Of a DNA stretch of 64,000 bases, positions 1 through 64,000 are shown piece by piece (positions within the stretch are counted from its first letter, which is position 1; the number at the start of each line of letters is the position of its first letter). This stretch comes from Bacteroidales bacterium (lineage in GTDB: Bacteria; Bacteroidota; Bacteroidia; Bacteroidales; UBA3663): contig JAZQQU010000095.1 of the NCBI GenBank assembly GCA_045629225.1, positions 8,055-72,054 on the forward strand, in the 5' to 3' direction. Position numbers and translations under genes: made by a program. The notes below the pieces were generated by a model, which worked only from the letters and a program-made list of their open reading frames with translations, had not been told where the DNA came from and made no database searches.

Positions 1-516
1 AGTAGAGGCAGTTGCCTCTGGGAATGGATACTTGCCGTGCATCTCCTTGACAAAATACTTGCGGAAGGGGATGAGGAAGAGGATACCGATGACACCGCCT
101 AGCAGTGAAGCCAGAAAGACCTCGAGGAATGAGACGCTGATCTGTGCATCAGGGAACTTCGAGTCAAGAATGTAGAGGGCTGGCAGAGTGAAAATGGCAC
201 CGGCCACAATCATGCCAGAGCAGGCACCGATGGATTGGATGATGACATTCTCGCCCAGAGGGTCCTTGCGCTTGGTGGCGCTGGCAAGGCCTACGGCAAT
301 GATGGTGATAGGGATGGCTGCTTCGAATACCTGACCGACCTTGAGGCCGAGGTAAGCTGTGGCAGCACTGAAGATGACGGCCATGAGCAGACCCCAGACG
401 AGCGACCAGGTGGTCACCTCGCGAGGGTTGGCTTTGGCTGGCATCAGAGGCTGGTACTCTTCGCCTGGGCGCAGTTCGCGCATTGAATTTTCGGGGAGTC
501 CTTTTTTCTGTTCCAT
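1..516 (-). CDS. OPT-family oligopeptide transporter, N-terminal part (gene continues beyond the left edge)
   Basis: Absent from the ORF track because it has no in-window stop. My reverse-strand translation from ATG 516..514 reads MEQKKGLPENSMRELRPGEEYQPLMPAKANPREVTTWSLVWGLLMAVIFSAATAYLGLKVGQVFEAAIPITIIAVGL... and stays open to position 1. The hydrophobic TM pattern and the AYLGLKVG region resemble bacterial OPT transporters. Confidence 0.65.
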   Translation of the reverse strand, partial: MEQKKGLPENSMRELRPGEEYQPLMPAKANPREVTTWSLVWGLLMAVIFSAATAYLGLKVGQVFEAAIPITIIAVGLASATKRKDPLGENVIIQSIGACSGMIVAGAIFTLPALYILDSKFPDAQISVSFLEVFLASLLGGVIGILFLIPFRKYFVKEMHGKYPFPEATAST

Positions 517-621
517 TGTGATTATTTTTGTTATGTTATTTTTGTTCTTTTGTTGTCTTGATGCTGCTGATGATGGGGACCAACGAAAACCGACTGGAAT
601 GGGGTCTCACAGTTGAGGCAC

Positions 622-1449
622 TCAGGTGCGGCGGAGTTGCCAGAGGCACGATTCGAAGTCAATGCCCGTGTTGGTGGGACCAGGGGTCTTAAGAGTTTCG
701 ATCAAGGCCTTGCGAACGAAATGAGAGGCTCGCTTTACTGACTGGGGGAATGGTACGCCATTGACGGCATCGGCTCCGAGGATGGAGGCGAAGACATCGC
801 CTGTTCCCGAGCGTGTCTGCTCGACGATCATCTGGCGCTGGAACTCCATCTCCTGTCCTTCGTCGGCTACCGCGTTTCCGATGTAGTTTTCGCCCATCTT
901 AATACCTGTAATTACGAGTTTCCGCGCACCCATACCCATGAGCTGCTTGGCCATGATAGCCAGCTCGGTGTGTTTCCATCCGCTCTCCTTATAGGGGGTG
1001 TCGGTGAGGAAGCAGGCCTCGGTGAGATTGGGTGTGATAATGTCTGCGTAGGCCAGGAGTTTCTTCATTTCCTCGCACATCTGGCGTGTGTAAGTGGGGT
1101 AGATGTGACCGTTGTCGCCCATCACAGGATCGACCAGGACAATGGTCTCTGGACGCCGGAAGTCCTTGATAAACTGTTCCACAATGCCAATCTGTTGGGC
1201 CGAACCTAAGAAACCGGTCATGATGGCGTTGAAATGCAGGTCGAGTTTCTTCCATTCTTCAATGTAGAGAGGCATCTTGTCGGTGAAATCCTCGCGAAAG
1301 AAACTAGGGAAACCCGTGTGGTTGGAGAAGATGGCCGTGGGCAGCGGGCAACCCTGCACACCCAGATGGCTCACAATGGGCTGAATGACCGAGATGCTGC
1401 AGCGGCCATACCCCGAGATGTCATTGATGATTGCTATCTTTTTACTCAT
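622..1449 (-). CDS. pdxK: pyridoxal/pyridoxamine kinase (ribokinase fold)
   Basis: The track ORF 622..1461 starts at a TTG. The first ATG (1449) gives MSKKIAIINDISGYGRCS... Motifs VLVDPVMGDNG and the C-terminal RSGTGDVFASIL anion-hole motif are typical of PdxK/PdxY. Confidence 0.8.
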   Translation of the reverse strand: MSKKIAIINDISGYGRCSISVIQPIVSHLGVQGCPLPTAIFSNHTGFPSFFREDFTDKMPLYIEEWKKLDLHFNAIMTGFLGSAQQIGIVEQFIKDFRRPETIVLVDPVMGDNGHIYPTYTRQMCEEMKKLLAYADIITPNLTEACFLTDTPYKESGWKHTELAIMAKQLMGMGARKLVITGIKMGENYIGNAVADEGQEMEFQRQMIVEQTRSGTGDVFASILGADAVNGVPFPQSVKRASHFVRKALIETLKTPGPTNTGIDFESCLWQLRRT

Positions 1450-1491
1450 TGATACTTTCAAACTTATCGTTCTTTCGATTTTTCGTGTTCC

Positions 1492-3906
1492 TTACATCGG
1501 ATCAACATCATAATAGAAAACGATGCGGGCAAATTCCTGTTTGTTCTGTTGCATATAATCTTGAATCTGTATGAGGAGACGTCGCACCTCGGTGGTTGAG
1601 GCCTCACGTTCCACTTTAAGAAGAATCTGACGTATATACATATTCTTAATACGCGCGATGCCGGGACTTTCTGGCCCCAGTACGCGTTGTCCGAAGGTTT
1701 GGCGGAGGTGGTCAGCATATTGCACGGCCAGCTTTTCCAATCTGTCTTCGTAGCGTCCCTTCAGGTAAATCATGATCAGACGCGTGAAAGGAGGATAGCC
1801 GAAGCGTTGGCGATCGCGCAGCTGTGTCTCTGCCATCTGCTCGTAGTCATGGTTCACAACCTGTCGGAGCAATGGATGTTGCACGTCGCCACACTGAATA
1901 ATCACCTCGCCCTCTTCGCCTTTACGTCGGCCAGCGCGACCTGCCACCTGCTCCATGAGCTGGAATGCTCGTTCGTGCGAGCGGAAGTCCGGGAAGTTCA
2001 TAAGCGCGTCGGCATTGAGGATGCCCACAGTCTGAACCTCGCTGAAGTCGAGGCCCTTCGAGATCATTTGAGTGCCTATCAGTACGTTCGAACGTTTTTG
2101 CTCGAAGTCCTGGATGATACGTTCATAGCTCTTGCGTGACCCCGTGGTGTCAGTGTCCATACGAACGGGCTTGGCCAGAGGTACCAGACTCTGGAGTGTC
2201 TCCTCTATACGTTCGGTGCCAAATCCCTGTCCGTTGAGCTTACGACAACCACATAACGGACAACTGGCCGGCCAGGGCATTTGATAGCCGCAATAGTGGC
2301 ATTGGAGCAAACGGGTGCGCTTGTGGTAAGTGAGCGTCACGTCGCACCGTGGACAACGTGGTGTCCAGCCACACTGTACGCACTCCACCTGCTGAGCATA
2401 GCCACGTCGGTTCTGAAACAGAATGGCTTGCTTGCCTGCCATCAGTGTCTGTTCGAGGCGTTTCAGCAGGAGAGAGGTGAAAGGTTCCTGAGTGACGTTG
2501 TTTTGCTGTTTTGCCAAAGACTTACTGAGTCCAGATTCCGAGTTGTAACGAGGCACGAGACTAGTCTGAGGCATCGACACACCAGTATGGCGTTCTGTAA
2601 GGTGCACCAGTCCGTATTTGCCTTTCTGTGCCAGATAATAACTCTCCAGGCTGGGTGTGGCACTGCCGAGCAACACCTTAGCACCGTGTCGCATGGCCAG
2701 GACGATGGCAACGTCACGTCCATTATAGCGAGGTGCTGGGTCCTGTTGCTTGTAACTGGGTTCGTGCTCCTCGTCCACAATGATGAGCCCTAATTGTTGG
2801 AATGGGAGGAAGATGGAGGAGCGGACTCCTACGATGAGATGAGGAACTGCACTATTGTTTTGTTGCGTTGTTGCGTTGTTAGTTTGTTGTTCCAGCATCT
2901 TCTTCCAGATCTCGACACGCTCAGTGTCTGAGAGCTTGGAGTGATAGACCAACATCTGGCGACCGAACACTCGGCGCAGTCGCAAACAGAGTTGGGTAGT
3001 AAGGGCAATCTCCGGCACCATGAGCAGCGCTTGTCGCCCCTGAGCGATGACTTCCTGAATAAGATGCACGTAGATTTCTGTCTTGCCCGATGAGGTGACA
3101 CCATGTAGCAGACAGACCTGACGATCGTGGAAGCTCTGGCAGATCTGGCGGAAAGCCACACGTTGCATTTCACTCAGAGGATGAGGTGGCTCTGTGTGCT
3201 GGGGACGATAGGCATCCGCGCCTGTGTCAAGGCGAGAGACCTCCTCTTCGTAGGTCGAGAGCAGACCTTTTTTTTGCAGTTCGTTGAACGTCTGTGTGCT
3301 GGTACCGCTCTGTTTGAGCAATACATCTTTGGGTACAGGGTCAGCCTGATGTTTCTGCAGCACATGACTCATGTCGAGTAGCTTCATGAAGAGCGTCAAC
3401 TGCTGTGGGCTTCGCTTAAGTGTCTCGAAGGCTCTCTCCAGGCCCTTTGTGTCATTGTCCTTGCCTTTGAGTAAAGTGCTGGCTGCATCTTCTTCCTCTT
3501 CGATGGCAGGGATGGCAATGCGTACCATGGTGCGCATCTTAGCACGGAAGTTCTCGCGCACCACACCTTCCTTCCCCTCCTCAGGCTTCAGCTCCGAGGG
3601 TAATGCAGCCTTCATCACATCACCAATGGGACACAGGTAGTAGTCTGCCATCCATTGCCACAGAGGAAACTGGGGATGGCGGATGATCGGGGCATCGTCC
3701 AGCACCTGAGTAATAGGCTTGATCTCGTACCCCGTCTCTGGCCGATGGGGCGATAGAGCTACGATAATGCCCGTATAGGTATGACTGCGTCCGAAGGGTG
3801 CCATCACGCGCATACCTACCTGCACTTTGCCCTCCTCGTTCTCGGGGATGAGATAGGTAAATGTCTGGTTCAAGGGAACCGGGAGGATCAAGTCTGCGTA
3901 GAGCAT
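1492..3906 (-). CDS. priA: primosomal protein N' (replication restart helicase PriA)
   Basis: 804 aa with an ATG start. Walker A LLHGVTSSGKTEIY, DEEH box IIVDEEHE, and the Cys-rich Zn insert CVQCGWTPRCPRCDVTLTYHKRTRLLQCHYCGYQMPWPASCPLCG diagnostic of PriA. Confidence 0.9.
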   Translation of the reverse strand: MLYADLILPVPLNQTFTYLIPENEEGKVQVGMRVMAPFGRSHTYTGIIVALSPHRPETGYEIKPITQVLDDAPIIRHPQFPLWQWMADYYLCPIGDVMKAALPSELKPEEGKEGVVRENFRAKMRTMVRIAIPAIEEEEDAASTLLKGKDNDTKGLERAFETLKRSPQQLTLFMKLLDMSHVLQKHQADPVPKDVLLKQSGTSTQTFNELQKKGLLSTYEEEVSRLDTGADAYRPQHTEPPHPLSEMQRVAFRQICQSFHDRQVCLLHGVTSSGKTEIYVHLIQEVIAQGRQALLMVPEIALTTQLCLRLRRVFGRQMLVYHSKLSDTERVEIWKKMLEQQTNNATTQQNNSAVPHLIVGVRSSIFLPFQQLGLIIVDEEHEPSYKQQDPAPRYNGRDVAIVLAMRHGAKVLLGSATPSLESYYLAQKGKYGLVHLTERHTGVSMPQTSLVPRYNSESGLSKSLAKQQNNVTQEPFTSLLLKRLEQTLMAGKQAILFQNRRGYAQQVECVQCGWTPRCPRCDVTLTYHKRTRLLQCHYCGYQMPWPASCPLCGCRKLNGQGFGTERIEETLQSLVPLAKPVRMDTDTTGSRKSYERIIQDFEQKRSNVLIGTQMISKGLDFSEVQTVGILNADALMNFPDFRSHERAFQLMEQVAGRAGRRKGEEGEVIIQCGDVQHPLLRQVVNHDYEQMAETQLRDRQRFGYPPFTRLIMIYLKGRYEDRLEKLAVQYADHLRQTFGQRVLGPESPGIARIKNMYIRQILLKVEREASTTEVRRLLIQIQDYMQQNKQEFARIVFYYDVDPM

Positions 3907-4055
3907 GCTAATGTTAGTTTAGAGAGGAGATTTATGGTTTAGTGTAGTTGTTGAGTTTAGAGTTGATAAATGTCCTGCTTGTCGATACAGCTCTAAATAA
4001 CTATTATCTGCCAGACTGTCTAATGGCTCTGAACTCTCAACTTTCTACCACTTCA

Positions 4056-5633
4056 TTACCTCTTGGGAGTAAGGGTGATGAGTGGGATGAGCATCTCCTC
4101 AAGCGAAATACCACCATGCTGGAACGTATCCTTGTAGTACTGCACGTAGTAATTGTAGTTGTTGGGGTAGGCAAAGAAGTCGTGTACGCCACAGATGGCA
4201 TATTGTGTGCTCAGGTTGAGCACAGGTAGACCATATTCCTGCGGATGTTCTATCCAATAGAGTTGCTTGGACTGAGAGTTGAGGTTTTTGCCCAACTTAT
4301 AGCGCAGGTTACTATTCACATTCTTGTCCCCCACAATCTTTACCGCATTATCGCAACGTATAGATCCATGGTCGGTGGTTAAAATCACCTTGTAACCCAT
4401 CTCGGCAATGGTACGGAAGATTTCCATGGTCGATGAGTGTTCGAGCCATGTCTTGGTCAGGGCACGATAGGCAGCCTCGTTGTTGGCAAGTTCGCGCACT
4501 GTCTTCACTTCGGTGCGAGCATGGCTCAACATGTCGATAAAGTTCATTACGATTACGTTGAGCGGATAGCGGCTTAAGCCCTTCAGCTGGCCCGCCAGAT
4601 GCTCTCCATAGCTATTCTCATTGACCTTGTGGTACGAGAATTCGTAGCGCTTGCGGAAGCGGTCGAGCTGTGTTTGTATCAATGGCGCCTCGTTCAGGTT
4701 CTTGCCCTGCTCTTCATCCTCATCGACCCACAGGTCGGGGAACATTGAGGCAATCTGGTCAGGCATCAGGCCGCTGAAGATGGCATTACGAGCATACTGT
4801 GTTGCGGTTGGGAGTATGGAGCAATAGACGTCTTCCTGACAGGTGAAGTATTCGCTCAGGGTGGGCTGGATGGCACGCCACTGGTCGAGGCGGAAATTGT
4901 CTATCACGATGAAGAAGAGCTTCTCGCCGTTGTCGAGCAGAGGAAAAACTCTCAGACGGAACAACTCAGGACTCATCATAGGTGTGCCGGGCAGAGCAGT
5001 ACCTCCCTTACCTACATTGACCAGATGCGACACCCAGTCACGATAGTTCTTCTTCACATACTTGAAGAAGGTGGTGTCGGCCTCCTCTTTCTGCATCAGC
5101 AGCATCGCCCCTAACTGAGGATCTGAGCTTGCCGACAGTTCGGTCTCCCAATAGACGAGGCGTTTATAGACTTCCACCCAGTCGTCGAACGACCGTGCAT
5201 CGCTAATGGCCATGCTGAGACGACCGAACTCCTGCTGGTAGCCTGTGGTCTGCTGTTGCTGAGTGATCTCGCGGCCATGCAAGTGCTTTTTGATGCTCAT
5301 CAGCATCTGGTTGGGCAACACGGGCTTGATCAGGTAGTCGGCAATCTTCGATCCGATAGCCTGATCCATGATATCCTCCTCCTCGCTCTTGGTAATCATC
5401 ACCACAGGCAGGGCTGGTGACATCTCTTTGAGAGCGGTGAGTGTCTCTAAGCCTGTAAGACCAGGCATGTGTTCATCCAGAAACACTAGATCGACGGTGT
5501 GGGCACGTGCATAGTCGAGCGCATCCTGACCATTGGTCATGGTTACAACGTCATATCCTTTCTTCTGGAGGAACATGATGTGGGGCTTTAGCAAGTCTAT
5601 CTCGTCGTCAGCCCATAGTATCTGCGGGTTCAT
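4056..5633 (-). CDS. porX: PorX-type response regulator (CheY receiver + PglZ/alkaline-phosphatase-like domain)
   Basis: 525 aa. The receiver domain is ILWADDEIDLL...VFLDEHMPGLTGLE...VVMITKSEEEDIMDQAIGSKIADYLIKP. It is followed by a ~380-aa PglZ-like domain (ILTTDHGS). Size and order match the T9SS regulator PorX family. Confidence 0.8.
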   Translation of the reverse strand: MNPQILWADDEIDLLKPHIMFLQKKGYDVVTMTNGQDALDYARAHTVDLVFLDEHMPGLTGLETLTALKEMSPALPVVMITKSEEEDIMDQAIGSKIADYLIKPVLPNQMLMSIKKHLHGREITQQQQTTGYQQEFGRLSMAISDARSFDDWVEVYKRLVYWETELSASSDPQLGAMLLMQKEEADTTFFKYVKKNYRDWVSHLVNVGKGGTALPGTPMMSPELFRLRVFPLLDNGEKLFFIVIDNFRLDQWRAIQPTLSEYFTCQEDVYCSILPTATQYARNAIFSGLMPDQIASMFPDLWVDEDEEQGKNLNEAPLIQTQLDRFRKRYEFSYHKVNENSYGEHLAGQLKGLSRYPLNVIVMNFIDMLSHARTEVKTVRELANNEAAYRALTKTWLEHSSTMEIFRTIAEMGYKVILTTDHGSIRCDNAVKIVGDKNVNSNLRYKLGKNLNSQSKQLYWIEHPQEYGLPVLNLSTQYAICGVHDFFAYPNNYNYYVQYYKDTFQHGGISLEEMLIPLITLTPKR

Positions 5634-5663
5634 GCTGCTTGATTATATTGGTGCAAATCGATT

Positions 5664-5885
5664 TCGAGGTGTCGAATTCTTCGCCAGATTTTTTGGCAGA
5701 AAATTCGAGTGCTCGAAAAACTTGACAGAATTTGTTGCGAAGAATTCGAGACGTCGAAAACAACGCCAGAGTATCATATTCACTTTTCAACGTCTCAAAA
5801 AGCTTGCCAGAGTTTCTGGTGAGGAATCCGACATCTCGAATTCCTTACTAGATTCTCAAATTAACTTTCCGAGCTCTCGGAAACG
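5664..5885. repeat. tandem array, exact 41-bp period, ~5.4 degenerate units with twin short palindromes
   Basis: Unit starts (TCGAG or variants) lie at 5664, 5705, 5746, 5787, 5828 and 5868/9. The units contain TCGAG-N2-CTCGA-type and GCCAGA-N3-TCTGGC-type palindromes (for example tcgagtgctcga at 5705, gccagagtttctggt at 5806). The array fills the porW-like stop to porX start spacer. Confidence 0.85.
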
Positions 5886-5886
5886 A

Positions 5887-8800
5887 TTATTCTTGCTCAT
5901 CGGGTTGTTCCGTCTCGTCAGACGGTGTTTCATTTACCACTTCAGGCAGGGCGGACGGTGTTTGTATAGCTTCACCCTCACCATACGTCTCTTGTACCCA
6001 CTGGAAGTATTCTTCGAAGGTCTTGCCCTGGAGCAATAAGCGGAAGTTCGGATCGCTGATGTCAATCTGAGTGATTTCATCGGGCAGCCAGAAGGTGTCG
6101 GAGTCTTCCACGCGCTCATGGTAATCGATGAGCTCCTGCAGGTCACTGAAGCCAGAGATGACCAGAACACTCAGGCCATTGCCCGTATCGATGATTTCGA
6201 GGTCAAAGTCCTTGACTAGATAGTTCTCGAAGTTGAATTTGGCAATCTCAAACAACAGGTTGTTCTTGGCCACGGTGGCATTGAGGGTGTCGGTCTGGTA
6301 CATCAGCGAGTCGGTCTTGAAGGCCAGCAGCAGAACGTGTGGCACGTTGTCATCGTCGAGGAACTGCAGGGTCGAGTCGGCAGCGGCTCCATCGCCACCA
6401 CTACGGAGCGATGTGCCCCACACCATGCCGCGTGCAGTGGTGCCAAACTGAAGCTCGCGACCTTCGCGATAGCCCTTCAGCATCAGGCTGGCCAGAGGTG
6501 ACACGTCGCTCTCAGGGTAGGTGGCAGTGAGCGACTCGAGGTTTTCCTTGAATTGTTCGCCTTCGCCATCCTGAACATAGCTCAGAGCATGGAGGAACTG
6601 GAATTTTGGCATCAACTTCGAGAGTGGCCACTTCTCGTGTACGAAGTCGTAGTTGTTGTGCACGGTCTCGGTCTGCCCCTCCAGATAGGCTTCGTAGGTT
6701 TGAATGTAGAGCGAATCCTCGTGAGCCACCATATAGCGAAGTGTCTCGATGTAGTTAGGATCGCTCACAGCCACACCATAAGCGCTCTCAGGATAGGTGT
6801 CCATCAGACGGTGGCGCCATACGTCGGCCTCGGTCAAGAGACTGCTCTGCTTGTCGGTTTGGCCACTACGTGCAGCCATGTCGCTCATGCGCATGTACAT
6901 TAAATATATACTATAATACATGTCCACTCGATGGTCCGTCTCAGGATAACGCTGCTCGGTTTGGATGAAGGTGCGGATAGCTAATGGGAAATTCTCGAGC
7001 TTCTCGTTGATGATCACACCCATGTTGTACATGCCCTCCTCGATGAGCTGGTTGGCGTTGGCCTTCTGCTCGTCGGTGAATGGAATCTGCGCCAGATAGT
7101 ATTCTCGCTTGTGTGGATCGCTAGTAGCCTCATTGTCATCATCGGTTGTTTCGGCATCGGCTTTAATGGCAGTGCTGTCGGTCAGCAGGGTGCCATTGTC
7201 GGTCAGGATATCATCGTCAGCCCTGTCATCCATGGCTGTGGTGTCGGTCTCTTCGTCGAAGGTCACGGTCTCGGTCTTGTTCTTTCGGCGCCAGTCATCT
7301 TCTGGTTTTCGACTGCCCCATTTGCGTTGGAACTCAGTCTTGCCTGCACTCACCTGTGCAGGGTTGTAGAAGTACCAGGATTTGTCCTGCTGCCCCACCT
7401 GAGGCTGCTGAGTACCTTGTGCCAGAGGGTCAACATTGGTTGACTTCTTATCCTCGTATTCGGCTAGACGTGCCTCCTGCTCAGCCTTCTTTTCTGCCTC
7501 GATGAGATCTTTGATGATGCGGTCCAGTACTTTGTTGAGTTCTTCTTCAGACAGCTGACTGAGTTGCAGAAGGCTGTCTTGCAGCTGCACGGTCTCAGCA
7601 TGGGTCTGTAGTTCGTCCAGTACATTGCTAAGGCGCGATATGCGAACATAGTCGGGATACTCCTTGTTTATGATACCCATGGCTACGCTGTAGGCTTTCT
7701 GAGCCCTGACATAATCCTCTTGTGCAAAGGTGATTTCACCTAGACGCAAGGCGGCAACAGCCTTGTCCAGACCGTTGCGCTTACTCTTCTCCAGTGCCTT
7801 GTCCAGCTGTCCGATAGCCTTGGCCGTATCTCCCTGCATCAGGGCTACATTGCCCAGACCGTAGTAGATCTGGTCCAGATATTCCTCGTTGCGATATTGG
7901 TGGCGCATATTGTTCAGCTTGCGCTCCATCTGGCGCAGAGCCTTGCTATCGCGTGGTTTGAGCTGGGTAGAATCGCCATAGCCAGCACGCTTGGCCATTA
8001 CGCTCACCTGGGCAATCTTGGCGTTGAACTGCGTTTTGTAGTCCTTGCCGCTGTGTCCGAGCTTGCCATACAGATCGTAGGCCTTCTGATAGTCGCCTCG
8101 TTCCTCCAGCAACTGTGCCATGAGGTAGTCACAACGCAACCGCTGTGCCTTTGTCTGGAAAGCACCACGACCCACCTGTAGATATTCTACGGCCTGGGTG
8201 GCAGTCTCCTTGCGGGAGAGAAGTATCTCTGCCTGTGCCAGCGAGAAGGCCTGGCGCATGCTCCGAGTCATCTCCTTGTAGGCTTGCAGCTTGCTCAGCT
8301 GCTCCTGACTCTGATATTGCTTGGCGGGTATAACCAGTCCCAACTCCGTCTCTGCATCTATGCCATAGCCTTGCACGGCATAGATGCGAGCCAGCCAGAT
8401 ATGGCACTCGGCAATGGTGTAAGGCTTCCACCAGAAATGACGCAGGGTGTAGGCAAAGGTCGAAGCTGCTGCATTGAAGTCGCCTTTCATGAACTGCGCT
8501 TTGCCACTCAACATCCACACGTTGTGCATGTAGGGGTTGTATTCGCTGCGCTGTAGCCACTGTTTGTATTCTGGTGTATTCTTGCCCTTGCGCTTAGGTT
8601 TGTTGGTGATGCTGCGACGTTGCAGGGCCATCTTGCTCTTCTCGATGGCACGGTCGAAGTGATTGTTGGCTGCAGGTTCCTTCTTACCCACTTGCTGATA
8701 GACAGGATGCAGCCAGATGCGCTGGCTGAACTCTTCGTCATGCTTCTCCTCCATGGCTTTGAGTCCCTCCTTATAGGCCTCGCCGCCATTGAAGTAAAGG

Positions 8801-8940
8801 TTGTATTTGGTGGTCATAGCCTTGAAACTGCGCGTCAGGGCCGTATTGCTGTTGCAAGCTGTCATACATACGAGCAACGTCACCGCGATGCACGCGATGA
8901 CGATTCTGCTTGTGCTATTATGATGGCCAAATATGCTCAC
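5887..8940 (-). CDS. large TPR lipoprotein, PorW/SprE-like (T9SS-associated) candidate
   Basis: 1017 aa from GTG 8940, with an in-frame TGA just upstream. Signal peptide with lipobox (LLVCMTAC), TKYNLYFNG near the N-terminus, many TPR-like helical repeats and an acidic D/E/T-rich low-complexity stretch. The family assignment rests on architecture and memory, not on an alignment. Confidence 0.5.
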   Translation of the reverse strand: MSIFGHHNSTSRIVIACIAVTLLVCMTACNSNTALTRSFKAMTTKYNLYFNGGEAYKEGLKAMEEKHDEEFSQRIWLHPVYQQVGKKEPAANNHFDRAIEKSKMALQRRSITNKPKRKGKNTPEYKQWLQRSEYNPYMHNVWMLSGKAQFMKGDFNAAASTFAYTLRHFWWKPYTIAECHIWLARIYAVQGYGIDAETELGLVIPAKQYQSQEQLSKLQAYKEMTRSMRQAFSLAQAEILLSRKETATQAVEYLQVGRGAFQTKAQRLRCDYLMAQLLEERGDYQKAYDLYGKLGHSGKDYKTQFNAKIAQVSVMAKRAGYGDSTQLKPRDSKALRQMERKLNNMRHQYRNEEYLDQIYYGLGNVALMQGDTAKAIGQLDKALEKSKRNGLDKAVAALRLGEITFAQEDYVRAQKAYSVAMGIINKEYPDYVRISRLSNVLDELQTHAETVQLQDSLLQLSQLSEEELNKVLDRIIKDLIEAEKKAEQEARLAEYEDKKSTNVDPLAQGTQQPQVGQQDKSWYFYNPAQVSAGKTEFQRKWGSRKPEDDWRRKNKTETVTFDEETDTTAMDDRADDDILTDNGTLLTDSTAIKADAETTDDDNEATSDPHKREYYLAQIPFTDEQKANANQLIEEGMYNMGVIINEKLENFPLAIRTFIQTEQRYPETDHRVDMYYSIYLMYMRMSDMAARSGQTDKQSSLLTEADVWRHRLMDTYPESAYGVAVSDPNYIETLRYMVAHEDSLYIQTYEAYLEGQTETVHNNYDFVHEKWPLSKLMPKFQFLHALSYVQDGEGEQFKENLESLTATYPESDVSPLASLMLKGYREGRELQFGTTARGMVWGTSLRSGGDGAAADSTLQFLDDDNVPHVLLLAFKTDSLMYQTDTLNATVAKNNLLFEIAKFNFENYLVKDFDLEIIDTGNGLSVLVISGFSDLQELIDYHERVEDSDTFWLPDEITQIDISDPNFRLLLQGKTFEEYFQWVQETYGEGEAIQTPSALPEVVNETPSDETEQPDEQE

Positions 8941-8998
8941 AACCTTAGTTCAAAAACAACTCTAGTTGACTCTCAACTTTCAAAACTACTCTCAACCC

Positions 8999-9481
8999 TC
9001 ACCCCTTTACTTTATCACTACTATGGTCCTCACCATTGGCTCCAACACTTTGGAATCGGCGTTCACGCACCACCAGCAGCACCTCGTCCATCAACTGCTC
9101 AGGCAGGTTGATCTGACGCAGCTGTAACGAACGTACCCAACCCGCGACTTCCACCTCTTTGAGTTCGTAGAAGACCTGAGCAAACTCGTCGGCCTCTTCA
9201 TCAGTGTATTCATCGGCCTCGCGACCTCGGTATTGGTCCAGTTCTTCGTCAGCGTAGTAGATTATCTCCTTCGAGACAGCAGCCAACAGAGAGTCGCGTT
9301 CGCATGTGGCATGTTGGCCGCAGCACTCCTCTGGTACCTCTTGGGTCACTTCGAGGGGTGAAGTCTCGTCGGGTTTGGCTATTCCTGCCTCTACGCGCTT
9401 TTTGTATCGCTTATGTCCAATGAGGCTGACGCTGCCAACGGAGAGCAACAGGGCCACAAGGGCAAGAATCAGATAGAGCAT
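8999..9481 (-). CDS. hypothetical membrane-anchored acidic protein
   Basis: 160 aa with an ATG start. One N-terminal TM helix (LYLILALVALLLSVGSVSLIG), then a Cys cluster (EECCGQHATC) and a D/E-rich domain. I recognise no family. Confidence 0.5.
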   Translation of the reverse strand: MLYLILALVALLLSVGSVSLIGHKRYKKRVEAGIAKPDETSPLEVTQEVPEECCGQHATCERDSLLAAVSKEIIYYADEELDQYRGREADEYTDEEADEFAQVFYELKEVEVAGWVRSLQLRQINLPEQLMDEVLLVVRERRFQSVGANGEDHSSDKVKG

Positions 9482-9504
9482 GAATTATTCTTTATTGTTT
9501 TCAT

Positions 9505-10734
9505 TCATATTTCGTTGATCTGGAAGCCCGCCTTCTTCAGATCGTCCCAGAAGGCCGGGTAGCTCTTGCTCACTACACCAGGGTCATCGATGTCGATGTG
9601 TCCGAGTTTCAGTGCAAAGGGTGCGAAAGCCATGGCCATGCGATGATCTTTGTATGTGGTAATAACTGGCGAAGCCTCAGGCAGGCAACGTTCGCCGTCC
9701 CAGCTCATCACGATGGTGTCACCAGTGTTAGCATCGTGCACCACGTAGCCCAGCTTCTGCAACTCCTGTTCGAGGGCAGCCACACGGTCAGTTTCTTTGA
9801 TGCGAAGGGTGTGCAGGCCGCTAATACAGAACTTCTGGTCGAGCGCACAGCATGCTGCAATCACCGTCTGCGCCAGGTCGGGTTGGGAGGTGAGGTCTAG
9901 TTCCAGACACTTCGGACGCTGAGCAATTCGATCGAAGAAATCAGCAATGGCGGCATCGCCCTGCAGGCTTTGCTCAAACAGGCCCTTCAGCTGGATGCTG
10001 TGGTCTTGGGCCAAAGCCATGATCTGGAACCAGTAGCTGGATGCACTCCAGTCGCTCTCGATGCAGTATGTACGAGCTTGATAGGTTTGAGGCTCGATGC
10101 TGATGACCTGTGCCTCGCGGTTCCAATCCGAACGGATGCCAAACTCATTGAGCATGCTGAGCGTCATCTCAATATAAGGTACCGAAGTGACGTGGCCCGT
10201 CAGCGAGAGTTGCAGGCCTCGAGTGAGGGTAGGAGCAATCATGAGCAGGGCCGAGATGTATTGGCTCGACACGCTTCCGTCGATGCTCAGTGCTCCGCCT
10301 GACAACTGCCGGCCATGGATACGAAGGGGAGGGCATCCCTCACTCTCAACGTATTCGATCTTTGCACCTAATCGTTGCAAGGCATCAACCAGCAGGGCGA
10401 TGGGACGCTTCTTCATGCGCTCCGATCCCGTCATCACAACTTCTGCTCCGTGGCGAGATGCAAAATAAGCAGTCAGGAAACGCATCGATGTGCCTGCGGC
10501 CCCGATATCGACGATGCGGGCACCATCGGTATTGAATACGTACTTCGACGCGTCGTCATCGAAGGCAGCCAACATCACTAGGGTGTCGTCACATTCGCTG
10601 ATGTGCTCCAGTTCACCTCGTCCGCCAGCCAGGGCATTCATGATGAGTGCGCGGTTCGAAAGGCTCTTCGAGGCAGGCAGGTCTATCTCCACGCCTTGGC
10701 GCAGGTGGTCGGGAGCTATTACTCGGTATTGCAT
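9505..10734 (-). CDS. aroA: 3-phosphoshikimate 1-carboxyvinyltransferase (EPSP synthase)
   Basis: The track start 10737 is a GTG, and the adjacent ATG at 10734 gives MQYRVIAPD... EPSP synthase motifs LPASKSLSNRALI, GAAGTSMRFLTA, RIKETDR and DHRMAMAFA. Confidence 0.9.
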   Translation of the reverse strand: MQYRVIAPDHLRQGVEIDLPASKSLSNRALIMNALAGGRGELEHISECDDTLVMLAAFDDDASKYVFNTDGARIVDIGAAGTSMRFLTAYFASRHGAEVVMTGSERMKKRPIALLVDALQRLGAKIEYVESEGCPPLRIHGRQLSGGALSIDGSVSSQYISALLMIAPTLTRGLQLSLTGHVTSVPYIEMTLSMLNEFGIRSDWNREAQVISIEPQTYQARTYCIESDWSASSYWFQIMALAQDHSIQLKGLFEQSLQGDAAIADFFDRIAQRPKCLELDLTSQPDLAQTVIAACCALDQKFCISGLHTLRIKETDRVAALEQELQKLGYVVHDANTGDTIVMSWDGERCLPEASPVITTYKDHRMAMAFAPFALKLGHIDIDDPGVVSKSYPAFWDDLKKAGFQINEI

Positions 10735-10779
10735 CACTTCGTAATTTGTTTTCAGAAATTAGTCATTTGTGTCCAAGCA

Positions 10780-12027
10780 TTATTCTGCTACAATCCGACA
10801 AATGTTCACCACAGTCATCTTGGCTTTCTCCATTGACTGTACTGGTACATATTCATAGCGGCCATGCATATTCATGCCACCTGCGAAGATATTAGGACAG
10901 GGCAGCCCCTTGAACGAGAGTTGAGCGCCATCTGTACCGCCACGAATTGGCTGTACCTTAGGAGCAACGCCAGCCTCCATGATGGCACGCTTGGCAATCT
11001 CAACGATGCCCTGCTTGCCCTCGGCAGCACGCTTCTGGTCAGCCTCCTGCACCTTTTCGATCATGTTGTAGTACTGATCCTTCAGTACCACCTCGCACGA
11101 GCCAGGGTAGGCTTGGTTGAGATTCTCGGCCACACGCAGCATGTTCTCCTTGCGAGCCTCAAAAAGCTCACGGTCGTGGTCGCGAATGATGTAGGTGAGG
11201 GTGGCCTCCTCGACACCGCCCTCCATGTGGATCAGGTGGTAGAAACCCTCATAACCCTCTGTGTGCTCAGGACGCTCCTCCTCAGGTAATTGCTCGGCAA
11301 ACTCCATAGCCAGAAGCGATGCGTTGATCATCTTGTCCTTGGCGGTGCCGGGATGCACATTAGCACCTTTCAGAATTACCTTGGCGCTGGCAGCGTTGAA
11401 GTTCTCGAACTCCAGTTCGCCCACTTCGCCGCCATCCATGGTGTAGGCAAACTCACAGCCGAAAAGATCCACGTTGAACTTATGAGCACCCAGGCCGATC
11501 TCCTCGTCTGGGTTGAAGGCAATGCGTACTTTGCCATGCTTGATTTCTGGATGCTCGCGCAGGTAAAGCATGGCAGAGATAATCTCGGCGATGCCAGCTT
11601 TGTCGTCAGCTCCCAATAGGGTTGTGCCGTCGGTCACAATCAAATCCTCGCCTACGTGATTGAGCAGCTCGGGGAACTTCTCAGTCTTCATAACAATTCC
11701 CTCAGCTTCGTTGAGCACGATGTCCTTGCCATCGTACTTCTCTACGATGCGTGGTTTTACGTTTTCGCCACTCATGTCGGGGGCAGTGTCCATGTGAGCG
11801 ATGAAACCCACGGTGCTCACGTGCTCCTTGCCCTCTGAGGCAGGCAGGGTGGCGTAGAGGTAACCATTTTCGTCGAGCACTACTTCGTCGAAGCCAAGGG
11901 CTACAAGTTCGTCACGTAACTGCTTGGCAAATACCATCTGACCGGGAGTACTTGGGGTAACCCCACTCTCTTCATTACTGGTCGTGAAGACCTTCACATA
12001 GTTGAGGAAACGATCTATAAGTTCCAT
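10780..12027 (-). CDS. pepT: peptidase T (M20B tripeptide aminopeptidase)
   Basis: The track ORF extends to 12231, but the homologous part begins at ATG 12027 ([13 protein letters not shown]). Motifs [29 protein letters not shown] and GGTDGAQLS. Confidence 0.85.
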
Positions 12028-12293
12028 ATCTTTCTGTTGTTTAGTTGCTATGTAAATATGTTGTTTTGTTCTTTTCTTATCGCAGGGAGGGACTTTAGTC
12101 ATTATGAGTTTTTGTGGATTTTCAGGAAGCTCGTATCTCTTTTCGAGATCCGAGTCTTCTAAACTCCGAATAATATAACGTGCGCGAAAGCAAATTATTG
12201 CCCTCCGTACATGAAAATTCTCTATTCTCATAACCCCTTACCTCTTCATACCCCTCAAACTGCTCTAAACTCTAACCACTCCACTCTCTGTAC

Positions 12294-13697
12294 TCAGTTT
12301 CCACTAACGATCTTATATAGCGTTTTCTCACCCTTGATCTTGAGTCCCTTCACCTTAGCAAGTGCAGCTTCTGCCACTTCGCGTCGTATGGCTACATAAG
12401 CACAATGGTCCAGCACGTCAATGCGTCCAAGATCCGACCCTGCTAGTCCTCCGTTCTTGGTGAAGAAGCCTACTACGTCACCCTTTGAGATCTTCTCTTT
12501 TTTACCACGGCCTATATAGACCGTCACATTGGGGGGCAATAGGTTCTGACTTTCGCGTTTCAGTGAATAATAGGGCAAGCGGTCGGAGATGAACTCCGGC
12601 ATGATCTCGTTAGGGCCCAGCAGAATGTACGAGGCACCTGTGGTTCCTGCACGAGCCGTACGTCCGTTGCGATGCGTCCAGGCCTCTTCGCTCTGTGGCA
12701 GGTGATAGTGGATGATGTGTCCCACCTCGGGAATATCCAGTCCGCGCGATGCCAGATCGGTGCTCACTAGCAGCGTGATGCTGCGGCCACGGAAGCGGAT
12801 CAAAGCTTTGTCGCGATATTCCTGTTCCAGACCACCATGGTACAGGGCGCTCTCAATGCCTTGATCCTGCAGATAGTGAGCAATGCGCTCGGCTGCTTCT
12901 CGGTAGTTGGCGAACACGATGGCTGTGGCTGGACTGCCCTCGTCGTTCGTTGGTAGTGCAAGCAGCAGTTCCTTAAGTGTTTCGAGCTTGTCCGGCACAG
13001 GAGACTTCACCTGATAGGCTTTCAGACCCTCCTGCACTTCATATTTGCAGTTCGACTCTTTGTCCTCTGCGCCATTGTTCGCATTTTGACATTTATTGTT
13101 CACGACCTGTTGGTAGTCGCTCATTCCCGTCCATGGCGCGATGGGGACGGCATGGGTGGCTGAGGTGAAGACGCGTTGCTTCAGTCCGGTCAGCTGGTCA
13201 AGAATAGCACGCATTTCCTCTTCAAAACCCAGTTCGAGCGATTTGTCAAATTCATCGATCACTAGTCGTTCCACTTGGGTAGGAGGAAAGCTGCCGCGCT
13301 CCAGATGATCCTTCAGTCGGCCTGGAGTACCTACGATGAGGCAGCGCTGCATACGTGAGTCTGCATCAATGAGGTTTTGCAGCTGATCCTGTTCGGTGCG
13401 GAGGTCATGGCCACCATAGCATGCCACACAGCGAATGCCGGTGTGCATGCGCTGCCACACGTCGCGTATCTGCTGTGCCAGCTCGCGTGACGGGGCAATA
13501 ACCATGGCAGAACCCTCCTGAATGGCTAAAGGCAGCAGGAAGGCTACTGTCTTGCCGCTGCCCGTGGGCGAGAGCAGCAGCACGTTAACGCCTTGACTGG
13601 CGGTCTGCAGCATCTCTTCCTGCATCTGATTCAATTGCTCGAAGCCCAGCCCCTCTATGGCATGTTGCTTCACTTTTGAAATATGTTGTGTTGTCAT
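12294..13697 (-). CDS. DEAD-box-family RNA helicase with C-terminal DbpA-type RNA-binding domain
   Basis: 467 aa. Walker A SPTGSGKTVAFLLP, a DEFD variant of motif II (VIDEFDKS), SAT (FTSATHA), motif VI HRNGRTARAG, and a C-terminal GDVVGFFTKNGGL...AYVAIRREVA domain. Confidence 0.85.
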   Translation of the reverse strand: MTTQHISKVKQHAIEGLGFEQLNQMQEEMLQTASQGVNVLLLSPTGSGKTVAFLLPLAIQEGSAMVIAPSRELAQQIRDVWQRMHTGIRCVACYGGHDLRTEQDQLQNLIDADSRMQRCLIVGTPGRLKDHLERGSFPPTQVERLVIDEFDKSLELGFEEEMRAILDQLTGLKQRVFTSATHAVPIAPWTGMSDYQQVVNNKCQNANNGAEDKESNCKYEVQEGLKAYQVKSPVPDKLETLKELLLALPTNDEGSPATAIVFANYREAAERIAHYLQDQGIESALYHGGLEQEYRDKALIRFRGRSITLLVSTDLASRGLDIPEVGHIIHYHLPQSEEAWTHRNGRTARAGTTGASYILLGPNEIMPEFISDRLPYYSLKRESQNLLPPNVTVYIGRGKKEKISKGDVVGFFTKNGGLAGSDLGRIDVLDHCAYVAIRREVAEAALAKVKGLKIKGEKTLYKIVSGN

Positions 13698-13815
13698 GTT
13701 TTGTACTCGTTAGTCTATGGAGCATGATTGCCCCTTCTTTTGCGTGCAAAGATACAAACAATTGCACAATTTTCAAACAATTCGGGCCAAAAAGTGTCAC
13801 TTTGGCGCCAATAAT

Positions 13816-13846
13816 TTTGTCAAGTGGAAAAAAGAGGTTATCTTTG
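13816..13846 (+). promoter_or_regulatory. Bacteroidetes-type promoter (-33 TTTG / -7 TAnnTTTG)
   Basis: TTTG at 13816-13819 and TATCTTTG at 13839-13846 with a 19-bp spacer, 23 nt upstream of ATG 13869. Confidence 0.6.
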
Positions 13847-13868
13847 CACCCAAAATTTAGAATAACTT

Positions 13869-14726
13869 ATGGGTTTTCGTCGACAATTATACAACATTAT
13901 TGAACCAGCAGGTCGTCATAAAGGTGACGAGCGTCTGTCTGGCTATTTCGACAATTTCATGATGCTGATGATCGGGTTCGGCATTGCCCCTTTGCTGTTC
14001 CGACAGTCGTATCATGTGCTCGACGTTCTGGATAACGTCTCTTGTGGCGTGTTCATCATCGACTATGTCCTGCGCATGTTTACTGCAGACTTGCATCTGC
14101 CCAACATTCGTTGTCGATGGCTTCGCTTTGTGGTCTATCCGTTCACCCCGATGGCCATTTTTGATCTGCTCTCCATTCTCCCTTCGCTTCATCTCATCAG
14201 CAGTGCCTTCAAGATGCTGCGTCTCATGCGCTTGCTCAAACTATTGCGCTTGGTTCGCTTTATTCGATATTACAAGCCACTTCGCATCATGGGCAACGTC
14301 ATGAAGCAGGAGGGAGGCACGCTGCTCACCGTCCTGACCTTTGCAGTGTTCTACATCTTTGTGACTGCCCTCTTGATGTTCAATGTGGAGGAACCAGATA
14401 CCAACCACATGTTCGACACTTTCTTCGACGCTGTCTATTGGGCCACTTGCACGCTTACAACCGTGGGGTATGGCGACATTTTCCCAACTACGGCATTGGG
14501 TCGTGTGGTCTCAATGGTCTCAGCCATCATGGGTGTGGCCATCATCGCTTTGCCTTCGGGTATCATCACAGCCGGCTATCTCGATGAATTGCGACGCGAT
14601 CGTGAGGAACAGAGACAGCGACGTGAGCTTCTGAAGCAGAATCGTGAGCAACAGAAGTTGTCCAGCCAGGTTGGGCAGATCATTGCTCCGCCTGCATCCT
14701 CTGAGGGTGAAGCCGATGATTTATAA
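13869..14726 (+). CDS. voltage-gated-type potassium channel (ion transport family)
   Basis: 285 aa. An S4-like segment with a basic residue every third position (RLMRLLKLLRLVRFIRYYK), a pore helix and the K+ selectivity filter TLTTVGYGD. Confidence 0.85.
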   Translation: MGFRRQLYNIIEPAGRHKGDERLSGYFDNFMMLMIGFGIAPLLFRQSYHVLDVLDNVSCGVFIIDYVLRMFTADLHLPNIRCRWLRFVVYPFTPMAIFDLLSILPSLHLISSAFKMLRLMRLLKLLRLVRFIRYYKPLRIMGNVMKQEGGTLLTVLTFAVFYIFVTALLMFNVEEPDTNHMFDTFFDAVYWATCTLTTVGYGDIFPTTALGRVVSMVSAIMGVAIIALPSGIITAGYLDELRRDREEQRQRRELLKQNREQQKLSSQVGQIIAPPASSEGEADDL

Positions 14727-14759
14727 TACGTCATTTAGCCATCTGTAACCGCTAATCTT

Positions 14760-14790
14760 GCGCAAAAAAGCAGTTTTTTTGCGCTTTTTT
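14760..14790 (+). terminator. rho-independent terminator of the channel gene
   Basis: gcgcaaaaaa-gcag-tttttttgcgc hairpin followed by TTTTTT. Confidence 0.75.
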
Positions 14791-14833
14791 GCATTTTTTG
14801 CCACATTCCTATTATTATTTCAAATAATATTTT

Positions 14834-14841
14834 TATCTTTG
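14834..14841 (+). promoter_or_regulatory. -7 promoter box TATCTTTG
   Basis: TAnnTTTG match ending 8 nt before ATG 14849. Confidence 0.5.
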
Positions 14842-14848
14842 CACCTTG

Positions 14849-15577
14849 ATGAAACGTGTTTTGGTTATGTTTTGCCTCGTTTGGTTCTCTTTGCACTTGG
14901 GATTTGCCGAAAATCTCAGGGAGGTAATAGCACGTTATGAGCCAGACATGTCCAAGGGTCTCATTTATGTCAGTAAGATCGACATGACTCTCACCTTGGC
15001 CGACAGTCAGGGCTCCATCATCAAGACCTATCCCATGGCGTGTGGTAAGAGCATTGGTCGCAAACTAGTCAAAGGCGATATGAAGACGCCCGAGGGTGTA
15101 TTCTCCCTTCAGCAGATTCAGGAGGCCTCCAGTTGGGGGCATAACTTCAACGATGGCAAAGGTTACATCAAGCATGCCTACGGACCTTGGTTCCTGCGCC
15201 TCAAGACTCCAGGTTTCAGTGGCATAGGTATTCACGGTACACATGCGCCCGAGAGCATCGGAACCCGCGCTACCGAGGGTTGCATCCGTTTGGAGAATAG
15301 TAACATCGACGACCTCCAATCCCGCGTGACGCTTGGCATGACTGTCATCATAGGTCCTGAGTCTGGCACACCGGCCTCTGAGATTGCGGGAGTCAGGACT
15401 TCTGGGTCAAAACAAACTGCGGGCAAAGGGCAGACTCCTGTGCCGACCAAGACTGCCATAGTAGTCACTCCGATAGTTGAACCTCAGGTCCCCGACTCTG
15501 TGATCCAATACATCCGTCCGTCCTGGAATTGGCCACCGCTCGATGAAGAGCGTGTAGCCACCCCCATCCAACAATAA
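14849..15577 (+). CDS. L,D-transpeptidase (YkuD domain), secreted
   Basis: The track start 14846 is a TTG and ATG follows at 14849. Signal peptide MKRVLVMFCLVWFSLHLGFA. YkuD catalytic His...Cys motif GIHGTHAPESIGTRATEGCIRL. Confidence 0.8.
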   Translation: MKRVLVMFCLVWFSLHLGFAENLREVIARYEPDMSKGLIYVSKIDMTLTLADSQGSIIKTYPMACGKSIGRKLVKGDMKTPEGVFSLQQIQEASSWGHNFNDGKGYIKHAYGPWFLRLKTPGFSGIGIHGTHAPESIGTRATEGCIRLENSNIDDLQSRVTLGMTVIIGPESGTPASEIAGVRTSGSKQTAGKGQTPVPTKTAIVVTPIVEPQVPDSVIQYIRPSWNWPPLDEERVATPIQQ

Positions 15578-15608
15578 TTATACATTATAAATAATAAATT
15601 TCACATTT

Positions 15609-16889
15609 ATGAAAAGAGACAGTCTCCTTTTTGATCTGATCAGTGAAGAGCGTCAGCGCCAGATGAAGGGCATCGAGCTTATCGCATCAGAGAACATCGT
15701 CAGCGACCAGGTCCTTGAGGCCATGGGCAGTGTGCTCACCAACAAGTATGCCGAGGGTTACCCAGGCAAGCGTTACTATGGCGGTTGTCAGGTAGTCGAT
15801 AAGGTTGAGCAGCTTGCCATCGATCGTCTGAAGGAGATCTTCGGAGCTTGCTGGGCCAATGTTCAGCCCCACTCAGGTGCTCAGGCCAATGAGGCAGTAC
15901 TTGCTGCTGTTCTTAACCCAGGCGATACTTTCATGGGCCTCAACCTTGCTCATGGCGGTCACCTCAGCCATGGTTCCGCAGTTAACTCTTCCGGTCTTCT
16001 CTACAACCCAGTTGCCTATAACCTCAATGAGGAGACTGGTCGTGTAGATTATGATCAGATGGAGCAGCTTGCCCTTGAGAACAAGCCAAAGCTCATCATA
16101 GGTGGTGGCTCTGCCTATAGTCGTGAGTGGGATTACAAGCGCATGCGCGAGATTGCTGACAAGGTAGGAGCTATCCTCATGATCGACATGGCTCACCCTG
16201 CAGGCCTCATCGCAGCCGGTCTGCTCGACAACCCTGTGAAGTATGCTCACATCGTCACCACCACCACCCACAAGTCACTCCGTGGCCCACGTGGCGGTGC
16301 CATCATGATCGGCGTTGACTTCCCTAACCCTAAGGGCCTCAAGACTCCAAAGGGTGAGGTGAAGATGATGTCAGCTGCCCTCGATAGCTCAGTCTTCCCT
16401 GGTACCCAGGGCGGCCCACTCGAGCACGTCATTGCTGCCAAGGCAGTGGCCTTTGGCGAGATCCTTCAGCCTGAGTTCAAGGAGTATGCCCTTCAGGTCA
16501 AGAAGAATGCTGCCGTACTCGCAGAGGAGCTCACCAAGCGTGGCTTCAAGATCATCTCAGGCGGCACCGACAACCACTCGATGCTCGTTGACCTCCGCAC
16601 CAAGTACCCAGAGCTCACGGGTAAGGTAGCCGAGAAGGCACTCGTAGCTGCTGACATCACCGCCAACAAGAACATGGTTCCATTCGACTCACGTTCGGCC
16701 TTCCAGACATCAGGCATCCGTCTCGGTACTCCAGCCATCACTACTCGTGGCGCCAAGGAGGATCTGATGATTCAGATTGCAGCCTGGATTGAGGAGGTTC
16801 TCAACGCTCCAGAGGACGAGGCTGTAATCGCCAAGGTTCGCAGTGAGGTGAATGCCAAGATGGCCAACTACCCACTCTTCGCCTATTGA
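15609..16889 (+). CDS. glyA: serine hydroxymethyltransferase
   Basis: 426 aa. SHMT pattern [22 protein letters not shown] and the PLP-lysine motif [14 protein letters not shown]. Confidence 0.95.
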
Positions 16890-16941
16890 TCATCTGTCAT
16901 TTCGTACGTTAACCCATACAATTCATACAATCCGACTTGAT

Positions 16942-16990
16942 AAGTTTGGTGCAAAGAAGCAGATTTGCTATCTTTGCACCAAACTTTTTT
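16942..16990 (+). terminator. rho-independent terminator of glyA
   Basis: 16-bp perfect stem aagtttggtgcaaaga / tctttgcaccaaactt with a 13-nt loop, followed by TTTTTT. Confidence 0.85.
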
Positions 16991-17180
16991 ACAATTACTA
17001 TAAAGATGAGTGTGCAGTACGATGCAGATAATAAACGTAAACAGCGGTTTACAAACTGAAAAATCCGCTAAAAAACAAAATAAATCCGCAAATAGTCCGC
17101 AACTCTCATTTTTAGGACTGAAAGATGATGCTCTATTTAAGTTCTCGGAGAGGATTTTGCCAAGAGCTAAATGCTTGATA

Positions 17181-17221
17181 TATAGAAAAGAAAAACCTCC
17201 AAAATCTTTCGATCTTGGAGG
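17181..17221 (-). terminator. rho-independent terminator downstream of tRNA-Leu
   Basis: On the minus strand: cctccaa-gatcgaaagatt-ttggagg followed by tttttcttttc. Confidence 0.7.
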
Positions 17222-17252
17222 CTGGCTGAAGCAGCAAATCTGCCACTTTTAG

Positions 17253-17334
17253 TGCCCGAGGCGGGACTCGAACCCGCATGGCATGCACCATACGCACCTG
17301 AAACGTACGCGTCTACCAATTTCGCCACCCGGGC
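17253..17334 (-). tRNA. tRNA-Leu (anticodon CAG), no encoded CCA
   Basis: The reverse complement GCCCGGGTGGCGAAATTGGTAGACGCGTACGTTTCAGGTGCGTATGGTGCATGCCATGCGGGTTCGAGTCCCGCCTCGGGCA folds by hand. It has a 7-bp acceptor stem (one G-U), a 5-bp anticodon stem tacgt/gcgta with loop TTCAGGT, a long variable arm and a GGTTCGAGTCC T-arm. Confidence 0.9.
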
Positions 17335-17426
17335 GCTTTTGGACTAAGACTTGTGAGGGCAAAAGCACTCACCGTATTAGTGTTTCAGCTATGCAAACTT
17401 GGGTATTTGTTCCTTGTTTGCGGGTG

Positions 17427-17434
17427 CAAAGATA
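17427..17434 (-). promoter_or_regulatory. -7 promoter box (TATCTTTG on minus strand), possible tRNA-Leu promoter
   Basis: caaagata on the plus strand, about 90 nt upstream of the tRNA 5' end. Confidence 0.4.
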
Positions 17435-17597
17435 GAGATTATTTTTTATATCTCCAAATTTTTTTGCAACTTTTTTTGATTTTCCCTGCATTTTCCTTAT
17501 TTGTGGTCTGTTAAAAGGGGTGTAAATGCCAAAATAGAGGGGAAAAGACGCTGTGCGACTCAGTAATACGGGGTGTTTGCAAAATACCTTGTAGCTC

Positions 17598-19643
17598 TTA
17601 TTCGACGCGGAATGTAGCTACGACTCCCTGATGCCCCTCGCTGTCTGTGCCCGACACGTTGTATGAGCCTGTGGCGAAGAGCTGAGAGGGGAGGGTGACG
17701 GTTCCACCTATGGCATGAGCAGTGTGGACCAACTCGTCATGAGCATTGAGAATGCTGACAGAGGTTCCATCGGCCAACCCGATGATGTGGATCGGCTCTT
17801 GACTCCCTGCAGGTACGTTGCCTGGCTGGCAGTATGCTGCACTGGCAAAGGGGAGGCTGTGTTCGTCCACTTCGTAATGATAGGCCAGAATGCCATCGAG
17901 ACAAGAGATCCAGAGTGTGTGGCTTGTTTCGTCGAACGCCAGGGCTAGCACCTCGTTGGAGGTGAGAAGGCAGTTGTCAGTCGTGAAGTGTGCAAGCTGG
18001 TGCTTGGCCGAAGGATCGTAGAGATAGATGCCCTCGCCTGTTGTGCCAATCCAAAGGCGGCCCTCTGGGTCGAAGAGCAGGGTGTTGGCTTTCAGGCCAT
18101 CGAAGGCGGTTCGCACGCGCCCTGGTTCGTCGAACACCTGTTCGGGTGTGTCGATGACGTAGATGCCGCTGGTGGTGAGTATCCAGATGGCGCCATCGGG
18201 ACCTTCTGCCACATTATAGAAATAATAGGGGTGGATGGTGCGGCCCTCCTCGTCGGTGAACTTCTGAAGGGTAATGCTACGGTCGTCTTTTGTATCTGTG
18301 AGAGTGCCAGCATAGTCGTAGGCGAAGACAAGCCCTTTCTGATAGCCTGTCACTTTGCATCCCCAGAGCATTTTTTTGTCGCTATGACGTGAATGGAAGA
18401 GGTGAGGAAGGCTTGTTTGTCCTGCGCATCCCTGTATGGCGAACTTATACCATTTGCCTGTATGTGTGCGTACACGGAGCATCTCGTTGACACCTTCGTT
18501 GACAAACCACAGGTCGTTCTGAGGAGAGAATGCAAGGCCACCCACACGAGCTGAGTTGCCTGAGAAAGCCTCGATGAGTGCTGTCTTGTCGAAGTTGTCC
18601 CAGCGCTTGTTGAGTGTGTTGTTCTGGATGACGTAGATGCCGTTTTCGAGCGAAGAGTAGTAGTATCGACGGGGGGTTGAGGGGTCGGGGATCATGTCCA
18701 TGATGCCACCGAAGGTTTTGCGTTCAGACAGGTTGCCCGTCACGGCATTGTGTGTCATGTTGCTCCACTGCTGGGTGGCAGGGTTGTACTCTGAGAGGTA
18801 GCCTTGGGTGGTGAGATTGGCATTGTAGCCATAGAACACCAAGTCGGACACATGGCAGGTGGAGAGCAGGTCGTGGGCGTAGTGCAAGCGGTTGTTGTTG
18901 CCTCCCTGTTGCTGTCGGCCCAAGTCGAGCGCTTCGTCCCTGACGCTGCTGACCAGTCCTTGGTCGGGATAGAGTGTGTAGATGGTATCACCTGTGACCG
19001 ATGCACATTGGTCATTGGCTCCTGCAGGCACGATGACCGTAGGCGGTTGCTGGAAGGTGCGGCTCCAGCTCTGAGGGTTGTAGAGGTTGCCTGTGAGTGG
19101 ACACCTGAAGGTGTTGCCTGCGTTGTTGCGATAGTAATAGTGATTGCGGTCGATCCATGTGTAGAGGACAGGCAGGTCGGTGGTGATGCTGTAAAGGATG
19201 ACCTCGGCGGCAGGGTCGATGATCATGAATCCGTAGTCGGTACTGACGCACAACATTTCGTTCGACATGAGCACGCGATTGATGTGCTTGCTGTGACCGG
19301 CATAGGGGGTCTCGTTGAGCTCTGTCAGGCAGATCGTGGTGCCGTCAGGACGAAGCAGGTCGATGTTGCCGTCGGCATAGACGATGGCAGTCTTTCTCGA
19401 AGTGGTGCTGTAGGCAATGTCGGCAATTTCGTAACTCGACAACCCATTCTCGCGGTTCAGTTCGCCCGTCAGCTCCCAGCGTGGACCGTTAGCCATCAGC
19501 AGGCGGTTTCCCTTGAGCACAAAGAGGTCGTCGCCAGCACAGAGTACACGACGATAGTTGTCGGCATAAGGGTGGTATTGCCAGCTGCCTGCAAGGAGGG
19601 CAAAGGGGGCAAGGAGGAGCAACAGAAGTAGGAATCGGTTCAT
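17598..19643 (-). CDS. secreted beta-propeller protein (two-component-regulator propeller-type repeats) with T9SS C-terminal sorting domain
   Basis: 681 aa. Signal peptide MNRFLLLLLLLAPFALLAG, Reg_prop-like repeats (RLWIGTTGEGIYLYDP, AIWILTTSGIYVID) and a C-terminal ~70 aa (IHIIGLADGTSVSILNAHDELVHTAH...GSYNVSGTDSEGHQGVVATFRVE) shaped like a Por/T9SS CTD. Confidence 0.65.
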   Translation of the reverse strand: MNRFLLLLLLLAPFALLAGSWQYHPYADNYRRVLCAGDDLFVLKGNRLLMANGPRWELTGELNRENGLSSYEIADIAYSTTSRKTAIVYADGNIDLLRPDGTTICLTELNETPYAGHSKHINRVLMSNEMLCVSTDYGFMIIDPAAEVILYSITTDLPVLYTWIDRNHYYYRNNAGNTFRCPLTGNLYNPQSWSRTFQQPPTVIVPAGANDQCASVTGDTIYTLYPDQGLVSSVRDEALDLGRQQQGGNNNRLHYAHDLLSTCHVSDLVFYGYNANLTTQGYLSEYNPATQQWSNMTHNAVTGNLSERKTFGGIMDMIPDPSTPRRYYYSSLENGIYVIQNNTLNKRWDNFDKTALIEAFSGNSARVGGLAFSPQNDLWFVNEGVNEMLRVRTHTGKWYKFAIQGCAGQTSLPHLFHSRHSDKKMLWGCKVTGYQKGLVFAYDYAGTLTDTKDDRSITLQKFTDEEGRTIHPYYFYNVAEGPDGAIWILTTSGIYVIDTPEQVFDEPGRVRTAFDGLKANTLLFDPEGRLWIGTTGEGIYLYDPSAKHQLAHFTTDNCLLTSNEVLALAFDETSHTLWISCLDGILAYHYEVDEHSLPFASAAYCQPGNVPAGSQEPIHIIGLADGTSVSILNAHDELVHTAHAIGGTVTLPSQLFATGSYNVSGTDSEGHQGVVATFRVE

Positions 19644-19675
19644 AGGCTGCGAAAAACGTTGGCTGTCGGCTTGGC

Positions 19676-20773
19676 TTAAAGGCTGCGATAGACGGTGGCT
19701 ACCTGTTGGGCAATGACGTCCCAGTTGTACTTCTCCATGTCATAGACATACTTGTGGTAGGGGCCATCGACGATGGATTGCAGACGGGCTGTGAGCTCGA
19801 GCACATCGCCACAGTGGAAGTAGTTTCGGGCAGGCAGACCCACCTCAAGGTTGGCTGGGATGTCGCTCACCAAGGTCGGTGCACCGTAGGACATGGCCTC
19901 GAGCAGGGCGATGGGCAAACCTTCGTGTGAGGAGGGGAGCACGTAACAGCAGGTGTGGTTGAGCAGCGAATGGAGTCGCTTGCCCTTGATGAAACCGGTG
20001 AGAATCACATTGTGCTCCTTGGCCATGGCCTTCAGCTGGTTGGAGTAGCTGTCCTCAAAGTCCGAATCTCCTGCTATGACCAGCTTGCATCCGTGGTTGT
20101 CGATCTTGGAGAAAGCTTGAATCAGGTGGTGCAGATTCTTTTCGGGAGCAAAGCGGCACATGCCTAAGATATACTTGCCAGGTTCAATGCCAAGGTGGCT
20201 GAAATAGGCTGGGTCTGAAATGTCCTCAGCGGCTGGTACTCCGTTGTATATGAGGTGCATCTTGTGGTTGATGTGATACTTCTTGCGCAATAGTTCGCGT
20301 ATGCCTTCGCTGATGACTATCACCTTGTTGGCAAATGTGGCACCCATGGCTTCGCCAAAGCGCAGCATGAGCTTAGCCATCCATCCCCACTTCACGCGGT
20401 CATAGTCTTGGCCATGGTGGGTGAAGACCACTTTCATGCCCAACATGCGGGCTATAGGTGTGAGGATAGCTGGTCCGCAGGCGTGGATGTGCAGAATCTG
20501 TGCGTGCAGATTGTGTGCTTTCCAGACGGCACGCCAAGTGTGGGTGATGGCTTCGAAACTCTTGCTGCGAGGTGCAGGGATGTCGAGCAGCTTGACCCCA
20601 TTCCAATGTAGCAGGTGGTCGTGGATGTAGCTGGTGCGGCGTATGACGGTGACGTCGAAATCCATGCCTGCCAGACGGGGAAAGAGCTCCTCGCAGTGGG
20701 TTTCAACACCGCCCATGATGTTGGGGATGCCTCGTGTGCCTGTAACTACTATGCGGTTTTTGATTTTGTTCAC
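19676..20773 (-). CDS. GT4-family glycosyltransferase with DUF1972-type N-terminus (WchF/RgpA-like)
   Basis: 365 aa with a GTG start. N-terminus VTGTRGIPNIMGGVETHCEELFPRL, C-terminus SSHEGLPIALLEAMSYG (EX7E region). Confidence 0.75.
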   Translation of the reverse strand: MNKIKNRIVVTGTRGIPNIMGGVETHCEELFPRLAGMDFDVTVIRRTSYIHDHLLHWNGVKLLDIPAPRSKSFEAITHTWRAVWKAHNLHAQILHIHACGPAILTPIARMLGMKVVFTHHGQDYDRVKWGWMAKLMLRFGEAMGATFANKVIVISEGIRELLRKKYHINHKMHLIYNGVPAAEDISDPAYFSHLGIEPGKYILGMCRFAPEKNLHHLIQAFSKIDNHGCKLVIAGDSDFEDSYSNQLKAMAKEHNVILTGFIKGKRLHSLLNHTCCYVLPSSHEGLPIALLEAMSYGAPTLVSDIPANLEVGLPARNYFHCGDVLELTARLQSIVDGPYHKYVYDMEKYNWDVIAQQVATVYRSL

Positions 20774-20851
20774 GTTATGTGTGTTATTGGGGGGATAAGA
20801 AAAGGTGTGTGTAATAAAAAAGACTAGAGATCACTCGTCAGCTGATGACTA

Positions 20852-21919
20852 TCAATGTGCGGTTCTCAGATCGCCCTGACGAGGATCCTGACCCACGTCA
20901 TGCCAGGTTTTGTCCAGACAGGCGGGTTTGCCTTGCAGAGAGCGTAACTTATTGCGCAGAGCCCAACCCAGCGGGTACTTGATGTACTTGTGCATTACGG
21001 GCGAAGCGGTGCCCACCATCCAGCAATTCTTGGCACAGGTACGCACCTTCTGACGCACAGCCTCGGCTTCAGGACTCTGCCATATAGTCATGAAATCGGC
21101 CTTGTGGATGTTGCCCATTGACTGCTTCCAGTACTTCTCTTCCAGGCCGTTGCAGGGATAGACCTCACCCCATGGATCGATAAAGAAATTGGCCGAACCT
21201 GCCTCACAGGGAAGCATGCGTCGGCCTCCCTCTATATAATTGATTAGGCCCATGTTGAACCATGCGCGGAACCATGACTTGGGGTGATTCTCCTTGAGCT
21301 GCAGGTTCACGAGCTTCTCGAAGTTGCGACACACCTCCTCACGGTTGGTGATCACATTGTCGTCCTTGTGGAAATAGTAGCTGTTGTGGAAGGCTGCAGT
21401 AGCGAATTCCAGGCCCATGCTGAGCGACAGCTTATAGAGCTCGAGCATATCGGCCGAGTTGTTATTCGATACAGTGCAGCCAAAGCCAATGTCCTTGAGG
21501 CCCATCTGCTGAAGAGTCTTGAGGGTGCGAAGCCCCTTCTCAAATCCGCCCTCGCGCCCGCGCAATTCATCGTTCTTCTGCTGCAGACCCTCGATGCTGA
21601 TGCGGATGCCAATGTTAGGGAAGCGCTTGGCCAGAGCAATAACGCGGTCCTCGAACCATCCGCTTGTTGAGATGACAATGCGGTCGGTGTGGCGGTAGCA
21701 CTCCTCAACAATCTCTGCCAGGTCTTCACGAATAAAGGGTTCACCACCCGTAAGGTTGATGAACTTGAGACGAGGCAATGTCCTGAGATCTTGGGCCTTG
21801 ATTTCCTCTTCTTTGTGTGTCGGGTTCTTCCAGATGTTGCACATCACGCATCGCATAGGACAGCGATAGGTCAGGATGATGCTGGCATCGGTAGGTTGTT
21901 GTATGTTGGGTTTGGGCAT
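20852..21919 (-). CDS. radical SAM protein with C-terminal SPASM/twitch-like Cys region
   Basis: The track ORF runs to 22078, but the conserved part starts at ATG 21919 (MPKPNIQQ). CX3CX2C motif YRCPMRCVMCNIW, then GGEPF. C-terminal cysteines in PCEAGSANFFIDPWGEVYPCNG...RTCAKNCW. Confidence 0.75.
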   Translation of the reverse strand: MPKPNIQQPTDASIILTYRCPMRCVMCNIWKNPTHKEEEIKAQDLRTLPRLKFINLTGGEPFIREDLAEIVEECYRHTDRIVISTSGWFEDRVIALAKRFPNIGIRISIEGLQQKNDELRGREGGFEKGLRTLKTLQQMGLKDIGFGCTVSNNNSADMLELYKLSLSMGLEFATAAFHNSYYFHKDDNVITNREEVCRNFEKLVNLQLKENHPKSWFRAWFNMGLINYIEGGRRMLPCEAGSANFFIDPWGEVYPCNGLEEKYWKQSMGNIHKADFMTIWQSPEAEAVRQKVRTCAKNCWMVGTASPVMHKYIKYPLGWALRNKLRSLQGKPACLDKTWHDVGQDPRQGDLRTAH

Positions 21920-22145
21920 ATTATGCAAGCTTGCTATACCGCGCTGTCTGCGCTGTATTATAGTACTACTGCATTTATAACGCGAATTGCCCCGTATTAT
22001 TGTATGAAAGGCAAGATTTTTATGGCAAAATGTCATTATGAGGCAAAAATAGGGGCGGCATTGGGCAATAAAGGGCACTAACGCGCGTTATATAGGTGTT
22101 CATGTTTATTGCAGCTTAATTGCCGATCATCCGATTATTACGTCT

Positions 22146-23732
22146 ATGAACCTGCTCGATAGTCATTCTTCAGCATGCTGGGGCGCGATGTGTATGGCCC
22201 TCTTGCTTTCTGCTTCATCCCTTGCCAAGGCTGAAACCCTGACAGCGGAGCACGACAATGTGCCGGCCAGCGACACTCGCTTGTGCTACGACCTCACGAT
22301 GGAAGGTGCTGTGGGCAGTGGCGAGTTTTCGGCTTACCACGTCGTGAGCCAACGCCACCATGTGCTTGGCATTCGTAGCAATACTGGCTATCTGCGAGCT
22401 GCCATCGCGGGACGTAAGAGTTGGGTGCAACGACCCTCGCTCAGCTTGTCAGGTGCGCTCGATGTGGTGGCCCCTCTGCGTGGCGACCGACAGACATGGT
22501 TGCAGCAGGCCTATCTGCGGCTGGACTGGAACTCGTTCTATCTTGAGGCTGGTCAGCGCGAGCATGATCCTGTGTTGCGTGACGTGCAGCTTTCGTCCGG
22601 TTCGCTTATCACCTCGGGCAACGCCAAGCCCCTTCCTGAGGTGCGCATAGGTACTCGTGGTTTCTACACTCTGCCTTGGATGCACGAGTGGCTGCAAGTG
22701 CAGGCCGATGCCTCGTACGGCCGTTTTCTGGACGATGACTGGATGCAGGATCGCTATGATCGCTACTATGCCCAGTATGGTAATTCGTGGATTACGACGG
22801 GTGTCTGGTTTCATCATAAGCGACTGTATGTGCGTACTAATCCCGACAAAATTCTGTCCCTGACACTGGGTGCAGAGCATGCTGTGCAGTTCGGTGGGCA
22901 TCAGGTGATGCACGTGAATGGTGAAGAGCTTCAAGCCTGGTCCGGTTCGAAGCCCAAAGACTTTCTGGAAGTGATAATCCCCACAGGCGGTGATGGCAGC
23001 ATGGGATCGACCAACGATCGCACGCAAGAGTGGGTCAAGGGCAATCATCTGGGGCAGTGGACCATTCAGCTGGATTGGAGTCTCATCTCAAACCAGCGTC
23101 TCTCAGTCTATATGGAAAACCCCTTTGAGGACGGATCAGGCATCAAGAAGGGCAATGGATGGGATGGCCTCTGGGGCATGGAGTTCAAGGACAGCCGGCC
23201 TGGCATGCGCCCTGTGCGTGGCATTGTGGTCGAATACCTCGACCTTACCGACCAGTCAGGCCCCATGCACTGGGAGCCCAACGACTACATAGGTCTGGAT
23301 GGCCATGTGGCAGACCATGCTACGGGTAACGACAACTATTACAACAATTACTTCTACAATGGTTTTGCTCACTATGGCATGGCCATGGGTTCGCCTCTGG
23401 CTCAGTCTCCTATCTACAATCAGGATGGCTACCTCAACTTTGCAGACAACCGTGTGCGTGCTTGGCACTTAGGCGTGTCGGGCGACTTAGGAACAGCGGG
23501 TGGCTCGTCTTCGCATTGGGATTATCGGTTGCTGGCCACCTATCGCGAGGGATGGGGCACCTACTTCATTCCACTTGAGCGGATGCACCACAGCCTCGAT
23601 CTGCTTGTGCAATGTGGTTGGCAGATGGGAGCTTGGCGATGCTCCACAGCATTCGGTCTCTCGCAGGGCAATGTCTATGGCGATTGTACTACGTTCAACT
23701 TCAAAATCGGATATCATGGCAAGTTATTATGA
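22146..23732 (+). CDS. outer-membrane beta-barrel protein, Wzi-like (capsule assembly) candidate
   Basis: 528 aa. Signal peptide, alternating beta-strand-like pattern, aromatic C-terminus (KIGYHGKLL). The segment SSGSLITSGNAKPLPEVRIG resembles the Wzi family as I recall it. No alignment was done. Confidence 0.45.
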   Translation: MNLLDSHSSACWGAMCMALLLSASSLAKAETLTAEHDNVPASDTRLCYDLTMEGAVGSGEFSAYHVVSQRHHVLGIRSNTGYLRAAIAGRKSWVQRPSLSLSGALDVVAPLRGDRQTWLQQAYLRLDWNSFYLEAGQREHDPVLRDVQLSSGSLITSGNAKPLPEVRIGTRGFYTLPWMHEWLQVQADASYGRFLDDDWMQDRYDRYYAQYGNSWITTGVWFHHKRLYVRTNPDKILSLTLGAEHAVQFGGHQVMHVNGEELQAWSGSKPKDFLEVIIPTGGDGSMGSTNDRTQEWVKGNHLGQWTIQLDWSLISNQRLSVYMENPFEDGSGIKKGNGWDGLWGMEFKDSRPGMRPVRGIVVEYLDLTDQSGPMHWEPNDYIGLDGHVADHATGNDNYYNNYFYNGFAHYGMAMGSPLAQSPIYNQDGYLNFADNRVRAWHLGVSGDLGTAGGSSSHWDYRLLATYREGWGTYFIPLERMHHSLDLLVQCGWQMGAWRCSTAFGLSQGNVYGDCTTFNFKIGYHGKLL

Positions 23733-23748
23733 TTCGACAAAAGCCGGC

Positions 23749-24204
23749 ATGAAGGCCTTGGGTCCTCTCCGTCGTTTTGCGTCAATCCAAGCGTCAGCCG
23801 CGCTCTCTTTCCTGCTTTTTATGTTCGCATCTTGTCGCAACGAAGAGGACATTCAGGGGCTCATGGGGCAGTGGCAACTTGAGGAATACCATTCTGACGA
23901 TGGTACGCAAGGCCCCTCTTTGGGACGACAGTGGTACCTCTCCTTCGCTGGTCACACAGCCTGGGTCAAGGAGGTTGAGGCTGCTTCGCATGAATACCAG
24001 AGTGTCTTCGCAGCCTGCGATATCCGCTCGGACAGCCTTCTCATGGAGTTCACTTTGCGTTACGGACATAGCGACACCTTGCTCGTTGAGCGAACCATGC
24101 ACTTCCCCTCTTTCGGCCACTCGTCTCTGGGTATGCAGAGAATTGATGACAACACCTTGATGTTGCAGAGCGGTTCGCGTGTGTGGCGGTGGAAGCGTTA
24201 TTGA
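23749..24204 (+). CDS. small lipoprotein, lipocalin-like domain candidate
   Basis: The track ORF starts at 23500 inside the previous gene. A plausible start at ATG 23749 gives MKALGPLRRFASIQASAALSFLLFMFASC (lipobox), then GQWQLEEYHSDDG typical of Bacteroidales lipocalin-like lipoproteins. Confidence 0.5.
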   Translation: MKALGPLRRFASIQASAALSFLLFMFASCRNEEDIQGLMGQWQLEEYHSDDGTQGPSLGRQWYLSFAGHTAWVKEVEAASHEYQSVFAACDIRSDSLLMEFTLRYGHSDTLLVERTMHFPSFGHSSLGMQRIDDNTLMLQSGSRVWRWKRY

Positions 24205-24316
24205 TGGATTCTGGTATCGTAAATGGCATCTGATGCGTTCCGTGATTCTTGCCGAATTGTCCATGGCGGTAATGGTCAGTCCGAGGGAGTGACAGGTCGG
24301 ATTGTCTGGCACACAT

Positions 24317-24556
24317 GGAATCAACACCTCGTACGGTGTGTTGACTCTGTTGATACACAGAGGGGCAAAAGCTGCAACTTTTGCCCCTCTGCGCATAGAA
24401 GATCGCACTAATCGGTGCCTGAATGCTTGGTTTGGCATGCGCGGAATCAACACTTTGTACGATGTGTTGACTACGTTGATGCACAGAGGGGCAAAATATG
24501 CAGCTTTTGCCCCTCTGTGAGTCCCGAAAATCAACACTACGTACGATGTGTCAAAT
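24317..24556. repeat. hairpin-module repeats: two 75-bp copies 126 bp apart plus a third partial module
   Basis: Copy 1 (24317-24391) and copy 2 (24443-24517) share ggaatcaacac.t.gtacg.tgtgttgact..gttgat.cacagaggggcaaaa...cttttgcccctctg. Each holds hairpin A (caacac/gtgttg) and hairpin B (13-14-bp stem cagaggggcaaaag/cttttgcccctctg). Hairpin A recurs at 24529-24556. Confidence 0.85.
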
Positions 24557-24592
24557 TCACATGTACAGAATGTCAAATTTGCATGTATAGAA
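24549..24592. repeat. 22-bp direct tandem repeat x2 (plus a degenerate third)
   Basis: tgtcaaattcacatgtacagaa / tgtcaaatttgcatgtatagaa, then tgccaattacac... Confidence 0.75.
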
Positions 24593-24600
24593 TGCCAATT

Positions 24601-24640
24601 ACACAAAGAGAAGCCCTCACTCCGAATAGAAGTGAGGGCG
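24601..24640 (-). terminator. rho-independent terminator of rpmE
   Basis: On the minus strand: gccctcact-tctattcgg-agtgagggc followed by ttctctttgtgt. Confidence 0.7.
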
Positions 24641-24663
24641 TTGTGATATCTTGCAGAAAGATA

Positions 24664-24915
24664 TTACTTCTTGCGGTTGCCGTAGCGGTTGAGGAACTTA
24701 TCAACACGACCTGCTGTGTCGACGAGCTTGTGCTTGCCAGTGTAGAATGGGTGGCTGGCAGAGGTGATTTCAAGCTTTACGAGTGGATACTCAACGCCGT
24801 CGATCTCAATGGTCTCCTTGGTGTTGATGGTTGAACGCGAAATGAAGGTAACATCATTCGACATGTCCTTGAAAGCTACAGGACGATAGTTGCTTGGGTG
24901 CAAATCTTTCTTCAT
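24664..24915 (-). CDS. rpmE: 50S ribosomal protein L31, type B
   Basis: 83 aa, [17 protein letters not shown]...HPFYTGK. It lacks the CxxC zinc pair, so it is type B. Confidence 0.9.
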
Positions 24916-24970
24916 TGTTGTATTTGTTTTGTGACCGGGGAATATGCTCGGTCTGATTAATTTTCGGGCG

Positions 24971-24978
24971 CAAAGATA
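24971..24978 (-). promoter_or_regulatory. -7 promoter box (TATCTTTG on minus strand) upstream of rpmE
   Basis: caaagata on the plus strand, 56 nt upstream of ATG 24915. Confidence 0.55.
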
Positions 24979-25120
24979 GCGAATATTTATTAAAATGTAA
25001 AATGTAAAGGGAAAGAAATGCTTTGAGGAGTTGAGATTTCATTAGTAAATGTGCAAAATGATAGGCTTAACTGTCAATTTTGCGTCGTAAACTTACATTA
25101 TACATTTGTCGCGTGGGGAC

Positions 25121-26014
25121 TCATACCATCGCACAGAACACCAGATAGCAGAGGGCTGCTGGTGCGGCTAGGATGAGGGAGTCAAAGCGGTCCCAGAGGC
25201 CTCCGTGGCCTGGGAGCAGGTTGCCGGAGTCCTTGACGCCTACGCCGCGCTTGACGAGCGACTCAATCAGGTCGCCATAGGTGGAGAAGATGCTGACTAT
25301 GAGGCCGAGGCCGATCCATTGCAGGGTAGTGAGGCGCAGGCCTTCGTGCAGGTTGATGCCAAAGAGGTTCCAGATGTAGTCGTAAGAGAGGCCCCAGCCG
25401 AGCAACATGGCGAAGATGAGGCCACCGTAGACACCCTCCCAGGTCTTCTTGGGCGAGACGCGAGGGAAGAGCTTGTGAGTCTTCATCAGGGAGTTGCAGG
25501 TCATTCCTGTGAGGTAGGCACCGGTGTCGTTGATCCAGATGAAGAAAAAGAGCGACAGCACGAAGATGGGGCTATAGTCCTTGAGCACTTCGCCTAGTGG
25601 AAAGGCCTGCGTGTGGAATGCTATGCCTGAGAGCATGGCGAAAGGAATGGCAATATAGACCTGTCCGAGAATGATGTAGGCGATCTCGCGTATGGGGTTC
25701 TCCTGTTTGGTGTAGAGACGGCTGATGAACATCACGATGAGGTAGATGGCATAGAAGCAGAACACCCATCGCGTGGTGAGGTGCGAGGCATCGAGGAATG
25801 TGAACACGAAGAAAGCCGAGCCTGCCAGACTATGGAGGGGACGGAAAATATGGACTTCGCGTGAGATGTTGATCAGGTTATAGAATTCCCACAGGATACC
25901 GCACAGCAGCACAGAGAAGAAGACTACGAACGAGTATGGACCCGCAATGATGGCCCAAACCATCACTGCTACGAGTAGTATTGCGGTTATGGTGCGTAGG
26001 AGGAAGGAGCGCAT
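25121..26014 (-). CDS. cdsA: phosphatidate cytidylyltransferase
   Basis: 297 aa polytopic membrane protein. CdsA signature SPKKTWEG...GDLIESLVKRGVGVKDSGNLLPGHGGLWDRFDS. Confidence 0.9.
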   Translation of the reverse strand: MRSFLLRTITAILLVAVMVWAIIAGPYSFVVFFSVLLCGILWEFYNLINISREVHIFRPLHSLAGSAFFVFTFLDASHLTTRWVFCFYAIYLIVMFISRLYTKQENPIREIAYIILGQVYIAIPFAMLSGIAFHTQAFPLGEVLKDYSPIFVLSLFFFIWINDTGAYLTGMTCNSLMKTHKLFPRVSPKKTWEGVYGGLIFAMLLGWGLSYDYIWNLFGINLHEGLRLTTLQWIGLGLIVSIFSTYGDLIESLVKRGVGVKDSGNLLPGHGGLWDRFDSLILAAPAALCYLVFCAMV

Positions 26015-26050
26015 GAATTAATGGATCATTAAATAATTCATAATTGATAA

Positions 26051-28135
26051 TCAGACCTCGGGGAGTGCAGTAGGTGTAGTATCGTCGGCTTCTGAGGCAG
26101 TGGAGGAGGCATTCTGCTGCTGCAGTAGGAGTTCGTCAGAACGTGATGCCCAGGCGCGTGGCCCGAAAATGTGTTCGACGTCTTCGGTGAAGATGACCTC
26201 GCGCTCTTCGAGTGTGGCAGCCAGTCGGTTATGGCCCTCGCTGTGCTCCATAAGAAGCTGCTTGGCTCGCTCATACTGTTCGGCAATGAGCTTGGATATT
26301 TCCTGGTCAATGGTCTTAGCGCGTTCCTCGGAGAATGGCTTTGAGAAGCTGTATTCCTGACCAGTGGAGTCGTAATAGCAGACGTTAGGCAACGATTTGC
26401 TCATGCCGTAGTAGGCCACCATGGCGTAAGCCTGCTTGGTGACGCGTTCCAGATCGTTGGCTGCACCACTGGAGATGGTGCCCAGGAAGAGCTCCTCAGC
26501 AGCACGTCCTCCCAGGAGGCCGCAGATCTCGTCGCACATGGCTTGATAGGTGACAATCTGTCGCTCCTCAGGCATGTACCATGCTGCACCCAGAGCATTG
26601 CCACGAGGCACAATGGTGACCTTGACCAGAGGATTGCCATACTTAAGATGCCATGAGATGGTGGCATGACCGGCTTCGTGCACGGCGATGGAGTGTTTTT
26701 CCTCGATGGTCATGACTTTGGACTTCTTCTCCAAACCACCGATGATGCGGTCCACAGCGTCGTTGAAGTCGTGCTCATCGACAGTCTCTTTGCCATTGCG
26801 AGCGGCAATGAGGGCGGCCTCGTTGCAGACATTGGCAATGTCGGCACCGCTGAACCCTGGAGTCTGACGCGCCAGCTTGGCCACATCGAGGTCGGCAGCC
26901 AACTTGAGAGGCTTGAGGTGGACATTGAAAATCTCTACACGATCTTGTAGCTCTGGCAGATCAACGTGTATCTGACGGTCGAAACGACCTGCACGGAGCA
27001 GGGCCTTATCGAGGATGTCGGCACGGTTGGTGGCAGCCAGGATGATAACACCAGAGTTAGTGCCGAAGCCGTCCATCTCGGTGAGCAGCTGGTTGAGGGT
27101 CGATTCGCGCTCGTCGTTGCTGGGCATACCACCACGATTTGAGCGAGCACGTCCCACGGCATCGATCTCGTCGATGAAAATGATGCAGGGAGCCTTCTCC
27201 TTGGCCTGTCGGAAGAGATCGCGCACACGGCTGGCTCCAACGCCAACAAACATTTCGACGAAATCAGAGCCTGACATTGAGAAGAATGGAACATCAGCCT
27301 CACCAGCTACAGCTTTGGCCAACAATGTCTTGCCTGTGCCTGGAGGGCCTACGAGCAGGGCACCCTTAGGAATTTTGCCACCCAGGTTGGTGAACTTCTC
27401 AGGGTTTTTCAAAAACTCCACTATTTCCTGCACCTCTTGCTTAGCTTCGCTGAGGCCGGCTACATCCTGGAAGGTGACCTTCATCTTGTTGTCCTTCTCA
27501 TAGACTTGTGCCTTGCTGCGCCCCACATTGAAGATGCCTCCGAGACCGCCACCACCGCCTCCGCGGCTGAAGCCTCGGAAGAAGACGAAGTAGAAGAACA
27601 ACAGCATCAACAGTGGAGAAGCCAGGCTGAGGATGAGGTCCCAGGGACCATTGCCCTTCTCATAACGCACATCGCCTGAGAACTGACTGTCTTCGGACTG
27701 CCGCCATTTCTCCACATCGTCGGCAAACTTGTCGGCCGAGGGTATGTTGGTCTCGATGGTGAGCTGTTTGCCTTCTTGCTTCGATTGCTCAAAGGTGGTT
27801 TTCAGCCCTTTCATATTCTCAAGGGTAGGTGCTTTTTCGAGCTTGGCGGTAGCCACTCCCGTCTTGGTGTTGACTACGAGCGACGTGAAGTCTCCCTCCT
27901 GAGCCATCTTGGCGAAGTCGGAATAACCGACCTCGCGCGTCATATCATTGCCCGAGAAGAAATATACTCCAAAGAGGACGGATGCGATGATAAGGTAGAT
28001 CCAATAAAAGTTGAATCCACCTCCGCCCCTCGTGCCCGAGGGACGCATGGGGTTGTTGTCCTGAGTATTGTTGTGGCTCTGTGGAGCCTGATTGTTCTTT
28101 GTTGCCACTGTATTGGGATATTTGGTTTTTGACAA
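26051..28135 (-). CDS. ftsH: ATP-dependent zinc metalloprotease FtsH
   Basis: Walker [19 protein letters not shown], Walker [10 protein letters not shown], zinc motif HEAGHA. The start is uncertain: the track start 28135 is a TTG and the next ATG is at 28048. Confidence 0.9.
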
Positions 28136-28208
28136 ATTGCTGATTGCGCTACTTTCGCAAGTGCTATAGTTGTTTGTTTTGAGGGCGTTTCATTTGCGAA
28201 ATTTGAGG

Positions 28209-28559
28209 TTATAGTTCCTCGAACTTCGTGATTCGCGCATCCTCCCAAAGCGATTCGAGACGATAGAATTCGCGTGTCTCGGGTTGGAAGATATGGACCA
28301 GAACATACCCATAGTCGATGGCAACCCACAGTCGGTTCTGCATGCCCACTTGACCTTGATGGTGCAGACCTGCGTGTTCGCGGATATGGTCGGTGAGTGT
28401 GTTGGCAATGCCATAGACATGGGTCGATGACGTACCCTCGCAGACTACGAAGTACTGGAAAGCCGCCTCCTCAATGTCGCGCATGTCGATGAGCTGTATG
28501 TCGCGAGCCTTGGCGTTTTGCAGGCCCTCAATGATGCTGTCAATTAGTATGTCTGTCAT
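28209..28559 (-). CDS. rsfS: ribosome silencing factor RsfS (iojap family)
   Basis: The track start 28580 is a GTG. ATG 28559 gives MTDILIDSIIEGLQNAKARDIQLIDM..., a ~116-aa iojap-like protein. Confidence 0.85.
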   Translation of the reverse strand: MTDILIDSIIEGLQNAKARDIQLIDMRDIEEAAFQYFVVCEGTSSTHVYGIANTLTDHIREHAGLHHQGQVGMQNRLWVAIDYGYVLVHIFQPETREFYRLESLWEDARITKFEEL

Positions 28560-28591
28560 TATTCTTGATTGAAGTTGCACATAAAATCGCG

Positions 28592-28599
28592 CAAAGATA
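28592..28599 (-). promoter_or_regulatory. -7 promoter box (TATCTTTG on minus strand) for rsfS-ftsH-cdsA
   Basis: caaagata on the plus strand, just upstream of the rsfS start codons. Confidence 0.55.
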
Positions 28600-28693
28600 G
28601 CGATATTTTTTGAGTTTTTGTTATAAAATATGCTAAAAATGATTTTGAGGCATGTTTTTTTGCTTTTTTCTTGCTAGGTTGCAGATTTTTTCG

Positions 28694-28701
28694 TATATTT
28701 G
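28694..28701 (+). promoter_or_regulatory. -7 promoter box TATATTTG for the DUF3127 gene
   Basis: TAnnTTTG match 72 nt upstream of ATG 28773, divergent from the rsfS promoter. Confidence 0.5.
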
Positions 28702-28772
28702 CATCGCATTTCTGGCCTCTTAGTAGAGGAATAAGATGACAAATATACATTATAAATATATAAAAGACTATT

Positions 28773-29261
28773 ATGGAAATCAGAGGACGTATCGTTCAGG
28801 TCCTGCCACTGGCATCGGGCGTGAGCAGAACAGGTAACAATTGGCGCAAGCAAGAGTATGTATTGGAGACCTTCGACCAGTATCCTCGCAAGGTGCTCTT
28901 CAACTTCTTCAACAATACCATCGACCAGTATCCACTGCAGGTTGGCGAGGATATTATTCTGAGCTTCGATCTGGAGAGCCGTAGCTATGTTGGTCGCGAT
29001 GGCGTAGAGCGTTGGAGCACTGACGTGCGTGGCTGGAAGGTCGAGAAGGCCGATGCTCAGATGGCTGCACCTGGTTATGCTCCACAGGCAGGCTTCGCAC
29101 CACAACAGCCAGTTGCTGGTTTTGGTGCAGCACCACAGCAGGCAGGTTTTGCTCCACAGCCAACTGCTGCTCAACCTTTCGAGGCTCCTCAGCCGGTAGT
29201 GCCACAGTTCCCAGCTGCTGAGCCACAGGCAGCTGCTGGTACTGATGATCTACCGTTCTGA
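28773..29261 (+). CDS. DUF3127-type protein with SSB-like tail (Q/P/A/G-rich linker ending in DDLPF)
   Basis: 162 aa. The N-terminal ~95 aa (MEIRGRIVQVLPLASGVSRTGNNWRKQEYVLET...) match the DUF3127 pattern as I recall it. The C-terminal half is a low-complexity GFAPQ-repeat region ending ...AAGTDDLPF. Confidence 0.7.
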   Translation: MEIRGRIVQVLPLASGVSRTGNNWRKQEYVLETFDQYPRKVLFNFFNNTIDQYPLQVGEDIILSFDLESRSYVGRDGVERWSTDVRGWKVEKADAQMAAPGYAPQAGFAPQQPVAGFGAAPQQAGFAPQPTAAQPFEAPQPVVPQFPAAEPQAAAGTDDLPF

Positions 29262-29296
29262 TATCATTGTGTTGGCAAAAATATAAAAAAATATTC

Positions 29297-29340
29297 CCGC
29301 GTCCAAACTTTGTTGACAGAGGTTTGGACGCGGTGTTGTG
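29297..29340 (+). terminator. terminator hairpin after the DUF3127 gene
   Basis: 12-bp stem ccgcgtccaaac / gtttggacgcgg with a 13-nt loop and a weak T-rich tail (tgttgtg). Confidence 0.6.
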
Positions 29341-29342
29341 TC

Positions 29343-29602
29343 AATAGCCACGTAGTTAGAAGTATTAAATGACAAATAAATAAGTCCACACTCATTACAA
29401 GCAATTTGTAGCGGGTGTGGACTATTAATTTGTGATTAAGAATTTGCCAGGCCTTTTGCTTCAGCCTCTATACAATTTACAACTCTATGAGGAGTGTTTA
29501 GTGTTAATTCCTGTTGGTTAGTGATTTGCTCGAAATTTGTTTTGCAATAGAACAAAAACTCACTTCAAAACTATGGTACTAAACTTCTAACTCATGGCTA
29601 TT
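29343..29602. repeat. 260-bp AT-rich segment bounded by ~20-bp imperfect inverted repeats (MITE-like or structured-RNA candidate)
   Basis: Left arm aatagcca-cgt-agttagaagt (29343-29363). The reverse complement of the right arm (29583-29602) is aatagcca-tg-agttagaagt. That is 18 matching positions with one indel. Confidence 0.45.
29365..29423 (-). terminator. candidate terminator ~220 nt downstream of recQ
   Basis: On the minus strand: agtccacac-(23 nt)-gtgtggact followed by tatttatttgtcattt. Confidence 0.5.
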
Positions 29603-29640
29603 AAGCGAATGCGAAGCTCCGATTATCACTCAATTGGAAA

Positions 29641-31821
29641 CTAATTGGCTACCTCGGCGATGAATTTGATGCGCACCAGACGGATCTCTTCCTCACTGAA
29701 GACGTCACCAAACTCCTGAATGGCAGCTTCGAGGTCATCGTTTGGCGCTTCCTTGAAGTACTGGAAGAGCTCGTCTATGTCCTCAGTGTCCATCACCTCA
29801 TGCAGGAAGTAGTCAATGTTGATACGTGTGCCACTATAGATGATAGCCTCCAGGTCGTCAAGTAGCTCATTGAATTCCAAATGCAGACCCTCAGCCAATT
29901 CGTCAAGGGCAATCTTGCGATCAATGGCCTTGATTATGTCTAGCTTCTTCTTCGATTTGTTGGCAATGGTGCGGAATCGCAGGTCTTCAGGGCGTTCGAT
30001 GTCGTTCTCCTCACAGTGACGCTTGATCAGGGCACAGAATTCCTCACCATATCGTTTGGCCTTGCCAGCACCCACACCCGGAACGTTCTGAAGCTCTTCG
30101 ATGGTGATAGGGTAGGTTGTGGCCATGGCCTCGAGCGAAGGATCCTGGAAGATGACATAGGGGGGCAATTCCAACTTCTTAGCTACCTTTTTGCGCAGAT
30201 CCTTAAGCATATTGTATAGAGCCTCATCTGCAGCAGCACTGGCACCTGCTCCTTTGATCTCGGTCTCATCCATTTCGTCATCATCATCACATTCCACGAC
30301 GATATGGAAGGGCTTTGGATTGTTGAGGAAGCGTTTACCTGCCGAGGTTACCTTGAGCAGACCATAGCTCTCGATGTCCTTGCTCAAATACTTATCGACC
30401 AAAGCCTGACGGATCACAGCATTCCAGATGACAGCCGGCTGGTCATTACCCGAACCGAAGCACTCCAGCTCGTCATGCTTGTAGCTCACCACCTCGTCGG
30501 TGCGGATGCCCTCAAGCACGGTGACACAGTATTCCTGTTTGAATTTCTCTTTCAGGGCCAGTACTGTTTCGATCACAGCACCCAACAGCTCCTTAGCTTC
30601 AACGCGCTTCTTAGGCTTGCGACAGTTGTCACAGCATCCGCACTCGTCCTCTTTGTAGTCTTCGCCAAAGTAGTGGAGCAGGGCTTTGCGACGGCACATC
30701 GAGGTCTCGGCATAAGCCTGTGTTTCCTTGAGTAATAGCTTGCCAATCTCTTGTTCTGCAATGGGTTTGCCCTGCATGAATTTCTCGAGCTTAAGCAGGT
30801 CCTTTTCGCTGTAGAAGGCAATGCACTCGCCTTCGCCACCATCACGACCGGCACGACCAGTCTCCTGATAGTACCCTTCGAGTGACTTGGGCATGTCGTA
30901 GTGTATGACGTAGCGCACATCGGGTTTGTCGATGCCCATGCCAAAGGCAATGGTGGCTACAATGACGTCGGCATCCTCTCGCAGAAATGCATCCTGGTTC
31001 TTCGAACGCTCGTTGCCCTCCATGCCGGCGTGATAAGGCAGTGCCTTGATTTGGTTGGCCTTGAGCACTTCGGTGAGTTCTTCAACCTTCTTGCGCGAGA
31101 GGCAATAGATAATGCCGCTCTTGCCTGGCTTCTGCTTTATATATTTAATAATGTCACGATCCACGTTGTCGGTCTTCTGCCGTACCTCATAATAGAGGTT
31201 TGGTCGGTTGAACGATGACTTGAAGACTTGGCCCTTGAGTATGCCCAGATTCTTCATGATGTCGTGCTGAACCTTGGGTGTAGCCGTGGCTGTGAGGGCA
31301 ATGAGCGGACGTGCCCCGATCTCGTTGATGATGGGGCGGATGCGACGGTACTCAGGACGGAAGTCATGACCCCATTCAGAAATACAATGAGCTTCATCAA
31401 CGGCGAAGAATGAAATCTTGACAGTGCGCAGGAAGTCAATGTTCTCTTGTTTTGTCAGCGACTCTGGAGCTACGTAGAGCAACTTGCAGTGTCCGTTTAC
31501 GATGTCCTGCTTCACCTGGTCAATGGCCGACTTGGTAAGCGATGAGTTGATAAAATGTGCCACGTTGTCCTCCTCCGAGAAGTTGCGCATGGCATCGACC
31601 TGGTTTTTCATCAAGGCGATGAGCGGAGAGATGACGATGGCTGTGCCCTCCATCAGGAGCGACGGAAGCTGGTAGCAAAGCGATTTGCCACCACCGGTTG
31701 GCATGAGCACGAAGGTGTCGTTGCCATCCATTAGGTTGCGGATGATCTCTTCCTGATTACCTTTGAAGTTATCGAATCCGAAGTGCAGCTTGAGTTGCTG
31801 CAAGAGTGTTTTATCTGCCAT
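29641..31821 (-). CDS. recQ: ATP-dependent DNA helicase RecQ
   Basis: 726 aa. Walker A PTGGGKSLCYQ, DEAH box FAVDEAHCISEWGHDFRPEY, Zn-binding cysteines (CRRKALLHYFGE...CGCCDNC), RQC domain and C-terminal HRDC (LKDLRKKVAKKLELPPYVIFQD). Confidence 0.92.
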   Translation of the reverse strand: MADKTLLQQLKLHFGFDNFKGNQEEIIRNLMDGNDTFVLMPTGGGKSLCYQLPSLLMEGTAIVISPLIALMKNQVDAMRNFSEEDNVAHFINSSLTKSAIDQVKQDIVNGHCKLLYVAPESLTKQENIDFLRTVKISFFAVDEAHCISEWGHDFRPEYRRIRPIINEIGARPLIALTATATPKVQHDIMKNLGILKGQVFKSSFNRPNLYYEVRQKTDNVDRDIIKYIKQKPGKSGIIYCLSRKKVEELTEVLKANQIKALPYHAGMEGNERSKNQDAFLREDADVIVATIAFGMGIDKPDVRYVIHYDMPKSLEGYYQETGRAGRDGGEGECIAFYSEKDLLKLEKFMQGKPIAEQEIGKLLLKETQAYAETSMCRRKALLHYFGEDYKEDECGCCDNCRKPKKRVEAKELLGAVIETVLALKEKFKQEYCVTVLEGIRTDEVVSYKHDELECFGSGNDQPAVIWNAVIRQALVDKYLSKDIESYGLLKVTSAGKRFLNNPKPFHIVVECDDDDEMDETEIKGAGASAAADEALYNMLKDLRKKVAKKLELPPYVIFQDPSLEAMATTYPITIEELQNVPGVGAGKAKRYGEEFCALIKRHCEENDIERPEDLRFRTIANKSKKKLDIIKAIDRKIALDELAEGLHLEFNELLDDLEAIIYSGTRINIDYFLHEVMDTEDIDELFQYFKEAPNDDLEAAIQEFGDVFSEEEIRLVRIKFIAEVAN

Positions 31822-31896
31822 ATTGTTTTATTTCTACGGCAAATATAAACACTATAAATGACACTTCCAAATTTTTGGGCATGTTTTTTCGGAATA

Positions 31897-31936
31897 ATCA
31901 AAAAAAATCCGCAATTTCATGTAGAAGTTGCGGATT
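31897..31936 (-). terminator. rho-independent terminator of the ABC-F gene
   Basis: On the minus strand: aatccgcaa-cttctacatgaa-attgcggatt followed by ttttttt. Confidence 0.75.
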
Positions 31937-31942
31937 TGACTG

Positions 31943-34036
<2,094 letters not shown>

Positions 34037-34044
34037 GGTTTCGG

Positions 34045-36069
34045 TTAGCGTGACATTGCGTTCATTAGCAGTTCCTCATTGCTGTCGGTGTTCTTGATGA
34101 ATTTCTGCAGCATCTCCATAGCCTCGATTGGGGTGTGATCGGAGAGGAACTTGCGCAAAATCCACATGCGGTTCCAGGTGGCCTGGTCAAGCAGCAGGTC
34201 ATCACGACGTGTGCTTGATGCCAGGAGGTCGACAGCTGGGAAGATGCGCTTATTAGCAATTTTGCGGTCGAGTACAAGTTCCATGTTGCCTGTGCCTTTG
34301 AACTCCTCGAAGATCACTTCGTCCATCTTTGAACCCGTCTCGATCAGAGCCGTCGCAATAATAGTGAGCGAACCGCCCTTCTCTATGTTACGTGCTGCAC
34401 CGAAGAAGCGTTTGGGCTTCTGCAGGGCATTGGCCTCCACACCACCTGAAAGCACCTTGCCGCTCGAGGGCGACACAGTATTATATGCACGTGCCAGACG
34501 AGTGATAGAGTCAAGTAGGATCACCACGTCGTGGCCGCATTCGGTCAGTCGCTTGGCCTTCTCGATTACCATGTCGGCTACCTTTACGTGACGGTCGGCT
34601 GGCTCGTCGAAGGTAGAAGCTATCACCTCGGCATTGACCGAACGCTGCATGTCGGTCACCTCCTCAGGGCGCTCGTCAATCAGAAGCACAATCATATAGG
34701 TCTCAGGGTTGTTCTTGCTGATAGCCGTGGCAATCTCTTTGAGCAGTACGGTCTTGCCGGCCTTTGGTGGAGCCACAATCATGGCGCGCTGGCCCTTTCC
34801 GATTGGTGCAAACATGTCGATGATGCGACACGACTCGCTGTCACCAGCACCTGAGGTCAGTTTGAACTTTTCATTTGGGAAGAGTGGGGTGAGGTGCTCG
34901 AAAGGAACGCGGTCGCGCACAAAGTCAATGTCCCGTCCGTTGACGGTATCGATGCGTACCAGAGGATAGTTGTGCTCGCCTTCACGTGGAGGACGGATGG
35001 GACCCTCCACCACGTCGCCCTGCTTCAGGTTGTTCTGTTTGATCTGCTGCTGGCTGACAAAGATATCGTCGGGCGAAGCAAAGTAATTATAGTCGCTCGA
35101 GCGGAGAAATCCGAAGCCGTCGGGCATAATTTCGAGCACACCGCTGCCTGTCAGAACACCCTCAAACTCGTCGCGGGTGGCTGGCTGTACGTCGTTGGTA
35201 TCAGAAGTCTCTTGTGGAGCAGGTGTTTTCGTCTCTATGTTTTTATCTTCGCGAACTGCTTCGTAGTTCGCACGGAAATCCGATTCCTGGCGACGTGCAT
35301 TCTTCTTGGAGTTCTTGCGCTCGTCGCGCTTGAACTTGCGATTGTTGCGCGATCCGCCACCGAAGAGATCCGAGAAGGCATTTTTGTTCTTTTCAATCAA
35401 CTGCAGAGTAGCCTCTTGACTCTGCTGGAAGGATTCGTCAGGATAGGCAGATTCTGTGTTGTCAACATCGGAATTGTCGAAGTATTCCTGTGCATCGAAA
35501 TCTGGCTCGTCGTAGTTGCCATTGTCGAAATTGTTGTCGATGAATGTGTCCTGGCTGTCGTAGGCTGGGTCTTCTGTCTCATCGAACATTGGGCTCTCAG
35601 CCTCGGCAAAGTCTGGGCCTTCTATCGCATCGTAGGTCTCATGCTCAAAGAAAACTGGCTCCACGGGATAATCTTCCTCAGATTCCATATTATCAGGCTG
35701 TAAGAAGTCTTTATCCGGCGTCTCTGTTCCCATGACAATCGGATTCTCCTCAATGTTAGTCTGATGTTTGGGCTTGCGACCACGACGTTTAGCAGGGGCT
35801 GGCTCCTCAGCAGGGACTACCTCTGAGGCTTCGGTCTTCTTAGCTGTAGTCTTACGCGTCTTTTTGGGAGCAGCCTCCGTGACACTATCCGTGCTCGCTA
35901 CTTTTGGTTTGCGTCCACGTTTTTTGGGTTCGTTCGACTTTTCTTTGTCGAGGATCTGCTCAATCAGATGCTCCTTGTTGCTGAAATCTGGTTGTTCGAT
36001 TCCAAGGTCTCGTGACAACTGCACCAGAGACATTGGATCCAAGTTATCCAATTCTTCTACAGAATGCAT
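34045..36069 (-). CDS. rho: transcription termination factor Rho with ~260-aa N-terminal insertion
   Basis: The likely start is ATG 36069 ([10 protein letters not shown]...). The track ORF starts 16 codons earlier. RNA-binding CSD-like [14 protein letters not shown], Walker A APPKAGKT. The inserted region has two K(K/R)RGRKPK motifs and D/E/F/Y-rich low complexity. Confidence 0.92.
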
Positions 36070-36162
36070 AAAAAAAATATGGGGGAAAAAATAAAGAAAA
36101 TCTTGTGAAGAGAGCAATCAGAATACAAAAAAAGAAAGAGTGTGTTAAAACCAATTGCGGTG

Positions 36163-36170
36163 CAAAGATA
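36163..36170 (-). promoter_or_regulatory. -7 promoter box (TATCTTTG on minus strand) for rho
   Basis: caaagata on the plus strand, about 90 nt upstream of ATG 36069. Confidence 0.5.
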
Positions 36171-36242
36171 GGTAAAATAAATGAAACTACCAAATTCTTT
36201 TAGCATTTTTTTGCAATAAAATAGAAAAAGGCGCAAAAACAA

Positions 36243-39200
36243 TTATTTTTTGCGCCTCCATAGGTCATAGAACGACTTAAAGTCCTTGCGTAGAATGAAA
36301 CCTATGCCCTGTGTGGTTAGAGCGTTGTTGATCGAGTAGTCACGTTCGTTGTAGTGGCTGTAGGCTTTGGCACGTACACTTCCGCTGTTGTTGACGAGGA
36401 ACTCTAGGTCGAAGTCTCCGATGAACGTGTTAGAACTGCCTGCGCGCCCCAGACGGTTGGCTGGGTCGCGGTAGCCCACGTTGCCATTGAGCAGCAGGCG
36501 GTCACCAAGCAGACGAGTGGAGAGGCTCAAGTCCATCTCCATGTCAGAGAAGTCGCCGCGGTCGGTCTTGAAGTTGGTGCCCATGGTGAAGTTGTTGCTC
36601 ACATGGCCCAACAATTGGTTGAGCTGCGACGTGATGCTGGCGCTTGCAAATGAGGTGATCTCCGATCCGCTTCGGCCCTGCGACGATTGTGCATACTGTG
36701 GCGTGTAGAACTTCGAGAAGAGCAGCAGATAGAGCACCTCCTGGTTGAGCATCTCCTGTGTGCCTATGACGTTGTGTACGTAGGCCTGTATCTCTTCGCT
36801 CACGTTCTTTACCTCCAGATCGAAGCTGACCTGTGGCGCAGAGAGCTGGCCAGTGACGCTCAGCATGCAATCTACAGGTACAGTGCTGCGGCTCAGCGAA
36901 CCCAGTGTGGTGATGCTCTGGTCCAGATCGGTAAGGTTGACTGAAGGGATGCTATAACGTGCATCGAGCATCAGTTCCGCCTCGCTGGGTACACCACTGA
37001 AGCGTACCTCCGACGTGTTCTGCAACTGGAAGACTTTGTTCATCAGGTCACCCTTCATGCTCATGCCATAGGTGCCTGATGTGATGTTGTAGGTGCCAGC
37101 CAGAGTGATGTCGCGTCGGGTGTCGTATTGTAAGGCCAGGTTGCCTGTGCCTCGGCATACCAGCTTGTCCTCGGCCAGAGGGTCAAGCTGTACGGTCACC
37201 TGACATTGGTCTGTGGCGTTGATTTGCATATCCACCTGTATGTCGGTGGGCCCCTCTTCTTCCTCCTCGTCTTCCTCGCTCGGAGTCTGTGTCAGCTCTT
37301 GCCTGAGATCCATTTCTCCATCTGTGGCGTTGGCCAGAGCCTGTAGTGTTGCCTTGTCGCGGAAGGTGAGGAACGAATAGCCACTGTTGCTGTTCTCGGA
37401 GGTGAAATCCTGTTCGAAGGGGGAGAGGTAGAACCAGGACTTATCCGTTGTGCTGACGTTCAAGTTTAAGCGATGGTGCCCGTCGCCGCCCTTCAGCGTG
37501 GCGTGACCTGCGATGTAGAGTTGTCCCCAGTAGATTCGTCCTGGAGCCTGTTGGCGGTCCATCACCAGAAAGCCTTGTTGTGCCGAAGGCATGTCGAGTT
37601 CCACGTCGTAACCGAACTGGCTCAAGTGGTCATGTGTCACGTGGGCGTCGAGCAGCATGGGATGTCCGTGGCAGTCATCGACGGTGACGTTGTGCAGGGC
37701 CAGCAGATTCTCCTCAAGGTGAACCGTATCGTGCAGGTGGAAGTGTGCGCCAATGATGTCGTGCGTGAACCGTCCCTCCACCATGGGGTCGCCAGCCAGC
37801 TGCAGTCGCTTGCAGTCGCCATAGAGACGCACTTTGCCCGTGGCGTGGCCAGAGAACTGCTGCAGCACGTCGCCCGACCAGTAGTTGATGAAACCGAGGG
37901 GCAGATGATTGGTCTCGAAGTCAAGGTCCAACGAGTCGCGCTCTCCCAGTCGGATGTCTCCATATCCATGGGTGATGTGCTGCTGGTCGGTAGCAATGTA
38001 GCAGTCCACATCGATGCGACTGGTGGGCAGCACGTAGTCCAGATCGAGCCGTGCATCACCCAGCAAAGTGTCGATGTAGCAGAAGTTTTCGATAAGCAGT
38101 CCCTCAGTCTTGAGGTGTGTTTGAGGCTCGCTACTGAGCACAATGTTGCCCGTGGCCTGCCCGTTGAAGTCGAGGTAGCCCTTGTCGAAGATGCTGAACA
38201 CCTGTCCCAGTTCGAAATGGTCCAGTCGCATCAGCAGTCGGTTGTCGCCATTGCTGCCCACCACACCTTCAGCGCTCAGTCCTTGAGTGGCGCTGCGCAG
38301 GTCGAAGTCGCTGAAGGCATAATTGCCCTCTTCTGTTCGTACCATGTGGGCACCAAGTAGTTTCAGTTCCTCATTATTATATATAAAAGTAGTAGGCTGC
38401 AGTGTTACCTCCAGTGGCGACAGATTGACCACACCACGTACCGTACCTGCTAAATCATGGTCGGGGTTCTTCAGGCGCAGGTCGACGGTCGGGAGCAGTT
38501 GTCCATGGTCATTGCTTCTCACTTCGGCCACAGCCTCAGCCTCCTGATGGTTGTCTAGATACACGGTGGGCAGTTCCAACCATGCCTCATGCAGTTGCTG
38601 GTTTTGGTCGAAGGTAGCTTCGAAGCGCGTCATGCTCGAAGCTTGTAAGGGCAATCCCAACAGCGAGTACAGCTCGTTGGCCACAGGCAGGTTCCCCTCG
38701 ATGTGATAGCTGTGGTCATGACGGTCGCGCTGGTATTCCATGCGCAGCATCTGGCTGGTGAGCCTGCCGCGGTCGGTTGTCCCTTCGAACTGTATGGGCT
38801 CCATCGCCAACGACTTGTCACCACGTTGCAGCTTCAGTTGAGTCAGGTCGAGCATACCCTCGGCTTCTGTCCACTGAGGGGCTATGATGTCGGCCTTGAC
38901 GTGCATGCTGAAGGCTATACTGTCAAGCAGTGAGTGCTCAACCAGATGCATGGCCATCGGCTGCAGATGATCCACGCGTCCTTCCACACGATAGCGGTTC
39001 TGGGTGTGTGACAAATCTAGGTCAAAGTCCAGGTCGATGTCACCTAAAGTGTCTGTCATCTGCACCAGACCTTGTATCTGCTTGCCATTCATCTCGCCTT
39101 TCAGCATGATGTCGTGGTAGGTGTGGTGGCGGTAATCCAGGCGTTTCAAGCAGCCCTCCAGTGCCAGTTTGAGGTCTTGTCGTCCCTGTCGCTGCAGGTC

Positions 39201-40379
39201 AAAGTCCATATCCATCGCTACGGTCCCGACCTCGGCTTTGGCTGGCAGCAGGGTTGTAAGGTCAAAGCCCGGTGTGAGGCAATGTCCACGAAGGGTGAGT
39301 TGCTTGTTGTCCGAAAGCATCGACACGTTGCCTTGGGTCGAAACGCTGCCCTTCTCGGTGAGCATCTGGCAGTCGAAGGCCGCGTCAAGAGGTGTACCCT
39401 CCAGATGGGCTGTGACCTGAGTCTTACCCAATTGTTCCACCAGCATCTGTGTTTGTGTAAGGTCGGCCACGATGCAGAGGCTGTCAGTCGGAGCAAGTAT
39501 ATTTTTGATTACAATGCGCCCTTGAGCCTCAGTGTCGCGAAGGTACTGTATGGGGGAGGGTAGAGGTCCTTGTGCCTTGAACTCGTGCAAAAGCAGATCT
39601 ATCTGTTGACCTTTTCCATCTACGTCGGCCTTGCAGGTTAGACGATGGTGGTCTATGCTGAGGCCCTTCAATGCAAAGACGAATGCTTCGTCGTGATGCA
39701 TTGCCTCCAACGGGTTGAGTACCATCTCGAAGCGGTTGGCCTTTATGGCAGTCTTTCCTTCGTTGAGGTGGAGCTTCTTGGCTTGCAGCAGACGGTCATG
39801 CAAATGCAGGTTAGCACTGAAGTCGGTGATGTGGATGTGGTGCTGGTCGAGTGGTTGCGTAGGTTTTTCAGGCTGGTCCTTCACGTCGTAGCTCAGTTTG
39901 CCCATGCGAAGCAGGATGGCATTGAGGTCGAAGTGCTGGATGAATGACTCGCTGTCTGGGTCCTCCGTTTTGAGTGCATCGACAATGAACTGGAAGTTGG
40001 TCTCGCCCTGAAGCGAATCCTTGTTTGCCCTGATGTCAAAGTCGATGAGCTGGCACGTGTTCAGCACCAGATGATGCTGGAGCAGTGGCCACAATTCGTA
40101 GGCCACCAGCACACGACGGGCGTAGAGCAGGGTGTCGTCATGCTGGTCATAGAGCGTCACATGGTTCAGTACCACCTGGTTCAGCCAGTCCACCTGCACG
40201 TCACCATCAAGTGTGATGCGAGTCTGCAGCTTGTCAGCCAGTTCCTCGGTCAACGAGTGCTCCACTACCAGTCCTGCCAGGTTGAAGTGCATTGACACAT
40301 ACAGCACGCCCACACCCATCACCATGATGATGGCAATGGTGTGCAGACTTCGGCGGAATATGGTCAATAGACGCTTCAT
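36243..40379 (-). CDS. tamB: translocation and assembly module protein TamB-like (DUF490 C-terminus)
   Basis: 1378 aa. A single N-terminal TM anchor (IAIIMVMGVGVLYV), a very long beta-rich body, and a C-terminal region typical of the TamB/DUF490 family in Bacteroidetes. Confidence 0.7.
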   Translation of the reverse strand: MKRLLTIFRRSLHTIAIIMVMGVGVLYVSMHFNLAGLVVEHSLTEELADKLQTRITLDGDVQVDWLNQVVLNHVTLYDQHDDTLLYARRVLVAYELWPLLQHHLVLNTCQLIDFDIRANKDSLQGETNFQFIVDALKTEDPDSESFIQHFDLNAILLRMGKLSYDVKDQPEKPTQPLDQHHIHITDFSANLHLHDRLLQAKKLHLNEGKTAIKANRFEMVLNPLEAMHHDEAFVFALKGLSIDHHRLTCKADVDGKGQQIDLLLHEFKAQGPLPSPIQYLRDTEAQGRIVIKNILAPTDSLCIVADLTQTQMLVEQLGKTQVTAHLEGTPLDAAFDCQMLTEKGSVSTQGNVSMLSDNKQLTLRGHCLTPGFDLTTLLPAKAEVGTVAMDMDFDLQRQGRQDLKLALEGCLKRLDYRHHTYHDIMLKGEMNGKQIQGLVQMTDTLGDIDLDFDLDLSHTQNRYRVEGRVDHLQPMAMHLVEHSLLDSIAFSMHVKADIIAPQWTEAEGMLDLTQLKLQRGDKSLAMEPIQFEGTTDRGRLTSQMLRMEYQRDRHDHSYHIEGNLPVANELYSLLGLPLQASSMTRFEATFDQNQQLHEAWLELPTVYLDNHQEAEAVAEVRSNDHGQLLPTVDLRLKNPDHDLAGTVRGVVNLSPLEVTLQPTTFIYNNEELKLLGAHMVRTEEGNYAFSDFDLRSATQGLSAEGVVGSNGDNRLLMRLDHFELGQVFSIFDKGYLDFNGQATGNIVLSSEPQTHLKTEGLLIENFCYIDTLLGDARLDLDYVLPTSRIDVDCYIATDQQHITHGYGDIRLGERDSLDLDFETNHLPLGFINYWSGDVLQQFSGHATGKVRLYGDCKRLQLAGDPMVEGRFTHDIIGAHFHLHDTVHLEENLLALHNVTVDDCHGHPMLLDAHVTHDHLSQFGYDVELDMPSAQQGFLVMDRQQAPGRIYWGQLYIAGHATLKGGDGHHRLNLNVSTTDKSWFYLSPFEQDFTSENSNSGYSFLTFRDKATLQALANATDGEMDLRQELTQTPSEEDEEEEEGPTDIQVDMQINATDQCQVTVQLDPLAEDKLVCRGTGNLALQYDTRRDITLAGTYNITSGTYGMSMKGDLMNKVFQLQNTSEVRFSGVPSEAELMLDARYSIPSVNLTDLDQSITTLGSLSRSTVPVDCMLSVTGQLSAPQVSFDLEVKNVSEEIQAYVHNVIGTQEMLNQEVLYLLLFSKFYTPQYAQSSQGRSGSEITSFASASITSQLNQLLGHVSNNFTMGTNFKTDRGDFSDMEMDLSLSTRLLGDRLLLNGNVGYRDPANRLGRAGSSNTFIGDFDLEFLVNNSGSVRAKAYSHYNERDYSINNALTTQGIGFILRKDFKSFYDLWRRKK

Positions 40380-40434
40380 TTCATTCTTTTCTCAAAAAAC
40401 TCAATTCCCTCTAAATCTTCAAAATCCTCTGTAT

Positions 40435-41547
40435 TTACAACCCATAAATGGCATACTTTGCTCTCAGTTCCCTGAACTTCGTCAGATCCTCCTGCCAGGT
40501 AGCGCGTATCTGCTCCTCGGTCATTCCGGCTTTGAGCTGCTCGTAGAGCTTGTCAGAGCCAGCCAGCTGGTTGAAGAACTTCACGTGAGTGATCCATCCC
40601 CAGCCTTTCTCCTTCTGGTGTTGCAGGTAATATTTCAGGCTGAAGCCCTCGGGTGCAGTCTCTTGTCGCAGGTCATGTGTCCCGAACATCTCGAACGGAT
40701 GGTCAGTGCCTCGTCCCACACTTACGTCGCTGCCCTCGAACAGGCAGAGACTGGGGTAGAGAGCTATGGCGTGATCGTTCTGCAGGTTCTTCGAAGGGCC
40801 GATGGACAGCGAATAGGGATCGCCATGCTTCCAACCCGTGCAGGGTATTACGGTCAAGTGGTCCTGAGGCTCAGGCAACCCGGGTTGCTGCACTTCGTTC
40901 AACCAATCCTCATAGGCCATCATGCGAGCCAGTTCGCCCAGCGTGCAGCCATGCAGCAATGGGACAGGGATGATGCCGACAAAAGAGCTGTACTTCATGT
41001 CCAGCATAGGCCCATCCACCACATCCTTGGGATTGGGACGGTCCATCACAATCACCTCCTTACCCTGTTCGCCACAAGCCTGCATCACGTAGTAGAGCGT
41101 TGAGAGGTAGGTGTAGAAGCGACAGCCCACGTCCTGAATGTCGAACACCACCACGTCCACATCCTTCAGCCACTCGGCTTTGGGCTTCTTGGTGTTGCCA
41201 TACAGGCTGTATATCTGCAGGCCGGTCGTTTCGTCCTTGCTGCTCTTGATATGAGCGCCAGCCTCGGCTGTGCCACGATAGCCATGCTCTGGAGCCATGA
41301 TGCAGCGCACGTCCACGCCTAGCGCCAGCAGAGAGTCGGGAAGGGGGACATAGGCACCATCTGACTGCCTACGTATCACGGCTGTCTGATTCACCACCAG
41401 TCCCACTCGCTTGCCTTCGAGCAGAGGCAGATAAACCTTAGTGAGTTCTGCTCCTGTTTTCACACGATTGGCTACTTGGGCGACCGACGCAGAAGGCACA
41501 GAAAGCAGTATCAGAAGCAGCAAAACCAAAAAAAATCGGAAAATCAT
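40435..41547 (-). CDS. DUF1343 family protein (NamZ-like exo-beta-N-acetylmuramidase)
   Basis: 370 aa with a signal peptide. DUF1343 pattern GLVVNQTAV...MAPEHGYRG...VVVFDIQDVGCRFYTY...VMDRPNP. Confidence 0.75.
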   Translation of the reverse strand: MIFRFFLVLLLLILLSVPSASVAQVANRVKTGAELTKVYLPLLEGKRVGLVVNQTAVIRRQSDGAYVPLPDSLLALGVDVRCIMAPEHGYRGTAEAGAHIKSSKDETTGLQIYSLYGNTKKPKAEWLKDVDVVVFDIQDVGCRFYTYLSTLYYVMQACGEQGKEVIVMDRPNPKDVVDGPMLDMKYSSFVGIIPVPLLHGCTLGELARMMAYEDWLNEVQQPGLPEPQDHLTVIPCTGWKHGDPYSLSIGPSKNLQNDHAIALYPSLCLFEGSDVSVGRGTDHPFEMFGTHDLRQETAPEGFSLKYYLQHQKEKGWGWITHVKFFNQLAGSDKLYEQLKAGMTEEQIRATWQEDLTKFRELRAKYAIYGL

Positions 41548-41582
41548 TGCACAGTTCGTTTTTTATCATTACATTTGCGGCG

Positions 41583-41590
41583 CAAATATA
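41583..41590 (-). promoter_or_regulatory. -7 promoter box (TATATTTG on minus strand) for the DUF1343 gene
   Basis: caaatata on the plus strand, 36 nt upstream of ATG 41547. Confidence 0.5.
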
Positions 41591-41705
41591 CATATTTTTT
41601 ATTAATTATCCAAATACTAAATGTGCATTTTTGTATAACTCATCGATTTTGTGGCCCTAATCGACCACTTTTCACTTTTAGTATTAACTTTTAACTTCTG
41701 CACAG

Positions 41706-42308
41706 GTGAATCCTTACGACATCATACAGTTTTTTTATCCCGAAGACACTCCACTTCGTCGTCTTCTGGTGCTGCACAGTGAGTGTGTGCGCGACAAGGC
41801 TCTTGCCATCATGCACTCAGCTCCTCATTCCTCCCTCCTCGCTCCTCAATTGCTCAACCTCGACCTTGTGGTCAATGGCTCTCTGCTCCACGACATTGGC
41901 ATCCTTCGCACCCATGCACCTGGCATCTTGTGCCAAGGCACTGAGCCATACATCTGCCATGGCACCATCGGAGCACGGATGCTGCGCGACTATGTGGACA
42001 CACATACACTTCCAGACCCCGATGTTGCCATGCTTCAGGCCTGTGCCCGCATCTGCGAACGCCACACAGGTGCAGGCCTCACTCGTGACGATATCCTCAG
42101 TCAGGACCTCCCTATCCACCCAGCCACCGACCTGCTGCCAGAGACCCCTGAGGAGCAGCTCGTTTGCCTGGCCGACAAGTTCTTCAGCAAGTCGGGTGAC
42201 CCCTCACATGAGAAGTCTTTCGAACATGTTCGTCGTTCCATGATGAAATTCGGAGCAGACAGTCTGGCTCGTTTTGATGCTCTTTGTGCCACATTTAACA
42301 TAAAATAA
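41706..42308 (+). CDS. HD/HDIG-domain phosphohydrolase
   Basis: 200 aa with a GTG start. Metal-binding H...HD pattern (LVLHSECV...LLHDIG) and ...ERHTGAG. Confidence 0.65.
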
Positions 42309-42341
42309 AGCCAGAAATTTGGAAATTATCGCGCGAATTAT

Positions 42342-42349
42342 TATATTTG
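42342..42349 (+). promoter_or_regulatory. -7 promoter box TATATTTG for dnaJ
   Basis: TAnnTTTG match 24 nt upstream of ATG 42373. Confidence 0.55.
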
Positions 42350-42372
42350 CGCGGTTTTTATGTAAAATTATA

Positions 42373-43521
42373 ATGGCAAAACAAGATTATTACGAAGTGC
42401 TCGGCGTCAAGAAGGACGCCTCTGAAGACGAAATCAAGCGTGCTTATCGCAAGCTCGCCATCAAATATCATCCCGACAAGAACCCCGGCGACAAGGAGGC
42501 TGAGGAGAAGTTCAAGCTGTGTGCTGAGGCCTATGAGGTGCTCAGCGATCCACAGAAACGTCAGCGCTACGATCAGTTCGGCTTCGACGATCCTGGCATG
42601 GGCGGCTTTGGAGGTGGTTCAGGCTTCAACCCATTTGATATCTTCAATAGCTTTTTTGGTGGTGGCAGTAGCAGTGGTGGCTTCAGCAGCTTCTTCTCAG
42701 GTGAGGAGCAGACGGGTCAGCGCGGTCAGAACATCCGTGTTCGTGTCAAGGTCTCACTGGCTGATGTCGTGACGGGAGTGGAGAAGCACATCAAGCTCAA
42801 GAAATACAACGAGTGTCCCCACTGCCATGGCACGGGTGCCAAGGATGGTACTGACTTTGAGACCTGCCCTAGGTGCCAGGGTCGTGGTCGTGTCATGCAG
42901 GTTGTCAACAGCCTCTTCGGCCGTATGCAGACCGAGAGCGCTTGCCCCGAATGCCAAGGCCTGGGCAAGAAGATTAAGACTCGCTGTTCGCACTGCCATG
43001 GCGAGGGTGTAGTGATGGGCGAACAGGTGGTCGACATCAAGATTCCAGCTGGCGTGGCAGGTGGAATGCAGCTCACCATGCAGGGCTATGGTCATGCCGG
43101 CAAGATGGGCGGCCCTGCTGGTGACCTTTACATCCTCATTGAGGAGGAGCAGCAGAATGAGTTCGTACGTCAGGACGACATTCTGATCTACAACCTCCTT
43201 ATTGACTTCCCGACAGCCGCCCTTGGTGGCGAGGTCGAGATTCCCTTGGTGCAGGGCAAGAAGAAGATCTCCATCAAGCCAGGCACCCAGCCCGATACGC
43301 AGATACGTGTTGTGGGCGAAGGTCTGCCCAGTGTGGACAGGTTTGGCAATGCATCGTCGCGTCGTGGCGACCTCATAGTCAATGTGGGTGTCTATGTGCC
43401 CGAACGCCTCAATGACACGCAGAAGCGCCTCGTGGAGCAGATGCGCGACAGCGAAGGCTTCAATGCACCTGCTTCTGCCTTTGCTCGCTTCAAGGAACAC
43501 GTCAAGTCAATGTTCTCGTAA
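42373..43521 (+). CDS. dnaJ: molecular chaperone DnaJ
   Basis: The start is trimmed to ATG 42373 ([12 protein letters not shown]). J-domain HPD motif ([10 protein letters not shown]), G/F-rich region and four CxxCxGxG zinc-finger repeats. Confidence 0.95.
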
Positions 43522-43525
43522 CCGT

Positions 43526-43800
43526 TGTGTGCCCACAATTGCTCGCCAGCACTTCTGACAAAAAATTGTGGACGCACAATTGCTCGCCAGAGTTTCTGGC
43601 AGAAAAATGTGGACGCACAATTGCTCGCCAGGGTTTCTGTCAGAGAATTGTGGACGCACAATGACTTGCCAGAGTTACTGTCAGAGAATTGTGGACGCAC
43701 AATATCTTTTCAGGATTCCTGACATAAAATCGAGCTCTCGAAAAGTTTGCCAGAACTGCTGGCGGATAAAAATTTCGTACACAAAAGTCATCTCGGCTTT
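43526..43800. repeat. tandem array, exact 41-bp period, ~6.5 units with twin palindromes; same family as 5664-5885
   Basis: Unit starts tgtggacgcacaat lie at 43567, 43608, 43649 and 43690, with a degenerate unit at 43526. Each unit has ATTGTG-gacg-CACAAT and GCCAGA-gtt-TCTGGC. From 43730 the units switch to the tcgagctctcgaaaagtttgccaga... type seen at 5.7 kb. Confidence 0.9.
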
Positions 43801-43843
43801 CATTCATCTCTCTGTAATATTTTTACCAATTATTTCTATATCT

Positions 43844-45397
43844 ATGCTTAAACAAATTCGTCGCCTTCTGGCTCTCATTTTCTTCGTGGGCCTCACCTGG
43901 CTGTTCCTCGACTTCACAGGCACAGCACAGTCTTTGGTAGGTTGGATGTCCAAAGTGCAGTTCCTTCCCGCCGTCCTGGCCGTCAACGTGGCCGTCGTTG
44001 TCGTGCTCGTATTGCTCACTCTTGTGTTCGGCCGCATCTATTGTTCGGTCATCTGTCCGTTGGGCGTGCTTCAGGACCTCATTTCCTGGGTGGCTGGCAA
44101 GCTCAACTTCAACAAGAACCAGCGTAAGTTCGGACGTTTCAAGTACGATGACGTGAAGTGGCACAAGATGCTTCGCGTGGTCATCTTTGCACTCTTCCTC
44201 GTGGCTCTGGTGGCAGGTTTTGGCACCTTCGTCCAGCTGCTGGCGCCTTACAGCTCGTTCGGACGTATGGTTACCCTCTTGCTCAAGCCACTCTATGAGA
44301 TGGGCAACAATGTCCTCGCCTCACAGGCTGAGGAGGTAGGAAGTTTCCAGTATTATCAGGTTGATGTCTGGCAGCGTAGCCTCCCAGTCACCATCCTGGC
44401 TGCCTGTACCTTCCTGATCGTGGCCATCATGGCATGGGTGGGTGGTCGTGCCTATTGCAACAATATCTGTCCAGTAGGCACCCTGCTTGGTTTCCTCTCA
44501 CGTCGCAGCTTCTATCGCGTCAACATCGATGCTGACAAATGCAAGAACTGTGGTCTCTGTGCCCGCAAGTGCAAGGGTTCGGCCATCGACTTCAAGAATC
44601 ACACCGTCGATGCCTCACGCTGTGTCGATTGCTTCGACTGCCTCGACACTTGCAAGCACGGAGCTCTCTCGTACAGCCTTGCCAAAACAGCAAAAGAACA
44701 AAACAACCAAACAACAAAAGAACCAAACAACGCAGCTCCAGCTTCCTCCGACCCCACCCGTCGCGCCTTCCTCACCGCCACTGCCACCATCCTGGCAGCT
44801 TCGGCCCTGAAGGCTGAGGAGAAGACCACCGATGGTGGATTCAAGGCTCTGATTGACAAGGAGGCTCCAAAGCGTCAGCGTCCGATCTGTCCTCCTGGTG
44901 CTGTGAGCCTGCGTCACTTGCAGCAGCGTTGCACAGGCTGTCAGCTTTGTGTCAGCGAGTGCCCGAATGGTGTGCTTCGTCCCAGTGGCGATCTGATGAA
45001 CATGATGGCTCCTGTCATGAGCTTTGAGCGTGGCTATTGTCGTCCTGAGTGTACCCGTTGCTCAGATGTCTGCCCTGCTGGTGCCATCATCAAGTTCGAG
45101 GGAGACAAGGCCGAACGTCAGGCAGTCAAGGCCAGCACCAAGGTGGGTACTGCCCACTGGATCAAGGAGAACTGCGTGGTGCTCAACGATGGCGTCAGCT
45201 GTGGTGCTTGTGCTCGTCGTTGTCCTCAGCATGCCATCCAGATGGTGCCCAGCGTAGCCGACGATCCTAAGTCTCCTAAGATTCCGGTCATTGACGAGGA
45301 GAAGTGCATCGGTTGCGGTGCTTGCGAGAATCTCTGTCCATCACGTCCATTCTCGGCCATCTATGTCGAGGGTGTCGATACCCAGCGTGAGATCTGA
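43844..45397 (+). CDS. membrane polyferredoxin: NapH/MauN-like module fused to NapG/MauM-like four-cluster ferredoxin via an internal twin-arginine hydrophobic segment
   Basis: The start is trimmed to ATG 43844, because the track ORF from 43568 translates the 41-bp array. Four TM helices with CxxxCP after TM2 and TM4 (RIYCSVICPLG, RAYCNNICPVG). Cluster motifs CKNCGLCARKC and CVDCFDCLDTC. Linker, then TRRAFLTATATILAASALKA. Then CTGCQLCVSECP, CRPECTRCSDVCP, CGACARRCP and CIGCGACENLCP. Confidence 0.7.
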   Translation: MLKQIRRLLALIFFVGLTWLFLDFTGTAQSLVGWMSKVQFLPAVLAVNVAVVVVLVLLTLVFGRIYCSVICPLGVLQDLISWVAGKLNFNKNQRKFGRFKYDDVKWHKMLRVVIFALFLVALVAGFGTFVQLLAPYSSFGRMVTLLLKPLYEMGNNVLASQAEEVGSFQYYQVDVWQRSLPVTILAACTFLIVAIMAWVGGRAYCNNICPVGTLLGFLSRRSFYRVNIDADKCKNCGLCARKCKGSAIDFKNHTVDASRCVDCFDCLDTCKHGALSYSLAKTAKEQNNQTTKEPNNAAPASSDPTRRAFLTATATILAASALKAEEKTTDGGFKALIDKEAPKRQRPICPPGAVSLRHLQQRCTGCQLCVSECPNGVLRPSGDLMNMMAPVMSFERGYCRPECTRCSDVCPAGAIIKFEGDKAERQAVKASTKVGTAHWIKENCVVLNDGVSCGACARRCPQHAIQMVPSVADDPKSPKIPVIDEEKCIGCGACENLCPSRPFSAIYVEGVDTQREI

Positions 45398-45454
45398 TAT
45401 CATTTTTGTCCTTCACACAACCAAAGGACAAATCAACAAAACAACAAAGCAACA

Positions 45455-46882
45455 ATGAAACATATAATCGATCGTCGTGAGTTCCTCCAGCGCCTTGGCT
45501 TGGGTGCAGCAGCTGTGGCTACTGCTTCGGCCTTGCCATCGTGCATCACGGCTCCAAAGCCTTCGGAGGAGGGCGACTTCAACCCCAAGGGTGGTCCGTT
45601 CAGCGAAGATCAGCTGGGCGAGATGACCTATCGTGTGAACCCTGCCAATGGTGACAAAGTCAGCATCCTCGGCTATGGCTGTATGCGTTTCCCTCAGCGC
45701 ACCGATGGTAAGACTGCCCCTGATGGCAATGACCTCGATCAGGAGAAGATCAACGAACTCGTCAAGTATGCCATGGATCATGGTGTCAACTACTATGACA
45801 CAAGCCCTGCTTACCTGAAGGGCTACTCTGAGCGTTCGGTAGGCATCGCTCTCAAGGCTACGGGACGTCCTCGTGAGTCATATTACATTGCCACGAAGCT
45901 CTCTAACTTCGCTCCTCAGCAGCAGACGCGTGAGGCTTCGCAGGAGATGTTGCACAACTCCCTCAAGTACCTGCAGACTGACTATATCGACTACCTCCTG
46001 CTTCACTCCATCGGTGGCGGTGGTATGAAGAACTTCAACCAGCGCTACATGGATAATGGCATCCTCGACTGGCTCGTCGAACAGAAGCAGAAGGGTGTGA
46101 TCCGCAACCTGGGCTTCTCGTTCCATGGCGAGGCTGAAGTCTTTGAGACCATGCTCAAGTGGCACGACGAGGGTCGCTATCACTGGGATTTCGTCCAGAT
46201 CCAGATGAACTACCTCGACTGGAACAATGGCAACAAGCAGGAGGGTCGTAGCATCAATGCAGAGTATCTCTATGACGAACTCGACAAGCGCGAAATCCCT
46301 GTGGTCATCATGGAACCACTGCTTGGTGGCCGATTGAGCAACCTGCCCAACCATGTCATAGCTCACCTCAAGGCTCGTCTGCCTCAAATGAGTGCAGCTT
46401 CGTGGGCCTTCCGTTTCTGCGGTACTTATCCACGCGTGCTCAGCGCCCTCTCTGGCATGACCTACATGGAACATCTGCAGGACAACCTCCGCAGCTTCTC
46501 GCCTCTGGTGCCACTGACTCAGGAAGAGCTCGACTACCTCGAAGGTGCAGCCAAGCTGCTCATCAAGTATCCGCTCATCCCATGTAATGACTGCAAGTAT
46601 TGCATGCCTTGCGAATACGGTTTGGACATCCCAGGCATCTTCGTACATTATAATAAATGTGTCAACGAAGGTGTGCTCCCAGGCAGTCCTGAGGATGAGA
46701 ACTACAGCGAGCTGCGTCGCAACTATCTCATCAGCTACAATCGTGCCATCCCTACGCTCCGTCAGGCCGACCATTGCATCAACTGCAACAAATGTACTCC
46801 TCACTGCCCGCAGAACATCCGGATTCCACAGCAGCTTGAGAAGATCAATGCAGCCATCGAGCAGTTGAAGCGCCATGGTTAA
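45455..46882 (+). CDS. aldo/keto reductase with C-terminal Fe-S cluster domain, predicted Tat-exported lipoprotein
   Basis: 475 aa. Twin-arginine signal DRREFLQRLGLGAAAVATASALPSC with a lipobox Cys. AKR core (GYGCMRF, YYDTSPAY, IATKL, LLLHS). C-terminal CNDCKYCMPC and CINCNKCTPHCP. Confidence 0.75.
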   Translation: MKHIIDRREFLQRLGLGAAAVATASALPSCITAPKPSEEGDFNPKGGPFSEDQLGEMTYRVNPANGDKVSILGYGCMRFPQRTDGKTAPDGNDLDQEKINELVKYAMDHGVNYYDTSPAYLKGYSERSVGIALKATGRPRESYYIATKLSNFAPQQQTREASQEMLHNSLKYLQTDYIDYLLLHSIGGGGMKNFNQRYMDNGILDWLVEQKQKGVIRNLGFSFHGEAEVFETMLKWHDEGRYHWDFVQIQMNYLDWNNGNKQEGRSINAEYLYDELDKREIPVVIMEPLLGGRLSNLPNHVIAHLKARLPQMSAASWAFRFCGTYPRVLSALSGMTYMEHLQDNLRSFSPLVPLTQEELDYLEGAAKLLIKYPLIPCNDCKYCMPCEYGLDIPGIFVHYNKCVNEGVLPGSPEDENYSELRRNYLISYNRAIPTLRQADHCINCNKCTPHCPQNIRIPQQLEKINAAIEQLKRHG

Positions 46883-46905
46883 TTGTATAAATAAAAACCA
46901 CTGCA

Positions 46906-47757
46906 ATGAATTTCATTGAAGTCCAGGACGTCAGCAAGCAGTATGGCGATCATGTGGCTTTGAACCATGTGAATCTCAGCGTTCCTGATGGTTCTATCTA
47001 CGGCCTTCTGGGTCCTAATGGTGCGGGTAAGACCAGTCTTATCCGCATCATCAATCGTATCACTCATGCCGACAGCGGACAGGTCCTTATGCATGGACGT
47101 CCCATGACCGACGACGATATACGTCAGATCGGTTACCTGCCCGAGGAACGTGGCCTCTACAAGAAGATGAAGGTCGAGGACGAGATCATCTACCTTGCCC
47201 GTCTGCGTGGCCTCACCCGTTATGACGCCATGCAGCGGATGGGGGAGTGGCTCGAACGTTTCGACCTCGGCCAGTGGCGTGACAAAAAGGTCGAACAGCT
47301 CTCCAAGGGCATGGCGCAGAAGGTCCAGTTTATCACCACGGTCATCCACCGTCCGCCACTTCTGATCTTCGACGAACCCTTCTCGGGCTTTGATCCCGTC
47401 AATGCCGAACAACTCAAACGCGAGATACTGCGTCTGCGCGACGAGGGTGCAGCCATCCTGTTCTCCACCCACAACATGTCGTCAGTCGAGGAGGTCTGTC
47501 AGGAGATCTCCCTCATCAACCATGCCGAGGTGGTGCTGCAGGGCCGTGTCGATGACATTCGCCATCAGTTCCGAACGCATGTCTATAAGGTGCAGCTTGC
47601 CGATGGTTCGGAGTTCGACTACCAGCTCCCTGCAGGCCTCTCGCTCCACGATGCCATTACTCAGCTCAACGATCAGTATGCCCTCGCAGGCTTCCATGAG
47701 GTGCTGCCCACTATGCAGCAGATCTTCATGCAGGCTGTCGGTGCGTCCGACTATTAA
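46906..47757 (+). CDS. ABC transporter ATP-binding protein (ABC-2/NatA-like)
   Basis: 283 aa. Walker A GPNGAGKTS, signature LSKGMAQK, Walker B LLIFDEP. It starts 23 bp after the AKR stop. Confidence 0.85.
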   Translation: MNFIEVQDVSKQYGDHVALNHVNLSVPDGSIYGLLGPNGAGKTSLIRIINRITHADSGQVLMHGRPMTDDDIRQIGYLPEERGLYKKMKVEDEIIYLARLRGLTRYDAMQRMGEWLERFDLGQWRDKKVEQLSKGMAQKVQFITTVIHRPPLLIFDEPFSGFDPVNAEQLKREILRLRDEGAAILFSTHNMSSVEEVCQEISLINHAEVVLQGRVDDIRHQFRTHVYKVQLADGSEFDYQLPAGLSLHDAITQLNDQYALAGFHEVLPTMQQIFMQAVGASDY

Positions 47758-47790
47758 CTCTCAACTCTTAACTCTTAACTTTTAACCAGT

Positions 47791-49140
47791 ATGAGCCGCC
47801 TTGGCCTAATCATACAGCGCGAATACCTACAGACAGTAGGCAAGAAGTCGTTCATCCTCACCACGGTGCTTGTGCCCGTGCTGAGCATCCTGTTGTGCGT
47901 TGTCATGCCCATCATGCTTGCTGGCGTGCATAGTGATGAGCTCAAGACCGTGGCCGTCATCGACCAGACTGCCGACCAGCAGTACGCCTCTCTGCTGCAC
48001 GACACTGACGACTATCATTTCGTCCCCCTTTCCAGTCCAGACTCTTTGTATTCGTCTTCGCACGCTGACCCACGTACCCTCTATACAACTGGCGATTACT
48101 ATGCCATTGTGCAAATACCCACAGATATCAACACGTCTTTGATTCTGAATGTATTTAGTGAATTTTCCGTCCCCAGTTCCTTGGGACGTGACGTAGAGCA
48201 TCTCCTACGTCCAGCCTTGCACAATACCCGCATTGCCAGCTACGAAATCGAAGGCCTGGAGCAGATCATAAAGGATTGCGACGTCAACCTTCAGATCAAC
48301 TCTGTGAAGTGGGGCGAAGATGGCGAGGAGAACATCTCCAGCTCAGAATTGAGTTCCATCCTGGGACTCGTCCTGGCCCTGGCCATCTATATGTTTGTCC
48401 TGATGTATGGCGCCATGATTATGAGTGGAGTGGTGGAGGAGAAGGCCAATCGCATCGTCGAGGTCATCATCTCTTCGTGCAAGCCTCTTGAACTGATGTT
48501 GGGCAAGATCATCGGTGTAGCACTCGTAGGCTTCACGCAGTTCGCTGTCTGGGCCGTACTCATTGGTGTGGGAGGGTCCATCCTGACCTCGCTCTTCGGC
48601 ATCGGTGCAACTCCCGATCCCTCGGCCCTACAAGCCTTGAACCCTGACACTCTGAACACAGTAGCTCTCAACTCGAGCAATTCAGCCATCTCCGAAGTGT
48701 ACCAGATGCTTCTTTCCATCGACTATACGCTCATCCTCACCTGCTTCATTCTCTATTTCATAGGTGGCTACCTGCTTTACGCCAGCCTTTTTGCCGCCTT
48801 TGGTTCGGCAGTCGATCAGCAGCAGGACACTTCGCAGTTCATGGGCCCCATCATGTTCTTCATGATTTTTGCCCTTTATGCCGGTATGTTCTCGATGGAG
48901 AATCCTGATGGGCCGCTGGCCTGGTGGTGCTCCATGATTCCCTTCACTGCCCCCATCACCATGATGGTGCGCTTGCCCTTCGATGTACCAGTATGGGAAC
49001 TCTCCCTTTCGCTCGGTGTGCTCTATGTCACAGCCTTCCTGACCCTCTGGCTGGCTGCTCGAATCTATCGCACGGGCATCCTGATGTATGGCAAAAAGTT
49101 TAGCTTCAAAGACATCATAAAGTGGATTAAACAGTCGTAA
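47791..49140 (+). CDS. ABC-2 family permease (NatB-like, large first extracytoplasmic loop)
   Basis: 449 aa. An N-terminal TM helix, a ~150-aa loop, then five or six TM helices, as in NatB-type ABC-2 permeases. Confidence 0.75.
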   Translation: MSRLGLIIQREYLQTVGKKSFILTTVLVPVLSILLCVVMPIMLAGVHSDELKTVAVIDQTADQQYASLLHDTDDYHFVPLSSPDSLYSSSHADPRTLYTTGDYYAIVQIPTDINTSLILNVFSEFSVPSSLGRDVEHLLRPALHNTRIASYEIEGLEQIIKDCDVNLQINSVKWGEDGEENISSSELSSILGLVLALAIYMFVLMYGAMIMSGVVEEKANRIVEVIISSCKPLELMLGKIIGVALVGFTQFAVWAVLIGVGGSILTSLFGIGATPDPSALQALNPDTLNTVALNSSNSAISEVYQMLLSIDYTLILTCFILYFIGGYLLYASLFAAFGSAVDQQQDTSQFMGPIMFFMIFALYAGMFSMENPDGPLAWWCSMIPFTAPITMMVRLPFDVPVWELSLSLGVLYVTAFLTLWLAARIYRTGILMYGKKFSFKDIIKWIKQS

Positions 49141-49172
49141 AATAGCCTGTTTTTCGAACAAACGATATTAAA

Positions 49173-49229
49173 AACACCCCAAAATGGCAAAAACTCATGC
49201 TGAAATTTTGGGGTGTTGATTTTTTTTTG
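49173..49229 (+). terminator. rho-independent terminator ending the 43.8-49.1 kb operon
   Basis: 13-bp stem aacaccccaaaat / attttggggtgtt followed by a 9-10 T run. Confidence 0.85.
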
Positions 49230-49237
49230 TATTTTTG
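49230..49237 (+). promoter_or_regulatory. -7 promoter box TATTTTTG for the glycan locus
   Basis: TAnnTTTG match immediately after the terminator T-run, ~115 nt upstream of wza ATG 49352. Confidence 0.45.
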
Positions 49238-49351
49238 CGCGGTATAAATTGTCTTTCAAACTTTCTAGCCCATCGAATCTCAGCCCTCGTGGTTGCCCTC
49301 CGTTGTGACAACCATGACCGTAGGTATGTCTTGACAAAATCATCATACAAT

Positions 49352-50203
49352 ATGAATAAAATTAGTCATTCCATGAATCCGAAGCTCTTGCACAAGGCAG
49401 CACGTGCCCTACAGCATACGTGTCTTGTAGCCCTACTTTTCCTGTCACTGTTCTCCTCTTGTTCCACACCCTACAACGTGGCCTATTTCCAGGATATGCC
49501 CTTGGAGAAACAGGTGCCCATCACTCCCCCTGTCAGCGTGCGCCTCATGCCTGCTGACAAGATCAGCATCCTGGTCAGCACACGCGATGCTTCTTTGTCC
49601 TCGCTATTCAGCCTCTACAGCAATTACAGCATTGGCAGCAACAACAGCAACTATGGTTACGCCAACCAGCGACCTTCGGAATACACTGTCGGTTCAGATG
49701 GCATGATCGATTTCCCAGTGCTGGGCCGTATCCCTGTGCAGGGCAAGACGCGTGAGGAGTTGCAATTGTTCATCAAGCAGCAACTCGTCGATCAGAATCT
49801 GGTCAAAGACCCTATTGTAACAGTCGAGTTTGTCAACCTCTATGTCACCATGGTGGGTGCTGCGGGTCATGTGGGTCGCATCGCCATCGACCGTGACCAG
49901 TTCACGCTGCTCGATGCCATCAGTCAGGCTGGCGACCTGGCCCTGACTGCTCAGCGCGAGAATGTGCGAGTAATTCGCGAAGTGGGTCCAGATCAGCTCA
50001 TTTCGCACGAGGTCAACCTGTGCTCGGCTGAGGAACTCTACAACTCGCCTGTCTATTACCTGCAGCAGAACGATGTCATCTACATCGAACCTAACAATAA
50101 GGTGAAGCGCACCACCACCGAATACGGCAGCAGCATGGTCAACTACACCTTCTGGGTAGGTCTCATCACCTCAGCACTCACCATCATCACCATCTTCAAG
50201 TAA
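49352..50203 (+). CDS. wza: polysaccharide export outer-membrane lipoprotein (Wza family)
   Basis: The start is trimmed to ATG 49352. Lipobox LFSSC. Poly_export pattern (YTVGSDGMIDFPVLGRIPVQGKTREELQ) plus an SLBB-like segment. Confidence 0.8.
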   Translation: MNKISHSMNPKLLHKAARALQHTCLVALLFLSLFSSCSTPYNVAYFQDMPLEKQVPITPPVSVRLMPADKISILVSTRDASLSSLFSLYSNYSIGSNNSNYGYANQRPSEYTVGSDGMIDFPVLGRIPVQGKTREELQLFIKQQLVDQNLVKDPIVTVEFVNLYVTMVGAAGHVGRIAIDRDQFTLLDAISQAGDLALTAQRENVRVIREVGPDQLISHEVNLCSAEELYNSPVYYLQQNDVIYIEPNNKVKRTTTEYGSSMVNYTFWVGLITSALTIITIFK

Positions 50204-50216
50204 ATTAGGTCAATCT

Positions 50217-52733
50217 ATGCTTCCATACAACGATCCCACATCTCCTGCCCAGCCATCGTCTGGCAATGCATCCCAGGTCGTAGTCAACCCTTCACTGCGC
50301 CCGCTCGACATTGTAGTCCTTCTGGTCTCCAACTGGCCCTGGATCATCCTCTGCCTGCTCCTTGGTTGGGGCGCGGCCGAGGCTTATCTGCTCTTCACAC
50401 CAGCCATCTACACCCGTGAGGCCTCCATACTCATTAAAGATCTCAACAAGGGCAATTCTCTTGGACAGGTAACCAGCGGTTTTGCCGACGCAGGTCTCTT
50501 CGCACAATCCACTGACCTCAACAATGAGATCTTCTTGCTCAAGTCTCCTTCGGTGATGTCCACCGTCATCAATCGCCTTGACCTTCAGACCGACTACGAG
50601 GTAGAGGGCCGTTTCCATAGTGCTCCCCTCTATGGCAGCAACCGCCCTATTCAGGTGCAGATGTTCGACGTCACCGACCAGCATGAGGCTGGTATGACCT
50701 TGGAACTGAAGAAGGATTCAACCTGCATCATCTATAATATGCAGCTCGATGGCCAGCAGTTCCCCGACAAGACTCTCTCTTTCAAGGTGGGCAAGACAGT
50801 CAAGACACCTATTGGACGCATCTGTGTCAATCCTTCGGGCTTCTACAACGAATATCCACGTCCCATCAGCATCCATCGAAGCAGCTTGCAGAGCACACTC
50901 TCGCATTATTCCGGAGAGCTGACTGTGGGATCGGGCGAGAACTCTACGATTATCAATCTCAGCATCAACGATTATGACAAACAGCGTGCTGAGGATATCC
51001 TTTACAACATCATTGCCATCTACAACGAACAGTGGATGGAGGACCGCAACCAGGTGTCCATCAGTACCAATCAATTTATCAACGAACGTCTGCAGGTCAT
51101 CGAGAACGAGTTGGGCGATGTTGAGGGCGATATCACAACCTACAAGTCTCAAAACCTCATCCTTGGTTCGGCAGAGGCCGTGGCTGGTACCTATATGGGG
51201 CAGGCCCAGAATGCTCGTACGCAGCAGATTGAGCTCAACAATCAGCTCTATATGGCCCGTTCCGTGCGCAGCTACCTCACCAACGAACAGAACCTCAACC
51301 AGCTTCTCCCAGCCAGTCAAGGCCTGAGTAGTGCAGGCATAACATCGCAAATCACCGAGTATAATACGATGCTCATGCGTCGCAACAACCTCGTCTCAGC
51401 CTCTTCGCTCCAGAATCCTTTGGTGCAGGATCTCGATATGCAGCTCGCTGGGTTGCGTCAGAATCTCATTGGCTCCATCGATGCACACATCGAGGAACTC
51501 AACCTTCAGGTTCGTTCGGCCCAGTCTATACAGGCAGTGGGCAACAGCAAGGTGGCCAGCGCTCCAACCCAGTCGCGTCATCTGCTTTCCTTCGAGCGTC
51601 AGCAGAAGGTTAAGGAGTCGCTCTACCTCTTCCTGCTTCAGAAGCGTGAGGAGAATGAGCTTTCGCAGGCATTTACTGCCTACAACAACCGTCTCGTCAC
51701 TCCACCTTCTGGCAAGAATGAGCCAACCTTCCCCAAGAAACTCAATGTCTATGCCATCTGCCTGCTCATTGGCCTGCTGCTGCCTATTGGCATCATCCTG
51801 CTCGATGAGTTAGCCAACACCTCTGTGCGAGGTCGCAAGGACCTCGATGTGCTCAACATCCCATTCCTGGGCGAAATACCGCTCAACAATCCAGACAATC
51901 GCTTCGTGCGCTTCTTCAACCGACTGAAGCGTCGATTCTCTATCCAGTCAGACAAGTCACGTCGTCGCAATGAAGACAAGACGTTGCACATCCTGGTTAA
52001 GGATGGCAAGACCGACATCATGAACGAGGCCTTCCGTGTTGTACGTACTAACATGGAGTTTATTGCAGGACGTAGTGATGAGGCTCGCACCATCATGCTC
52101 ACTTCTTTCAATCCAAACTCGGGCAAGACCTTCATCGTCAGCAACCTCGCCCTGACCCTTGCCATCAAGGACAAGCGCGTGCTCTGCATCGACCTCGACA
52201 TGCGTAAGCGATCTCTCTCAGCCCTCGTAGGCAAGCGTCTGCCTGGTCTCTCCAATTATCTGGGTGGCTATATCGATGACTTCCACGAGGTCATCAAGAC
52301 CAGTCCTATACACGACAAGCTCGATGTACTGCCAGCTGGCAAGATTCCTCCTAACCCCACTGAGTTGCTCTTCGAGGCACGTCTTGATGCCTTGCTTTCA
52401 CAGGTTCGCAAGGAATACGATTACGTCTTCCTCGACTGTCCTCCACTTGAGATCGTAGCCGATGCCTCCATCATTGCTCGTCTGGCCGACATGTCCATCT
52501 TTGTTGTTCGTGCCGAGGGTCTGCAGCGCACTGCCTTGCCCGACGTACAGAAGTACTACGATGACAAGCGTCTGCCCAAGATGACCATTCTGCTCAATGG
52601 CACCACCGACGCCTTCTCACGCTACGGTTACCACCGATATGGCAGCCGCTATGGCTACTCGTATGGCTATGGTCGCAGCTACTCGTATGGCTATGGCTAT
52701 AGTGACAGCGAACGTGACAGCAAGAAGGATTAA
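50217..52733 (+). CDS. wzc: chain-length determinant / BY-tyrosine kinase (Wzc family)
   Basis: 838 aa. A Wzz-type periplasmic domain lies between two TM helices. C-terminal kinase with Walker A TSFNPNSGKT, LCIDLDMRKR, FLDCPP and the Tyr-rich tail YGYHRYGSRYGYSYGYGRSYSYGYGY. Confidence 0.88.
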   Translation: MLPYNDPTSPAQPSSGNASQVVVNPSLRPLDIVVLLVSNWPWIILCLLLGWGAAEAYLLFTPAIYTREASILIKDLNKGNSLGQVTSGFADAGLFAQSTDLNNEIFLLKSPSVMSTVINRLDLQTDYEVEGRFHSAPLYGSNRPIQVQMFDVTDQHEAGMTLELKKDSTCIIYNMQLDGQQFPDKTLSFKVGKTVKTPIGRICVNPSGFYNEYPRPISIHRSSLQSTLSHYSGELTVGSGENSTIINLSINDYDKQRAEDILYNIIAIYNEQWMEDRNQVSISTNQFINERLQVIENELGDVEGDITTYKSQNLILGSAEAVAGTYMGQAQNARTQQIELNNQLYMARSVRSYLTNEQNLNQLLPASQGLSSAGITSQITEYNTMLMRRNNLVSASSLQNPLVQDLDMQLAGLRQNLIGSIDAHIEELNLQVRSAQSIQAVGNSKVASAPTQSRHLLSFERQQKVKESLYLFLLQKREENELSQAFTAYNNRLVTPPSGKNEPTFPKKLNVYAICLLIGLLLPIGIILLDELANTSVRGRKDLDVLNIPFLGEIPLNNPDNRFVRFFNRLKRRFSIQSDKSRRRNEDKTLHILVKDGKTDIMNEAFRVVRTNMEFIAGRSDEARTIMLTSFNPNSGKTFIVSNLALTLAIKDKRVLCIDLDMRKRSLSALVGKRLPGLSNYLGGYIDDFHEVIKTSPIHDKLDVLPAGKIPPNPTELLFEARLDALLSQVRKEYDYVFLDCPPLEIVADASIIARLADMSIFVVRAEGLQRTALPDVQKYYDDKRLPKMTILLNGTTDAFSRYGYHRYGSRYGYSYGYGRSYSYGYGYSDSERDSKKD

Positions 52734-52742
52734 ACCCGCATA

Positions 52743-54059
52743 ATGGCCCCAGCAATCGAATTTCAACAAGTAGGCAAAATGTACCGTCTCGGTCGAGTCG
52801 GTACTGGCACTTTGTCTCACGATCTAAACCGCTGGTGGCAGACCCGGATTTTGCGTCGAGAGGATCCCTACCTCAAGATTGGACAGACAAATGATCGCAC
52901 AAGCAAGGGCGAATCCGACTACGTCTGGGCTCTTCGCGATATCAGCTTCAAAGTCGAACAGGGCGAAGTCATAGGCATTATTGGCAAGAATGGTGCAGGC
53001 AAATCGACTCTGTTAAAGCTTCTCAGTAGTATCACCAGCCCCACTACAGGTCGCATCCTGTATCGAGGACGCATAGCATCCTTGCTCGAAGTCGGCACAG
53101 GTTTCCACCCCGAGATGACTGGTCGCGAGAACATCTATATGAATGGCGCCATCATGGGTATGACCAAGCGTGAGATAACTCGCAAGCTGGATGCTATTGT
53201 CGATTTCGCTGGCATCGATCGCTATCTCGATACTCCGGTCAAGCGCTATTCCTCAGGTATGACCGTCCGCCTCGGCTTCTCAGTTGCTGCTTTCCTCGAA
53301 CCAGAGATCCTCGTTGTTGACGAGGTCTTGGCAGTGGGTGATGCCGAATTCCAAAAGAAAGCTCTTGGCAAGATGCAAGATGTGTCAACAGGAGAAGGAC
53401 GAACAGTGCTGTTTGTCAGTCATAATATGGCTGCTGTGAAGATGTTATGTGCTCAAGGTTTAGTTCTTTCAGATGGCAGACTTGATTTTTCGGGAGATAT
53501 TTCTTCTTGTGTGGATCATTATCTCAAAAATGTCTCTATCTCAGACATAGTATCTGATGTTATTATCCATGACTGCCATCGTGAACATTTTCCATTCTTG
53601 ACTTATGCCATTTCTTTTCTTGAGGTCGAAATGCTGAATGCTGACCCTTCTGCGATTGCAACAGATGAGCCTTTAGATTTCAGAGTCCGTCTGAGACAGA
53701 ATCATACAACTGACAGATTTCAGCTTTGCGTCTTCTTTCAAGATTCAACTGATGTCCGAGTAGCATTTTATATGACTGAAGTACTAACTTGCCCAGCAGA
53801 TTCAGATGAGTTTTACCTAGTCATACATATTCCAGTTCACACTTTGCCCCAAGGGCGGTATAGTGTCCGTTTTGAAACCAATCTCCAGGATTTCAACCGG
53901 GGTAGTACACATTTCGATTTCGTGCATCATGTTTTGTCTTTCGAGGTGAAATATATTCATCAAGAGTTCAAGGATGAATTTTTATTTTGGCATCAGGAGT
54001 TCGGACAGACATTGCACATAGGTCAGGGTCAAATACATGCAAGTATTATTCCACAATGA
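52743..54059 (+). CDS. wzt: polysaccharide/O-antigen ABC exporter ATPase (Wzt/TagH type) with ~190-aa C-terminal extension
   Basis: 438 aa. Walker A GKNGAGKST, signature YSSGMTVRL, Walker B ILVVDE, H-loop FVSHN, then a beta-rich C-terminal domain. No adjacent Wzm-type permease. Confidence 0.8.
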   Translation: MAPAIEFQQVGKMYRLGRVGTGTLSHDLNRWWQTRILRREDPYLKIGQTNDRTSKGESDYVWALRDISFKVEQGEVIGIIGKNGAGKSTLLKLLSSITSPTTGRILYRGRIASLLEVGTGFHPEMTGRENIYMNGAIMGMTKREITRKLDAIVDFAGIDRYLDTPVKRYSSGMTVRLGFSVAAFLEPEILVVDEVLAVGDAEFQKKALGKMQDVSTGEGRTVLFVSHNMAAVKMLCAQGLVLSDGRLDFSGDISSCVDHYLKNVSISDIVSDVIIHDCHREHFPFLTYAISFLEVEMLNADPSAIATDEPLDFRVRLRQNHTTDRFQLCVFFQDSTDVRVAFYMTEVLTCPADSDEFYLVIHIPVHTLPQGRYSVRFETNLQDFNRGSTHFDFVHHVLSFEVKYIHQEFKDEFLFWHQEFGQTLHIGQGQIHASIIPQ

Positions 54060-55438
54060 GGGTATTGTATTATAACTGGACGCCTATTGAACAGAAACAC
54101 GCTGGAGGTGGAGTATCAGTCTATCTTTACAATCTTTTTCAGTATTTTTCCTCTCATCAGACTTCAATTCAACCCGTTTTCCTTTCTTCTGGTTATTATT
54201 ACGATAATAAACATCGACCGTACATCACCGAGCGAGAGTGTTACATGGGTATTGAAAACTATTGTTTGGTCAATTCGCCCATCATTGCTCCCCAGTTTAC
54301 CTCTTTTTCTGTCTATCGTCGGCATCTCGACGACAAAGTCATCATTCGTCTATTTCGTCAGTTCTTAATTGATCAAGGACCATTTGATGTTATCCATTTT
54401 CATTCGTTTGAAGGATTGACCACTAAAGTTCTTCAGTTGAAGTCAGAGTTCCAGAACACGCTTTTTGTTCACACGATTCATGATTATGGCTTATTTTGCC
54501 CTACGGTGCGTTTTTGGACTTATGATGCCCGTAATTGTGCCCTAACTCAGGGTCAGGTTTATTGCTATTCTTGTGTTCGTAAAGAATTAGTCCATCGTTA
54601 TACTGATTATCTGGTTGTTAAACGTATGCTTGATGGCCGTCCTCATCGCATGACCATTCTTGACCGTGTAGCCCGAATAATAGAGATTCTACATACTCGT
54701 CTTTCCTATAAGATACACGATTATTTCGAAGATGTTCGTCGTCAGAATGTCAAGATGGTCAATTCTTTTTCCGATGGAGAGCTTTGCGTCTCTCATCGCG
54801 TCATGGATATTGCCACCTCACATGGTATCAATTCTTCCAAGTGTATTGTTTCTTATATCGGAACTCTAGCTGCTTCTTCCTATCTTGGCCAATGCCGAAC
54901 GGCTGTTAATTCGCCAGTTCTCACTATCCTTTTTATGGGATCTGCAGCACCTGAGAAGGGATTGGATACATTGCTGAGTGCTCTTGAATGTATTGATTCA
55001 TCGCGATGCACCATTGCACTGAAGGTCGCTGCTGGTATAGATGATGTTACAGTCTTGCGTCGCTTGGATGTGCTTGGTCATCATTTGGCTGGTGTAATAC
55101 ATTATAATGGCTATACACATCAGGATTTCGGCCAGATTATGCAGGATGTCAATCTAGGAGTTGTCCCTCCGCTCTGGGAAGACAATTTGCCACAGGTAGC
55201 CATTGAGATGATTGCTCATGGCATTCCTATCATAACAGGCATCCATGGTGGTGCTCAGGAGTTGAATACACATCCCTGTTTCCTATTCACTGATTCTTCT
55301 GATCTACAAGGCAAGATTGAGCAGATTTGCAACCATCGTAATCTGTTGAATGATTACTGGTCGTATGTCACTCCTTTGATGACCATGGAACTGCATGTTA
55401 ATCAGTTGCAACAGATCTATAGTCATGAACTTCGATAA
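54056..55438 (+). CDS. glycosyltransferase (GT4/GT1-like)
   Basis: ATG 54056 overlaps the wzt stop (ATGA). MRVLYYNWTPIEQKHAGGGVSVYLYNL... The C-terminal half resembles the GT-B retaining fold (PPLWEDNLPQVAIEMIAHGIPII). Confidence 0.6.
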   Translation: MRVLYYNWTPIEQKHAGGGVSVYLYNLFQYFSSHQTSIQPVFLSSGYYYDNKHRPYITERECYMGIENYCLVNSPIIAPQFTSFSVYRRHLDDKVIIRLFRQFLIDQGPFDVIHFHSFEGLTTKVLQLKSEFQNTLFVHTIHDYGLFCPTVRFWTYDARNCALTQGQVYCYSCVRKELVHRYTDYLVVKRMLDGRPHRMTILDRVARIIEILHTRLSYKIHDYFEDVRRQNVKMVNSFSDGELCVSHRVMDIATSHGINSSKCIVSYIGTLAASSYLGQCRTAVNSPVLTILFMGSAAPEKGLDTLLSALECIDSSRCTIALKVAAGIDDVTVLRRLDVLGHHLAGVIHYNGYTHQDFGQIMQDVNLGVVPPLWEDNLPQVAIEMIAHGIPIITGIHGGAQELNTHPCFLFTDSSDLQGKIEQICNHRNLLNDYWSYVTPLMTMELHVNQLQQIYSHELR

Positions 55439-56477
55439 GCTGCTCACCATCGTCATCCCTGCCTACAACATGCATGATTACCTTCGTCGTTGTCTAGATT
55501 CCATTTGTATAGAGTCTGTAATGAACGATGTGCAAGTCATAGTGGTCAATGATGGTTCTACAGACGATACCTTACAGATAATGCATGAATACGAGCATCG
55601 TTACCCTCACTATATTCAGGTAATAGATAAGGAGAATGGCAATTATGGCTCCTGTATGAATGCCGCTTTACCATTGGTCGAAGGTAAGTATTTTAGGACA
55701 CTCGATGCAGATGACTGGTATGATTCAGATGCATTAGTGCGTTTTATTAAAGATTTGTGGAACTCAGATGCTGATCTGGTATTCTCTGCAATGACTATTC
55801 ATCGCGATTTGCTATCCTCAGTCCTCTCTCATAGTTATTTTGGTCCATCTATTCCAGCAGGCATAGATCTGGATATTGACAGCGTTGATTGGGAATCCTC
55901 TGATATGCCAGAACGAACGATGGGACCTCAGTTCTTAACCTATCGAACTGAAGTATTGCAAAATGTCGGAATGAGATGGACAGAAAACATTTTTTATACT
56001 GATACCGAATATATGGCCAAACCTCTTCGCCTTGTGCATAAGGTAAGATTTTTCAACACATCCATCTATCAGTATCAACAAGGTTTGACTGGCCAGTCTA
56101 TGAATTCTGAGGTTTTCAGTCGTAATATCCGTCATCATCTTCTCGTTTGCCAAAGCATTCTTCTCGATTTCTTGTCCCATCTTCCTTATACTAAAGGTCA
56201 ACATACTTTGTCCATCATGCGTCTCAAGGTGTGGATCGCTGGGGCTTATCGCAGTTTGTATCGTAATGGGTTCACTCATTATCGTCTACTTTCTTCTATC
56301 GACGATATGGTTCAGCATATTCCAGAACTAGATGCTGTCGCAAAGGCTCAGAATGAGTTTAATGGACACTATTATGTCCTCGCTTTTCGACATAATCGTC
56401 TTTGGCTCTTATTCATTTGGCTTGAGTTCCTTTTAAAGTCTAACAGTTATTTGCGTAAGCTTTTGAAAAAGGCTTGA
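55425..56477 (+). CDS. GT2-family glycosyltransferase
   Basis: ATG 55425 lies 14 nt inside the upstream gene. LTIVIPAYNMHDYLRRCLDSI...VIVVNDGSTDDT...LDADD (DXD). Confidence 0.8.
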   Translation: MNFDKLLTIVIPAYNMHDYLRRCLDSICIESVMNDVQVIVVNDGSTDDTLQIMHEYEHRYPHYIQVIDKENGNYGSCMNAALPLVEGKYFRTLDADDWYDSDALVRFIKDLWNSDADLVFSAMTIHRDLLSSVLSHSYFGPSIPAGIDLDIDSVDWESSDMPERTMGPQFLTYRTEVLQNVGMRWTENIFYTDTEYMAKPLRLVHKVRFFNTSIYQYQQGLTGQSMNSEVFSRNIRHHLLVCQSILLDFLSHLPYTKGQHTLSIMRLKVWIAGAYRSLYRNGFTHYRLLSSIDDMVQHIPELDAVAKAQNEFNGHYYVLAFRHNRLWLLFIWLEFLLKSNSYLRKLLKKA

Positions 56478-56625
56478 CCATACATTTCCCAGGAAAGATA
56501 AACCCGACATCTTTCGAGGCGAAGGTATCTAACACCTGACTATGTCATCCAGAGCCGAGTAGCACATTTAGGAAGTTTGCATTCTCATCCTGAGGTGGCT
56601 CCCACTGGCTAGTTTGTTCCAGATT

Positions 56626-57417
56626 ATGATCCCCAAAATCATCCACTATACTTGGTTCAGCTCCGACCCATTTCCCGATGCGGTGAGGAAATGTCTAGAC
56701 TCATGGCATCAGCACATGCCTGATTGGCAGTACATGCTGTGGGATGCAGAACGCATCAAGGACATCGAGTCTGTTTGGCTCAAAGAATGCCTGCAAGAGC
56801 ACAAATGGGCATTCGCTGCTGACTATGTGCGTCTCTATGCCTTGAGCCGGTATGGTGGCATCTACCTCGATACAGATTGTTTGGTCTATCATTCGCTCGA
56901 ATCTTTTTTGCACCATCAGGCATTCATAGGTCGAGAGTGGTATGTACATATCGATGGCGGCACCACGTGGCATTATCTCTCGTCTCATTGTTTTGGCGCA
57001 GTGTCAGGCCATCCTTTCGTTTTGCGTTGTCTGGAGTATTACAAAGGACGTCATTTCGTCAAGTCGGCAGATGGTTCTTTGCCCGACAATCTACGCCTCG
57101 ACCAAACTCTTCTCCCGCTGATTCAGTGCCAGTTGGCACAGCAAATGTATGGCTATGACCCCAGTCCATGTTGTTCAGGCGTCCAGAACCTTACATGTCT
57201 CGATTCTGTGTTAGTAGTCTATCCTTATCCATATTTCGATCCATACGACATCCAGAAGCAAACAATAGTCCGCCATCTTTCGTTAGGCAGCTGGTATGGC
57301 AAGGTGGCCAAGGTCTCCGCCAGAGCTTCTTATTTGCAACGCATCAAGTATCGCCTTGACTTATGGTTCAGACACTTCATGTGGCGTCATGGCTATATTG
57401 TGGAGCATAAGCGTTAA
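56626..57417 (+). CDS. GT32-like glycosyltransferase (DXD sugar-binding region)
   Basis: ATG 56626 (the track start 56614 is a TTG). IPKIIHYTWFS... and YGGIYLDTD are typical of the Gly_transf_sug/OCH1-like family. Confidence 0.7.
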   Translation: MIPKIIHYTWFSSDPFPDAVRKCLDSWHQHMPDWQYMLWDAERIKDIESVWLKECLQEHKWAFAADYVRLYALSRYGGIYLDTDCLVYHSLESFLHHQAFIGREWYVHIDGGTTWHYLSSHCFGAVSGHPFVLRCLEYYKGRHFVKSADGSLPDNLRLDQTLLPLIQCQLAQQMYGYDPSPCCSGVQNLTCLDSVLVVYPYPYFDPYDIQKQTIVRHLSLGSWYGKVAKVSARASYLQRIKYRLDLWFRHFMWRHGYIVEHKR

Positions 57418-57423
57418 TCAATT

Positions 57424-58302
57424 ATGTTAGGCACCCTCTTCTTCACCTGTTTCGATGCGGTCTATCGTCATCTTTGTTTTATGCCACGCATCATGCCTCA
57501 TGCTGAGACAGTCGAGAAGATTGTCTGCCAACACCTGTCATTGGCGCGTTTTGGTGATGGCGAACTGAAGGTGATGCTGGGTGCTGACATCAATTTCCAG
57601 TCTGCTTCACCCTTGTTGTCCCGAAGGCTCAAAGAGGTCTTCCTAAGTCAAGAGTCTCATCTCCTTATTGGTATTCCAGATATTTTTGAGCATCTGGAAC
57701 GATATAATGCTACCGAACAGGAGTTTTGGCGATATCATCTTCGTTTCCGTCGTTGGCATTGGCATCGATATATCCGTCGCACACAATGGTATGCCAGCAC
57801 TTTCCTATCACGTTTCTATAGCATGGAGTACGATCTTCAGTTATCCAATTCTCGCTTGCGGATGCTCCGGCAATTATGGGATGGCCGCAATGTACTTTTC
57901 GTAGAGGGCATGGACACTAAGTTGGGAGTAGGCAATGATCTGTTTGAGAATGCAACCTCCATCCGCCGCATCCTCTGTCCTGCTAAAGATGCCTTCTCTT
58001 CGTACGATGCTATCCTGAAGGCTACACTCAATGAGGCTCAATCTGATGATCTCATTATTCTTGCCTTAGGACCTACAGCTACTGTTCTGGCTGCAGATCT
58101 ATGTCGATCCGGTTTTCAGGCACTTGATCTTGGCCACATAGATATTGAATACGAATGGTACTTGCAGCATGCTACAGCCAAGGTAGGCATAAAAGGCAAG
58201 TTTAGCAATGAAGCTTTTTTGACCCACATGGCCACGGCCGAGGTAGAAGGTGAATTGTCGGGAGATGCCTATACTAATCAGATAATTGCTGTCATAGTAT
58301 AG
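57424..58302 (+). CDS. GT-D fold glycosyltransferase (DUF1792 / SP_1767 family)
   Basis: 292 aa. Hallmark motifs SLARFGDGELKVMLG, VEGMDTKLGVGNDLF, ALGPTATVLAADL and LDLGHIDIEYEWY. Confidence 0.8.
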   Translation: MLGTLFFTCFDAVYRHLCFMPRIMPHAETVEKIVCQHLSLARFGDGELKVMLGADINFQSASPLLSRRLKEVFLSQESHLLIGIPDIFEHLERYNATEQEFWRYHLRFRRWHWHRYIRRTQWYASTFLSRFYSMEYDLQLSNSRLRMLRQLWDGRNVLFVEGMDTKLGVGNDLFENATSIRRILCPAKDAFSSYDAILKATLNEAQSDDLIILALGPTATVLAADLCRSGFQALDLGHIDIEYEWYLQHATAKVGIKGKFSNEAFLTHMATAEVEGELSGDAYTNQIIAVIV

Positions 58303-58304
58303 TC

Positions 58305-59276
58305 ATGGTTTGTGTATCAGTTATTGTACCAGTTCATAATGTAGAGCCATACATCGAGCGCTGTGTTCGGAGTCTGATGGGGCAAACGCTCGAATCGCTT
58401 GAGTTCATCTTTGTCGATGATCATGGCACAGATGACTCTGTTGGCATTCTGACGAAAGTCCTTAACGATTATCCTCAAAAACAAGCTCGGGTAAGCATTA
58501 TTCACAATGAGGAAAACCTCGGTCTGTCACTTTCTCGAAAAAAGGGCTTCGAAGCATCTCATGGCCAGTATCTGATTGCTTGTGATGCAGACGATTGGGT
58601 CGAACCAGATGCCTACCAAAAGTTATACGAGCAGGCTCAAAAAAGTAAGGCTGACATCGTTGTCTGTGACTATATTAAGGAATTGCCTCACGCCTCTCAA
58701 CCTTGGCCTTTCAATCTTGATTCAGATGCTAAGAGATGCCTTCAGCAGATTCATGACAATCATCGATTCTCTTGGACTATCTGGAATCAGCTTATCCGTC
58801 GCGATATTGCACTAACAGCTATTCAAGAAGTCTATCCTACAACCTATGCCGAAGACATCTATACCATGATTCATGCCTATTGGTTGTCCACTATTGTAGC
58901 ACAGGTCAAAGAACCGCTTTATCATTACAACCAGAGTAATGCACGGTCAGTGATGTCTCGTGGCGTATGGCCGAAGGATATCTGGCATGCGCAACAACAG
59001 AATATTGAAGCTGTCATCACTCTCCTGAATCCATCTGAAAATCCTGAGTATACCCTCACTTGCCAGTGGCTGAAGTTCAAGATCAAGGAGAAACTTGTTT
59101 CTTCATTCCCAGATCTCCATACTTATTACATTACCTACAAAGAGAGTCATCTCGACATCTTACATTACGAATACATCCCACTCTCTGTCCGTCGTAAACT
59201 ACGCATCATTTATAGTTGCTACTTCACTTTCTGGCTTTATCACCAACTCCAGAAATTTCGTTACCTTTGCTCATGA
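58305..59276 (+). CDS. GT2-family glycosyltransferase
   Basis: VSVIVPVHNVEPYIERCVRSLMGQT...FIFVDDHGTDDS...CDADD. Confidence 0.8.
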   Translation: MVCVSVIVPVHNVEPYIERCVRSLMGQTLESLEFIFVDDHGTDDSVGILTKVLNDYPQKQARVSIIHNEENLGLSLSRKKGFEASHGQYLIACDADDWVEPDAYQKLYEQAQKSKADIVVCDYIKELPHASQPWPFNLDSDAKRCLQQIHDNHRFSWTIWNQLIRRDIALTAIQEVYPTTYAEDIYTMIHAYWLSTIVAQVKEPLYHYNQSNARSVMSRGVWPKDIWHAQQQNIEAVITLLNPSENPEYTLTCQWLKFKIKEKLVSSFPDLHTYYITYKESHLDILHYEYIPLSVRRKLRIIYSCYFTFWLYHQLQKFRYLCS

Positions 59277-60340
59277 ACTCCCTTGAAAGTTCCTTGCCCG
59301 TCATTGACTTTGTCCTTCCCATTGTCGATCCTTCCGATCCTGAGTGGCAGGCTCAATATCGCCAGTATTGCAGTGGGGGAGAGGGCGATGACCCTGTTCG
59401 CTTTCGCGACTGGGGATGGCTTCGTTATTGGTTACGAAGTGTAGCTGCTAATGCCCCTTGGGTACATCGCATCTATATCCTTTCTTGCAATCCAAAGCCT
59501 GATTGGGTCAATGCCGAGGGTGAACGTCTGGTGTGGCTACATCACCGCGATTTCATTCCTGCAGGATTCTTGCCTACATTCAATGTCAACACCATCGAAC
59601 TTCATCTGCATCGTATCCCGGGGTTATCAGAGCATTTTGTCTATTTCAATGATGATACACTCCTCAATGCTCCGATAGAACCTACCTTTTATTTCCGCGA
59701 TGGCCTACCATGTGACGCTACTCTCGAAGGTCTCTTCTTCGTCCCTCACTACGAGCAGGGCAATTGGGGCACGCAATTAATGGAGTTTTGTGATGTAGGT
59801 CTCCTTAAGAAACACTTTCTCCGCCAAGATGTTGTGAAAGGTAATTGGTATCGATGGTATGGCAGTTATCTCCCTTGGCAGTCGCGTCTCAAAGCTTTCT
59901 TACTTTCATTTCAGTCGCAGTTCTTTAATTTCAATACACCTCATCACGAGCGTCCTTTGCTCAAGAGTATATTCGAAGAAGTTTGGCAGGCTGAGCCGGA
60001 GTATCTTCGACGTAGTTGCACCCGTTTTCGTGAACCCACCAATGCTAATGTTTATCTGATGCGTTACTGGCATCTGGCAAGTAACCGTTTTTTCCCAGAA
60101 CGCAGTCGCTTGCATTGCAAATATTACGAGATAATGCCTGAGACACTCGACATGATCTGTCATGATCTGGCCACTGGCCAAGTGCCCAGCCTTTGCCTCA
60201 ATGATGTCTCAACCTGCAGTGACGAATTCTTCTGCCAGGCCAAGGAACGGCTCAATGCAGTCCTGCTCGAAAGATATCCTTTGGCATGTGAATATGAATA
60301 TTCTCTTCCTCATCCCAAGTCTCCATGCCCGAGGTGCTGA
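59273..60340 (+). CDS. Stealth-family hexose-1-phosphate transferase (capsule phosphotransferase type)
   Basis: ATG 59273 overlaps the upstream stop (ATGA). Stealth CR1-like IDFVLPIVDPSDPEW, and CR2-like LRYWLRSVAANAPWVHRIYILSCNPKPDW...FNVNTIELHLHRIPGLSEHFVYFNDD. Confidence 0.75.
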   Translation: MNSLESSLPVIDFVLPIVDPSDPEWQAQYRQYCSGGEGDDPVRFRDWGWLRYWLRSVAANAPWVHRIYILSCNPKPDWVNAEGERLVWLHHRDFIPAGFLPTFNVNTIELHLHRIPGLSEHFVYFNDDTLLNAPIEPTFYFRDGLPCDATLEGLFFVPHYEQGNWGTQLMEFCDVGLLKKHFLRQDVVKGNWYRWYGSYLPWQSRLKAFLLSFQSQFFNFNTPHHERPLLKSIFEEVWQAEPEYLRRSCTRFREPTNANVYLMRYWHLASNRFFPERSRLHCKYYEIMPETLDMICHDLATGQVPSLCLNDVSTCSDEFFCQAKERLNAVLLERYPLACEYEYSLPHPKSPCPRC

Positions 60341-61391
60341 GCGTGTGTTGGTTAGCTTAGTCCGAAGCCTTGACCTAAGCCACTATCAGATCACTGTTCA
60401 GACTTTGTTTGATGTCGGACCATTGCGATACGAGTTGCCAAGTGACGTCGAATATCGCAGAGGGCTTCCGTTCATTTTTCGAGGCAATGTACAGTTGATG
60501 AAGCTGTTCAGTCCTGCGTGGCTGTATCGCATCATCGTCGGCCGACGTTATGACGTGGTGGTCGCCTTTCTCGAAGGGGCAGTCACGCGCATCATTTCTG
60601 GGTGTCCCTATCCTGACACTCGCAGGTTAGCGTGGGTTCACATTGAACAGCACGATCTCCCTACCTTCGCTCATTGTTATCGCTCAGCTTCCGAGGCTAT
60701 CCGCTGCTATCAGAGGTTCGACCAGGTCATAGCCGTATCGCAGTCGGTCAAGCAGGGATTTGACGCCATGTCCGGGTTTTCAGCCCGCGTCATCCACAAT
60801 CTTATCGACGTCGATCGCATCCTCCAGCTTTCTAGAGAGCAGGTCACTGACTTTACCTTGTCGGCCTGTCCCAACCTCATCAGTGTGGGGTCGCTCACCC
60901 ATCAGAAGGGATATGACCGACTGATACGTGTGCATTGCCAACTGCTTCAGAGGGGCCTTCTCCATCATGTCTATGTGATAGGTGAGGGGGAATCTGAGGC
61001 TTCGCTCCGTAACTTGATCCGAGAGCTTGATGTGGACGAAACCTTCCATCTGCTTGGCTATCGTTCCAATCCATACCCATATCTTACCCAGGCTGATCTC
61101 TATGTCTGTTCCTCCCGACAGGAGGGCATGAGCACAGCAGTCACCGAAGCTCTTATCTTGGGACTGCCCGTCATCAGTACGCGCTGCGGTGGGGCAGAGG
61201 AACTGTTAGGAGCAAGCGGAGAATATGGCGTAGTCACTTCGAATGACGAACAGGGTCTCTTCTCGGGTTTGTCCCACCTCCTTGGCGATACCCAGTGCCT
61301 TCTGGACCTCAGGTCCAAAGCGAGCCTACGTTCCGATGTTTTCTCCCCTAAACCCGTCCTACAGTCTTTGTCTGGTCTATTCGATCCATGA
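60294..61391 (+). CDS. GT4-family glycosyltransferase
   Basis: ATG 60294 lies 47 nt inside the Stealth gene. MNILFLIPSLHARGAERVLVSL... C-terminal SSRQEGMSTAVTEALILGLPVIST (EX7E). Confidence 0.8.
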   Translation: MNILFLIPSLHARGAERVLVSLVRSLDLSHYQITVQTLFDVGPLRYELPSDVEYRRGLPFIFRGNVQLMKLFSPAWLYRIIVGRRYDVVVAFLEGAVTRIISGCPYPDTRRLAWVHIEQHDLPTFAHCYRSASEAIRCYQRFDQVIAVSQSVKQGFDAMSGFSARVIHNLIDVDRILQLSREQVTDFTLSACPNLISVGSLTHQKGYDRLIRVHCQLLQRGLLHHVYVIGEGESEASLRNLIRELDVDETFHLLGYRSNPYPYLTQADLYVCSSRQEGMSTAVTEALILGLPVISTRCGGAEELLGASGEYGVVTSNDEQGLFSGLSHLLGDTQCLLDLRSKASLRSDVFSPKPVLQSLSGLFDP

Positions 61392-62887
61392 TCGTTTTCT
61401 TTTTCTTATTGAATATAGTTTCAAGTTGCCTGGCCTTGGCAAAATATAGCGATTTTTTCGCTATAGTTGTGCTTATCGCTTTGGCAGCTTTGATAGCTGT
61501 AATTGAGAACTATTTCTATAAGATTCTGGTTCATAAGTGGCCACGTCGCTTATTTTTATCGACAGTGGTCGTGGCTCATTCGCTGATCCTGTTGGTCGAT
61601 TCGTTTCTCTTTTGGAATTTCCGATTGTTTCTCGACATTGAAGTCTATGATATCATAGCTGCTACCTCTCGATCCGAAGGGATAGAATTTTTCAAGACTT
61701 ACCTTTCTCTCATTAAGTTTTTATTTTGGTTAGGTTTTGTTTCTAGTTTAGTCATTCTTCTTTTTCGTAGTGCAGTCAGTCTTGTTGGGCAGAAGTGGTT
61801 AACTCGTAGTATCCGTTTGTTTTCGGTCTTTGGAGTCACCTCCATATTTTTCAGTGCCTATGGCTATACAACTGGACGAGGCGGATATTGCGTGCCTCAA
61901 ATGTCTGGTGTGACACGTGTCTTTTATTGTTTCCAAGTCTTACGTCATAATGTTCAAGAGATTGAACTCCTATATCATACCAGCCAACACACTCAAGCCT
62001 CAATCATGCAGGATACCATAGCTAACGTGGTCGTTGTCATTGGCGAATCCTATAGTTGCTCTCATTGTCAGCTTTATGGATATGGCTTGCCAAATACGCC
62101 GAACATGGATGTGCGTCAACAGATGGGTGAATTAGTAGTGTTTCGCCATGTTACATCACCTTTTGATGCTACCAACCAGGCTATGAGAGCTTTGTTTTCT
62201 TTGGACTATCGCTGCTTTTCGGAGGTTCCGATTTTTCCCGTTTGCTTTCATAACGCAGGCTATCGCACACTTATTATGGACAACGAATACTTTCGTGGCG
62301 CAGGTATCAATTTGATGAGCAATGAGATACTATCAGACTACTCGTATGACTATCGCAATTTGTCCTCATATCAATACGATGGAGAGATGATTACTGATAC
62401 ACCGCACTTCGATGCTCCATCACTGTATGTATTTCACCTCAAAGGTCAGCATTATACCTATGCAGAGCGATATCCATCTTCCTTCACTCGCTTCAAGGCG
62501 AATGATTATGATTCCTCCCTCCATACTTTAGCACAACGACAGATTCTGGCACATTATGATAATGCAACCCTTTACAATGATGCAGTCATTGAGCAGATTA
62601 TTTCCAGGTTTCAAGATACAGATTGCTGTCTTTTTTATGTCTCAGATCATGGGGAAGAGATTTTCGATTGTGGTGAGTATATGGGACACGGCACTTCACA
62701 GAGTTCGCCTGACAGTCGTTATCAGTTAACAGTACCGTTGATTTTATGGTCTTCTGATCTTTTCCGCGTGAAGCATGCTGATACATGGAACCGCTTGATT
62801 TCTCAAACAACCGATACTTTACAATCCTCAATTCTGCCAACTTTGTTACTGGAAACTGCAGGAATATCATATAACATCAAGTATTGA
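61388..62887 (+). CDS. membrane sulfatase-superfamily transferase (phosphoethanolamine/phosphoglycerol transferase type)
   Basis: ATGA overlap with the upstream gene. About five N-terminal TM helices. Catalytic-domain motifs VVVIGESYSCSHCQLYGY, HLKGQHYTYAERYP and YVSDHGEE. Confidence 0.7.
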   Translation: MIVFFFLLNIVSSCLALAKYSDFFAIVVLIALAALIAVIENYFYKILVHKWPRRLFLSTVVVAHSLILLVDSFLFWNFRLFLDIEVYDIIAATSRSEGIEFFKTYLSLIKFLFWLGFVSSLVILLFRSAVSLVGQKWLTRSIRLFSVFGVTSIFFSAYGYTTGRGGYCVPQMSGVTRVFYCFQVLRHNVQEIELLYHTSQHTQASIMQDTIANVVVVIGESYSCSHCQLYGYGLPNTPNMDVRQQMGELVVFRHVTSPFDATNQAMRALFSLDYRCFSEVPIFPVCFHNAGYRTLIMDNEYFRGAGINLMSNEILSDYSYDYRNLSSYQYDGEMITDTPHFDAPSLYVFHLKGQHYTYAERYPSSFTRFKANDYDSSLHTLAQRQILAHYDNATLYNDAVIEQIISRFQDTDCCLFYVSDHGEEIFDCGEYMGHGTSQSSPDSRYQLTVPLILWSSDLFRVKHADTWNRLISQTTDTLQSSILPTLLLETAGISYNIKY

Positions 62888-62947
62888 GACAACTATTATT
62901 CTTTCCTTGTCCCAATTCGCGTAAAAAAGAATAAAAATAACACTCTA

Positions 62948-62992
62948 AATGCGATTGAATGCACTATTTCGTGCTTCAATCGCATTTTTTTT
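62948..62992 (+). terminator. rho-independent terminator ending the glycan locus
   Basis: aatgcgattgaa(t)gcac-tatttc-gtgcttcaatcgcatt followed by an 8 T run. Confidence 0.8.
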
Positions 62993-63024
62993 CCCTTTTC
63001 GTACCATCGTATTGAAAAAAACAT

Positions 63025-63032
63025 TATATTTG
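63025..63032 (+). promoter_or_regulatory. -7 promoter box TATATTTG
   Basis: TAnnTTTG match ~220 nt upstream of the next start codon (63252). Confidence 0.45.
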
Positions 63033-63251
63033 CGCCCGTATATAATTCTTGGAACATCTGTCGGGGACCTTTGCACGTGTATTGACGTGTGAGGAGCCTA
63101 GCGAAGCTTTTGCTAAAAGAGTAGCCAAAAACCTGTGACAAGCGTAACGCTCGTCCTTAGTTTTTCGAATCTTACAATCCAAGAATTCTGAACCTTGATT
63201 GAATGCGAGGCTTTACTAATTTTGCTATACACAACATCACAAAATACAAAA

Positions 63252-64000
63252 ATGCATCTCATGAAGAAATCTTTCCTCCTCTTTGCCATGCTCGCCTGCT
63301 TCTGCAGCTCAGCCATGGCCTTCGACGTAGTAGTTGGCACCGGCATCAACGGTGATGATTCCTCTCCCTACGGTGTCGTAAGCAAGTACTCCACCACCCA
63401 GTCCATCTACCTCGCCAGCGAGATAGGGGCTAAAGGCACTATCACCGACATCGCCTACTTTGTGACCAACGGCTCACCACTCGCCGACCAGTACATAACG
63501 GTCTATATGGGCAACACCGACAAGGACTCGTTCAGTTCCACCGATGACGCCCTCTCATTCTTTGAGATGTCGCCGGTCTTCAGTGGCAGAATTACCCTCG
63601 GCAGTGCTTGTGGCAGTTGGGACAACATCACGCTCAACACCGCCTTCGAGTACGATAGCACCAAGAACTTGGCTGTGATGGTGTGCCGATCAGCAACGAA
63701 AACGTCCCCAACACTCCAGTTCCAATACACTCAGGCCACTGGTAAAGTCTTGAGCCGAGAGAATGATAGAGACTCAGATTACAGCACAGGCTGGAATGTC
63801 AGCGACTTCGATGCTTATAATCGCCGTGCCAACATCCGCCTCACCTTCGAGAATCCAGCTCTCAACATCAATGGCGACCTCAACCATGACGGCGTGGTCA
63901 ATGTGCTCGACCTTGAGATGCTAGCTGATGTGATCCTCGAGAAGACCAAGCCCGAGGTGGTGCAGGTCAGCGACGGAGGACTTCACTTCGGAGCCTTGGT
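63252..64000 (+). CDS. secreted protein with dockerin-like calcium-binding repeat (partial, continues beyond the right edge)
   Basis: Absent from the ORF track because it has no stop in-window. My translation from ATG 63252 is MHLMKKSFLLFAMLACFCSSAMAFDVVVGTGINGDD...NINGDLNHDGVVNVLDLEMLADVILEK..., open to 64000. It has a signal peptide and a D-x-N-x-D-G-x-V-N-x-x-D motif. Confidence 0.6.
   Translation, partial: MHLMKKSFLLFAMLACFCSSAMAFDVVVGTGINGDDSSPYGVVSKYSTTQSIYLASEIGAKGTITDIAYFVTNGSPLADQYITVYMGNTDKDSFSSTDDALSFFEMSPVFSGRITLGSACGSWDNITLNTAFEYDSTKNLAVMVCRSATKTSPTLQFQYTQATGKVLSRENDRDSDYSTGWNVSDFDAYNRRANIRLTFENPALNINGDLNHDGVVNVLDLEMLADVILEKTKPEVVQVSDGGLHFGAL

Follow-up and report, generated by a model that had tools for sequence, protein, structure and literature searches.

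What is the tandem array that lies between dnaJ and a membrane polyferredoxin operon in this Bacteroidales genome: a regulatory element belonging to the operon, or repetitive DNA lodged in an intercistronic gap? The window that we analysed, i.e. the whole stretch of 64 kb, comes from an uncultured Bacteroidales bacterium of 51% GC, and those homologues that carry names are Bacteroidales MAGs. A first-pass annotation had reported a 41-bp-period array with two palindromes per unit upstream of the polyferredoxin operon, and had offered it as an operator array for a dimeric regulator, a multi-hairpin RNA leader or a REP/BIME-like mobile satellite. Our own reading, to which we assign a probability of roughly 0.55, is that the array is a lineage-specific palindromic minisatellite that colonised short intercistronic gaps; most likely, it is repetitive "filler" DNA of the REP/BOX/MIRU kind and not a conserved regulatory switch.

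The array itself is real. Tandem Repeats Finder reports a period of 41 bp over 43534-43703 (4.2 copies, 85% matches, score 220), a repeat search of the window gives successive copy spacings of 41, 41 and 41 from 43526 onward, and the motif counts given below are above chance. Each 41-bp unit is made of two short dyads, namely HP1 (14 nt, with a 5-6-bp stem and a 2-4-nt centre) and HP2 (GCCAG-N5-CTGGC). The array, hereafter array 1, occupies 43525-43788 and comprises six units spaced 41 bp apart, five of type A and one of type B; the switch in unit type after 43730 that had been described earlier corresponds to this type-B unit at 43729-43774, which is followed by a degenerate half unit. Its edges need a small correction: the array starts 3-4 bp past the dnaJ stop (TAA 43519-43521) rather than 5 bp past it, and recognisable repeat DNA stops ~55 bp, not ~45 bp, before the ATG at 43844. 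The features of this locus are as follows.

42373 to 43521, plus strand: dnaJ, the upstream flank of array 1.
43525 to 43565, plus strand: unit 1, type A, degenerate, with HP1 TTGTG-TGCC-CACAA and HP2 GCCAGCACTTCTGAC; 39.7 bits with the covariance model.
43566 to 43606, plus strand: unit 2, type A, the best copy, with ATTGTG-GACG-CACAAT, GCCAGA-GTT-TCTGGC and an AGAAAA tail; 48 bits.
43607 to 43647, plus strand: unit 3, type A, recovered by repeat search, unit alignment and covariance model.
43648 to 43688, plus strand: unit 4, type A, recovered by the same three means.
43689 to 43729, plus strand: unit 5, type A, with HP2 swapped for the compensated variant TCAGG-ATT-CCTGA.
43729 to 43774, plus strand: unit 6, type B, TCGAG-CT-CTCGA plus GCCAGAACTGCTGGC; not in the ~93%-identical relative.
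43775 to 43788, plus strand: a degenerate half unit of HP1 that closes the array, TTCGTACACAAAAG; its homologue in the relative L131 is TGTGCATACACAAAAG.
43789 to 43843, plus strand: spacer before the polyferredoxin start, conserved over its entire stretch with L131.
43844 to 45397, plus strand: membrane polyferredoxin (Fer4_5 and several 4Fe-4S domains), the downstream flank of array 1.

The type-A unit reads, in order, HP1 TTGTG-GACG-CACAA, a 6-nt linker (TTGCTC in three window units), HP2 GCCAGA-GTT-TCTGGC and an A-rich tail, with the HP1 arms extended to ATTGTG/CACAAT in the best copies. The claim of two palindromes in every unit holds for the presence of the dyads but not for their perfection: within array 1 both are perfect in unit 2 alone. 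HP1 is perfect with arms of at least 5 bp in units 1, 2, 4 and 5 and with arms of 4 bp in unit 3. The HP2 stems of units 1, 3 and 4 have 1-2 mismatches, and unit 5 has the variant listed above in place of HP2. The HP2 loop of unit 1 (CACTT) is the same as that in the first, cut unit of L131. Perfect palindromes with 5-bp arms reach ~35 per kb in array 1 against 4.9 per kb in the window. Measured against dinucleotide-preserving shuffles, GCCAGANNNTCTGGC with up to 2 mismatches has 15 matches where 3.7 are expected (five in array 1, two in array 2), and TTCGAGNNCTCGAA has 10 where 2.5 are expected (five in array 2, one at 43729); TTGTGGACGCACAAT gives five in-register plus-strand matches in array 1, together with the reverse reading of the first.

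Two points raised by the first-pass annotation about how this DNA should not be read are borne out. The translation of the array as the N-terminus of ORF 43568 is an artefact: the polyferredoxin starts at ATG 43844, and the resulting product of 517 aa agrees with the N-termini of its homologues (MLKQIRRL) and with the product recorded for the source contig. Further 3' come genes for an Fe-S-domain aldo/keto reductase and for an ABC transporter. Neither is the array a CRISPR, inasmuch as the whole 41-bp unit repeats, unique spacers are absent and the scanned ORFs hold no cas domain.

The history of the locus emerges from the gap between dnaJ and the polyferredoxin gene in relatives, where the three array-free genomes (L063, L126 and L128) are more distant than the relatives L129 and L131 discussed further below.

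L063: spacer of 39 bp, array-free.
L126: spacer of 38 bp, array-free.
L128: spacer of 36 bp, array-free.
L127: spacer of 91 bp, other sequence.
L061: spacer of 121 bp, other sequence.
L062: spacer of 337 bp, an unrelated array of 53-bp period with 2.8 copies.

By this comparison array 1 is an insertion of roughly 280 bp immediately behind the dnaJ stop, since the last ~38 bp of the window's spacer (43805-43843) align with the complete 38-bp spacer of the array-free L126. The same match identifies 43789-43843 as the probable ancestral spacer and promoter region. No target-site duplication is visible at the array 1 junction when it is set against the empty sites in L063 and L126. In this clade, the position behind the dnaJ stop has received sequence more than once.

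A second array at 5.7 kb, which had been pointed out earlier, is confirmed and likewise keeps a strict 41-bp period. It lies in the following context.

4056 to 5633, minus strand: response regulator with a PglZ domain (PorX-like), 3' of array 2 with respect to transcription.
5663 to 5886, plus strand: array 2, six type-B units with an exact 41-bp period.
5887 to 8940, minus strand: TPR protein gene, whose stop codon adjoins array 2.
5910 to 5925, plus strand: palindrome CCGTCT-CGTC-AGACGG, encoding PSDETE, in the part of the TPR gene that specifies the acidic C-terminal tail.

The fusion of a response regulator to a PglZ domain in the gene at 4056-5633 is an architecture that we take to be that of PorX. 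In array 2 the HP1 copies (TTCGAG-NN-CTCGAA) start at 5663, 5704, 5745, 5786, 5827 and 5868, and HP2 (GCCAGA..TCTGGC) has decayed in units 3, 5 and 6; the inter-unit identity is ~58%, for which reason Tandem Repeats Finder missed the array. The array fills the 253-bp gap from the stop of the TPR gene to the start of the PorX-like gene, both on the minus strand. The acidic tail of the TPR protein in the window terminates in ...NETPSDETEQPDEQE at the stop codon, and the palindrome encoded in it lies about one period past unit 6; that it is a seventh, coding unit is a weak possibility, the covariance-model match for unit 6 (5868-5915) being itself weak (15.2 bits, E 0.51) and touching only the first bases of the palindrome.

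The two arrays are separated by 38 kb and share a setting: at both loci the array occupies a short gap between co-directional genes and begins right at the upstream gene's stop codon. Outside the units their flanks have no common sequence, and HP1 stands at both ends of each array. Both arrays are written on the plus strand, with flanking genes on the plus strand at array 1 and on the minus strand at array 2, so that their orientations relative to transcription are opposite.

The turnover of these arrays can be followed in near relatives. A contig at ~93% identity (L129, Logan sample SRR21150981) is collinear with positions 1-6235 of the window at 93.4% nucleotide identity over 6.2 kb, and its array 2 has the same six units in the same 253 bp with no indels. 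Fifteen substitutions fall within the six units and 16 across the 253-bp spacer as a whole, giving the units an identity of 93.3%, against 82% at third codon positions of the PorX-like gene and 94% at those of PriA; two of the L129 substitutions convert a mismatched HP1 into a perfect TTCAA-AGTC-TTGAA. The exact register, absence of indels and high identity of array 2 hint at a constraint on spacing or sequence. A second contig from the same sample, L131, begins inside array 1 and retains at least four type-A units at 41-bp spacing, with intact GCCAG/CTGGC stems, variable loops and the linker TGGCTT or TGGCTC. It keeps the terminal half unit and lacks the type-B unit, and its type-A units are probably fewer than those of the window, the contig being cut within the array; apart from the first unit, unit-to-unit identities reveal no one-to-one orthology with the window. 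Going by these alignments, both arrays are vertically inherited across ~7% divergence and their unit content turns over, a type-B unit having been gained or lost at array 1 within that span, since L129 keeps array 2 unit for unit and the array 1 of L131 differs in content.

In a third relative, L130 (GCA_045628525.1, ~83-85% nucleotide identity), the array 2 locus instead holds five type-B-like units of 42 bp (3.5 copies by Tandem Repeats Finder), the unit being TTCGACGTCTCGAA-ATCGTC-GCCAGAGG..., in which HP1 is retained and HP2 is lost. These are in frame with the TPR gene and form part of the acidic C-terminal tail of its product, encoding DDFETSNGSTETSG about three times; because the repeats are inside the TPR ORF, only 29 bp separate the called TPR stop from the PorX-like start. 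The element may have entered the 3' end of the gene from outside, or the family may have had its origin in a coding minisatellite. The latter alternative can be extended to a scenario in which the array of the window is a relic: a 42-bp (14-aa) repeat of the TPR tail would have been cut off by a stop codon, leaving a decaying non-coding array behind. The in-frame array of L130 at the orthologous position speaks for it, as do the acidic tail of the TPR protein in the window and the unit-like palindrome beyond array 2. We nevertheless give this scenario little credence: it requires an identical 1-bp loss in six units, leaves array 1, 38 kb away behind dnaJ, and the type-A module unexplained, and predicts more decay than is seen in the non-coding copies, where the HP1 and HP2 stems are better preserved. 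It may also be that an element was inserted and the ORF of L130 runs on through it, as happens with Rickettsia palindromic elements that lie in frame within genes.

L130 carries a second, unrelated array at 3265-3524 (43-bp period, 6.1 copies), where the corresponding gap in the window measures 62 bp; its dyads are GTTGCCGCA/TGCGGCAAC and AACCTTT/AAAGGTT. Judged by these loci, hairpin-bearing tandem arrays of 41-53 bp recur in the clade with differing sequences.

The dyads within the units are constrained. In an alignment of 26 units (12 from the window and 14 from the loci of three relatives) HP1 holds standard pairs in 93% of cells, against 24-49% in slid controls, and HP2 is paired in 74%. 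Four of the five HP1 pairs display two-sided changes, and one-sided changes and G-U states are both zero across the 26 units. Between types A and B there are compensatory changes at three stem pairs (G-C to C-G, T-A to G-C and G-C to A-T) while the remainder of the unit is almost the same; further pair changes are T-A to C-G in a TCCGA/TCGGA variant and G-C to A-T in TTCAA/TTGAA. The HP1 covariation score of 0.40, against 0.20 in shuffles, was reached by none of 500 shuffles, the number of independent events behind it being small, at about five. Without any selection, such 'compensation' could arise by template switching from one arm of a quasi-palindrome to the other. The purely Watson-Crick pairing of HP1 is as compatible with a dyad that acts in DNA, perhaps as a protein site, as it is with a hairpin. 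When the best type-A copy (u2) is compared with the best type-B copy (v1), 8 of the 14 HP1 positions differ, against 4 of the 27 positions elsewhere, and on this count HP1 behaves as an exchangeable module on a constant backbone of HP2 plus tail. At least four stem versions of it occur within one lineage, namely TTGTG, TTCGA, TCCGA and TTCAA.

This pattern invites the view that HP1 and/or HP2 are dyad sites for a dimeric DNA-binding or nucleoid-associated protein on a phased platform, in which the sites would lie about four helical turns apart on one face of the DNA and types A and B would represent two binding specificities. The strict Watson-Crick 14-nt dyad without G-U states fits such a platform, and so do the retention of the exact 41-bp register in both arrays despite the ~58% unit identity in array 2 and the exchange of the HP1 module with the rest of the unit kept; the arrays of relatives, related or not, repeat every 42, 43 or 53 bp, which is close to four or five helical turns. 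Yet at least four stem versions in a single lineage are hard to reconcile with a binding site, the two loci have unrelated neighbours, the more distant relatives keep the same genes without arrays, and array 1 lies upstream of the conserved promoter-proximal spacer without overlapping it. No gene for a DNA-binding regulator adjoins the arrays among the window ORFs scanned, and in L130 the 42-bp version is translated. We consider a platform of this kind unlikely; the stem versions and the unrelated neighbours also make the operator array of the first-pass annotation improbable.

The same dyads could act in RNA, as a multi-hairpin leader of the polyferredoxin operon or as an intercistronic site for mRNA stabilisation or processing. 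Given their position between co-directional genes, both arrays are probably transcribed, and folding of sense and antisense transcripts, which had been suggested as a check, gives array 1 a predicted fold that beats shuffles on both strands (z = -3.75 and -4.4), with two clean predicted hairpins in unit 2 (-15.6 kcal/mol, z = -3.5). For intercistronic REPs, roles in mRNA decay and termination have been proposed in at least part of the literature on them. Against this, the HP1 stems are just 4-6 bp and free of G-U states, the predicted folding of array 2 units is no better than that of shuffles, and the units face opposite ways relative to transcription at the two loci. Moreover, three more distant relatives have this operon without the array, Rfam offers nothing relevant at the gathering threshold or at E-values up to 10, and a scan for intrinsic terminators gave no site. 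Sigma-70 promoters were not found either, with a model that is not applicable to Bacteroidetes. A cis-acting RNA is in our estimate quite improbable. The absence of the array in more distant relatives that keep the operon, the opposite orientation at array 2 and the variety of HP1 stems all speak against a conserved leader RNA or operator for the polyferredoxin genes.

How far the family extends was explored with pattern and model searches. In a one-genome-per-species collection the pattern GCCAGANTTTNTGGCAGAAA, and in JGI metagenomes the pattern GCCAGN{35,37}GCCAGAGTTTCTGG, each returned ~60 single matches in unrelated taxa, none of them an array when followed with nhmmer; two scans of viral contigs gave four chance matches and zero, and blastn found no match among plasmids and phages. 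A covariance model (R1) built from the 26 units and run on the window with filters off recovered the known arrays only, with no solitary or diverged unit in the 64-kb window or in ~105 kb of relatives. As far as these genome, metagenome, viral, plasmid, phage and covariance-model scans reach, the family is narrow, i.e. limited to this species-level lineage and its near relatives, as no further copies were found; the label 'dispersed family' itself rests on two loci within 64 kb. The window ORFs scanned against Pfam include no transposase or RAYT (Y1) and no cas gene, and those in the rest of the window encode housekeeping and capsule functions. GC skew in the window tracks gene orientation and carries no information on replication.

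These searches bear on a further possibility, that the unit is a REP/MITE-type element whose hairpins are recognised by a RAYT-like Y1/HUH or an IS transposase that adds 41-bp modules in register. The presence of a type-B unit within the type-A array of the window and its absence from the 93% relative would accord with mobilisation, the strict register of diverged units is expected if modules are added whole, and CGTC stands directly 5' of HP2 in 3 of the 26 units, all of them from relatives. The stem covariation, too, resembles that of REP families (PMC3733652). Such an enzyme is hard to square with the lack of a transposase among the window ORFs scanned, with arrays that are exclusively head-to-tail in the window and ~105 kb of relatives, where solitary units and inverted dimers are absent, and with the lack of recognisable terminal leader or tail modules and target-site duplications; we view it as a distinctly doubtful explanation. 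Separately, the identification of HP1 as a CGTC-tagged REP from its GACG/CGTC was rejected, the tetranucleotide being the loop and not an end tag.

A bolder version combines the last two protein-based ideas. The 41-bp unit might be a modular two-dyad cassette, with HP2 and the A-rich tail as a constant handle and HP1 as an exchangeable specificity module, of which types A and B and the compensated variants would be the versions. A dedicated protein that recognises hairpins or dyads would add cassettes without loss of register, or a phased dimeric protein would bind them. We regard this as a long shot. If true, it would define a new class of spacer-less, protein-serviced Bacteroidales repeat loci that also extend protein tails in frame, and the 43-bp and 53-bp double-hairpin arrays of relatives would be sister classes.

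We return to the palindromic minisatellite as the preferred reading. As far as comparison of sequences goes, insertion, presence at more than one locus, vertical inheritance, turnover of units and preservation of the dyads are established. Beyond this, the arrays may expand and contract by replication slippage or unequal recombination, and ectopic recombination, conversion or some enzyme may carry units from one locus to another. The dyads might persist either because hairpin or dyad DNA is selected or because they are self-correcting through template switching from arm to arm. Any phenotype would arise from intercistronic or 3' mRNA hairpins, as with intercistronic REP or BOX, and not from a dedicated regulator. 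A purely neutral satellite accounts poorly for the exact 41-bp register of diverged units, the zero indels and the strict Watson-Crick covariation of HP1, and these leave the protein platform and the module-adding enzyme with a low residual probability each.

Such arrays have practical consequences. They break short-read assemblies, as in the L131 contig that ends inside array 1, and mislead gene callers, as in the false N-terminal extension of the polyferredoxin and the lengthened C-terminus of a relative's TPR protein. At the dnaJ locus an intercistronic gap of 36-39 bp has become one of ~320 bp, and expression of the operon may change with it. The arrays could serve as strain-typing markers, and a protein that services them, if one exists, would represent a new repeat-protein system.

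To our knowledge, most work on interspersed palindromic repeats concerns Proteobacteria, Firmicutes and mycobacteria, where they are well characterised, and very little concerns gut or rumen Bacteroidales. Among these known systems, the MIRUs of Mycobacterium tuberculosis are head-to-tail units of ~40-100 bp that occur at multiple loci in operon gaps, at or overlapping the upstream stop. Their units are not known to consist of dyads, and they share the orientation of the flanking genes, in contrast to the two arrays here, which have opposite orientations relative to genes. As in minisatellites or VNTRs generally, head-to-tail units within 10-100 bp occupy more than one intergenic locus (two arrays of six 41-bp units each). 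As for unit number and content in relatives, the type-B unit of array 1 is absent in the cut contig of L131, and array 2 has six units in L129 and five of 42 bp in L130.

The REP/BIME elements of Enterobacteria and Pseudomonas (PMC3733652, PMC2817692) are likewise short, extragenic, lineage-specific palindromes in intercistronic or 3' positions, and resemble the arrays in their regular clusters, in stem covariation between subfamilies and in occasional in-frame units within genes. However, a REP carries an unpaired GTAG or CGTC tag, with stems of 8-9 bp in the CGTC families, whereas the window units are untagged and have two 5-6-bp dyads per 41 bp; the 4 bases 5' of HP2 in the window are GCTC, CTTG, CTTC or CAAC. 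REPs occur mainly as head-to-head dimers or singletons, with few head-to-tail (PMC3733652), BIMEs alternate in orientation, and a RAYT gene goes with many REPs. In the present family, every unit in the window and its relatives is head-to-tail on one strand, the 64 kb hold two arrays and zero singletons, and the window ORFs scanned include no RAYT. The REP/BIME-like satellite is the best of the three options of the first-pass annotation in behaviour, with several loci, lineage restriction and insertion into spacers of 36-39 bp, but not as strict membership.

The BOX element of Streptococcus pneumoniae (boxA-boxB(n)-boxC; PMC3049150) is, as here, a modular array, whose tandem boxB varies in copy number between strains; it is also intergenic, has predicted stem-loops and can modify the ends of neighbouring genes. 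Unlike our arrays, which begin and end with HP1, it is bounded by separate boxA and boxC modules whose ends are inverted. BrickBuilt of Porphyromonas gingivalis (PMC4596501), the only comparable described Bacteroidales family found in the literature, is a species-restricted, spacer-less tandem repeat at multiple loci that is always intergenic; the unit here differs in being 41 bp long with two internal dyads and in lacking leader and tail. None of the terminal modules, inverted ends or target-site duplications by which BOX and BrickBuilt are recognised was found. The Rickettsia palindromic elements (RPE; mentioned in PMC3733652) share palindromic units and recall the in-frame 42-bp version of L130, but are single dispersed insertions where our arrays are tandem. 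Nor do the arrays behave as a conserved cis-regulator does, the orthologous position being array-free in L063, L126 and L128 and filled with other sequence in L061, L062 and L127.

Lacking a GTAG or CGTC tag, inverted dimers, leader and tail modules and a visible transposase, the family falls outside REP/BIME, BOX, MIRU and BrickBuilt, and is best read as a probable functional analogue of REP/BIME, BOX and MIRU that is a member of none. On this comparison, Bacteroidales carry such elements in a distinct form: the units stand head-to-tail, and each has a pair of dyads of which the first can be swapped.

The gap between dnaJ and the polyferredoxin gene is a hot spot for repeats in this clade. 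In L062, the locus of a relative whose polyferredoxin shows 83% amino-acid identity, it is occupied by an array unrelated to the 41-bp units of array 1 in the window:

L062 9783-9933: 2.8 tandem copies of a 53-bp unit; the dyad it carries, TTGATTTCCTTTG/CAAAAAGGATCAA, is imperfect

The 41-bp-type arrays also interrupt assemblies: in the 93%-identical relative, the contig assembled from short reads (Logan) stops within array 1 (L131 1-25). MAG-based censuses will under-represent such arrays.

Two further arrays were found in L130, the GCA_045628525.1 locus:

L130 3265-3524: tandem array unrelated to the window arrays, period 43 bp, 6.1 copies of GGAAACGTTGCCGCAGCCGTGCGGCAACCTTTCCTAAAGGTTG
L130 9749-9958: 42-bp version of the type-B unit, in frame in the C-terminal tail of a TPR protein

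The 43-bp unit of the former carries two dyads able to nest into one long hairpin, and the array is flanked by genes for a DbpA-type helicase and an M20 peptidase; the orthologous gap in the window (12232-12293, 62 bp) lacks an array. The 42-bp version is translated as DDFETSNGSTETSG repeats, which represent either an in-frame invasion by the repeat or an ancestral coding minisatellite.

Shorter repeats are found both before and inside genes:

Window 41667-41697 and 47750-47786; L062 79-122, 9947-9986 and 14092-14141; L061 13184-13282: 7-9-bp tandem repeats
Window 44683-44731: 8-bp and 24-bp repeats (CAAAACAA) encoding a low-complexity linker inside the polyferredoxin gene
Window 45417-45455: similar A/C-rich repeat before the start of the next gene

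The 7-9-bp repeats (ACTTTTA, ACTCTTA, ACTTTTTA, TCTTTACC and 11 copies of CCCTCAAAC) occupy many gaps directly 5' of start codons in the lineage and are not the same from relative to relative. Because the relative L061 carries ten copies of TGAAACC at the place equivalent to the linker (10848-10924), the linker repeat is a hypervariable coding microsatellite.

Elsewhere in the window lies a duplication:

Window 24296-24610: duplicated module, ~126 bp per copy

The module contains two hairpins, CAACAC...GTGTTG and the strong, terminator-like CAGAGGGGCAAAAGCTGCAACTTTTGCCCCTCTG. The two copies are followed by part of a third and by a tandem repeat of 22 bp (24549-24605). The overlapping ORF (23794-24438) has no Pfam match. 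The glycosyltransferase (capsule/exopolysaccharide) gene cluster at 52000-64000 has a GC of 0.44-0.47 versus ~0.52 in the remaining window, which may indicate horizontal acquisition.

Finally, both window array regions (43500-43850 and 5630-5900) are dense in 6-bp palindromes, namely CAATTG (three), GAATTC (three), GAGCTC (two), GACGTC and AAGCTT, which are classical restriction sites.

Follow-up and report, generated by a model that had tools for sequence, protein, structure and literature searches.

Layout of the polyferredoxin gene

The window, a stretch of 64,000 nucleotides of DNA from a Bacteroidales bacterium, contains at 43844..45397 of its + strand a gene with an ATG start which encodes a polyferredoxin of 517 aa. 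The open reading frame, the Pfam and NCBIfam profiles and alignments to E. coli NapH and NapG mark it as a fusion of a NapH-like to a NapG-like part; all features described below lie on the same strand. Pfam found Fer4_5 twice, together with several Fer4 families. A longer ORF of 609 aa, starting with GTG at 43568, was rejected as a spurious extended version of this gene; the homologues begin at MLK(K/Q)IR. An exact search of the assembly collection returned no record of the window protein. A scan for promoters and terminators yielded counts no higher than those in shuffled sequence.

Upstream of the internal twin-arginine (RR) motif the hydrophobicity scan detected four strongly hydrophobic segments, located at about aa 8-26 (TM1, 43865..43921), 42-62 (TM2, 43967..44029), 112-133 (TM3, 44177..44242) and 181-201 (TM4, 44384..44446). 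TM1 is preceded by K3, R6 and R7, of which R6 is invariant, and these charges suggest that the N-terminus of the putative membrane part is located in the cytoplasm. The IRR at residues 5-7 was also considered as a Tat motif and discarded, as only R6 is kept and as TM1 and TM2 are both strongly hydrophobic. TM2 is followed by a first, invariant GRxYCxxxCP motif (C67, C71, P72) and TM4 by a second one, RxYCxxxCP (C205, C209, P210). The loop ahead of TM3 (aa 63-111) contains, as read from the sequence, 10 K/R, which is consistent with a cytoplasmic position, and the K/R distribution across the loops in general obeys the positive-inside rule.

Behind TM4 follow two NapH-like [4Fe-4S] motifs (C233/236/239/243 and C260/263/266/270; 44540..44653), which are predicted to be cytoplasmic; their cysteines are invariant and align to the C-terminus of E. 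coli NapH. A low-complexity linker (aa 279-304; 44678..44755), which would form the n-region of the internal signal, varies among homologues between about 10 and more than 60 residues, and the AlphaFold2 (AF2) pLDDT is below 50 over aa 289-305. The NapG-like domain with four [4Fe-4S] clusters (aa 346-517; 44879..45394), predicted to be periplasmic from the profile and the E. coli NapG alignment, begins at an RPxxPPGA motif. It contains four complete Cys motifs (C363/366/369/373, C399/403/406/410, C444/453/456/460 and C488/491/494/498), and all 16 of these cysteines are invariant in an alignment of 53 sequences with a mean column identity of 37%. The RR is thus flanked by Fe-S motifs with invariant Cys columns, of the NapH type ahead of it and four of the NapG type behind it. 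The AF2 model, built from an alignment of 66 sequences, is of moderate quality (pLDDT 70, pTM 0.57). Foldseek and a sequence search of the PDB matched generic ferredoxin modules alone (FwdF, PsaC, MvhB), and no solved NapH-type membrane protein was among the matches.

The N-terminal half aligns to E. coli NapH (aa 41-278, E 6e-12) and the C-terminal half to E. coli NapG (aa 350-498, E 1e-11). The preliminary description had proposed to look for orthologues split into two genes as a test of a fusion origin, and the separate NapH and NapG of E. coli, matching one half each, answer to this expectation. The NCBIfam profiles for NapH/MauN (TIGR02163, NF007013) reach 79 bits, below their cut-offs of 213 and 234, and hence indicate domain-level homology only; those for NapG/MauM (TIGR00397, NF007012) reach 56-57 bits, below cut-offs of 179 and 269, with an alignment that covers the signal region and three cluster motifs. 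As residue 302 of the query is paired with position 7 of the NapG profile, the internal RR falls on the N-terminal RR signal of NapG. Judged by its sequence, the polyferredoxin is a NapH-NapG fusion. It shares with E. coli NapH and NapG, which form the quinol dehydrogenase that serves periplasmic nitrate reductase, the same two modules, Cys motifs and order, and the N-terminal RRRFL Tat signal of NapG stands at the same spacing from an RPPGA motif as in the window protein. Unlike in E. coli, where the two are encoded by separate genes, they are fused here, H then G; furthermore, no nap genes are found near the window gene, and its partner is an aldo/keto reductase instead of NapAB or NapC. An assembly or frameshift artefact can be ruled out as the source of the fusion, as all of the 84 related loci encode the fused form. 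One homologue (P0167), which was considered as a split gene, proved to be an internal-deletion variant.

The internal twin-arginine motif and the segment behind it

Residues 301-326 of the polyferredoxin (nt 44744-44821) read SSDPTRRAFLTATATILAASALKAEE, exactly as quoted in the preliminary description. They include the twin-arginine motif T-R-R-A-F-L (aa 305-310; 44756..44773), which was identified by homologue alignments and a six-frame pattern scan. In the six-frame translation of the window (128,000 residues) a search for [ST]RRxF[LI] with 12 or more uncharged residues behind it gave a single match, at this position. The earlier placement of the motif after four hydrophobic helices and ahead of a four-cluster ferredoxin domain is confirmed by the hydrophobicity scan and the Cys motifs, with the 2x[4Fe-4S] module lying between TM4 and the motif.

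The RR is present in 119 of 120 close homologues. A distant set was composed of 150 representatives of 50%-identity clusters, which are 35-56% identical to the query; there 109 sequences have RR at the aligned position, 29 have KR and 6 have RK (144/150), while the linker around it is variable. Other representatives exhibit a single conserved Arg (four), QR (one) or are fragments (two). Among 83 species-level homologues from Bacteroidales, R307 is found in all 83 and position 306 is R in 70, K in 11 and L in 2, so that an RR/KR pair is kept in 81/83; F309 is kept in 77/83 and L310 in 73/83. A replacement of R-R by L-R is restricted to few homologues, namely P0090 among the close ones and the two species-level sequences. 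The internal twin-arginine motif is not a product of chance, and the conservation of the RR pair, on which the preliminary description had made its idea depend, holds in the close as well as in the distant set.

The motif leads into a weakly hydrophobic segment, AFLTATATILAASAL (aa 308-322; 44765..44809), which was delimited by the hydrophobicity scan and the AF2 model and which may represent the h-region of a signal or a fifth helix (TM5). Its 15 uncharged residues are close to the family median of 16, and AF2 models residues 307-324 as a helix, at low confidence. In 98.6% of the family members TM5 has a lower hydrophobicity than TM2; the median sums over 19-mers are +6.3 for TM5, -2.1 for TM2 and -1.2 for TM4. 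These values were obtained by a simplified summing over the Hessa 2005 scale and are not dGpred results, whereas Tooke et al. computed helix hydrophobicity with the dGpred server (PMC5449189). In 111/141 family members the charge that comes first after the h-region is a K or R. The window protein has K323 and K327 there, but also E325, E326 and D330, and as KAEEKTTD is net negative the feature of a C-terminal positive charge is only partly developed. The combination of a weak TM5 with K/R as first charge matches the rules for a Sec-to-Tat handover given by Tooke et al. (PMC5449189).

Adjacent reductase and tat genes

The neighbouring gene (45455..46882) encodes an aldo/keto reductase with a C-terminal Fe-S domain (Pfam Aldo_ket_red and Fer4_9), an N-terminal Tat signal (DRREFLQRLG...; TIGR01409 above cut-off) and a lipobox-type Cys. 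A reductase adjoins the polyferredoxin gene in 83/84 related loci and carries an N-terminal RR signal in all 83, which points to a periplasmic Fe-S partner for the polyferredoxin. A tatA-tatC pair is located beside the two genes on the same strand in 28/84 loci, 19 times immediately upstream of them (gap 11-299 nt) and nine times downstream of the reductase. The 64-kb window contains neither tatA nor tatC, and a Tat system of the window organism is therefore deduced from the neighbouring Tat-signal protein and from the relatives. A literature search on the reductase partner returned nothing relevant. The linkage of the gene to a Tat-exported Fe-S aldo/keto reductase, and often to tatAC, suggests that dominant gut bacteria possess a periplasmic electron-transfer system which is as yet unstudied.

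Proposed assembly by two translocases and competing readings

To our knowledge, there are few dual Sec/Tat membrane proteins, and one polyferredoxin alone, from an uncultured delta-proteobacterium, has been tested for Sec/Tat, in E. coli only. This MLMS-1 protein (Q1NSB0), which was named a NapH-NapG fusion by its authors and has its RR ahead of TMD5, proved to be Tat dependent in reporter fusions and is a dual Sec/Tat substrate (Tooke et al., eLife 2017, PMC5449189). A BLASTP comparison, covering residues 1-364 of Q1NSB0 (sequence from the supplement of Tooke et al.), aligns the window protein colinearly over aa 63-322 with RR on RR (E 6e-13). The two proteins share five hydrophobic segments, an uncharged h-region of 15 residues, two CxxxCP motifs and 2x[4Fe-4S] that are assigned to the cytoplasm, and a NapG-like four-cluster domain after the RR. 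They differ in that their identity over the membrane part is as low as 25% and in that Q1NSB0 lacks the A|Q-type signal-peptidase-like motif, which is conserved in the Bacteroidales clade (A|E in the window protein); in addition, the Bacteroidales genes, unlike that of Q1NSB0, are fixed beside the Tat-exported Fe-S aldo/keto reductase and often beside tatAC.

The first dual Sec/Tat substrates were the actinobacterial Rieske proteins (Sco2149, M. tuberculosis QcrA) (PMC5449189). The preliminary description had named these as the known example, and they are indeed a known case; they are, however, not the sole one, as a polyferredoxin of the same architecture has been published (PMC5449189). They resemble the window protein in their Sec-inserted N-terminal helices, the internal RR and a weak last helix that is placed by Tat together with a folded Fe-S domain. 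In contrast, they are not homologous to it and, as part of the bc1 complex, have a single 2Fe-2S Rieske domain that follows three helices, and Pfam gave no match to a Rieske domain in the window protein, in which Fer4 types alone were found. By analogy, the window protein is one that would work like the actinobacterial Rieske proteins, yet it is not a member of their family. Similarly, the Sco3746-type heme-molybdoenzyme fusions (MsrQ-MsrP-like) have five helices with the RR ahead of TMD5 and join a Sec-type membrane subunit to its Tat-exported periplasmic partner (PMC5449189), but carry heme b and Moco cofactors and show no sequence relationship. The class of dual Sec/Tat polyferredoxins is hence already published, and the Bacteroidales version brings some new context to it. 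The combined use of Sec and Tat suggested in the preliminary description gains support at the sequence level, because the motif aligns with the NapG Tat signal and with the MLMS-1 RR; the linked Tat genes and the second Tat substrate next door point in the same direction. Of the checks which that description had suggested, those open to computation all turned out in its favour.

The polyferredoxin is thus probably a NapH-NapG-type fusion that is assembled by two translocases and takes part in a transmembrane Fe-S chain. Anatomy, homology, conservation and gene linkage were observed directly. Sec/YidC would insert the first four helices co-translationally with the N-terminus inside, whereby both CxxxCP motifs would stay cytoplasmic together with the 2x[4Fe-4S] module (aa 202-278). 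It is likewise in the cytoplasm that the NapG-like C-terminal domain would receive its four [4Fe-4S] clusters. The polar linker, TRRAFL and the Ala/Thr-rich h-region of 15 residues make up the internal signal, which would be the signal peptide kept from an ancestral NapG. Its h-region, being too weakly hydrophobic for Sec, would be recognised by TatC instead. Most likely this signal pushes the cluster-loaded C-terminal half across the membrane, so that the folded domain would reach the periplasm and the h-region would span the membrane as TM5. Fe-S clusters would thereby form a chain from one face of the membrane to the other. Its most probable function is to connect the aldo/keto reductase encoded next to it, a Tat-exported Fe-S lipoprotein, with the menaquinone pool or with donors in the cytoplasm. 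What we infer in this scheme is the membrane topology, the dependence on Tat, the pairing of the two proteins as redox partners and the direction in which the electrons flow.

A C-terminal ferredoxin domain which stays in the cytoplasm behind a four-helix anchor, with the RR and the hydrophobic segment being a fusion relic or a peripheral or re-entrant helix, would fit the weak hydrophobicity of this segment and the low AF2 confidence there. A relic would, however, not keep RR/KR, F309 and L310 over more than 1000 sequence clusters while the linker varies freely, and neither the tatAC linkage nor the obligatorily periplasmic Fe-S partner would be explained; as the homologous segment of the MLMS-1 protein mediates Tat-dependent export of reporters (PMC5449189), such a cytoplasmic location appears improbable. 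Even less credible is an insertion of TM5 by Sec like that of the other helices, with the C-terminal domain being exported unfolded and acquiring its clusters outside the cytoplasm. Sec is the default route for polytopic proteins, but nothing specific speaks for it here, the hydrophobicity of the segment is far below that of TM2-4, and the conserved Tat consensus would be left without a function. Moreover, a periplasmic Fe-S assembly machinery would be needed, and none is known.

A further reading shares the Sec/Tat route with the dual-translocase assembly but takes the internal Tat signal to be complete and cleavable, with signal peptidase I cutting after Ala324 at a candidate site L-K-A|E (aa 322-325; 44807..44818). 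Two products would result, a NapH-like membrane subunit with the used signal peptide as its C-terminus and a NapG-like ferredoxin of its own in the periplasm, whose first residue in most Bacteroidales would be a Gln that is cyclised to pyroglutamate; the gene would then be a "polyprotein" that secures the 1:1 delivery of both subunits. An h-region of the length found here and in the family is typical for a signal peptide and not for a signal anchor, 66 close homologues all have A324, and in AF2 the helix stops at residue 324 and gives way to a low-confidence coil (324-334). In 74/83 species-level Bacteroidales homologues the h-region ends in A-Q (73) or S-Q (1), dipeptides found in just 3% of control 14-residue windows of the same proteins. 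As about 71% of the signal peptidase I substrates of Bacteroidetes have Gln at +1 (PMC5837995), an Ala-Gln end is a signature of this enzyme in the phylum, and the internal signal may accordingly be cleaved. The window organism seems to follow the same rule, since its NamZ-like protein reads ...SASVA|QVAN, and many family members without AQ have AxA-like ends, e.g., ...MPARA|AE in a cluster with a member from Verrucomicrobiae, the only one of ten clusters checked for taxonomy that had a named member.

Against this stands that the window protein itself carries A|E and not A|Q, that the Bacteroidales homologues are akin, so that the A-Q counts are not independent events, and that AxA-like strings arise by chance in Ala-rich h-regions. 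The conserved KAQEK..DGG might instead serve folding or docking. The MLMS-1 polyferredoxin has no obvious site (LLRVSNPPE), and Tooke et al. needed to engineer a cleavage site into their fusions (PMC5449189). Taken together, a cut after Ala324 can be considered a tentative possibility. Somewhat more doubtful is the wider proposal that the Bacteroidales polyferredoxin is a Sec/Tat "polyprotein" cut at A|Q (here A|E) by signal peptidase I, so that the NapG-like ferredoxin detaches in the periplasm from the NapH-like anchor, and that it would form with the Tat-exported reductase lipoprotein a nearly universal, uncharacterised periplasmic redox module, a main reason for keeping tatAC, often in the same operon. 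If the A|Q site is cleaved, it would be a natural example of an internal, cleavable Tat signal, of which the consulted papers gave no description.

The handover from Sec to Tat could be studied in a native setting in genetically tractable hosts such as B. thetaiotaomicron and Phocaeicola. A genome scan yielded more than 600 matching stretches, and the homologues form 1139 clusters at E <= 1e-30. Among the sampled Bacteroidales the architecture is present in Bacteroides, Phocaeicola, Prevotella, Alistipes, Parabacteroides, Odoribacter and Muribaculaceae.

Identity of the polyferredoxin and its internal motif

The ATG at 43844 is the real start of the polyferredoxin gene (43844-45397, forward strand), which encodes a product of 517 residues with an N-terminus, MLKQIRRLLALIFF, that agrees with the consensus N-terminus of 65 homologues. 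A GTG-started frame of 609 residues in the ORF list (43568-45397) is spurious, as it is extended upstream merely by an array of 41-nt tandem repeats on the forward strand (43526-43730), which consists of about five copies (71-85% identical) and occupies the gap that separates dnaJ from the start of the polyferredoxin gene. The unit (consensus roughly TGTGGACGCACAATTGCTCGCCAGAGTTTCTGGCAGAAAAA) includes short palindromes, and the array might represent a REP-like element or several binding sites for a regulator.

Residues 301-326 (nucleotides 44744-44821) read SSDPTRRAFLTATATILAASALKAEE, identical to the preliminary description, and the internal twin-arginine motif which had been noticed there is real. 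Searching the six-frame translation of the window (128,000 residues) for [ST]RRxF[LI] with 12 or more uncharged residues behind it yielded one match, at the internal motif, and the arginine pair is conserved (see below). A hydrophobicity scan (19-mer sums on a simplified Hessa 2005 scale) revealed four strong segments, namely TM1 (residues 8-26, +0.9), TM2 (44-62, -3.1), TM3 (112-130, -2.8) and TM4 (182-200, -1.9). The segment behind the pair (308-326) gave a sum of +8.7, of which its 15 uncharged residues AFLTATATILAASAL amount to about +0.5 on their own.

Pfam placed two NapH-type Fer4_5 motifs in the membrane region, and in both soluble regions it recognised several 4Fe-4S families. The informative NCBIfam matches were NapH (residues 173-285) and NapG (residues 302-499 against profile positions 7-197), with both scores far below the family cut-offs. 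The fusion origin considered in the preliminary description is supported by E. coli, where separate napH and napG genes align with the respective halves (BLASTP; residues 41-278 with NapH, E 6e-12; residues 350-498 with NapG, E 1e-11). E. coli NapG begins with MSRSAKPQNGRRRFLRDVV...ARASGVRLRPPGA, and its counterpart here, ...DPTRRAFLTAT...ALKAEEK...RQRPICPPGA, is similarly spaced. The internal motif is therefore the N-terminal Tat signal kept from a NapG-type protein that was fused behind a NapH-type protein. In a 53-sequence alignment (37% mean column identity) the two CxxxCP motifs were invariant, as were all cysteines of the four C-terminal motifs (16) and of the two cytoplasmic ones (eight). 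One cluster representative of 305 residues (P0167), in which TM3 runs straight into ...AHTALRAQEKLTDGG, is devoid of TM4, of the cytoplasmic clusters and of the arginine pair; it probably results from faulty assembly or from a deletion and does not represent a split gene.

Conservation of the arginine pair and published precedent

Among the close homologues listed (56-90% identity), 119 of 120 contain RR and one contains LR. HMMER, run exhaustively against 1.84 billion cluster representatives, gave 8138 matches at E <= 0.001, of which 1139 reached E <= 1e-30. When the best 150 representatives (35-56% identity) were aligned, the pair read RR in 109, KR in 29 and RK in six; the rest comprised four sequences keeping a single arginine, one with QR and two fragments. 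KR and RK are functional variants of the Tat motif. The linker ahead of the pair showed no sequence conservation in this alignment, and its length ranged between about 10 and over 60 residues. In 83 species-level Bacteroidales sequences R307 was present throughout, position 306 was R in 70, K in 11 and L in two, and F309 and L310 were found in 77 and 73, respectively. Rare natural Leu-Arg variants include these two sequences and the homologue P0090 (GSLRTFL).

A search for internal Tat motifs among polytopic proteins had previously identified Q1NSB0, a "polytopic polyferredoxin" of the delta proteobacterium MLMS-1, which was described as a NapH and NapG fusion with homologues in several phyla (Tooke et al., 2017, eLife, PMC5449189). 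It has three clusters on the inner and four on the outer side of its five TMDs, and a conserved RR immediately precedes TMD5, behind which MBP and AmiA were exported in E. coli in a Tat- and RR-dependent manner (PMC5449189). Residues 1-364 of Q1NSB0, taken from the supplementary file of that paper, are colinear with the window protein (25% identity, E 6e-13), with the arginine pair, the two CxxxCP motifs and the two cluster motifs in register. Across the wider family, 98.6% of sequences have a fifth segment of lower hydrophobicity than TM2, and in 111 of 141 the first charge behind this segment comes from K or R. This positive charge is partly present in the window protein, since K323 directly behind the segment is followed by acidic residues. 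The colinear match together with these family features thus supports the combined Sec/Tat insertion suggested in the preliminary description, which had cited actinobacterial Rieske proteins alone as the known example, although the polyferredoxin class has been published too (PMC5449189). The window protein represents a new and very widespread Bacteroidales member of that class.

In the proposed mechanism TM1-4 would be inserted by Sec/YidC with the N-terminus inside, as indicated by the loop charges (+3 ahead of TM1, ten K/R in loop 63-111 and few in the two loops predicted to face outwards). The NapH-type clusters would remain inside, while the NapG-type domain would fold in the cytoplasm with its four clusters, after which TatC would bind the internal signal and TatA would move the folded domain out. 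The resulting Fe-S chain would probably link menaquinol or cytoplasmic donors to the Fe-S domain of a periplasmic reductase lipoprotein. The features worth pursuing are the partnership with the reductase, the linkage to tatAC and the candidate cleavage site.

Possible cleavage of the internal signal

The uncharged stretch behind the pair (15 residues; family median 16) has the length of a signal-peptide h-region and not of a signal anchor, which fits a signal that is cleaved after export. A324, which is invariant in 66 close homologues and lies upstream of D330-G331-G332, fits such a site, as does the AF2 model, in which a helix (307-324) passes into a low-confidence coil (324-334). Moreover, the h-region ends with A-Q (73) or S-Q (one) in 74 of the 83 species-level homologues, compared to 3% of control 14-residue windows from the same proteins, although the homologues counted are related sequences. 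The nine others include the window protein, and six of the nine have A-E at the matching place. Signal peptidase I substrates of Bacteroidetes carry Gln at +1 in about 71% of cases, and this residue is subsequently cyclised (Bochtler et al., 2018, PMC5837995). The MLMS-1 protein, however, does not contain such a site, and native cleavage was not discussed by Tooke et al. (PMC5449189), so that a cleavable internal signal is put forward as a tentative, somewhat doubtful reading of the sequences. An example of the Gln(+1) rule in the source organism is a NamZ-like exo-muramidase homologue (40435-41547, reverse strand), whose signal peptide ends with ...SASVA, followed by QVAN.

Neighbouring reductase and tat genes

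In a one-genome-per-species scan over 600 stretches matched, and the best 80 of them were all from Bacteroidales or mis-binned Bacteroidales-like MAGs (Bacteroides, Phocaeicola, Prevotella, Alistipes, Parabacteroides, Odoribacter, Muribaculaceae, Tannerellaceae and Lentimicrobiaceae). In these 80 and four loci obtained earlier, a reductase homologue was located directly downstream of the polyferredoxin gene in 81 of 84 and directly upstream in two more. All 83 reductases carry an N-terminal twin-arginine signal, behind which comes a lipobox-like end with a Cys. The one in the window, encoded by the next gene after the polyferredoxin (45455-46882, forward strand), is an aldo/keto reductase (AKR) with a Tat signal scoring above the TIGR01409 cut-off, a lipobox Cys, catalytic-tetrad-like residues (DTSPAY, ATK, LLHS) and a C-terminal Cys-rich Fe-S domain; its nearest solved structures are distant AKRs, e.g., L-galactose dehydrogenase (E 1.6e-13). 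An AKR in the periplasm would encounter no free NAD(P)H, and its hydride-transferring fold would have to couple to one-electron Fe-S centres in a flavin-free manner.

Using tblastn with TatA and TatC from E. coli and then from Prevotella, tatA-tatC was found beside the pair on the same strand in 28 of 84 loci (for example at 5095-5986 of locus L007). It lies immediately upstream in 19, all from Prevotella or Prevotellaceae (gaps of 11-299 nt), and downstream of the reductase in nine (Phocaeicola and Bacteroides of the Bacteroidaceae, Muribaculaceae and others). By a rough estimate, a single-copy gene would fall by chance within 6 kb in a genome of several Mb in well under 1% of loci. In other bacteria tatAC adjoin principal substrates, such as S. 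aureus fepABC and B. subtilis phoD, and the linkage observed here is of the same kind. This suggests that the polyferredoxin/reductase pair forms a principal Tat substrate set in Bacteroidales. Within the 64-kb window tblastn detected neither tatA nor tatC; dnaJ and an ABC transporter flank the pair there, an arrangement shared with the syntenic locus L004. Upstream of the polyferredoxin gene (at about 7 kb), loci L001-L003 (homologue P0118, on metagenome contigs) encode a second AKR with an Fe-S domain, a paralogue 51% identical to the window reductase, and they have a plain 282-residue AKR directly upstream of that gene.

Follow-up and report, generated by a model that had tools for sequence, protein, structure and literature searches.

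Gene content and boundaries of the locus

We analyzed a 64-kb stretch of Bacteroidales DNA (below, the window), in which positions 49230–62992 are occupied by a gene cluster for a surface polysaccharide. The cluster is intact and of an ordinary kind, and comes from a gut member of the Bacteroidales. Its gene order, predicted earlier from the sequence and now confirmed by Pfam domain calls, is wza-wzc-wzt-GT4-GT2-GT32-GT-D-GT2-Stealth-GT4-sulfatase-fold. All genes are located on the plus strand, as are the terminators and the spacer described below. The expected overlaps between neighboring genes were also found on reading the sequence (ATGA at 54056, 59273 and 61388, 14 nt at 55425 and 47 nt at 60294).

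Both predicted terminators were recovered by sequence and RNA folding as hairpins followed by a T-run. The left boundary of the locus is an intrinsic terminator at 49173–49228 with a 12-bp G+C-rich stem and a T-run, which closes the upstream ABC-2 transporter operon (RNA fold of 49160–49240, -22.8 kcal/mol). On the right, the transcription unit is bounded within the window by an intrinsic terminator at 62947–62994 with the stem AATGCGATTGAA...TTCAATCGCATT followed by T8 (RNA fold of 62890–63000, -28.4 kcal/mol). The gene found 3' of the last locus gene and this terminator is unrelated and encodes a secreted protein. The G+C content is 52% in wza and wzc and drops to 40–48% from wzt onward.

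The wza gene (49352–50203) encodes an OPX (outer-membrane polysaccharide export) lipoprotein of 283 aa with Poly_export (Pfam E 4e-17) and SLBB_2 domains. Its start codon (ATG 49352) agrees with the gene call in conspecific contigs, and the protein is 97.5% identical in amino acid sequence to the copy from one of them, L089 (dN/dS 0.04). It is followed by wzc (50217–52733), encoding a PCP-2a polysaccharide co-polymerase with a C-terminal tyrosine autokinase (Pfam Wzz, GNVR and AAA_31; NCBIfam tyrosine-protein kinase Wzc, E 1.5e-55). Wzc has two TM helices (residues 32–50 and 511–529), the Walker A, A' and B motifs of BY-kinases and a Tyr-rich tail (...YGYSYGYGRSYSYGYGY...); its dN/dS relative to L089 is 0.02.

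A spacer of 9 nt (52734–52742) separates the wzc stop codon from the start of wzt (52743–54059). The latter encodes an ATPase of the ABC transporter class for O-antigen/teichoic-acid export (Pfam ABC_tran, E 1e-22) with intact Walker A (GKNGAGKST), signature (YSSGM) and Walker B (ILVVDE) motifs, and its best PDB relatives are Wzt of A. aeolicus (6amx/8dku; E 1e-58), TarH, TagH and mycobacterial Wzt/RfbE. According to structural modeling, its C-terminal region (residues ~262–438) is a Wzt-type carbohydrate-binding domain (CBD). When run alone, this region matched Pfam Wzt_C with an E value of 3e-4, below the curated cut-off, and five of nine homologues match the same family. The top Foldseek matches of its AF2 model (pLDDT 78) were 2R5O, 6O14, 8DKU and 5HNO (TM ~0.53), with sequence identity to solved CBDs of just 8–12%. 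Wzt proteins bearing such a domain form the subclass that couples capping of the chain to its export. The sequence of Wzt bears no sign of decay: we detected no rate acceleration and a single unique substitution at otherwise invariant positions (E159D), and among the locus proteins it is the one most conserved in relation to locus L087 (82–83% amino acid identity, dN/dS 0.04).

The transferase block begins with a GT4 glycosyltransferase of 460 aa (54056–55438; Pfam Glyco_trans_1_4, Glycos_transf_1, Glyco_transf_4), the start of which overlaps the wzt stop codon (ATGA) and which travels together with wzt in loci L087, L001 and L088. Next come a GT2 enzyme of 350 aa with a 14-nt overlap with the preceding gene (55425–56477; Glycos_transf_2, E 5e-23; start as in the L087 orthologue) and, after an intergenic region (56478–56625), a GT32 enzyme of 263 aa with a DXD sugar-binding region (56626–57417; Gly_transf_sug, E 7e-16, Caps_synth), a GT-D fold glycosyltransferase of 292 aa (57424–58302; GT-D, E 1.8e-81) and a second GT2 of 323 aa (58305–59276; Glycos_transf_2, E 3e-32). 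The Stealth-family protein of 355 aa (59273–60340; Stealth_CR2, E 1.6e-36, Stealth_CR1), which starts at an ATGA overlap, is suggested by its family to be a hexose-1-phosphate transferase that would place a phosphodiester linkage in the glycan. It overlaps by 47 nt a second GT4 of 365 aa (60294–61391; Glyco_trans_1_4, E 7e-25, Glyco_transf_4), whose length agrees with L089. TM prediction found no polytopic protein among the glycosyltransferases, in line with the original prediction that none of them is a disguised Wzy or Wzx.

The last gene (61388–62887), described earlier as a sulfatase-type transferase, belongs by homology to the EptC/CptA/EptA family of membrane phosphoethanolamine transferases. 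Its product has 4–5 N-terminal TM helices within residues 1–126 followed by a sulfatase-fold domain at residues 213–486 (Pfam Sulfatase, E 3e-30), which is the architecture of EptA, EptC, CptA and MCR, and it matches EptC (PDB 5zzu, E 1e-25) as well as EptA and MCR-1. The NCBIfam CptA match (E 1.4e-35) is below the curated cut-off, and the protein is therefore assigned as EptC/CptA-like at the family level. In characterised EptC, CptA and EptA proteins the sulfatase-fold domain is periplasmic.

Strain-variable cassette

Homology to the conspecific contigs L089 and L090 (blastn) extends up to 52729, is then interrupted and begins again at 56626. The region 52730–56625, with its right-hand breakpoint in the intergenic region before the GT32 gene, is replaced in both contigs by GT2-GT-D-GT2, and in neither of them was wzt found in the interval that starts at wzc and ends with the last locus gene. 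On our reading, the segment from wzc to GT32 is a strain-variable cassette exchanged by recombination. The shared genes are all intact, and their dN/dS values relative to L089 (0.02–0.21) point to purifying selection on the genes common to these 94%-identical strains.

Genes absent from the window and probable position of wzm

According to the original prediction, the locus lacks Wzm, Wzx, Wzy, a priming transferase and sugar-nucleotide genes. This is true for the window. No Wzm was found in any frame of the 64 kb, either by tblastn or by searching all six frames with an HMM that we built from 55 Bacteroidota Wzm proteins. Wzx, Wzy and Bac_transf (priming) domains had no Pfam match in any window ORF scanned, nor was there a Polysacc_synt or other Wzy-type match in these ORFs; no priming transferase or ligase was identified. 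The lack of priming transferase and sugar-nucleotide genes is normal for ABC-dependent loci; wecA, for example, is located outside enterobacterial O-antigen clusters. In the related locus L088, Bac_transf and glf genes were found directly upstream of wzt.

A full-length Wzm of 280 aa (P0150; ABC2_membrane) is recorded by NCBI on a contig of 75,209 bp, and all five window proteins checked are each recorded on an NCBI contig of exactly the same size. P0150 is not encoded in the window (Wzm HMM, tblastn). As the contig sizes recorded for P0150 and for the window proteins agree, wzm is probably located in the 11.2 kb of this contig outside the window, not more than 11.2 kb beyond one of its ends. 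Matching of contigs by size was checked on a retrievable case, in which Wzt P0005 and Wzm P0220, both recorded at 32,142 bp, proved to be on the same Logan contig. P0150 is 86% identical to Wzm of L087 and 92% identical to Wzm of another relative, L126.

In the relatives, wzm belongs to the locus itself: it lies between wzc and wzt in L087 and L016, and closes the GT block in L126 and L127. Gene order in L087 follows that of the window all the way from the ABC-2 permease to the second GT4, and the position of the wzc-wzt spacer is occupied there by wzm and a toxin-antitoxin pair; L016 has wzm in the same place, with wza-wzc-wzm-wzt contiguous. In L089, a terminator-like hairpin is present 3' of wzc. 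L126 has the order wzc-wzt-GTs-HTH_18-wzm, and L127 shares the transferase order of the window from wzt to Stealth and carries wzm ~10.6 kb after wzt. By analogy with L126 and L127, wzm of the present locus is most likely located downstream, closing the variable block; alternatively, it could lie on the upstream side, >52 kb from wzt. The terminator at 62947–62994 and the unrelated secreted-protein gene after the last locus gene suggest that wzm is probably in a different transcription unit.

Thus, the apparent absence of wzm is most likely an effect of the window end, and the view of Wzt as an orphan does not hold: through the contig record of P0150, a conventional wzm is placed essentially immediately outside the window. 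The suggestion that missing functions are supplied in trans holds for wzm in substance; the gene is, however, neither distant nor unlinked, as the record places it on the same contig. The other suggestion, an unusual export route, is not supported and, with wzm on the contig, not needed.

Wza/Wzc and Wzm/Wzt genes in Bacteroidota

The combination of Wza/Wzc with Wzt proved not to be peculiar to this locus but recurrent in the phylum. Among 80 Wzt-seeded genome loci, 15 contain wzc within 10 kb, and 14 of the 15 also contain wzm; the loci with wzc nearby include those of Flavobacterium, Algibacter, Salegentibacter, Runella, Rikenellaceae and Prevotellaceae. Similarly, 15 Wzc-seeded metagenome loci extended 5 kb or more downstream, and wzm or wzt was found in seven of them. 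Contiguous wza-wzc-wzm-wzt genes on the same strand recur in three orders, Bacteroidales, Flavobacteriales and Cytophagales, and in most loci of this type no polytopic protein of the size of Wzx or Wzy is encoded within 10 kb. The assumption that Wza/Wzc imply Wzx/Wzy fails in Bacteroidota, where contiguous wza-wzc-wzm-wzt is common. Pairing of a tyrosine-kinase Wzc with Wzm/Wzt is not a textbook arrangement, and we found no published description of it.

Comparison with known export systems

The locus has the Wzt-subclass ATPase motifs, the Wzt-type CBD and soluble transferases without Wzy/Wzx that mark the ABC-dependent (Wzm/Wzt) class. It resembles the Wzm/Wzt O-antigen transporters (E. coli O9a, K. 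pneumoniae/R. terrigena O12, Aquifex aeolicus) in its NBD, which is closest to that of A. aeolicus Wzt, in the CBD fold, in the cytoplasmic transferases, in the lack of Wzy/Wzx in the window and in its probable Wzm partner of ~280 aa (P0150). Unlike in these systems, wzm is not adjacent to wzt, and the locus is headed by OPX and tyrosine-kinase PCP-2a genes, whereas the O-antigen systems stand alone with WaaL-dependent ligation; in addition, CBD identity is low (8–12%) and a WbdD-like terminating methyltransferase or kinase was not identified.

ABC-transporter-dependent export with an OPX/PCP pair is shared with the E. coli group 2 capsule (kps). As kps regions 1 and 3 flank the serotype-specific region 2, so conserved export genes flank the variable transferase block in L126 and L127, and presumably in the present locus. 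Stealth-type phosphotransferases are known from ABC-dependent capsules, e.g., those of N. meningitidis serogroups A and X. At the same time, the group 2/3 Kps components are not found here: its kinase domain makes the PCP a PCP-2a, as opposed to the KpsE-type PCP-3, the transporter belongs to the CBD-bearing Wzm/Wzt class and is not KpsMT, no Capsule_synth domain (Kdo-linker enzymes KpsC/KpsS) was found in any window protein, and wzt is inside the variable block. With the group 1 capsule (Wza-Wzb-Wzc) the locus shares an OPX Wza with Poly_export and SLBB domains and a PCP-2a tyrosine autokinase Wzc with Wzz, GNVR, two TM helices, the BY-kinase and the Tyr-rich tail. It differs from this group in that Wzx, Wzy and Wzb are not present in the window and the inner-membrane step would be performed by an ABC transporter.

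Proposed function and alternative explanations

The interval is best read as most of a Bacteroidales locus for ABC-transporter-dependent export of a surface glycan, adjoining a Wza/Wzc outer export pair. We consider it quite probable that the locus is ABC-transporter-dependent, with wzm on the same contig and Wza/Wzc acting as the outer export step. The soluble or peripheral transferases (GT4, GT2, GT32, GT-D, GT2, Stealth, GT4) would assemble the complete polymer on the cytoplasmic side of the membrane, attached to a lipid carrier, and the Stealth enzyme would probably contribute a sugar-1-phosphate linkage; the priming phosphoglycosyltransferase and the nucleotide-sugar supply would be encoded elsewhere. 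The finished chain would be recognized by the C-terminal CBD of Wzt, as judged from WzmWzt of E. coli O9a, K. pneumoniae O12 and A. aeolicus, and exported through the Wzm channel, with Wzt supplying the energy. In the periplasm, the EptC/CptA-like enzyme may add phosphoethanolamine; passage through the outer membrane would then fall to Wza and Wzc, as suggested by synteny conserved across the three orders. The G+C drop from wzt as well as the hairpin after wzc in L089 count against functional coupling of Wza/Wzc to the ABC transporter. The lack of wzt in L089 and L090 also counts against this explanation, which leaves it unaccounted for.

Rather unlikely, though more probable than the other alternatives, is that wza-wzc are mere neighbors: an O-antigen-like chain would be flipped by Wzm/Wzt, joined to the LPS core by a WaaL-type ligase encoded elsewhere and moved outward by Lpt, with Wza/Wzc serving another Wzy-dependent polysaccharide also encoded elsewhere. 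To our knowledge, CBD-bearing Wzt has so far been characterised in O-antigen systems only, and the top fold matches 2R5O, 5HNO and 8DKU are all O-antigen-type Wzt CBDs; CptA, EptC and EptA, the closest characterised relatives of the last gene product, modify the LPS core or lipid A. The G+C break between wzc and wzt and the L089 hairpin fit this alternative too, as does P. gingivalis, where the wza-wzc genes are apart from the glycan loci (PMC3684754). It is opposed by the recurrence of same-strand contiguous wza-wzc-wzm-wzt in three Bacteroidota orders, mostly with no Wzx/Wzy-sized polytopic protein within 10 kb, and by the wzc-wzt gap of only 9 nt in the window.

It is very improbable that Wzt is a true orphan using an unusual route, one of the two options in the original prediction, for instance with a non-Wzm partner such as the ABC-2 permease (47791–49140). 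Although the window encodes no Wzm, the database record points to an intact one on the same contig. The ABC-2 pair does immediately precede wza in the window and in L016, L087 and L089; the permease, however, has its own ATPase and terminator and accompanies wza only in the closest relatives (three loci), two of which have a normal wzm. As to the 27 of 80 Wzt-seeded genome loci that lack wzm in the fetched stretch, some are cut contigs and others may hide wzm beyond the 10-kb flank, as in L001 (compare L127). Scarcely credible is a decaying locus, in which wzm was moved or lost from its slot, export was uncoupled and wzt became a relic on the way to the state of L089 and L090. The slot used in L016 and L087 is empty of wzm, and the conspecific strains have no wzt between wzc and the last locus gene, but all genes are intact (dN/dS 0.02–0.21), Wzt shows the strongest conservation relative to L087 (82%, dN/dS 0.04) and no excess of unique substitutions, and the Wzm product recorded for the contig has its full length.

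Implications for surface-glycan export in Bacteroidota

On the preferred explanation, the original finding is largely accounted for: the permease gap is a window-edge effect and a new export mechanism is unnecessary. In Bacteroidota from gut and environmental sources, a Wza/Wzc pair is commonly combined with a Wzm/Wzt transporter, which contradicts the rule of thumb, used in the original prediction and in many annotation schemes, that Wza/Wzc imply Wzx/Wzy. In this phylum, several kilobases often separate wzm from wzt, and capsule and O-antigen finders based on adjacency will therefore mis-score such loci as incomplete.

We tentatively suggest, with somewhat more doubt than confidence, that Bacteroidota possess a distinct, widespread and undescribed export pathway, in which a tyrosine-kinase PCP-2a Wzc and an OPX Wza work with a CBD-bearing O-antigen-type Wzm/Wzt, with a kps-like layout and with wzt-less conspecifics as natural variants. 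If so, the layout in this clade would have conserved wza-wzc on one side and conserved wzm on the other, and wzt would travel inside the variable block, since the glycan cap has to be matched by its binding domain. The conspecific strains that lack wzt there would represent natural variants, either with swapped specificity or with export switched off. The variable cassette together with these strains offers a natural system in which co-variation of Wzt binding-domain specificity and glycan structure may be followed.

Organization of the glycan locus

Open reading frame listing and Pfam scans bore out the gene order originally predicted for the locus. The wza gene (49352–50203; Poly_export and SLBB domains) is followed by wzc (50217–52733; Wzz, GNVR and AAA_31 domains, with Walker A, A' and B motifs and a Tyr-rich tail visible in the translation) and wzt (52743–54059; ABC_tran). 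Then come the genes for GT4 (54056–55438; Glyco_trans_1_4), GT2 (55425–56477; Glycos_transf_2), GT32 (56626–57417; Gly_transf_sug), GT-D (57424–58302; Pfam E-value 2e-81), a second GT2 (58305–59276; Glycos_transf_2), a Stealth protein (59273–60340; Stealth_CR2), a second GT4 (60294–61391; Glyco_trans_1_4) and a sulfatase-fold membrane protein (61388–62887; Sulfatase). All five gene overlaps are exact: ATGA at 54056, 59273 and 61388, 14 nt at 55425 and 47 nt at 60294. A terminator, formed by a hairpin and a T-run, lies on each side of the unit (49173–49228 and 62947–62994).

The reported absence of Wzm, Wzx, Wzy and a priming transferase is real inside the window. No transferase of the locus is polytopic, and a Pfam scan of the open reading frames in the rest of the window revealed no Wzx, Wzy or Bac_transf; this part contains Bacteroidota housekeeping genes, including those for PorZ, TamB, Rho, FtsH, RecQ, DnaJ and SHMT. 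A tblastn search with six Wzm proteins detected no Wzm in any frame of the window, and neither did an HMM of 55 Bacteroidota Wzm proteins when run against the six-frame translation.

Several other features of the window should be mentioned. A second group of genes related to envelope glycans (17598–23732) encodes a PorZ-like T9SS protein (17598–19643, minus strand), a GT4 (19676–20773, minus strand), a radical-SAM/SPASM enzyme (20852–22078, minus strand) and a Wzi-like outer-membrane capsule-assembly protein (22146–23732, plus strand). At 1–520 the minus strand carries the N-terminal region of a protein with multiple membrane passes that resembles OPT-family oligopeptide transporters, as judged by eye from the translation. 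At 43568–46882 lie the genes for a 609-aa membrane polyferredoxin-like protein (Fer4_5, multiple 4Fe-4S domains) and an aldo-keto reductase whose C-terminal domain is of the 4Fe-4S dicluster type and which carries a twin-arginine-like signal. Beyond the locus terminator, a gene for a secreted protein (63252–64000) runs past the window end; its product has a signal peptide and contains a dockerin-like repeat. The equivalent in the conspecific contig L089 is 543 aa long and annotated as Big_2, and the DNA is 94% identical; despite this, a protein search with the 249-aa start (63252–63998) gave no homologue.

The wzc-wzt junction in close relatives

Relatives were gathered using the Wzt of the window as a query. 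The closest locus is L087, with a Wzt of 83% identity. Its collinearity with the window begins at the ABC-2 permease and extends over wza, wzc, wzt, GT4, GT2, GT32, GT-D, GT2 and Stealth as far as the second GT4; nucleotide identity is 74–80% for most of this stretch and drops to 67% in the second GT4. L087 differs in having, between wzc and wzt, the gene of a Wzm (279 aa, ABC2_membrane) together with a DUF6922/AbiEii pair. Another relative, L016, whose Wzc scores 1506 bits against that of the window (phmmer), has contiguous wza-wzc-wzm-wzt genes. In the window, 9 nt lie between the stop codon of wzc and the ATG of wzt. A misassembly that removed wzm was rejected, given this clean junction and the independent occurrence of wzt directly after wzc in the relative L126. 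Toxin-antitoxin-like pairs are present between wzm and wzt in relatives, DUF6922/AbiEii in L087 (5315–6183) and DUF4325/PIN in L002–L004 (L002, 7324–8203), and the wzm-wzt junction therefore tolerates insertion and rearrangement.

Directly upstream of wza, the stretch 46906–49140 encodes an ABC ATPase resembling DrrA/GldA and a permease of the ABC2_membrane_3 family whose first loop is large. The permease gene occupies the same place in L016, L087 and L089; the more distant wza-wzc loci all lack it at this position. It was rejected as a surrogate of Wzm, since it accompanies wza in these three close relatives only; its position next to wza is probably plain synteny.

A probable wzm gene on the same contig

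A search of the protein collection with the L087 Wzm revealed a 280-aa Wzm, P0150 (beginning MQSHIITPRRGLLDIDIRGLWNYRDLYMMYIK...), with 86% identity. It is recorded from NCBI on one contig only, of 75,209 bp, and the same source and contig size are recorded for the Wzt, Wzc, GT-D, last gene product and SHMT of the window. As a control for this size matching, the Wzt P0005 and the Wzm P0220 both list 32,142 bp, and a single Logan contig yielded both. The window, which covers 64,000 of the 75,209 bases, does not encode P0150, and this would place wzm in the remaining 11.2 kb. Judging from these sequence records, wzm is very probably encoded on the contig of the window, outside the window itself. 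The "orphan" Wzt with a missing export partner is thus mostly an effect of the window edge.

Two further loci show where such a gene may lie. L126 encodes a Wzm (P0262) 92% identical to P0150 and has the order wzc-wzt-GT32-sulfatase-GT32-GT2-GT2-GT4-acyltransferase-HTH_18-wzm. L127, located on the same contig as the locus L001, encodes P0220 (88% identical to P0150) and keeps the gene order of the window between wzt and Stealth; three further genes, HTH_18 and wzm come next. As read from their gene orders, the loci of the clade follow two layouts, with wzm either between wzc and wzt or last in a variable transferase block that starts with wzt. By analogy, the window probably has the second layout, with wzm closing the block. 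In L127 wzm starts about 10.6 kb past the end of wzt, a distance that in the window corresponds to about 64.7 kb, just beyond its end. The window ends gave no tblastx match to the wzm flanks of L126 and L127, and among the cluster members listed (15 of 21 for one cluster) the neighbours of wzm in these loci (HTH_18, a 268-aa protein, AAA_15, DUF3226 and others) had no cluster-mate on a 75,209-bp contig.

The 268-aa protein encoded directly downstream of wzm (L126, 10871–11677) falls in a cluster (90% identity) whose 21 members are nearly all on contigs of 1–3 kb. The surroundings of wzm appear to be conserved and to cause breaks in metagenome assemblies. The two conspecific contigs, L089 and L090, both stop at the same point, about 2.3 kb beyond the fetched part.

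Variation between conspecific contigs

The Logan contigs L089 and L090 have 94% nucleotide identity to the window on both flanks, while the segment 52730–56625 (wzt-GT4-GT2) is swapped for an unrelated GT2-GT-D-GT2 cassette (L089, 6549–9359; L090, 3950–6760), which is about 35% identical to paralogues in the locus. Both contigs contain a terminator-like hairpin after wzc, and from wzc to the last locus gene they have no wzt. P0263, a Wzm with 97.5% identity to P0150, was found on a short Logan contig. All ten genes shared with L089 are intact, with dN/dS of 0.02–0.21, which indicates that the locus is kept by selection.

Wzt and the last gene product

The ATPase domain of Wzt belongs to the Wzt/TagH/TarH class, its best solved relative being the Wzt of A. 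aeolicus (E-value 1e-58). The last 177 residues match Pfam Wzt_C with an E-value of 3e-4, under the curated cut-off, and a profile search of PDB sequences gave no match for this domain. Its AF2 model is a beta sandwich (pLDDT 78, pTM 0.78), and the best matches in a fold search were the carbohydrate-binding domains (CBDs) of the E. coli O9a, A. aeolicus and O12 Wzt proteins. Of all proteins of the locus, Wzt is the best conserved between the window and L087 (82% amino acid identity, dN/dS 0.04). It lies as far from outgroups as do relatives retaining an adjacent wzm, and it has one unique substitution (E159D) at an otherwise invariant position.

From its sequence, the last gene is assigned to the EptC/CptA/EptA-type phosphoethanolamine transferases; its product has an N-terminal membrane anchor. 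This family acts at the periplasmic face, so the substrate of the enzyme would have to cross the inner membrane.

Wza/Wzc and Wzm/Wzt in other Bacteroidota

In total, 80 Wzt-seeded loci from species-representative genomes were surveyed, the best Wzt match being 60% identical to that of the window. A wzm gene was present within the fetched stretch in 53 of them: next to wzt in 29 loci and at 0.1–1 kb from it in 12; in 10 others it lies upstream at more than 1 kb, and in two it lies downstream. Some of the other 27 are cut contigs, and in others wzt follows a housekeeping gene. For instance, it is the first gene after RecQ, MatE or M48 peptidase, with no wzm detected within 10 kb, in L035 (5978–11287), L043 (451–4032), L015 (8614–11263) and L030 (9181–11290); a 10-kb flank can miss a block-closing wzm, as happened for L001.

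Fifteen of the 80 loci contained wzc within 10 kb, 14 of them together with wzm. These wzc-bearing loci span Bacteroidales (Prevotellaceae, Rikenellaceae), Flavobacteriales (Flavobacterium aquatile, Algibacter, Salegentibacter, Thalassobellus) and Cytophagales (Runella). Among Wzc-seeded metagenome loci with at least 5 kb downstream, wzm or wzt was found in seven out of 15; these relatives, of at most 50% identity, served for architecture counts and not for strain comparison. Most loci combining Wza/Wzc with Wzm/Wzt had no Wzx- or Wzy-sized polytopic protein nearby. As both surveys show, the co-occurrence of Wza/Wzc with Wzt is not unusual in the phylum.

Interpretation of the locus

An ABC-transporter-dependent glycan pathway is the best-supported reading, given the domains and folds of the proteins, the Wzm recorded for the contig and the recurrent synteny. 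That Wzt is a true orphan and the locus exports by an unusual route is very unlikely beside a Wzm record on an NCBI contig of the same size. The same grade applies to a decaying locus: decay of wzt was rejected from its dN/dS, its conservation and its single unique change.

The main rival holds that wza and wzc are mere neighbours of the other genes and that the product is an LPS-linked O-chain. It draws on the fall of G+C at the wzc/wzt boundary, the hairpin after wzc in L089, the typical role of Ept-family enzymes in LPS modification and the fact that CBD-bearing Wzt proteins have so far been characterised in O-antigen systems only. Set beside the recurrence of wzc with wzm and wzt across three orders, we consider this explanation rather unlikely.

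In the ABC-transporter-dependent pathway, the transferases would assemble the entire glycan on a lipid carrier in the cytoplasm, with the Stealth enzyme presumably adding a sugar-phosphate linkage. The binding domain of Wzt would recognise the chain, and Wzm/Wzt would export it. Phosphoethanolamine could then be added in the periplasm, and the glycan may pass out of the cell by way of Wza and Wzc. This sequence of steps, the coupling to Wza/Wzc and the chemistry are all proposed here by inference.

A full-text literature search, of incomplete coverage and mostly without subscription journals, found no description of Bacteroidota wza-wzc-wzm-wzt loci, which hints weakly at the novelty of the combination. 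The component parts belong to known families, and the non-standard element is their combination: a PCP-2a kinase and an OPX protein with a CBD-bearing Wzm/Wzt, without KpsE, KpsC and KpsS, a set that departs from both the group 1 and the group 2 paradigm.
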